Positions 1 to 18,064 of a stretch of DNA of 18,064 bases are shown in pieces. Below the pieces are notes generated by a model. It made no database searches. It was not told the DNA's origin and saw only the letters and a list, made by a program, of their open reading frames with translations. Position 1 is the stretch's first letter. The number at the start of each line of letters is the position of its first letter. This stretch comes from Treponemataceae bacterium (GTDB lineage: Bacteria > Spirochaetota > Spirochaetia > Treponematales > Rectinemataceae). Both the position numbers and the translations under genes were made by a program. The stretch is taken from NCBI GenBank assembly GCA_963677895.2, contig CAXXGJ010000001.1, forward strand, positions 1 to 18,064. The letters run 5' to 3'.

Positions 1-1065
1 GGAATCGGGCGGCGTCGACTTCATCGTCGGCGGCATCGTGAAGCGCTTCCACGCGAGCCGCTTTCTCTGCCTGCTTTTCCTCACCTTCATCCTCCTCATC
101 CCGGGCGCCCTCACGGGCTCCGGCTCGGTGACGGTCCTGGTGGTCGGGGGCCCTCGCCTCGAAGGTCCTCGCCGAAATGGGCATTCCGAAACAGAAGGTC
201 ACCGCGATAATCTTTCTCTGCGCCGCGATGAGCGCGGCCGCGCCGCCGGTGAACCTTTGGCGATGATGGCGGCTGCGGGTTCGTACATGCCTTACGTCGG
301 TTTCATAGGGCCCCTCGGAGCCCTGTCGATCGCCGGCGCTCTCTTCAGCATGTTCTGGCTGGGCTGGAAAGGCACGCCGATCGACGCCGAAAAGGTTCTC
401 GCCGATATCAAGATAGACGCGAAGATGCGGGCCTGGAGGTGGCGCTTCCCTTCGTCGTCTCATCGCCCTTATCGCCCTGTCGAGGATATTCCCTTATTCC
501 TTCCCGATCCTGGGGCTTCCTCTCTGTTTCATGATTTCCGGCGCCGTCGCCGGGCCACGAGCACGAAAAGCTCGCGGTCTTCCAGATAGCGCGGGATAAC
601 GGTGGAGAAGCTTTTGCGCTGATAGGCATGATGATCGTGGTCGGGAATCCTGGCGCAGGTGATGAGCCTGAGCGGCGTCAGGGGGCTTATCTCGCTCAGC
701 GTCGTCACGCTTCCCCTCGTCGTCATCATAGCGGCCCTTTTTCCTCATCCTGCCTTTCTCCGAGGGGCTGGTGCAGTACGCAGCGGCGCCGCTGCTGGGC
801 GTCCCCCTCATCCTCCTTTTCAACATGAAGGGTATCAATCCCGTTGTCGCCCTCTCCGCGATGGCGGTGATGTGGCCGATAGGCGACATGCTTCCGCCAC
901 CCTGGTCGTGGGCCGCGCGGCGGTGATGGTCACTTCTTACGATGGGGCCGTACTACCGCGGTTTCGTGAAGGCGACGATTGTCCCCGTGCTTTTCATAAT
1001 GGCGCTTTCCAACCTTGGTCGTCATTTTCAGCAACCAGCTCAAGTTCCTCACGGTCTTGGGTTGA
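1..1065 (+). CDS. TRAP DctM-like / ion-transporter superfamily large permease, 5'-truncated by window edge, several apparent frameshift errors
   Basis: Frames join into a hydrophobic multi-TM protein: ESGGVDFIV...LLIPGALTGSGSVTVLVVGG / EMGIPKQKVTAIIFLCAAMSAAAPPVNL / AMMAAAGSYMPYVGF / MIVVGILAQVMSLSGVRGLISLSVVTLP / VQYAAAPLLGVPLILLFNMKGINPVVALSAMAVMWPIGDMLPP / YRGFVKATIVPVLFIMAL...IFSNQLKFLTVLG, stop TGA 1063-1065. Confidence 0.7.
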
Positions 1066-1080
1066 GGGGAAGGGAATGCC

Positions 1081-1236
1081 ATGAACGATGCGGTGATGAT
1101 TCTGTACTACGCGATGACGGCTTTTTTCGCGGTCTGCCTCGCGTGGAATTTCGTCAAGACAAAGAACCTGCAGAAAGCGCTCCTTTACCTGGTCGTGCTG
1201 ATGCCCTTCGTCATGCGGCTCATCAGGCTCAAATGA
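1081..1236 (+). CDS. Small 51-aa two-TM membrane protein (not in ORF track)
   Basis: ATG 1081 to TGA 1234-1236 reads MNDAVMILYYAMTAFFAVCLAWNFVKTKNLQKALLYLVVLMPFVMRLIRLK. Purine-rich RBS (GAGGGGAAGGGA) upstream, two hydrophobic segments, GC3-rich codons, and it fills the gap between two operon genes. Confidence 0.8.
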   Translation: MNDAVMILYYAMTAFFAVCLAWNFVKTKNLQKALLYLVVLMPFVMRLIRLK

Positions 1237-1253
1237 CGGCGGGGAGGAATACC

Positions 1254-2426
1254 ATGAAAATTGAAGCAAAAAACGCGACGATACTGAAGGTTCTTGCGCT
1301 GGTCCTCTGGCTTGGGGTGATGGCTTTCGCGGGCAAGGCTTTCTACGACCATCGGAACTGGAAAGAGACCGTGGTCCTGGGCCCGGGCGTCACCTCGACG
1401 CGATCGCTGCACGAATGGTTCGCCCCGCTCGCGGGCTCGACGAACGACTGCAACGTCTACGTCCTCGACTCGGGTGTACCCGGCTCGACGATCCTCGTGC
1501 TCGGGGGAACCCACCCCGAGGAACCGGCCACCACCCTCGCCGCCGAACTCCTGGTGGAGAACACCAGACCCACAAGCGGCAGGCTCATGGTCGCCATCCA
1601 CACGAACCGCAGCGCTTCCACGGTCACGAGGCCGGGCGAAGCCTATCCGCAGTTCTATTCGATCAGACGGACTGGGGGCAGAAAAAATACCGCATGGCGA
1701 CCGTTCGGGCCAATCCCCTGGATTCCGGGCCCGACCCCGAAACCTATGTGCATTTCCCCAGCGGCCAGATGCTTGCCTATATGGATATCCGCAACATCAA
1801 CAGGACTTGGCCGGGCAGGCCCGACGGCCTCATCTGCGAGCGGACGGCCTTCGCCTTCATGGAGATGATACGGAAGGAGAAGGTGGATCTCGTCATCGAC
1901 CTCCACGAGGCCGAGCTGAATACCCCGTCATCGGCACCATCGTTGCGCACCAGAAGGCCCAGGAAATCGCGGCGATGGCTTCGATGGAGCTTTCCGCGAG
2001 CGAGTTCAGGATCGGGATGGAGGTGTCGCCGAGATCCCTCCACGGGCTCACGCACCGCGAGATTGGCGATTTTTCCGACGCGACCGCCCTCCTCTTTGAA
2101 TCCCCCGAACCTTTCCTCGACCGCGTCAGGGGGGCGACGAACGAAAAGCTCCTCCTCACCGGCCAGGACGACTTCGTCCCTCAAGGCCGGAAAGGCAGGG
2201 CTCCTCTACTGGCCGATCGACGAAAAGGGCTGGCCCATCGAGGTGCGAGTCGGCAGGCATGTTACGACCATCGAGAAAGTGCTCGAAGTTTGGGGCATGA
2301 TGTATCCCGAGAAACCGATCGCCATCGACGGGCTGCCTTCCTACGCGGAATTGACGGAGAAGGGCGTGGGCGCCTTCTTCGCCGATCCCTCGGCGCTGGG
2401 CGAAGGATAGAGTGGCGCTGGAATAA
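1254..2426 (+). CDS. M14 family (succinylglutamate desuccinylase/aspartoacylase-like) Zn hydrolase with N-terminal membrane anchor; frameshifted near 1665, 1917, 2179 and probably 2399
   Basis: GGAGGA RBS before ATG 1254. N-terminal TM segment ILKVLALVLWLGVMAFAG. Motifs GGTHPEE (HxxE Zn ligands), RNINRTWPG and VIDLHEAE. Stop is TAG 2408-2410 as read, or TAA 2424-2426 (...AKDRVALE*) if one extra G is removed. Confidence 0.8.
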
Positions 2427-2570
2427 CCCGCGGCAGACTGCCCGCCCGCCCAAAGACCGAAACTCCTCACCCCGAAACCGATAAACCGAAGGGTCGCAAC
2501 CCCCGAAGCGCCGAGACTCGGCGCCCAACCTCCGCCTATGCCGAAAAGAATCAGCGGTAAAAGCATTTTG

Positions 2571-2601
2571 TTGACAAGCGCGATAAGTCGTGCTTTACTT
2601 T
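2571..2601 (+). promoter_or_regulatory. Sigma70-type promoter of the ABC/sulfoquinovosidase operon
   Basis: Perfect TTGACA at 2571-2576. Candidate extended -10 TG-c-TTTACT (2591-2599, 17-bp spacer) in an AT-rich island about 65 bp upstream of the ATG at 2666. Confidence 0.65.
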
Positions 2602-2616
2602 CTTTTGATAAGTAAA
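2594..2616. promoter_or_regulatory. Palindromic operator (candidate ROK repressor site 1)
   Basis: TTTACTT-tcttttgat-AAGTAAA is a perfect 7-N9-7 inverted repeat overlapping the -10/+1 region. Its 21-bp core is 17/21 identical to 17214-17234. Confidence 0.7.
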
Positions 2617-2665
2617 TATTTCAAAGGCTGTGATTTTGCAGCCAGAAAGCTGGAAGGAGGAGAAG

Positions 2666-3950
2666 ATGAAGAAAGCGTATATCGCGCTTGTGCTCGCCCT
2701 TGCCCTTGTCGCGGGGCTCTCGGCGCAGACAATCAACGTTCTGTTCTGGGATGACGCCTATCCGAGAACGCTCATGGAAAGGATTCCGGAGTTCGAGAAG
2801 GCTACCGGGATCAAGGTCAATTTCGAAATCCTCCCAGCCGCCCCAAGTGTTCACCAAGACCTCGGTGAGCGTGACGAAGGAGAGGACCGACTACGATCTC
2901 GTTTGTATCGATGAAGGCAACATCCCCCTCTTCGCCTCCCTCATGCTGCCCTACGACCAGTGGGCACCCGGCAAGGTCTTCAAGAAGGGTCGATCCCAAC
3001 ACCGTGACCCCCGCCATGCTCGATGTCGCCCAGTGGGACGGCAAGCTCATCGGTCTGCCCATCAACGGCAACCTCTATGTATGGATGACCCGCAAAGACC
3101 TTGTGGAAAATCCTAAATACAAGGCCGACTTCAAGGCCCAGTATGGCTATGAGCTTACGGTTCCCCAGACCTTCCAGCAGATGCTCGACGCGGGTACCTT
3201 CTTCCAGAAGAACGGCATCGTCTCTGGCGGCTTCGGTCCCTTCAACGGCGGACCGGCCGGCGTCTTTGGCGAAGCGATCTTCATGTATGAATCCTACGGC
3301 ACCAAGTTCATCGAGTGGCAGGGCGGAAAACCCGTCCTCGTGGTGGACAAGGCCAAGGCTATTCAGGGAATGGAAGTCTACAAGAAGCTGATGGCGATCT
3401 CCCCCAAGGGCGCCGAGACCATGGCCCACGTCGAGCGCCAGGCCGCGTTCTGCGCCGATCCCAAGGGCGTCTTCACCCAGTTCATTTGGCCGGCCCAGAT
3501 CGCCAGCTATGAGGATCCCGACAAGTCCCTTGTGGCGGGCAAGATTCTCTATTCCGCTCCCCCGGCAGGTCCATTCGGCCGTTACGCCGTCCGCGGAACC
3601 TGGGCTGTCAACATTCCCATGGCGTCGAAGAACAGGACGCGGCGGCGGAATTCGTGTACTGGTGGGCTTCCAAGGACATAGCGTCCTGGCTCGTCGAGAA
3701 GAACACCGTCCCCGCGAGGACCGACGCCCTCACCGATCCCAAATTCGCCAAGTCGAAGCCATGGCTCGCCGCCATCGCAGAATCGATGAAGTATGCCGCC
3801 GCTCGCCCCAGGTTCAAGGAAGTTGCGCAGGTACAGGATATTGTGAAAAAATACTGGATCATGGGTATAACGGGACAGATGCCGACCGATCAGGCAACGC
3901 AGAAAATCATCGACGAGACGAATGATGTCCTCAAGAAAGCCGGATACTGA
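2666..3950 (+). CDS. Carbohydrate ABC transporter (CUT1) solute-binding protein, predicted SQ/SQ-glycerol binding; frameshifts near 2834, 2988, 3633
   Basis: AAGGAGG RBS; signal peptide MKKAYIALVLALALVAGLSA|Q. SBP_bac_1-like segments: IPEFEKATGIKVNFEIL, DYDLVCID, DGKLIGLPINGNLYVWMTRKDL, VPQTFQQMLDAG, AAAEFVYW. Stop TGA 3948-3950. Substrate inferred from context. Confidence 0.85.
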
Positions 3951-4865
3951 CGGCGTCTCTGTCTCCCTTATAAAAGGAAAGGCGCGGCACCGCGCGCCTT
4001 TCCTTTTTCTGTTGCCCGCGCTCCTCGTCGTGTTCGCGGTGCTCATCTTCCCGATCGTTTTTTCCTTCTTCGTCTCCGGTTTCAACTGGCCGCTCTCCGA
4101 GGGCGCGGGAGTAAGGAAATTCGTGGGCTTGGGCAACTACCTCGCCCTCTCGGTGGATCCCGAGTTCTGGAACAGCCTCAAGCTCCAGCTGGGATTCATC
4201 TTCATAGCGATCCCTATCGAGCTGCTTTTCGGCTTCGCCGCCGCCTCCTCCTCAACAGGGAATTTTTCGGCGCTCGACTGGTGCGGAGTCTTCTCCTCCT
4301 TCCCGTCTTCTTCCTGCCCATACTTTCGGGCATGACCTGGCGCTTCATGCTCCAGCCCCGGTACGGACCCCTCAATGCCCTTCTCCTGAAACTGGGGGCA
4401 CCGGAGATCACCTGGCTGGGGCGCCCGGTGACGGCCTACGCGGCCATCATCGTCCAGGATATCTGGCGCATGTGGCCATTCATGTTCATGCTCCTCTACG
4501 CCGGGCTCACCTCGATTCCCCAGGAAATCAACGAGGCGGCCGAGATCGACGGGGCGGGATTCTGGCTGAAACTCCGTTCGATAACGATACCGATGCTCAC
4601 CCCCACGATAATGACGGCTGTCCTTCTCAGGATCATCGATGCGCTGCGCGTGTTCAGCGAAGTCTACGTGATGACCGAGGGCGGTCCTGGTTCCTCGACG
4701 ACCCTCTTTTCGCTCTATACGCATAGACAGGCTTTCGGCTACCAGAAGGTGGGCATGGCGAGCGCCATGGCGATATTCCTCCTCGTGATCTCCATCGCCT
4801 TCGCCCTCACCCTTGTACGAAAGAACATGAGCCTCGATTCCCTCGAGGAAAAGGCTGGCGGTTGA
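3922..4865 (+). CDS. Carbohydrate ABC transporter permease (MalF/UgpA-like); start uncertain (3922 to about 3960); frameshift near 4244
   Basis: FLFLLPALLVV...FVGLGNY...DPEFWNSL; WRFMLQPRYGPLN; EAA loop IPQEINEAAEIDGAGFWLKLRSITIPML; VYVMTEGGPG. Stop TGA 4863-4865. Confidence 0.88.
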
Positions 4866-5699
4866 TGAAGCGCAACAAGCGAAAAATCCTCGTCAATTCA
4901 CTCATCGCCGTCGTCGCCTTCGCCGTGCTGGCCATCGAGCTCTATCCGATAGCGATCACCGTGATAAACGGATTCCGGCGCGACATCGTCATCCTCTCGG
5001 GCCAGCCATTCAAATTCTCCCAGCTCACGCTGCGAAGCTATCAGATGGTGCTCAAGAATACCGGTTTTCAGGTGGGGATGAAGAACAGCGTCATCATCGG
5101 CCTGCTTGTCCACGGGCATTTCGGTGTTCATAGGCGCGATGGCTTCCTATGGGATCGCCCGGTTCCGCTTTTCCTGGCGAAATGGGCTCGCCTACAGCTT
5201 CCTCGTCTTCAGGATGCTCCCGCAGATTTCCCTCGTCATCGCCCTCTACCTCATGTTTTCGTTCGTGGGCATCCGCGACACGATAGGGGGGATAACCCTC
5301 GCCCACACGAGTTTCAACGTGCCCTATGTGATATGGCTCCTCCTCCCCTTCTTCACGGCGGTCGACAAGGCCTACGAGGAGGCGGCGATGGTGGATGGCT
5401 GTACCCGGGGCGGCGTCTTCTTCAGGATTTTCCTGCCGATCGTGGCGCCAGGCCTTGTGGTGGCTGGCGTTTTCGCCTTCCTCAATTCGTGGAACGAATT
5501 CCTCTACGCCCTCATTCTCACCGGGGTGAATGCCAAGACGGCGCCCATAGCGATCAACGGCCTTCTGGGCGGCGAAACCCTCACCTGGGGCCAAGCCTGC
5601 GCGGCGGGCACCCTCATGCTTGTGCCGGTTTTCTTCTTCACCCTGGGCATGCAGAAATTCCTGATCCGCGGCATCACCGCCGGCGGCGTCAAAGGTTGA
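4865..5699 (+). CDS. Carbohydrate ABC transporter permease (MalG/UgpE-like); frameshift near 5107
   Basis: ATG overlaps the upstream stop (TGATG). Motifs MASYGIARFRF, EAA loop YEEAAMVDGCTRGGVFFRIFLP, FLNSWNEFLYALILT, C-terminal QKFLIRGITAGGVKG*. Confidence 0.9.
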
Positions 5700-5703
5700 T
5701 GAC

Positions 5704-7745
5704 ATGAATCTCGGCGCTCCCAGGCTCAAGCTCGATTCATCCGGGTTCTCGCTCGCCGATTCGGCGGGCAGGATTTTCCTCGCGCATTCGCCCGAATTCC
5801 CCCTCCTCTATATGGGTACGGGATCGGCGCGGATAAGCATGAATTGCGGAAACTTCGACATACGCGACGATATCAGGGAACTGTACGCGCTCCGCGACAT
5901 GAGGCCCGATACGGCTCATGGGGAAATCTTTGGCGCGGTTTTTACGGCTTGCGGGCAGGGCGTCGTGCGGATGGGGATTCGCCTGGCGGAGCGCGGAAGG
6001 GTGGCCGTGTCTTTCACCCAGGGAGAGGGTGGCGACCGCTTCAGGATCGCCCTGCCCGCGACCTCCGACGAGCATATCTACGGCTGCGGGGAACAGTTTT
6101 CGCATTTCGACCTGCGGGGGAAGGACTTTCCGCTCTGGACGAGCGAGCAGGGCGTGGGAAGGAACAAATCCACAAGGGTGACGATGGAAGCCGACCTCGC
6201 CGGCAAATCGGGCGGGGATTTACTGGTGGACATTCTTTCCCCAGCCTTCCTTCGTGTCGAGCGCGGGCTATTGGTGCCATATGGATTCCTCGGCTTACGC
6301 CGTCTTCGATTTCCGCCGCCCTGACAGGCACGAGCTCTATACCTGGTCGCTTCCATCGAGCCTGGTGTTCGGCGGGCGCGACTCCATGGCCGAGATCCTC
6401 GAGGATCAGTCCGAGTATTTCGGCAGACAGGCGACCCAGCCCGACTGGACCTATGACGGCCTGATCCTGGGCATCCAGGGCGGCACCGATGCCTGCGCCC
6501 GGAGGCTGGACATGGCGCGCAAGGCCGGCGTTCCCGTGGCGGGCATCTGGGCCCAGGACTGGGAAGGCATCAACATGACGAGCTTCGGGCAGAGGCTCCG
6601 CTGGGATTGGGTATGGAACCGCGAACGCTATCCGGGCCTGGATAAGGCCATCGCCGCCTGGAAGGACGAGGGAGTGCGCTTCCTCGCCTACGCCAACTGC
6701 TATGTGGGAAAGGGCTGGACGCTCTGCGAGGAAGCGGCGCGGCGAGGCTTCCTCGTCAAGAATTCCCTTGGGGAAGACTATTACGTCGATTTTGGGGAGT
6801 TCTACGCGGGTATTCCCGACCTGACCAATCCCGAGGCCTTCGACTGGTTTGCCGATGCCCTCCGAAAGAACATGATCGACCTCGGCATGGGCGGATGGAT
6901 GGCCGATTTCGGCGAATATCTCCCCACCGACGCGGTGTTGTGGGATGGAACGCCCGCCTTGTTGGCGCATAACCTGTGGCCGGCCTTGTGGGCCAAATGC
7001 AATCACGAGGCGGTGCGGAAGGCCGGCGCCCAGAACGAAGTACTCTACTTCATGCGGGCCGGCTTCACGGGAAGCCAGCGCTGGTGTCCCATGATGTGGG
7101 GAGGCGACCAGAACGTCGATTGGTCGCGGGACGACGGGTTGCCCTCGGCTGTCCGCGGCGCGCTCTCGCTCGCGATGAGCGGTCATGGCGTCCATCACAG
7201 CGATATCGGCGGCTATACGACGCTCTACGGCATGGCGCGAACCAGGGAACTCTTCATGCGCTGGGCGGAACAGGCCGCCTTCAGTCCCTTGATGCGGACC
7301 CACGAGGGAAACCGTCCCAAGGACAACTGGCAGTTCGATTCTGACGCGGTGACGCTCGCCCATCTGGCCCGCATGGGACGCGCGCATGTGGCGCTCAAGC
7401 CCTACCTCCGCTCCCTCGCGGCCGAGAACGCCGAGCGGGGCATCCCGATGATGAGGCCGATGTTCCTGGAATTCCCCGAAGACGAGGCTTTCTGGACCAT
7501 CGACGATCAGTACATGCTGGGTCCGGACCTCCTCGTGGCACCTGTCATGGTGGAGGGAGCCGTGTCGCGAAGCCTGCGGCTGCCCGCCGGGGAGTGGAAG
7601 GATTTCTGGACCGGGGATTCGGTGAAGGCGGGGGGCGCGGCCGGGAATCTAGTCGTGGATGCGCCGCTCGGAAAACCTCCGGTATTCGTCAGGGGCGGGC
7701 AGGACGGAAAATTCGACGGGATTGCCCCGAGCGATCTTACACTAA
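5704..7745 (+). CDS. yihQ: Sulfoquinovosidase (GH31, YihQ-like); frameshift near 6220; 3' end at 7745 if an extra C near 7726 is removed, otherwise 7822
   Basis: DEHIYGCGEQFSHFDLRGK...WTSEQGVGRNK; sulfonate-pocket segment GIWAQDWEGINMTSFGQRLRWDW (Q, R, W); nucleophile motif WMADFGEYLP; acid/base motif WGGDQNVDWS; HSDIGGYTTL (Y); RTHEGNRP. All closely match E. coli YihQ as recalled. Confidence 0.93.
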
Positions 7746-8498
7746 TACCTCAATATTTTCCCCCAGTATTCCCACAAAGGCGCCCTTTTCCACGAGAGGT
7801 TTCCGTTCGGGGTGGGCTATGAGCCATTTGTTCTTCATGAAGAGGAATCGGGCTTCGGGGACGAGTTCGGCTGAGGGAGGCGCTCCGAGCGAGACGGCAG
7901 CCCTGGGCGGGGCAGCGAGCTGGGCGTTGAGCGGGGCCTTTGGCGCGAACCCGGAGGGTAGCGCGTCGTTCGTGCCCCGAGGCAGGACGATGATGCTCTT
8001 GAATCCCTCGGGATGCGCCCTGCAGGGGGAAAAGTGAAGGACTTCGGGCAGGAGCTCGATGGCCGCGCCCCTGGGGACGAAAAAGCATGTCAAAAGCGAA
8101 GAATCGATATGGCCGGATTCGTCGATGTCGGCCCTGGATCCCAGCAGGAGCGCCAAGTCCGTGACGGCGATGTCGATTTCGGCTGACTTGTGCCACTCCA
8201 CGGCGTTCAGCCTGGAGTTGGGGCCGTTGCAGTAACCGATCTGGATGTCAGCAAGACCGAAATACAGTCCCAAACGTTCGATATACGGCGACGCTTCCAA
8301 GTCCGCGCAACTGGCGACATAGCGATTGGCCTGCGGATCGATGTCGGTGATCCTGTCGGCCAGTTCAGCCAGTTCGGAAAAATCTTCCAGAAGCACCCGT
8401 CCGAAACGGCCGAATCTTGAATCGGCGAGATCGCGTATCGCGAGCCTTGGATTGGCGAGGCGGAGCCGCTCGAGTGTTGCTTTCGAACTCAGCATCAT
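7737..8498 (-). CDS. DUF4867 family cupin-like protein (SftX/SqvB-like, recurrent in sulfoglycolysis clusters)
   Basis: Intact 253-aa ORF with AGGAG RBS. Motifs QIGYCNGPNSRLNAVEWHKSAEI, EVLHFSPC, IVLPRGTN, LFMKNKWLIAHPE, GAFVGILGENI. Confidence 0.82.
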   Translation of the reverse strand: MMLSSKATLERLRLANPRLAIRDLADSRFGRFGRVLLEDFSELAELADRITDIDPQANRYVASCADLEASPYIERLGLYFGLADIQIGYCNGPNSRLNAVEWHKSAEIDIAVTDLALLLGSRADIDESGHIDSSLLTCFFVPRGAAIELLPEVLHFSPCRAHPEGFKSIIVLPRGTNDALPSGFAPKAPLNAQLAAPPRAAVSLGAPPSAELVPEARFLFMKNKWLIAHPERKPLVEKGAFVGILGENIEVLV

Positions 8499-8546
8499 TT
8501 CTATTCTCCTGGTTGCTTGTTTGCCTGGTGGCTTGGTTTGAAAGCC

Positions 8547-10004
8547 TCAGCGTCCCGCCGCCGGGCCGAAGATCGGGCCCAGGAGGGAAAAGACCGAAGC
8601 TATGGCGAAGGCCGCGGCGAGGGCGAGGACGATGCCTGCTTTCGCCATGTCCTTTATACTGAAATATCCCGTGGTATAGGGGATGACATTGACCGGCGAG
8701 GTCGTGACGAGGATGACCGCGAGGTTTGAGGCGAAGGCCGCGGCGAGGGCGAGGAGGCGGGCGTCGATGGAGAGGCTTGTTCCCAGGGCGAGGACAAGGG
8801 GTACGATGATGGTTCCGGTGAGCGTGTTGGAGGAGAAGACGACTTTTATGATGAACACGCCCAGGACGACGGCGACGAGACGCCAGAACGCGGGCAAGCC
8901 GCCTATGCCGCCCAGCACCGCCGCCGACACCCATGATGCCGCGCCGCTTTTATAGAGGCTCATTCCCAGGCAGATGCCCGTCGCTATGAGAAGGATACCC
9001 GCCCAATCGATGTCCTTCTGGATGTCCTTCCACGCGAAACCCGCCGAGCCCGGCAGGAATAGGAGGACGACCGCCAGAAGTGCCCCCATCGAAATGGGGA
9101 TCTTGAATCCGAGGATTTTTCCGAGCGTGGGTGACAGTATCCAGAAGAGAATGGTCAAGGCGAAGACGATGCCCGTGGCGATTTCCTGCCGGGAGAATGG
9201 CTTTTGGGAGGAAAATTCGCCTCGGAGCTCTTCCTTCCCTCGGGTAAGGCGGGCATGTTCAGGGGGGAAGAAGAGAATAATGACGAGCCAGGCAAGGGGG
9301 AGGAGGATGAGGAGGGTCGGGATGCCGAAAGCCATCCAATCCAGGAACCCGATGTTGTAGCCGGCGACTTCGGAGAGGAACCGTACCGCTATGGGATTCG
9401 AGCCCGAGCCGGCGGGCGTGCCGAGCGCGCCGAGGAGAGCGCCCCAGGCCACCGCCATCATGAGGGCCTTGCCGAAGCGGCTTTCGCCGGGTTTCTCGCC
9501 TTCATCCTGGAGGATGCCGAGCGCCAGGGGCATGAGCATGGCCGAGGAGGCGAGCGCGGTGATCCACATGCTTAAGAAGGCTCCCGCGGCGAGGAAGCCG
9601 AATATGATGGCGCGCGTCGAGTCGCCGGTGAGGGAGAGGACGAGGAGGGAGAAGCGCTTGGCGAGACCGGATCGCCCCAGGCAAGCGGCCAGGACCAGGA
9701 CGCCGATGAAGAAAATGATGACGTCGTCGCCGAAGCCGGCGCGGATGATGTCGGTGTAGGAGCCGCCGCCGAGGAGGGCCAGAAGGAGTATGGCGGCGAG
9801 CCCGGTGATGTGGAAGGGAAGGGCCTCGGCGATCCAGAGAACGAGGGCGAAAGCCAGGACGGCCAGGGAAATCCGGCCCTGGGTTTCCAGGGTGGCGCCC
9901 CGGATGGTGCGCAGAGATTCAGGAATTGGCAGCAGGCAGACAAGGGCGAGGAGGGCGAAACCGCCGAGGATCGCCCAATTTTTGCCGCCTGACAGACGTT
10001 TCAT
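8547..10004 (-). CDS. DASS/SLC13 family anion transporter (candidate sulfoacetate exporter), 485 aa
   Basis: ATG 10004 (MKRLSGG...) overlaps the repaired upstream stop. Motifs LWIAEALPFHITGL, SGLAKRFSL, FLSMWIT, LGALGTPAGSGSNPIA, IDWAGILLIATG, VFSSNT, TSPVNVIPYTTGYFSIKDMAKAG. Confidence 0.88.
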   Translation of the reverse strand: MKRLSGGKNWAILGGFALLALVCLLPIPESLRTIRGATLETQGRISLAVLAFALVLWIAEALPFHITGLAAILLLALLGGGSYTDIIRAGFGDDVIIFFIGVLVLAACLGRSGLAKRFSLLVLSLTGDSTRAIIFGFLAAGAFLSMWITALASSAMLMPLALGILQDEGEKPGESRFGKALMMAVAWGALLGALGTPAGSGSNPIAVRFLSEVAGYNIGFLDWMAFGIPTLLILLPLAWLVIILFFPPEHARLTRGKEELRGEFSSQKPFSRQEIATGIVFALTILFWILSPTLGKILGFKIPISMGALLAVVLLFLPGSAGFAWKDIQKDIDWAGILLIATGICLGMSLYKSGAASWVSAAVLGGIGGLPAFWRLVAVVLGVFIIKVVFSSNTLTGTIIVPLVLALGTSLSIDARLLALAAAFASNLAVILVTTSPVNVIPYTTGYFSIKDMAKAGIVLALAAAFAIASVFSLLGPIFGPAAGR

Positions 10005-10961
10005 AGAGCGGTCATCCCCAAGGCTTGGCGCAGGCATTCGCCGACCAGGCTTGGCCTTTCGGCGGTGAAAACCCCGGCGGCTTTCAGGGCGGCTATCTTG
10101 TCCAGGGCCGAGCCCGCTGCCGCCCGAGACTATGGCGCCCGCGTGGCCCATGCGCTTGCCGGCCGGGGCATGCCTTCCGCCGATAAAAGCGACGACGGGT
10201 TTCGTAAAGCTGTCGGCTGCGAGCGCCTGGGCCACTTCCTCTTCCATGGTCCCGCCGAGTTCGCCGATGATGACCACCGCGTCGGTGCCGGAGTCGGCCT
10301 GGAAGTCCGGCAGGAGCTCGGCGAATCGGGTGCCCGGCACCGAGTCTCCGCCCACGCCGATGAGACTCGACACGCCGAAGCCTCCCGCCACGACCATGGC
10401 GGTGACTTCGTTGGTGAGGCTGCCGGACCGGGTCATGACGCCTATTCTCCCCGGTTTGTAGACCCGTTCGATCCAGTAGGGAAACATCCCCATCATGGCG
10501 AATCCCGGGCTTATGACGCCCGATGTATTGCCGCCAATCACCCTCGCCCCGCAGGATCGCGCCGCCGCGCGGATCTGGAGGGCCTCGTGGAGAGGTATGC
10601 CGTCGGCGATCGTGACAATCTTTTTAATGCCCGCGTCCAGGGCCTCAAAGACCGCGTCCTTGGTGAAGCGCGGCGGGACGAATAGCATCGCCGCGTCGGC
10701 CTCGTGGTGGACAAGAGCGCGCTTCAGGCTGTGGTAGACTGGCACTCCCGAGAAACCCGGCAGGCCAGGCCGCTCCGGCTGCCCCGGCCGGCTGGCCGGA
10801 ATCTTCGCGTCGGCGGCAGCGATGGCCCCTTCCTTGCCAGGGGTGACGCCCGCCACCACCCAGGTGCCGAGTTCGAGCATATGCTTGGTCCAAAACCCGC
10901 CTTCGTTGCCCGTGGCCCCGAAAACGACGACCCTTGTATCCCTATCGATGAAGATGCTCAT
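10001..10961 (-). CDS. sqwL: ADP-forming CoA ligase alpha subunit (SucD-like; predicted sulfoacetate-CoA ligase subunit); frameshift near 10113
   Basis: MSIFIDRDTRVVVFGATG, VAGVTPGK, LFVPP, TRSGSLTNE, IGVGGD, VIIGELGG and phospho-His motif RMGHAGA. Removing one G near 10113 gives ...GSALDKIAALKAAGV...QALGMTAL* with an ATGA overlap at 10001-10004. Symbol assigned by context and recall. Confidence 0.8.
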
Positions 10962-12092
10962 GCGCGGCCTCCGGTATTGCCGCGCGCCAGTGATACCGCC
11001 CTGGCCACGGCCGCCTCGGTGTCGGTCAGGGGATCCAGGCCGGCTGACTTCAAAGTGACGGCGGCCGCGTCCTCGCCGGTGCCGCGGATGCAGACGACGA
11101 TCGGGCATTTCGGCTTCAGCGCTTCCATAGCCTGGACTATGCCCTCGGCCATGACATCGGCTCGCGCAATGGTTCCGAACGTGACGATGAGAATGACCTT
11201 GGGATCATTCTTCACGCAGAGTTCCATCGCCTTGAGGCCCTTGCGGTAATTGGGACCGCCGAACTCGAGATAGTTGGCGACCCTGCCCCCCGCGTCGGCG
11301 ATGAGATCGTAGACGGTCGTCGTCAGGCCGGCCCCCGCGCACATGAGGCTGATGTCCCCGTCGAATTGCAGATAGGGGATGCCTTCCTTTGCCGCTTCGA
11401 AAGCGATCTCGGAGTCGAAATAGTCCCTGTCCGGTTCCCATTCGGGATGGCGGAACATGGAGTTGTCGTCTATGGAAAGCTTGCCGTCCCCGGCGACGAG
11501 TTCCCCCGATTTCGTCACGAAAAGCGGGTTGATTTCGGCGAGCTCGGCGTCAAGGCTCCTGAAGACCTTAAAGAGCGATTCGACCACCTGGGCGAATTTT
11601 TTGGCGAGCTCGCCTTCCAGCCCCAGGCTGTAGGCGCAATTGCGCGCGGTAAAGGGGAGGAGCCCCGTATCGAGATCGACATATTCCCGCACGATTTTTT
11701 CGGGAGCTGGTGCGCGCCAGCGTTTCGATCTCGACGCCGCCATCGGCGCAGGCGAGGATGAGAGCCCTCGCGGAGAGAGGATCCACGGTGATCGATAGAT
11801 AGATTTCCCGGGCGATATCGACCGCTTTTTCCACGAGGATTTTCCGTACGCCATGCGGCGACTCGAAGAGCTCCCGCGCGACTTTTCTTGTCTCTTGAGG
11901 GTTATGCACTACCTTGATGAGCCCGGCCTTTCCCCTGCCGCCGCGCAAAACCTGCGACTTGAGAACGCAGGGAAAGCCGATGGCTACGGCCGCCTGTTCA
12001 GCCCCGGAGGAATCCGTCGCGATGCTCCCCTGGGGAACGCTCAATCCCCGCGCGGCGAAGATTTCCTTGGCCTGGTATTCGAAAAGCTTCAT
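10958..12092 (-). CDS. sqwK: ADP-forming CoA ligase beta subunit (SucC-like ATP-grasp; predicted sulfoacetate-CoA ligase subunit); frameshift near 11710
   Basis: MKLFEYQAKEIF, KSQVLRGGRGKAGLI, GGVEIE, AEINPL, DGKLSIDDNSMFRH, MCAGAGL, VANYLEFGG, VTFGTIARAD, IRGTG. Symbol assigned by context and recall. Confidence 0.8.
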
Positions 12093-12115
12093 CTGCTTCC
12101 TCTTGCGAACGCCGT

Positions 12116-13537
12116 CTAGCGTCCGAATTTAGTCCAGAGATTCCCGAAGATTTCCTCGTCGGAGGGGCGCGCGGGCTCGATGGGCATCGCGAGCCAGGTG
12201 ACATTGATGAACTGGCGCCAGTGGATGTTTTCCGTCGTGATATTGCCGCCCCAGGTGCCGCAGCCGAGGGTTACCGTGGAGGGCATGCCGTTGAAAAAGG
12301 CGCCGCCGTTGCCCGCGACCATGGGCTGGCGGACCATGATGCGGCTCGATTTCATCGTTTCGCCCATGCGGTTGATATAGGTTTCGTTGAAGGTGAAAAT
12401 TCCGGAAGAGTGGCCTGTGCCGCACGCGTCGGTGATGCGGACGACGAAAGATCGGCCTTCCTCGAAGCTGTCGCAGGGCAGGAGGGTGAGCACGGGCGAC
12501 AGTTTTTCGTGGAAGAACTTGTCCTCCTCGATGGCGCGTTCGCCTTCCACCATCAGGAATCTGGTGGCTTCGGGTACCGTAAAGCCCGCGCCCTGGGCGA
12601 TCGCGGCCGCGCTGTGGGCGATCACGGCGGGATTGAGCCCCTCGGCGCCGCTCTTGCCCCGAATCCATACCCAGGACCGCAGTTTCGCCTTCTCCTCGCT
12701 CGAACAGAGATAGCCGCCCTTGGACTTCAGCGCGTCGACAAAGGCCTGGTACACCGCGGTGTGGACGACAGCCGTATTTTCGCTCGAACAGGAAGTGGCG
12801 TTGTCGAAGCACTTGGACATGGAAATCTTGGCGGCCGCGTCCAGAGGATCGGCGTCCTCGCAGAGGAGCTGCACCGCGTTGCCGGGGCCGACCCCGTAGG
12901 CCGGCGTTCCGGAAGAGTAGGCTGCCTTTACCATGGCGCCCCCGCCGGTGGCCACCACCAGATCCACCTGGCGCATGAGCTCCCCGGTGAGTTCCACGGA
13001 AGGATTTTCGATGCACTGCACGAGGTCGGCGGGGGCGCCGGCCTTTACCAAGGCGGCTCGCATAAACTCGCAGGCGAGCCTGGTCGCCCCCTTGGCCTTG
13101 GGGTGCGGGGCGAAAATCACCGCGTTGGCTCCCTTCAGGATCGAAAGCCCGTTCGAAGCCGGCGTGGCCGTGGGATTGGTTATGGGCGCGAGGGCCCCCA
13201 CGACGCCTACCGGTTTCGCGTATTTGCGGATTCCCTTCGCGGCGTCGATTTCCATCAGGCCAACCGAGCGCGCGCCGCGGATATCCTTCAGCACGCCCAT
13301 CACCTTGTTCTTATGCTTGGTGACCTTGTCCTCGTAGACGCCCATACCCGTCTCGTCCACGGCGGCGCGCGCGAGGACGCGGATGTTCTCGTCCTTGTAC
13401 ACCGACCAGCCCACGTAGAAGACTACTTCGTCCAGGCGTTCCTGGCTCCAGGTTCCCGCGATCGCCTGCGCCGCTCTCGCCCTGGCCACCAGGCCCTCTA
13501 TGATCGCCCGGTTTTCGGCGGATTCATCCACGCTCAT
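12116..13537 (-). CDS. sqwD: CoA-acylating aldehyde dehydrogenase (predicted sulfoacetaldehyde dehydrogenase, SqwD/SauS-like), 473 aa
   Basis: Intact ORF. Motifs KPVGVVGALAPITNPTAT, IFAPHP, VATGGGAMVKAAYSSGTPAYGVGPGN, catalytic Cys in SKCFDNATSCSSEN, EKLSPVL, GHSSGI, TLGCGTWGGN. No fused alcohol dehydrogenase domain. Confidence 0.85.
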   Translation of the reverse strand: MSVDESAENRAIIEGLVARARAAQAIAGTWSQERLDEVVFYVGWSVYKDENIRVLARAAVDETGMGVYEDKVTKHKNKVMGVLKDIRGARSVGLMEIDAAKGIRKYAKPVGVVGALAPITNPTATPASNGLSILKGANAVIFAPHPKAKGATRLACEFMRAALVKAGAPADLVQCIENPSVELTGELMRQVDLVVATGGGAMVKAAYSSGTPAYGVGPGNAVQLLCEDADPLDAAAKISMSKCFDNATSCSSENTAVVHTAVYQAFVDALKSKGGYLCSSEEKAKLRSWVWIRGKSGAEGLNPAVIAHSAAAIAQGAGFTVPEATRFLMVEGERAIEEDKFFHEKLSPVLTLLPCDSFEEGRSFVVRITDACGTGHSSGIFTFNETYINRMGETMKSSRIMVRQPMVAGNGGAFFNGMPSTVTLGCGTWGGNITTENIHWRQFINVTWLAMPIEPARPSDEEIFGNLWTKFGR

Positions 13538-14006
13538 TTGAACTGCTCCGCCTCAAGCTCGATCACCTTGTTGAAGGCATTGGTGAGAAAATCCTTCTTG
13601 AACTCCATCTTCTGGGTGAAGGCCACGGCCAGCCAGGCATCGACGATCTCCTTCCCGAGGAAAGGAGCGGTGATCCAGCCGCCCATGGTGATGACATTGG
13701 CGTTGTTGACGATCTTCGCCCGCTCTCCGGAGAACAGATCGTCCACCACGCAGGCGTAGATTCCCTTGTGCTTGTTCGCGACGATAGCCATGCCCTGACC
13801 GGTTCCGCAGATCAGGATGCCCCTGTCGGCCTCACCCTTCTGGATAGCCCTGCAGACGAGAGGAGCCTGGGCGAAATAGGGGCTGGGCTTGTCGGCGCTG
13901 GGAATCCCCAGATCGAGCACTTCCACCCCTGCCTTGGTCCTCAAGTGGGCCACGATTTCCTCTTTGAGCGGAAACCCGAAAGATCCGACGCTATGGCGAT
14001 TTTCAT
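13534..14006 (-). CDS. sqwI: RpiB/LacAB family isomerase (predicted 4-deoxy-4-sulfoerythrose isomerase); frameshift near 13970
   Basis: Repaired sequence MKIAIASDLSGFPLKEEIVAHL...GEADRGILICGTGQGMAIVANKHKGIYA...NNANVITMGG. ATGA overlaps at both ends. Confidence 0.8.
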
Positions 14007-14964
14007 ACCTGCTTCCTTTTTCCTTTTCCCGCGACAAGCGATCTCGCCGCCGCCGCGATATCTTCGCCGAGAGACCGAATCTCTTCTTGAGCCAATCTTG
14101 CGTCCCCACCTCGCCGAACTCGTCGGCCACGCCAACCCTGGCGAGCCTGCAGCCTTGCAGGTCCGATTCGGCGATGAGCTCGGCCACCGCCGACCCCAGG
14201 CCGCCCATCTTCTGGTGGTTCTCCGCCGTCACGACGGCGCCCGTTTTCCCGATCCACTCGCCGATGAGCCCCGCGTCGAGCGGTTTCACCGATATGGCAT
14301 CGATGACCGCGGCTTCGATCCCCTCAGCCTCGAGAATCTTCGCCGCGGCGAGGGCTTCCGGAACCATGATCGCGCCGAGAGCGACGATGACCAGATCCTT
14401 GCCACCGCGCAGAAGCTTGCCTTTTCCCAGCTCGAAGGCCTCGCCTTCGGGATAGAGAGCCTCGATGGCCTTCCTGTGCAGCCGCAGATAGCCGACCTTG
14501 CCCGAGGCGGCCAGCTTCCGGACCAGGGCCTTGAGCGAAACGGGGTCCGAGGGCTCGACGATATCGATGCCGGGAACCATCCGCATTATGCCGAGGTCCT
14601 CAAAGGGCATATGCGTACCCCCGTTGAAGGCCGCCGATATGCCGGGGTCGGTGCCCACCAGCTTTACCGGCAGGCGCGCGTAGGCGCCGGACATGAAAAA
14701 CTGGTCGAAGGCGCGGCGCGAGGCAAAACAGCCAAAGGTCGCCGCGAAGGGGATCTTGCCTTCGGCGGCTAGACCGGCCGCCACGCCGAGCATGTTGGCT
14801 TCGGCGACGCCCACGTCGAAGGCGCGCTCGGGAAAAGCGGTCTTGAAGGGAGTAGTGCCCGTCGCCTTCATCAGATCGGCTTCCACCACGACGATGCGAG
14901 GATCTTCCTTCGCCAATTCCAAAAGGGTTTCGGTGTACGCCGCCCTCATTTCTTTCGCTGCCAT
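14003..14964 (-). CDS. sqwH: Transketolase C-terminal subunit (predicted sulfofructose transketolase subunit); frameshift near 14065
   Basis: GAGGAG RBS. Motifs MRAAYTETLLELAKEDPRIVVVEADL, FDVGVAEANM, FNGGTHMPFEDL, YLRLHR, VTAENHQKMGGLGSAVAE, FGEVG. Repaired end ...DIAAAARSLVAGKGKRKQV* at 14003. Confidence 0.85.
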
Positions 14965-14975
14965 CGCGGGCTCCT

Positions 14976-15846
14976 CTACCGGTCGAGCGCCGCGATGGCT
15001 TTCTTCGCGGTCTCGTAATCGAAATTCATGTTGTGGCTTCCTACCTGACCCTCGCAGAACTCGGCGCCCTTGCCTTTAATCGTGTCGAGAATGATCATGG
15101 TGGGCAGGGCGGCAGGACCTGCGGCGGCCTCCGTGGCCGAACCGGGCGCCCCTGGCCGCGCCCTCGACCGCGCGTTCTCGATGGCCGAGGCGATCGCCTC
15201 CAGGTCATGGCCGTCGATCCGCTCCACTTCCCAACCGAAGGCTGACCATTTGGCTTCAAGCGACTCGAGATTCATGATTTCGGAAGTCACCCCGTCGATC
15301 TGCATCTTGTTGCAGTCGGTGAAGGCGATGAGCCGGTCGAGCCTGTTGTGCGCGGCGAACATCGCCGCCTCCCAGACCTGGCCCTCGTTGGATTCGCCGT
15401 CGCCGATGATGGCGTAGGTGAAGACATCGCGCCCATCCATCCTGTTGGCGAGGGCGATTCCGCAGGCAGCGGAGATCCCCTGCCCCAGGGAACCCGTCGT
15501 CATGTCGATGCCGGGGGTCTTGTTCCGGTCGCAATGACTCGGAAGATTCGTGCCGCCCTTGTTGAGCGTATGGAGCCATTCCTCGGGGAAAAATCCCTTC
15601 ATCGCGAGAGCGCTGTACAGCGCTGGCCCCGCGTGCCCCTTCGAGAGCACCAGCCGATCGCGCCCGGGCCACCGCGGCCGCGCCGGATCGACCTTCATTT
15701 TCCCTGAAGTAGAGAACGGCAAGCAGATCGGCGATCGACAATGCGCCGCCAATATGCCCCACCCCGAGAAAACCAATCATATCGATCGTTTTCTTCCTGA
15801 TTTCCTTGGCCGCCTCTTCGAGTCGGCTCAGTTCCATGGAATCCAT
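14976..15846 (-). CDS. sqwG: Transketolase N-terminal (ThDP-binding) subunit (predicted sulfofructose transketolase subunit); frameshift near 15700
   Basis: GGAGG RBS before ATG 15846. Motifs GHIGGALSIADLLAVLYF, DRLVLSKGHAGPALY, LPSHCD, TTGSLGQG, ThDP motif GDGESNEGQVWEA...DCNKMQIDG, TIKGKG. Confidence 0.87.
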
Positions 15847-15882
15847 AACGCGGATACCCTCCATGCGCGCCAAAGGCGGCTA

Positions 15883-17199
15883 TTATTCGATGATTTCCCA
15901 GCCCAGAATCGAAGCGGCGATCTTGAGCGGCTCGATGAAATCGCCATAGACCACCGAAGCGTGATGGGCGACGCCCTTGTAGACGATGAGATCGAGCACT
16001 TCCCTCAGCGGCCTGTCGAAAACTGCCTTGAGATAGGTTCCCTTGAGCTCTTTCTGCATGGGCACTGCGCGCGCCCTCTGAAGGAAGACGCGCCGCTTGC
16101 CCCTCGCTGTATCGATGCGCGCGATGGAGAGCTCGCCTGATTTGAGGACAAAGTCGGCCGTCACACCCTTTCCTCCGGCGAAATAGGTATCCAAAGAGCG
16201 CACGGAGCAGCCGTCCCAGAGATTGCAGGGAGCCACGCCGCAGTGCCAGAAAAGCGCGAAGTTCTGCGCCAGGTCCACCCTGGGAAAAATCGAAGAGGTA
16301 GGGCGTCTCCGCGCCTATAGCCTGGTGGACAAGCATCGAGAGCGCGCCCCTCGAGGTCGCCCTCGCAGGCGAGAATCCTGCCCTCGGACTGGAGAAGCGA
16401 CATGGCCGCGCAGGGAGAGATGCCAAAGTCCCGGGCGAACTCGGGCCAGCAGCGCACGGCCAGGCCGAGAGCCTGTTGTTGGCCATGAAGGCGTCGAATC
16501 TGGCGGAGAGTTCCGCCACCTTGGCCACCTGGACGGACGTGACGCCTGAAACCTCGAATACCGAGCGAAGCTGCGCTTCCCGTTTCGCTATCGCCTCGGC
16601 GTTGGCGGGACTTGTGAACACATCGGAGAGCTCATAATGATCGACCAGGACACCCGTCGCCGCGTAGAGCGAGGGGATCGTCACTGAAAGATTGAAGAAT
16701 CCGTGCGCCCTGTAGCCGAGAAGCCCCACATGGGCAGTGCGCAGAGCCACGATGACGCGGATCGCGTCCACCCAGGTTTCGTCGATTTTGGGGCCGAGGT
16801 TCACCCTGTACTGGTCGACGCCCGCTTTGTAGAGATTGGACGCGTGAGATTGACGCCGCAGACCGAGTTGAGTCGGATCTTCCCCCCGTTGTAAGGGAGC
16901 TCGTCCAAACCCCAGAGGAGGAGCGGCACCTTGCAGCTTTTGTACATCTCGAGCGCGAGGTGACCAAGGTGAAAGGTCCCCGAAATGCAGACCAAGGCGT
17001 CGATACGCGCCCCCGCGAACTTTTCGCCCGCGCCTCGGGCGTCTTCGGGGCTGATAACGAGGCCGGGAACGATCTCCCAGTCCACCGCCTCGAGTTTTTG
17101 CACGTCGGCCTGAATCTCGGCGTAGAGACCTTCGGCCGCCTTGAAATCGAATGTTTCGCGTGCCAGGCATACAAGACCCAATCGTATCCTCTGCTTCAT
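15883..17199 (-). CDS. sqvD: L-fucose/L-arabinose isomerase family protein (predicted sulfoquinovose isomerase, SqvD/SftI-like); frameshifts near 16845, 16465, 16350, 16280
   Basis: GGAG RBS. Repaired sequence MKQRIRLGLVCLARETFD...SGTFHLG...RLNSVCGVNL(N)ASNL...VGLLGYRAHGF...AVRCWPEF...ACEGDLEGALSM...FWHCGVAP...GVAHHASVVYGD; CEGD, WHCG and HH are the metal-site motifs of the family. Substrate inferred from context. Confidence 0.8.
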
Positions 17200-17213
17200 G
17201 GCATTGCTCCGTA

Positions 17214-17234
17214 TTATTTTCTTATTGTAAGTAA
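17214..17234. promoter_or_regulatory. Palindromic operator (candidate ROK repressor site 2)
   Basis: TTATTT-tcttattgt-AAGTAA on +, equal to TTACTT-N9-AAATAA on -, 15 bp upstream of the isomerase ATG. Confidence 0.68.
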
Positions 17235-17258
17235 GTATCAAAAACGCGAATTCGTCAA
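17229..17258 (-). promoter_or_regulatory. Sigma70-type promoter of the catabolic operon
   Basis: Minus strand reads TTGACG (17258-17253) aattcgcgtttttGATACTTACTT in an AT-rich island. The exact -10 hexamer is ambiguous. Confidence 0.55.
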
Positions 17259-17346
17259 CTGCTTTTTTAGAGGGCCGTATGAAAATGAGCGAAATTTCGC
17301 CGAAGCGGGAATTTTGGGGGAGCGGGGTCAGTTCCGGATCAATCCC

Positions 17347-18064
17347 TCAGCTCAGGAAGGAGTCGAGGACGAGATCGGCCGCTCCGCGGAGGGCAAAATG
17401 AAGGTTATATGCCCTGCCGAACACCTTGGGCTTGATCATATCGAAACTGGAAGCTTCGCGGCCTAGCTTTTCCATCGTGCGGCGGGCCAGCTCCGCGGCG
17501 ATCGGCTCCGAATTGGCGATGAGAAGGAAGGAAGCGGGGCGGAAAAGACGGCTCGCCGTCTGGAGAGCGCCCGAAATGTATCCAGCGGCGGCCGAGAGCG
17601 TGGCGTCGGAGGAAGGGTCCTTCGGATCCAGGCCTTCGAAGAGCCAGTTGCCCCGGCGCAGGTTCTCGCTGTCCATCGAGGTGATGAAGGCTTCCAGGCA
17701 CCCCTGGCGCCGCAGACGCAGAGAGGTCCTTCGTAATCGATGCAGATATGACCCATCTCTATCGTCGTTCCCCGAGGGCTCATGAATACCCGGCCCTCAT
17801 CCACAAAGGCGCCATTCACCCCCGAGCGGAGGAGGAGCATGAACATCGACTCCTCGGTTTTCAAAGAACCATAACGATATTCGCTCTGGGCGATGACGGA
17901 GCAATTATTGTGGAGGAAAATGCGCAGACCCAGCTTTTTTTCGAGGATTCCAGCGATTGGATAGTTCTTCATGCCCGGAATCCGCGGGTACGAGACGATG
18001 AGCCTTTCGCCTATGTCCACCTGACCCGGAGCCCCAATACCCACGCCGACAATCAATTCCCTCG
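17347..18064 (-). CDS. ROK family protein, probably a transcriptional repressor (N-terminus outside window); frameshift near 17702
   Basis: GVGIGAPGQVD; FLHNNCSVIAQSE (ND-like motif degenerate); LRSGVNGA; Zn motif EMGHICIDYEGPLCVCGARG(C)LE; C-terminal ALRGAADLVLDSFLS*. The HTH is not visible in the window. Confidence 0.82.

Follow-up and report, generated by a model that had tools for sequence, protein, structure and literature searches.

The locus examined here raises the question of whether a set of genes, most of which are broken in the contig as deposited, encodes a complete route from sulfoquinovose (SQ), a sulfosugar of plants, to sulfoacetate. It lies in a window of 18,064 nucleotides (the whole stretch of DNA that was analysed, contig C1 of assembly G000). 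The sequence-only reading had proposed a sulfoacetate-forming sulfoglycolytic transketolase (sulfo-TK) locus, a proposal supported by gene content, gene order and residue-level checks. With a probability of about 0.85, the locus represents the sulfo-TK variant of Chu et al. 2023, its frameshifts being consensus errors and its contig a strain variant with the locus in a variable region.

Pfam profiles were searched against the 139 stop-to-stop pieces of the window, of which 13 matched: BPD_transp_1 (twice), the N, TIM-barrel and C domains of GH31, DUF4867, Na_sulph_symp/CitMHS, CoA_binding/Ligase_CoA, ATP-grasp_2/Ligase_CoA, Aldedh, Transket_pyr/Transketolase_C/LacAB_rpiB, Transketolase_N, Fucose_iso_C and ROK. 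NCBIfam profiles agreed with these gene identities. All genes listed in the sequence-only reading were recovered at approximately the positions it had given (Table 1): positions 2559-18064 hold the binding protein (SBP) and two permeases of an ABC importer, a YihQ-type GH31, DUF4867, a DASS carrier, SucD- and SucC-like subunits, an acylating aldehyde dehydrogenase (ALDH), RpiB, a split transketolase, a fucose-isomerase-family protein and ROK. The locus begins at 2559, where homology to the relatives' loci ends, close to the 2571 first proposed. Among the 139 pieces, Pfam detected no ABC ATPase gene in the locus, and in the window no member of the SqwF (Fe-ADH, PF00465) or SqwE (TauE, PF01925) families of the reductive branch and no TPP enzyme besides the transketolase halves.

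Table 1. Features of the window, with coordinates, strand and principal evidence
Feature	Coordinates	Strand	Evidence and state
Native flank, 3' part of membrane-protein gene, outside pathway	1..1063	+	Matches 444-residue frame L036:2818-4149, no Pfam family
Native flank, AstE/AspA-like gene, outside pathway	1235..2422	+	Frameshifted here; intact copy on C6
Flank/island junction with 84-base element, GC-rich hairpin and start of promoter-like region of importer operon	2435..2558	.	Homology limits
SBP of CUT1-type ABC importer, candidate SQ or SQ-glycerol binder	2665..3947	+	tblastn; at least two frameshifts
ABC permease 1 (MalF/UgpA-like)	3922..4865	+	PF00528; two tblastn pieces, frames 1 and 3; frameshift ~4245
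ABC permease 2 (MalG-like)	4865..5699	+	PF00528; NF008231 MalG 95.8 bits, under cut-off; frameshift ~5107
GH31 sulfoquinovosidase (YihQ/SftG type)	5704..7756	+	NF007746; one frameshift ~6221
DUF4867 cupin (SqvB/SftX type)	7740..8498	-	PF16161 199.3 bits; intact
DASS/SLC13-family anion carrier, candidate sulfoacetate exporter	8553..10037	-	PF00939 172.9 bits; TIGR00785 241.1 vs cut-off 198.6; intact
SucD-like alpha subunit, ADP-forming CoA ligase (SqwKL/SauCD type)	10010..10961	-	CoA_binding + Ligase_CoA; frameshift ~10116
SucC-like beta (ATP-grasp) subunit of CoA ligase	10961..12092	-	ATP-grasp_2 + Ligase_CoA, two pieces; frameshift ~11708
CoA-acylating ALDH (SqwD/SauS type)	12116..13537	-	NF047625, Aldedh; intact, 473 residues
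RpiB/LacAB-family isomerase (SqwI type)	13534..14009	-	PF02502 123 bits; frameshift ~13974
Transketolase C-terminal half (SqwH type)	14006..14964	-	Transket_pyr + Transketolase_C; frameshift ~14065
Transketolase N-terminal ThDP-binding half (SqwG type)	14976..15846	-	PF00456 152.8 bits; frameshift ~15698
Fucose-isomerase-family protein (SqvD/SftI type, predicted SQ isomerase)	15883..17199	-	Six one-base indels
ROK-family protein, C-terminal part only	17347..18064	-	PF00480 73.3 bits; frameshift ~17700; contig end inside gene

Regarding the reading frames, 11 of the 14 genes of the locus are broken by one-base indels, only those for ALDH, DASS and DUF4867 being intact; 16 frameshifting indels lie inside genes, and one-base events make up 19 of the 30 indels. 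SucD and DASS, and likewise the C-terminal transketolase half and RpiB, appear fused in the window; both fusions are artefacts of frameshifts, the orthologues being separate genes in the intact locus L001 of the Spirochaetaceae MAG UBA6076 (DIXQ01000032.1, contig C13 of G021). Of the 20 one- or two-base indels relative to L001, 16 are seen again in comparisons with L002, L003 or L004. The frame repair called for in the sequence-only reading left no premature stop and gave dN/dS values of 0.02-0.36 across the 14 genes. The frameshifts occur in this assembly alone and are missing from relatives and from public contigs; at 16278 and 16347, in the SqvD-like gene, the contigs of four out of four public runs lack the base that the window has in excess. 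The alignment of C1 with C6, another contig of G000, has 23 gaps over 2445 bases, whereas that of C6 with the same-genus genome G001 has 2 over 4555; rpoC on contig C25 of G000 is intact. Because they are private, and because of the dN/dS values and the lack of premature stops, the one-base frameshifts are read as probable consensus errors of a low-quality contig. Were they real, the locus would be a decaying pseudogene array and the pathway dead in this strain, as the number of broken genes might suggest. This is very unlikely in view of the dN/dS values, the stop count, the predominance of one-base events and the public contigs lacking the two insertions; moreover, one-base gaps of the same kind fill the flank, where C6 and two same-genus genomes agree.

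The GH31 protein passes the YihQ equivalog model with 751.8 bits (cut-off 553; second match 122.1 bits). Among proteins of solved structure, the six that score highest against it (539-679 bits) are without exception sulfoquinovosidases or GH31 proteins of the YihQ type, followed by YicI (156). In the alignment with YihQ (PDB 5AED, E 7e-203) the residues Q262, Q288, R301, W304, D405, D472 and Y508 are all identical. The complete sulfoquinovosidase pocket (including R301/W304/Y508 and Q288) and both catalytic aspartates are thus kept, by comparison with the residue motif taken from PMC8006165 and PMC12780224, which bears out the sulfonate-pocket residues seen in the sequence-only reading. By NCBIfam name alone (alpha-glucosidase, transketolase, RpiB, succinate-CoA ligase), the genes would form a generic alpha-glucoside uptake locus beside pentose-phosphate and succinyl-CoA enzymes. 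With this pocket and these structural relatives such an assignment is extremely improbable; in addition, a full-length transketolase (only 33% identical to the SqwG-type half) is encoded elsewhere in the genome, on contig C22, there are other RpiB copies, and the SucCD-like proteins score under the SucCD cut-offs.

Regarding uptake, a partial protein of L001 matches the SBP gene at 97% identity across two frames (tblastn), and a start codon followed by MKKAY is seen in the window sequence. The window's pieces of this gene gave no Pfam match, whereas the intact orthologue in L004 is SBP_bac_1 (77.4 bits). Among solved proteins, maltose/trehalose binders come closest (E 1e-12); the 15 solved-protein matches at E<=0.001 include no sulfoquinovosyl-glycerol-binding protein, which counts against the main reading. 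The importer, with an ATPase presumably encoded elsewhere, would bring in SQ or its glycerol glycoside, from which the YihQ-type GH31 would free SQ.

A SqvD-like isomerase would then convert SQ to sulfofructose. In the window this gene gave Fucose_iso_C at 27.2 bits (under the cut-off of 29.3) and three pieces matching the SftI model NF048012. The intact L001 orthologue aligns with that model over its full length; its score, 185.6 bits against a cut-off of 700, counts against the main reading. The split transketolase, whose N-terminal half shows a GDG...N stretch in translation, is predicted to transfer a C2 ketol unit from sulfofructose to glyceraldehyde 3-phosphate, which would produce xylulose 5-phosphate along with sulfoerythrose. 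Isomerization of sulfoerythrose by the RpiB-like enzyme would lead to sulfoerythrulose, and a second round of the transketolase would yield sulfoacetaldehyde. The RpiB-like protein is 96.6% identical to its L001 counterpart (tblastn), which passes TIGR00689 (113.1 vs 88.3) and stays under the RpiB subfamily cut-off (127.5 vs 135). The DUF4867 protein matches SqvB of B. megaterium (PDB 9GYY, E 1e-54), with identical residues at all four metal ligands, E97, H99, E103 and H150 (ligands as in PMC11968277). The ROK-family protein is probably the regulator of the locus: the matched part corresponds to residues 154-391 of a 391-residue L001 protein, which aligns from residue 2 or 13 with NagC/Mlc regulators, N-terminal part included.

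In the last steps, the acylating ALDH would oxidize sulfoacetaldehyde to sulfoacetyl-CoA with formation of NADH, the SucCD-like ligase would release sulfoacetate with gain of ATP, and the DASS carrier would move sulfoacetate out. All substrates and products of the route, like the direction of the carrier and the regulation, are predictions from sequence. SauS (NF047625) is the best model for the ALDH, ahead of AdhE (407.9 bits), and many close relatives carry the JGI name sulfoacetaldehyde dehydrogenase; the SauS score, 502.5 bits, lies under the cut-off of 600, a further point against the main reading. The SucD-like protein reached 280 bits with NF004230 (intact L001 orthologue 307.5 vs cut-off 336), and the intact SucC-like orthologue 318 bits with TIGR01016 (cut-off 375.55). 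The SucD-like translation contains a MGHAGA stretch, which we take to be the phosphohistidine motif. No SucC or SucD match besides the window's pair was found in genome G000. The DASS protein is 94% identical to that of L001 in one frame (tblastn). DASS carriers are commonly described as symporters or exchangers, and export by this candidate is therefore an assumption.

The ALDH/SucCD-like/DASS block might serve dicarboxylate or sulfoacetate import and activation (the reverse, SauCD/SauS direction) or succinate semialdehyde. The nearest solved ALDH is an acylating succinate-semialdehyde dehydrogenase (8CEI), annotation describes DASS proteins as sodium-coupled symporters, the alphaproteobacterial loci L016, L017, L018, L019 and L022 have ALDH-SucC(-SucD) without transketolase, and Bilophila, according to the available text of PMC10413351, uses homologous enzymes in reverse. 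Such a role is nevertheless quite unlikely, as SauS is the top-scoring ALDH model, the sulfoquinovosidase and the SQ-isomerase-like gene stand in the same locus, the 139 pieces contain neither an Fe-ADH that would consume sulfoacetaldehyde nor another TPP enzyme, and spirochaete loci keep the block contiguous and in order with transketolase and RpiB. The order TK-N, TK-C, RpiB, ALDH, SucC, SucD, DASS is kept in spirochaete MAG loci, with DASS after SucD in 11 of 15 loci; the remaining four stop short of that position.

Regarding the chromosomal setting, bases 1-2434 are 97% identical to G000:C6:160379-157947 and 92-93% identical to same-genus genomes; the intact C6 copy of the AstE/AspA-like gene (L036:1459-2646, 396 residues) matches PF24827 with 28.6 bits, and the window piece reaches 21 bits, under the cut-off. 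The window is homologous to C6 as far as 2434 and to the relatives' loci from 2559 on. In between lie an 84-base element (2444-2527), whose 81% identical counterpart L001:4107-4024 is located in UBA6076 between tRNA-Gly and ROK, and a GC-rich hairpin read from the sequence (~2509-2525); the candidate promoter hexamers TTGACA (2572-2577) and TTTACT (2595-2600) follow just past the junction. Because of the 97% identity to C6, C1 appears to represent a minor variant strain of the G000 species; in this strain the locus would occupy a variable chromosomal region, one that in a relative adjoins tRNA-Gly, and the tRNA-Gly end of the island lies outside C1.

The island DNA is 88-91% identical to that of G021 and G005, which belong to other genera, whereas identity between core genes of G000 and G021 is 68-77%, and their dS is 1.46 or more. 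No close copy of the locus was found in the same-genus genomes G001 and G002 (best matches, paralogues at 52-53%), an observation that counts against the main reading. Since similarity to other genera is far higher for the locus than for the core genes, acquisition by horizontal transfer is suggested. The same figures could also mean that C1 is chimeric or mis-binned and that the locus comes from another spirochaete genus in the sample, as the lower quality of C1 relative to the large contigs, the bin contamination of 5.46% and contig GC values from 0.33 to 0.68 might also indicate. This origin is unlikely: besides the identity of the flank to C6 and same-genus genomes, the breakpoint (C6:157947) falls within a 20-base intergenic gap, at the point where C6 and G001 regain homology after different cargos, and no repeat is common to both sides of the join. 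A public contig of 8464 bases covers positions 1-8374 at even depth; it may share its source sample with the assembly and therefore may not be independent. The contig of another public run departs from the flank exactly at 2434. In UBA6076 the orthologous locus keeps this gene set and its order, with all frames intact and a DNA identity of 88-90%. It differs in an additional AAA_14/DUF4143 ATPase gene that separates the two convergent operons; its island directly follows tRNA-Gly(CCC) and is succeeded by PALP, SNF2/SWIM and HsdR genes.

Among known systems, the reductive cluster of Clostridium sp. MSTE9, described as SqvD, SqwGH, SqwI, SqwF and SqwE with YihQ (Liu et al. 2021, ACS Catal., as far as its available text extends), shares the upper pathway, i.e. 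sulfoquinovosidase, SqvD-type isomerase, split transketolase and RpiB-type isomerase; some sulfo-TK clusters also carry DUF4867 (PMC11968277). MSTE9 forms isethionate by an NADH-dependent reductase, whereas the window's acylating dehydrogenase and ligase are predicted to oxidize the aldehyde with ATP gain. The SauS-SauCD system of Bilophila wadsworthia (Liu et al. 2023, in the accessible part of PMC10413351) activates and reduces sulfoacetate; the NCBIfam SauS model is the top match of the window's ALDH, which stays short of the equivalog cut-off. In Bilophila the steps are reversed to respire the sulfonate, with a TTT importer, isethionate sulfolyase and no transketolase. The accessible parts of PMC12890257, PMC9594981 and PMC11659671 state the sulfo-TK pathway and its occurrence in Spirochaetes. 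The sulfoacetate-forming variant, comprising SqvD, SqwGH, SqwI, SqwD and SqwKL, is that of an Acholeplasma sp. (Chu et al. 2023, Appl Environ Microbiol 89:e0061723, via the available portions of PMC12890257, PMC11659671 and PMC10413351). Compared at the level of families, it likewise combines the isomerase, split transketolase, RpiB-type enzyme, acylating ALDH and SucCD-type ligase in one locus and has no SqwF. It differs in its host, the window being from an uncultured spirochaete, and in its named exporter, SqwE (PMC11659671, as excerpted), whereas DASS follows the ligase in the window, where no TauE was found, and in the 11 spirochaete loci. The suggestion that layout and host might be undescribed held only in part, the variant being listed for Spirochaetes, Firmicutes and Tenericutes in the available text of a 2026 review (PMC12890257). 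Because the pathway was already published in 2023, the locus is a further example of it and not new biology; new in relation to the described systems are the C1-C6 strain-variant relation, the placement in a variable region, the hint of horizontal transfer and the conservation of DASS in spirochaete loci.

Contig C1 has 18,064 bases and a GC content of 0.61 and belongs to a MAG (G000) of 39 contigs and 3.51 Mb, with a completeness of 92.8% and a contamination of 5.5%. The nearest named records are likewise MAGs: Spirochaetaceae bacterium UBA6076, an uncultured Treponemataceae bacterium and a Rectinemataceae bacterium. The six frames were divided at stop codons into 139 pieces no shorter than 70 residues, and 13 of them had Pfam matches (E ≤ 1e-5), consistent with NCBIfam. 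On the forward strand these were two BPD_transp_1 permeases and a GH31 glycosidase (N-terminal, TIM-barrel and C-terminal domains), and on the reverse strand DUF4867, a DASS carrier, CoA_binding/Ligase_CoA, ATP-grasp_2/Ligase_CoA, an aldehyde dehydrogenase (ALDH), LacAB_rpiB, Transket_pyr/Transketolase_C, Transketolase_N, Fucose_iso_C and ROK. The gene preceding the permeases, for which the window pieces themselves had no Pfam match, was judged from its intact orthologue in the related locus L004 to encode a family-1 solute-binding protein; its 15 PDB matches (E ≤ 0.001) included no entry for a sulfoquinovosyl-glycerol-binding protein. Every gene listed by the sequence-only reading was found in the window (by Pfam and NCBIfam, the binding protein by way of the L004 orthologue), and the locus start that it had placed at 2571 lies close to the actual boundary at 2559. 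ABC ATPases and the two families of the reductive branch (SqwF, Fe-ADH, PF00465; SqwE, TauE/SafE, PF01925) were absent from the 139 pieces (Pfam, E ≤ 1e-5). Within the window, Rfam returned nothing at the gathering threshold and ARAGORN found no tRNA genes. A ROK operator shared by both promoter regions was considered by eye only and is not claimed.

The intact orthologous locus of UBA6076 (L001), a member of another genus, is 88-90% identical to the window at the DNA level across window positions 3430-18056. Compared with the L001 proteins, only ALDH, DASS and DUF4867 read through without a change of frame, and the remaining 11 genes are split; because the frames are broken, apparent fusions of SucD with DASS and of the C-terminal transketolase half with RpiB are artefacts. 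Relative to L001 there are 30 indels (19 of one base, one of two bases), and 16 of these 20 short indels lie in genes and recur against the related loci L002, L003 or L004, which sets the window apart from its relatives. Decay of the locus would account for split genes as well, but when the private insertions were dropped all 14 genes had dN/dS values of 0.02-0.36 and no premature stops (the sole stop counted being at codon 315/316 of the first permease). The native flank of C1 shows 23 gaps in 2445 bases against contig C6 of the same MAG, whereas C6 shows 2 in 4555 against a same-genus genome; rpoC on C25 is open across 1452 residues. Contigs of four public runs do not have the extra bases of the window at 16278 and 16347, and there are at least 10 further one-base differences in the flank (among the 12 of 70 indels listed). 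From these observations we conclude that C1 is a contig of low quality whose frameshifts stem from consensus errors and not from decay.

The larger GH31 piece passed the YihQ equivalog model NF007746 with 751.8 bits (cut-off 553), and its intact L001 orthologue reached 901 bits. Its six best PDB relatives (5AED, 5AEE, 8R56, 5OHY, 5OHS and 6PNR; 539-679 bits) represent YihQ of E. coli, SQase of A. tumefaciens, SftG of E. rectale and one further GH31 enzyme, with YicI as the next-best solved relative at 156 bits. When aligned to YihQ, residues Q262, Q288, R301, W304, D405, D472 and Y508 are all identical (E. coli numbering, confirmed in that search by chain 5AEE, which carries the D472N mutation). 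These include the catalytic Asp405 and Asp472, kept in the PDB alignment, and the sulfonate pocket Arg301-Trp304-Tyr508, which belongs to the Q/E-RWY motif of sulfoquinovosidases in the available excerpts of PMC8006165 and PMC12780224. Model, nearest structures and pocket residues support assignment of the GH31 protein as a predicted sulfoquinovosidase of the YihQ/SftG type. The DUF4867 gene passed its family model (PF16161, 199.3 bits) and matched SqvB of B. megaterium (9GYY) with an E-value of 1e-54. All four metal ligands (E, H, E, H) are conserved, at chain positions 117, 119, 123 and 170, which correspond to E97, H99, E103 and H150 after a tag offset of 20 residues. The family has no role yet assigned in the literature (PMC11968277).

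Regarding the upper pathway, the SqvD-like protein of the fucose isomerase family had the model of SftI, a sulfoquinovose isomerase (NF048012), as its sole NCBIfam match, at full length on the L001 orthologue, with a score of 185.6 bits that lies far below the cut-off of 700. Fucose_iso_C scored 27.2 bits on one window piece (cut-off 29.3), and no solved relative was found in the PDB at E ≤ 0.001. The transketolase is split over two adjacent genes, one with PF00456 and the other with PF02779 and PF02780. At 33% identity to the full-length transketolase of the MAG on contig C22 it is distinct from the housekeeping enzyme, and action on sulfofructose is predicted. It is adjoined by an isomerase of the RpiB/LacAB family (SqwI type; PF02502, 123 bits), whose L001 orthologue passes TIGR00689 and whose position next to the transketolase is kept in 13 of 15 spirochaete loci. 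The ROK protein is read as a regulator because its orthologue aligns with NagC/Mlc regulators from the N-terminus.

The best model for the ALDH was SauS, an acylating sulfoacetaldehyde dehydrogenase, with 502.5 bits and thus below the cut-off of 600, followed by AdhE (407.9) and EutE-type models (315; NCBIfam); its substrate is a prediction. Among solved structures the ALDH is closest to an acylating succinate-semialdehyde dehydrogenase, a kinship that agrees with the description of such homologues by the authors of the pathway in excerpts of PMC10413351. The ALDH gene is followed by an ADP-forming, SucCD-type ligase on adjacent genes (ATP-grasp_2/Ligase_CoA and CoA_binding/Ligase_CoA), whose substrate is likewise predicted. 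The SucD-like translation contains the stretch MGHAGA, which we take to be the phosphohistidine motif. A housekeeping succinyl-CoA synthetase is not what the curated models indicate: the intact L001 orthologues fall below all four cut-offs, the SucC-like protein with 318 vs 375.55 bits (TIGR01016) and 315.3 vs 370 (NF001913), the SucD-like protein with 307.5 vs 336 (NF004230) and 306.8 vs 353.2 (TIGR01019). No further copy of SucC or SucD was found in the MAG. The DASS carrier passes the subfamily model TIGR00785 (241.1 bits, cut-off 198.6), its substrate and direction of transport being predicted.

With the ALDH as query, 24 related loci were retrieved, 15 from spirochaete MAGs and nine from proteobacteria. 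The order TK-N, TK-C (the transketolase halves), RpiB, ALDH, SucC, SucD, DASS recurs in the 15 spirochaete loci, with DASS present in 11 and the remaining four ending ahead of its position; GH31 occurs in eight and the SqvD-like gene in four (E ≤ 1e-10). The proteobacterial loci, where long enough, have ALDH-SucC(-SucD) without transketolase. Five of them, from alphaproteobacterial MAGs (Magnetovibrio and Rhodospirillaceae; L016, L017, L018, L019 and L022), show this arrangement at 33-45% identity and are probably sulfoacetate utilization clusters of the SauS/SauCD kind. In the more distant spirochaete loci L007 and L015, where the SqvD-like gene was not found, its place just upstream of TK-N is taken by a cupin of the KduI/IolB family (256-258 residues, 53-58 bits), which might be a non-orthologous sulfoquinovose isomerase. 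Locus L008 carries an MFS_2 (GPH-family) sugar transporter after the DASS gene, and the three ABC-importer queries had no match anywhere in it.

The native flank of the window is 97% identical to C6 and 92-93% identical to both same-genus genomes, in which a close copy of the ALDH is absent (best matches, 52-53% paralogues). In UBA6076 the island starts just past tRNA-Gly(CCC), itself located after Tex, a response regulator and a Macro-domain gene. C6 carries the same block, followed by about 10.5 kb of other genes (TetR, DUF4386, TctA, PrpF, aconitase, LysR) and then by the sequence shared with C1. The same-genus genome G001 has a different cargo of 9 kb between the same two boundaries, and homology resumes at C6:157946, one base off the C1 breakpoint. 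A public contig of 8464 bases covers window positions 1-8374 at even depth, though this support may not be independent because its run may be the source sample; a contig of another run tracks the flank and departs exactly at 2434. Mis-binning of C1 from another genus was considered and dropped in view of the identity of the flank to C6, the matching C6/G001 breakpoint and the public contigs across or at the junction. C1 is taken to represent a minor variant strain whose variable region is filled by the sulfoglycolytic transketolase (sulfo-TK) locus; the tRNA-Gly side of the island is inferred from the relative, since that end lies off the contig.

Synonymous divergence from UBA6076 is 0.24-0.76 for the island genes. 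Of the core genes that adjoin the hot spot, three were compared: two have dS values of 1.46 and 1.91, and the third, the response regulator, is too saturated to compute (pS 0.86); their DNA identity is 68-77%. Because the dS of the island is far under that of the neighbouring core genes, the comparison points to movement of the island between genera.

Several further elements were seen around this region. The island/flank junction holds an element of 84 bases with 81% identity to sequence between tRNA-Gly and ROK in UBA6076; there it lies at the other end of the island, with its orientation towards the island unchanged. A reading as an att site is not supported, since no other copy was found in the MAG and none at the far end of the UBA6076 island. 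On C6, 40 bases from the 3' end of tRNA-Gly(CCC) recur exactly at a distance of 3.1 kb downstream, the kind of scar that an integrated element usually leaves. The two convergent operons of UBA6076 enclose an AAA_14/DUF4143 ATPase gene, and genes for a PALP enzyme, an SNF2/SWIM helicase and the R subunit of a type I restriction system lie beyond the binding-protein gene.

Elsewhere in the bin, C12 encodes a 52%-identical ALDH paralogue beside a sugar ABC transporter, a TPP enzyme, RpiB-like and transketolase-like proteins, a Gfo/Idh/MocA oxidoreductase, IclR and an SDR, which looks like an unrelated sugar pathway. Split transketolases occur in two more clusters, on C24 and C27; a fucose-isomerase-like gene, whose product is 24% identical to the SqvD-like protein, lies in one of them and an RpiB gene in the other. 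The bin is probably mixed, because contig GC spans 0.33 (C39) to 0.68 (C35). Coordinates are summarized in the following table.

Coordinates of the features of the window and of related sequences
Feature	Sequence	Coordinates
Native flank	Window (C1)	1-2434
Counterpart of the flank	G000:C6	160379-157947
Junction	Window (C1)	2435-2558
84-base element	Window (C1)	2444-2527
84-base element	L001	4024-4107
Sulfo-TK locus	Window (C1)	2559-18064
tRNA-Gly(CCC)	G000:C6	147388-147466
40-base repeat of its 3' end	G000:C6	150561-150600
AAA_14/DUF4143 ATPase gene	L001	15853-17043
PALP, helicase and restriction genes	L035 (UBA6076)	1568-9587
KduI/IolB-family cupin	L007	6889-7662
KduI/IolB-family cupin	L015	6603-7370
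MFS_2 transporter	L008	15181-16629
ALDH paralogue cluster	G000:C12 (L030)	14000-32000
Split-transketolase cluster	G000:C24	2490-7377
Split-transketolase cluster	G000:C27	7576-10018

The most far-reaching reading is that the sulfoacetate-forming sulfo-TK pathway of spirochaetes would be a horizontally exchanged cargo at the tRNA-Gly variable region, so that use of sulfoquinovose (SQ) would differ among strains of one species, and that the conserved DASS carrier would be an exporter or exchanger of sulfoacetate; it is given a probability of about 0.45, somewhat short of even. If true, sulfoacetate would be a new substrate for the DASS transporter family. The conserved carrier provides a candidate export step. 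The observations suggest a trait that is strain-variable and exchanged between genera, and an uncultured spirochaete lineage is likely added to the sulfoacetate producers. Contigs at least 92% alike occur in public runs labelled groundwater metagenome. The C2 sulfonate that is excreted determines which sulfite-respiring partners complete the degradation.

The available excerpts of PMC9594981, PMC12890257 and PMC11659671 describe the sulfo-TK pathway as well as an oxidative variant in which SqwD and SqwKL yield sulfoacetate and ATP, and this variant was demonstrated with recombinant Acholeplasma enzymes (Chu et al. 2023, as cited in excerpts of PMC12890257, PMC11659671 and PMC10413351). The families of the encoded proteins, the conserved residues and the conserved gene context support assigning the window to this pathway, as the sequence-only reading had predicted. 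Its suggestion that layout and host might be undescribed held only in part, as the excerpted text of a 2026 review states that the variant is found in Spirochaetes, Firmicutes and Tenericutes (PMC12890257). By predicted gene content the window fits the published sulfoacetate-forming variant gene for gene and is a further example of a known pathway, leaving the known chemistry unchanged. The one visible difference concerns the exporter, for which SqwE is named in the published variant (PMC11659671, in excerpt), whereas the spirochaete loci carry the DASS carrier.
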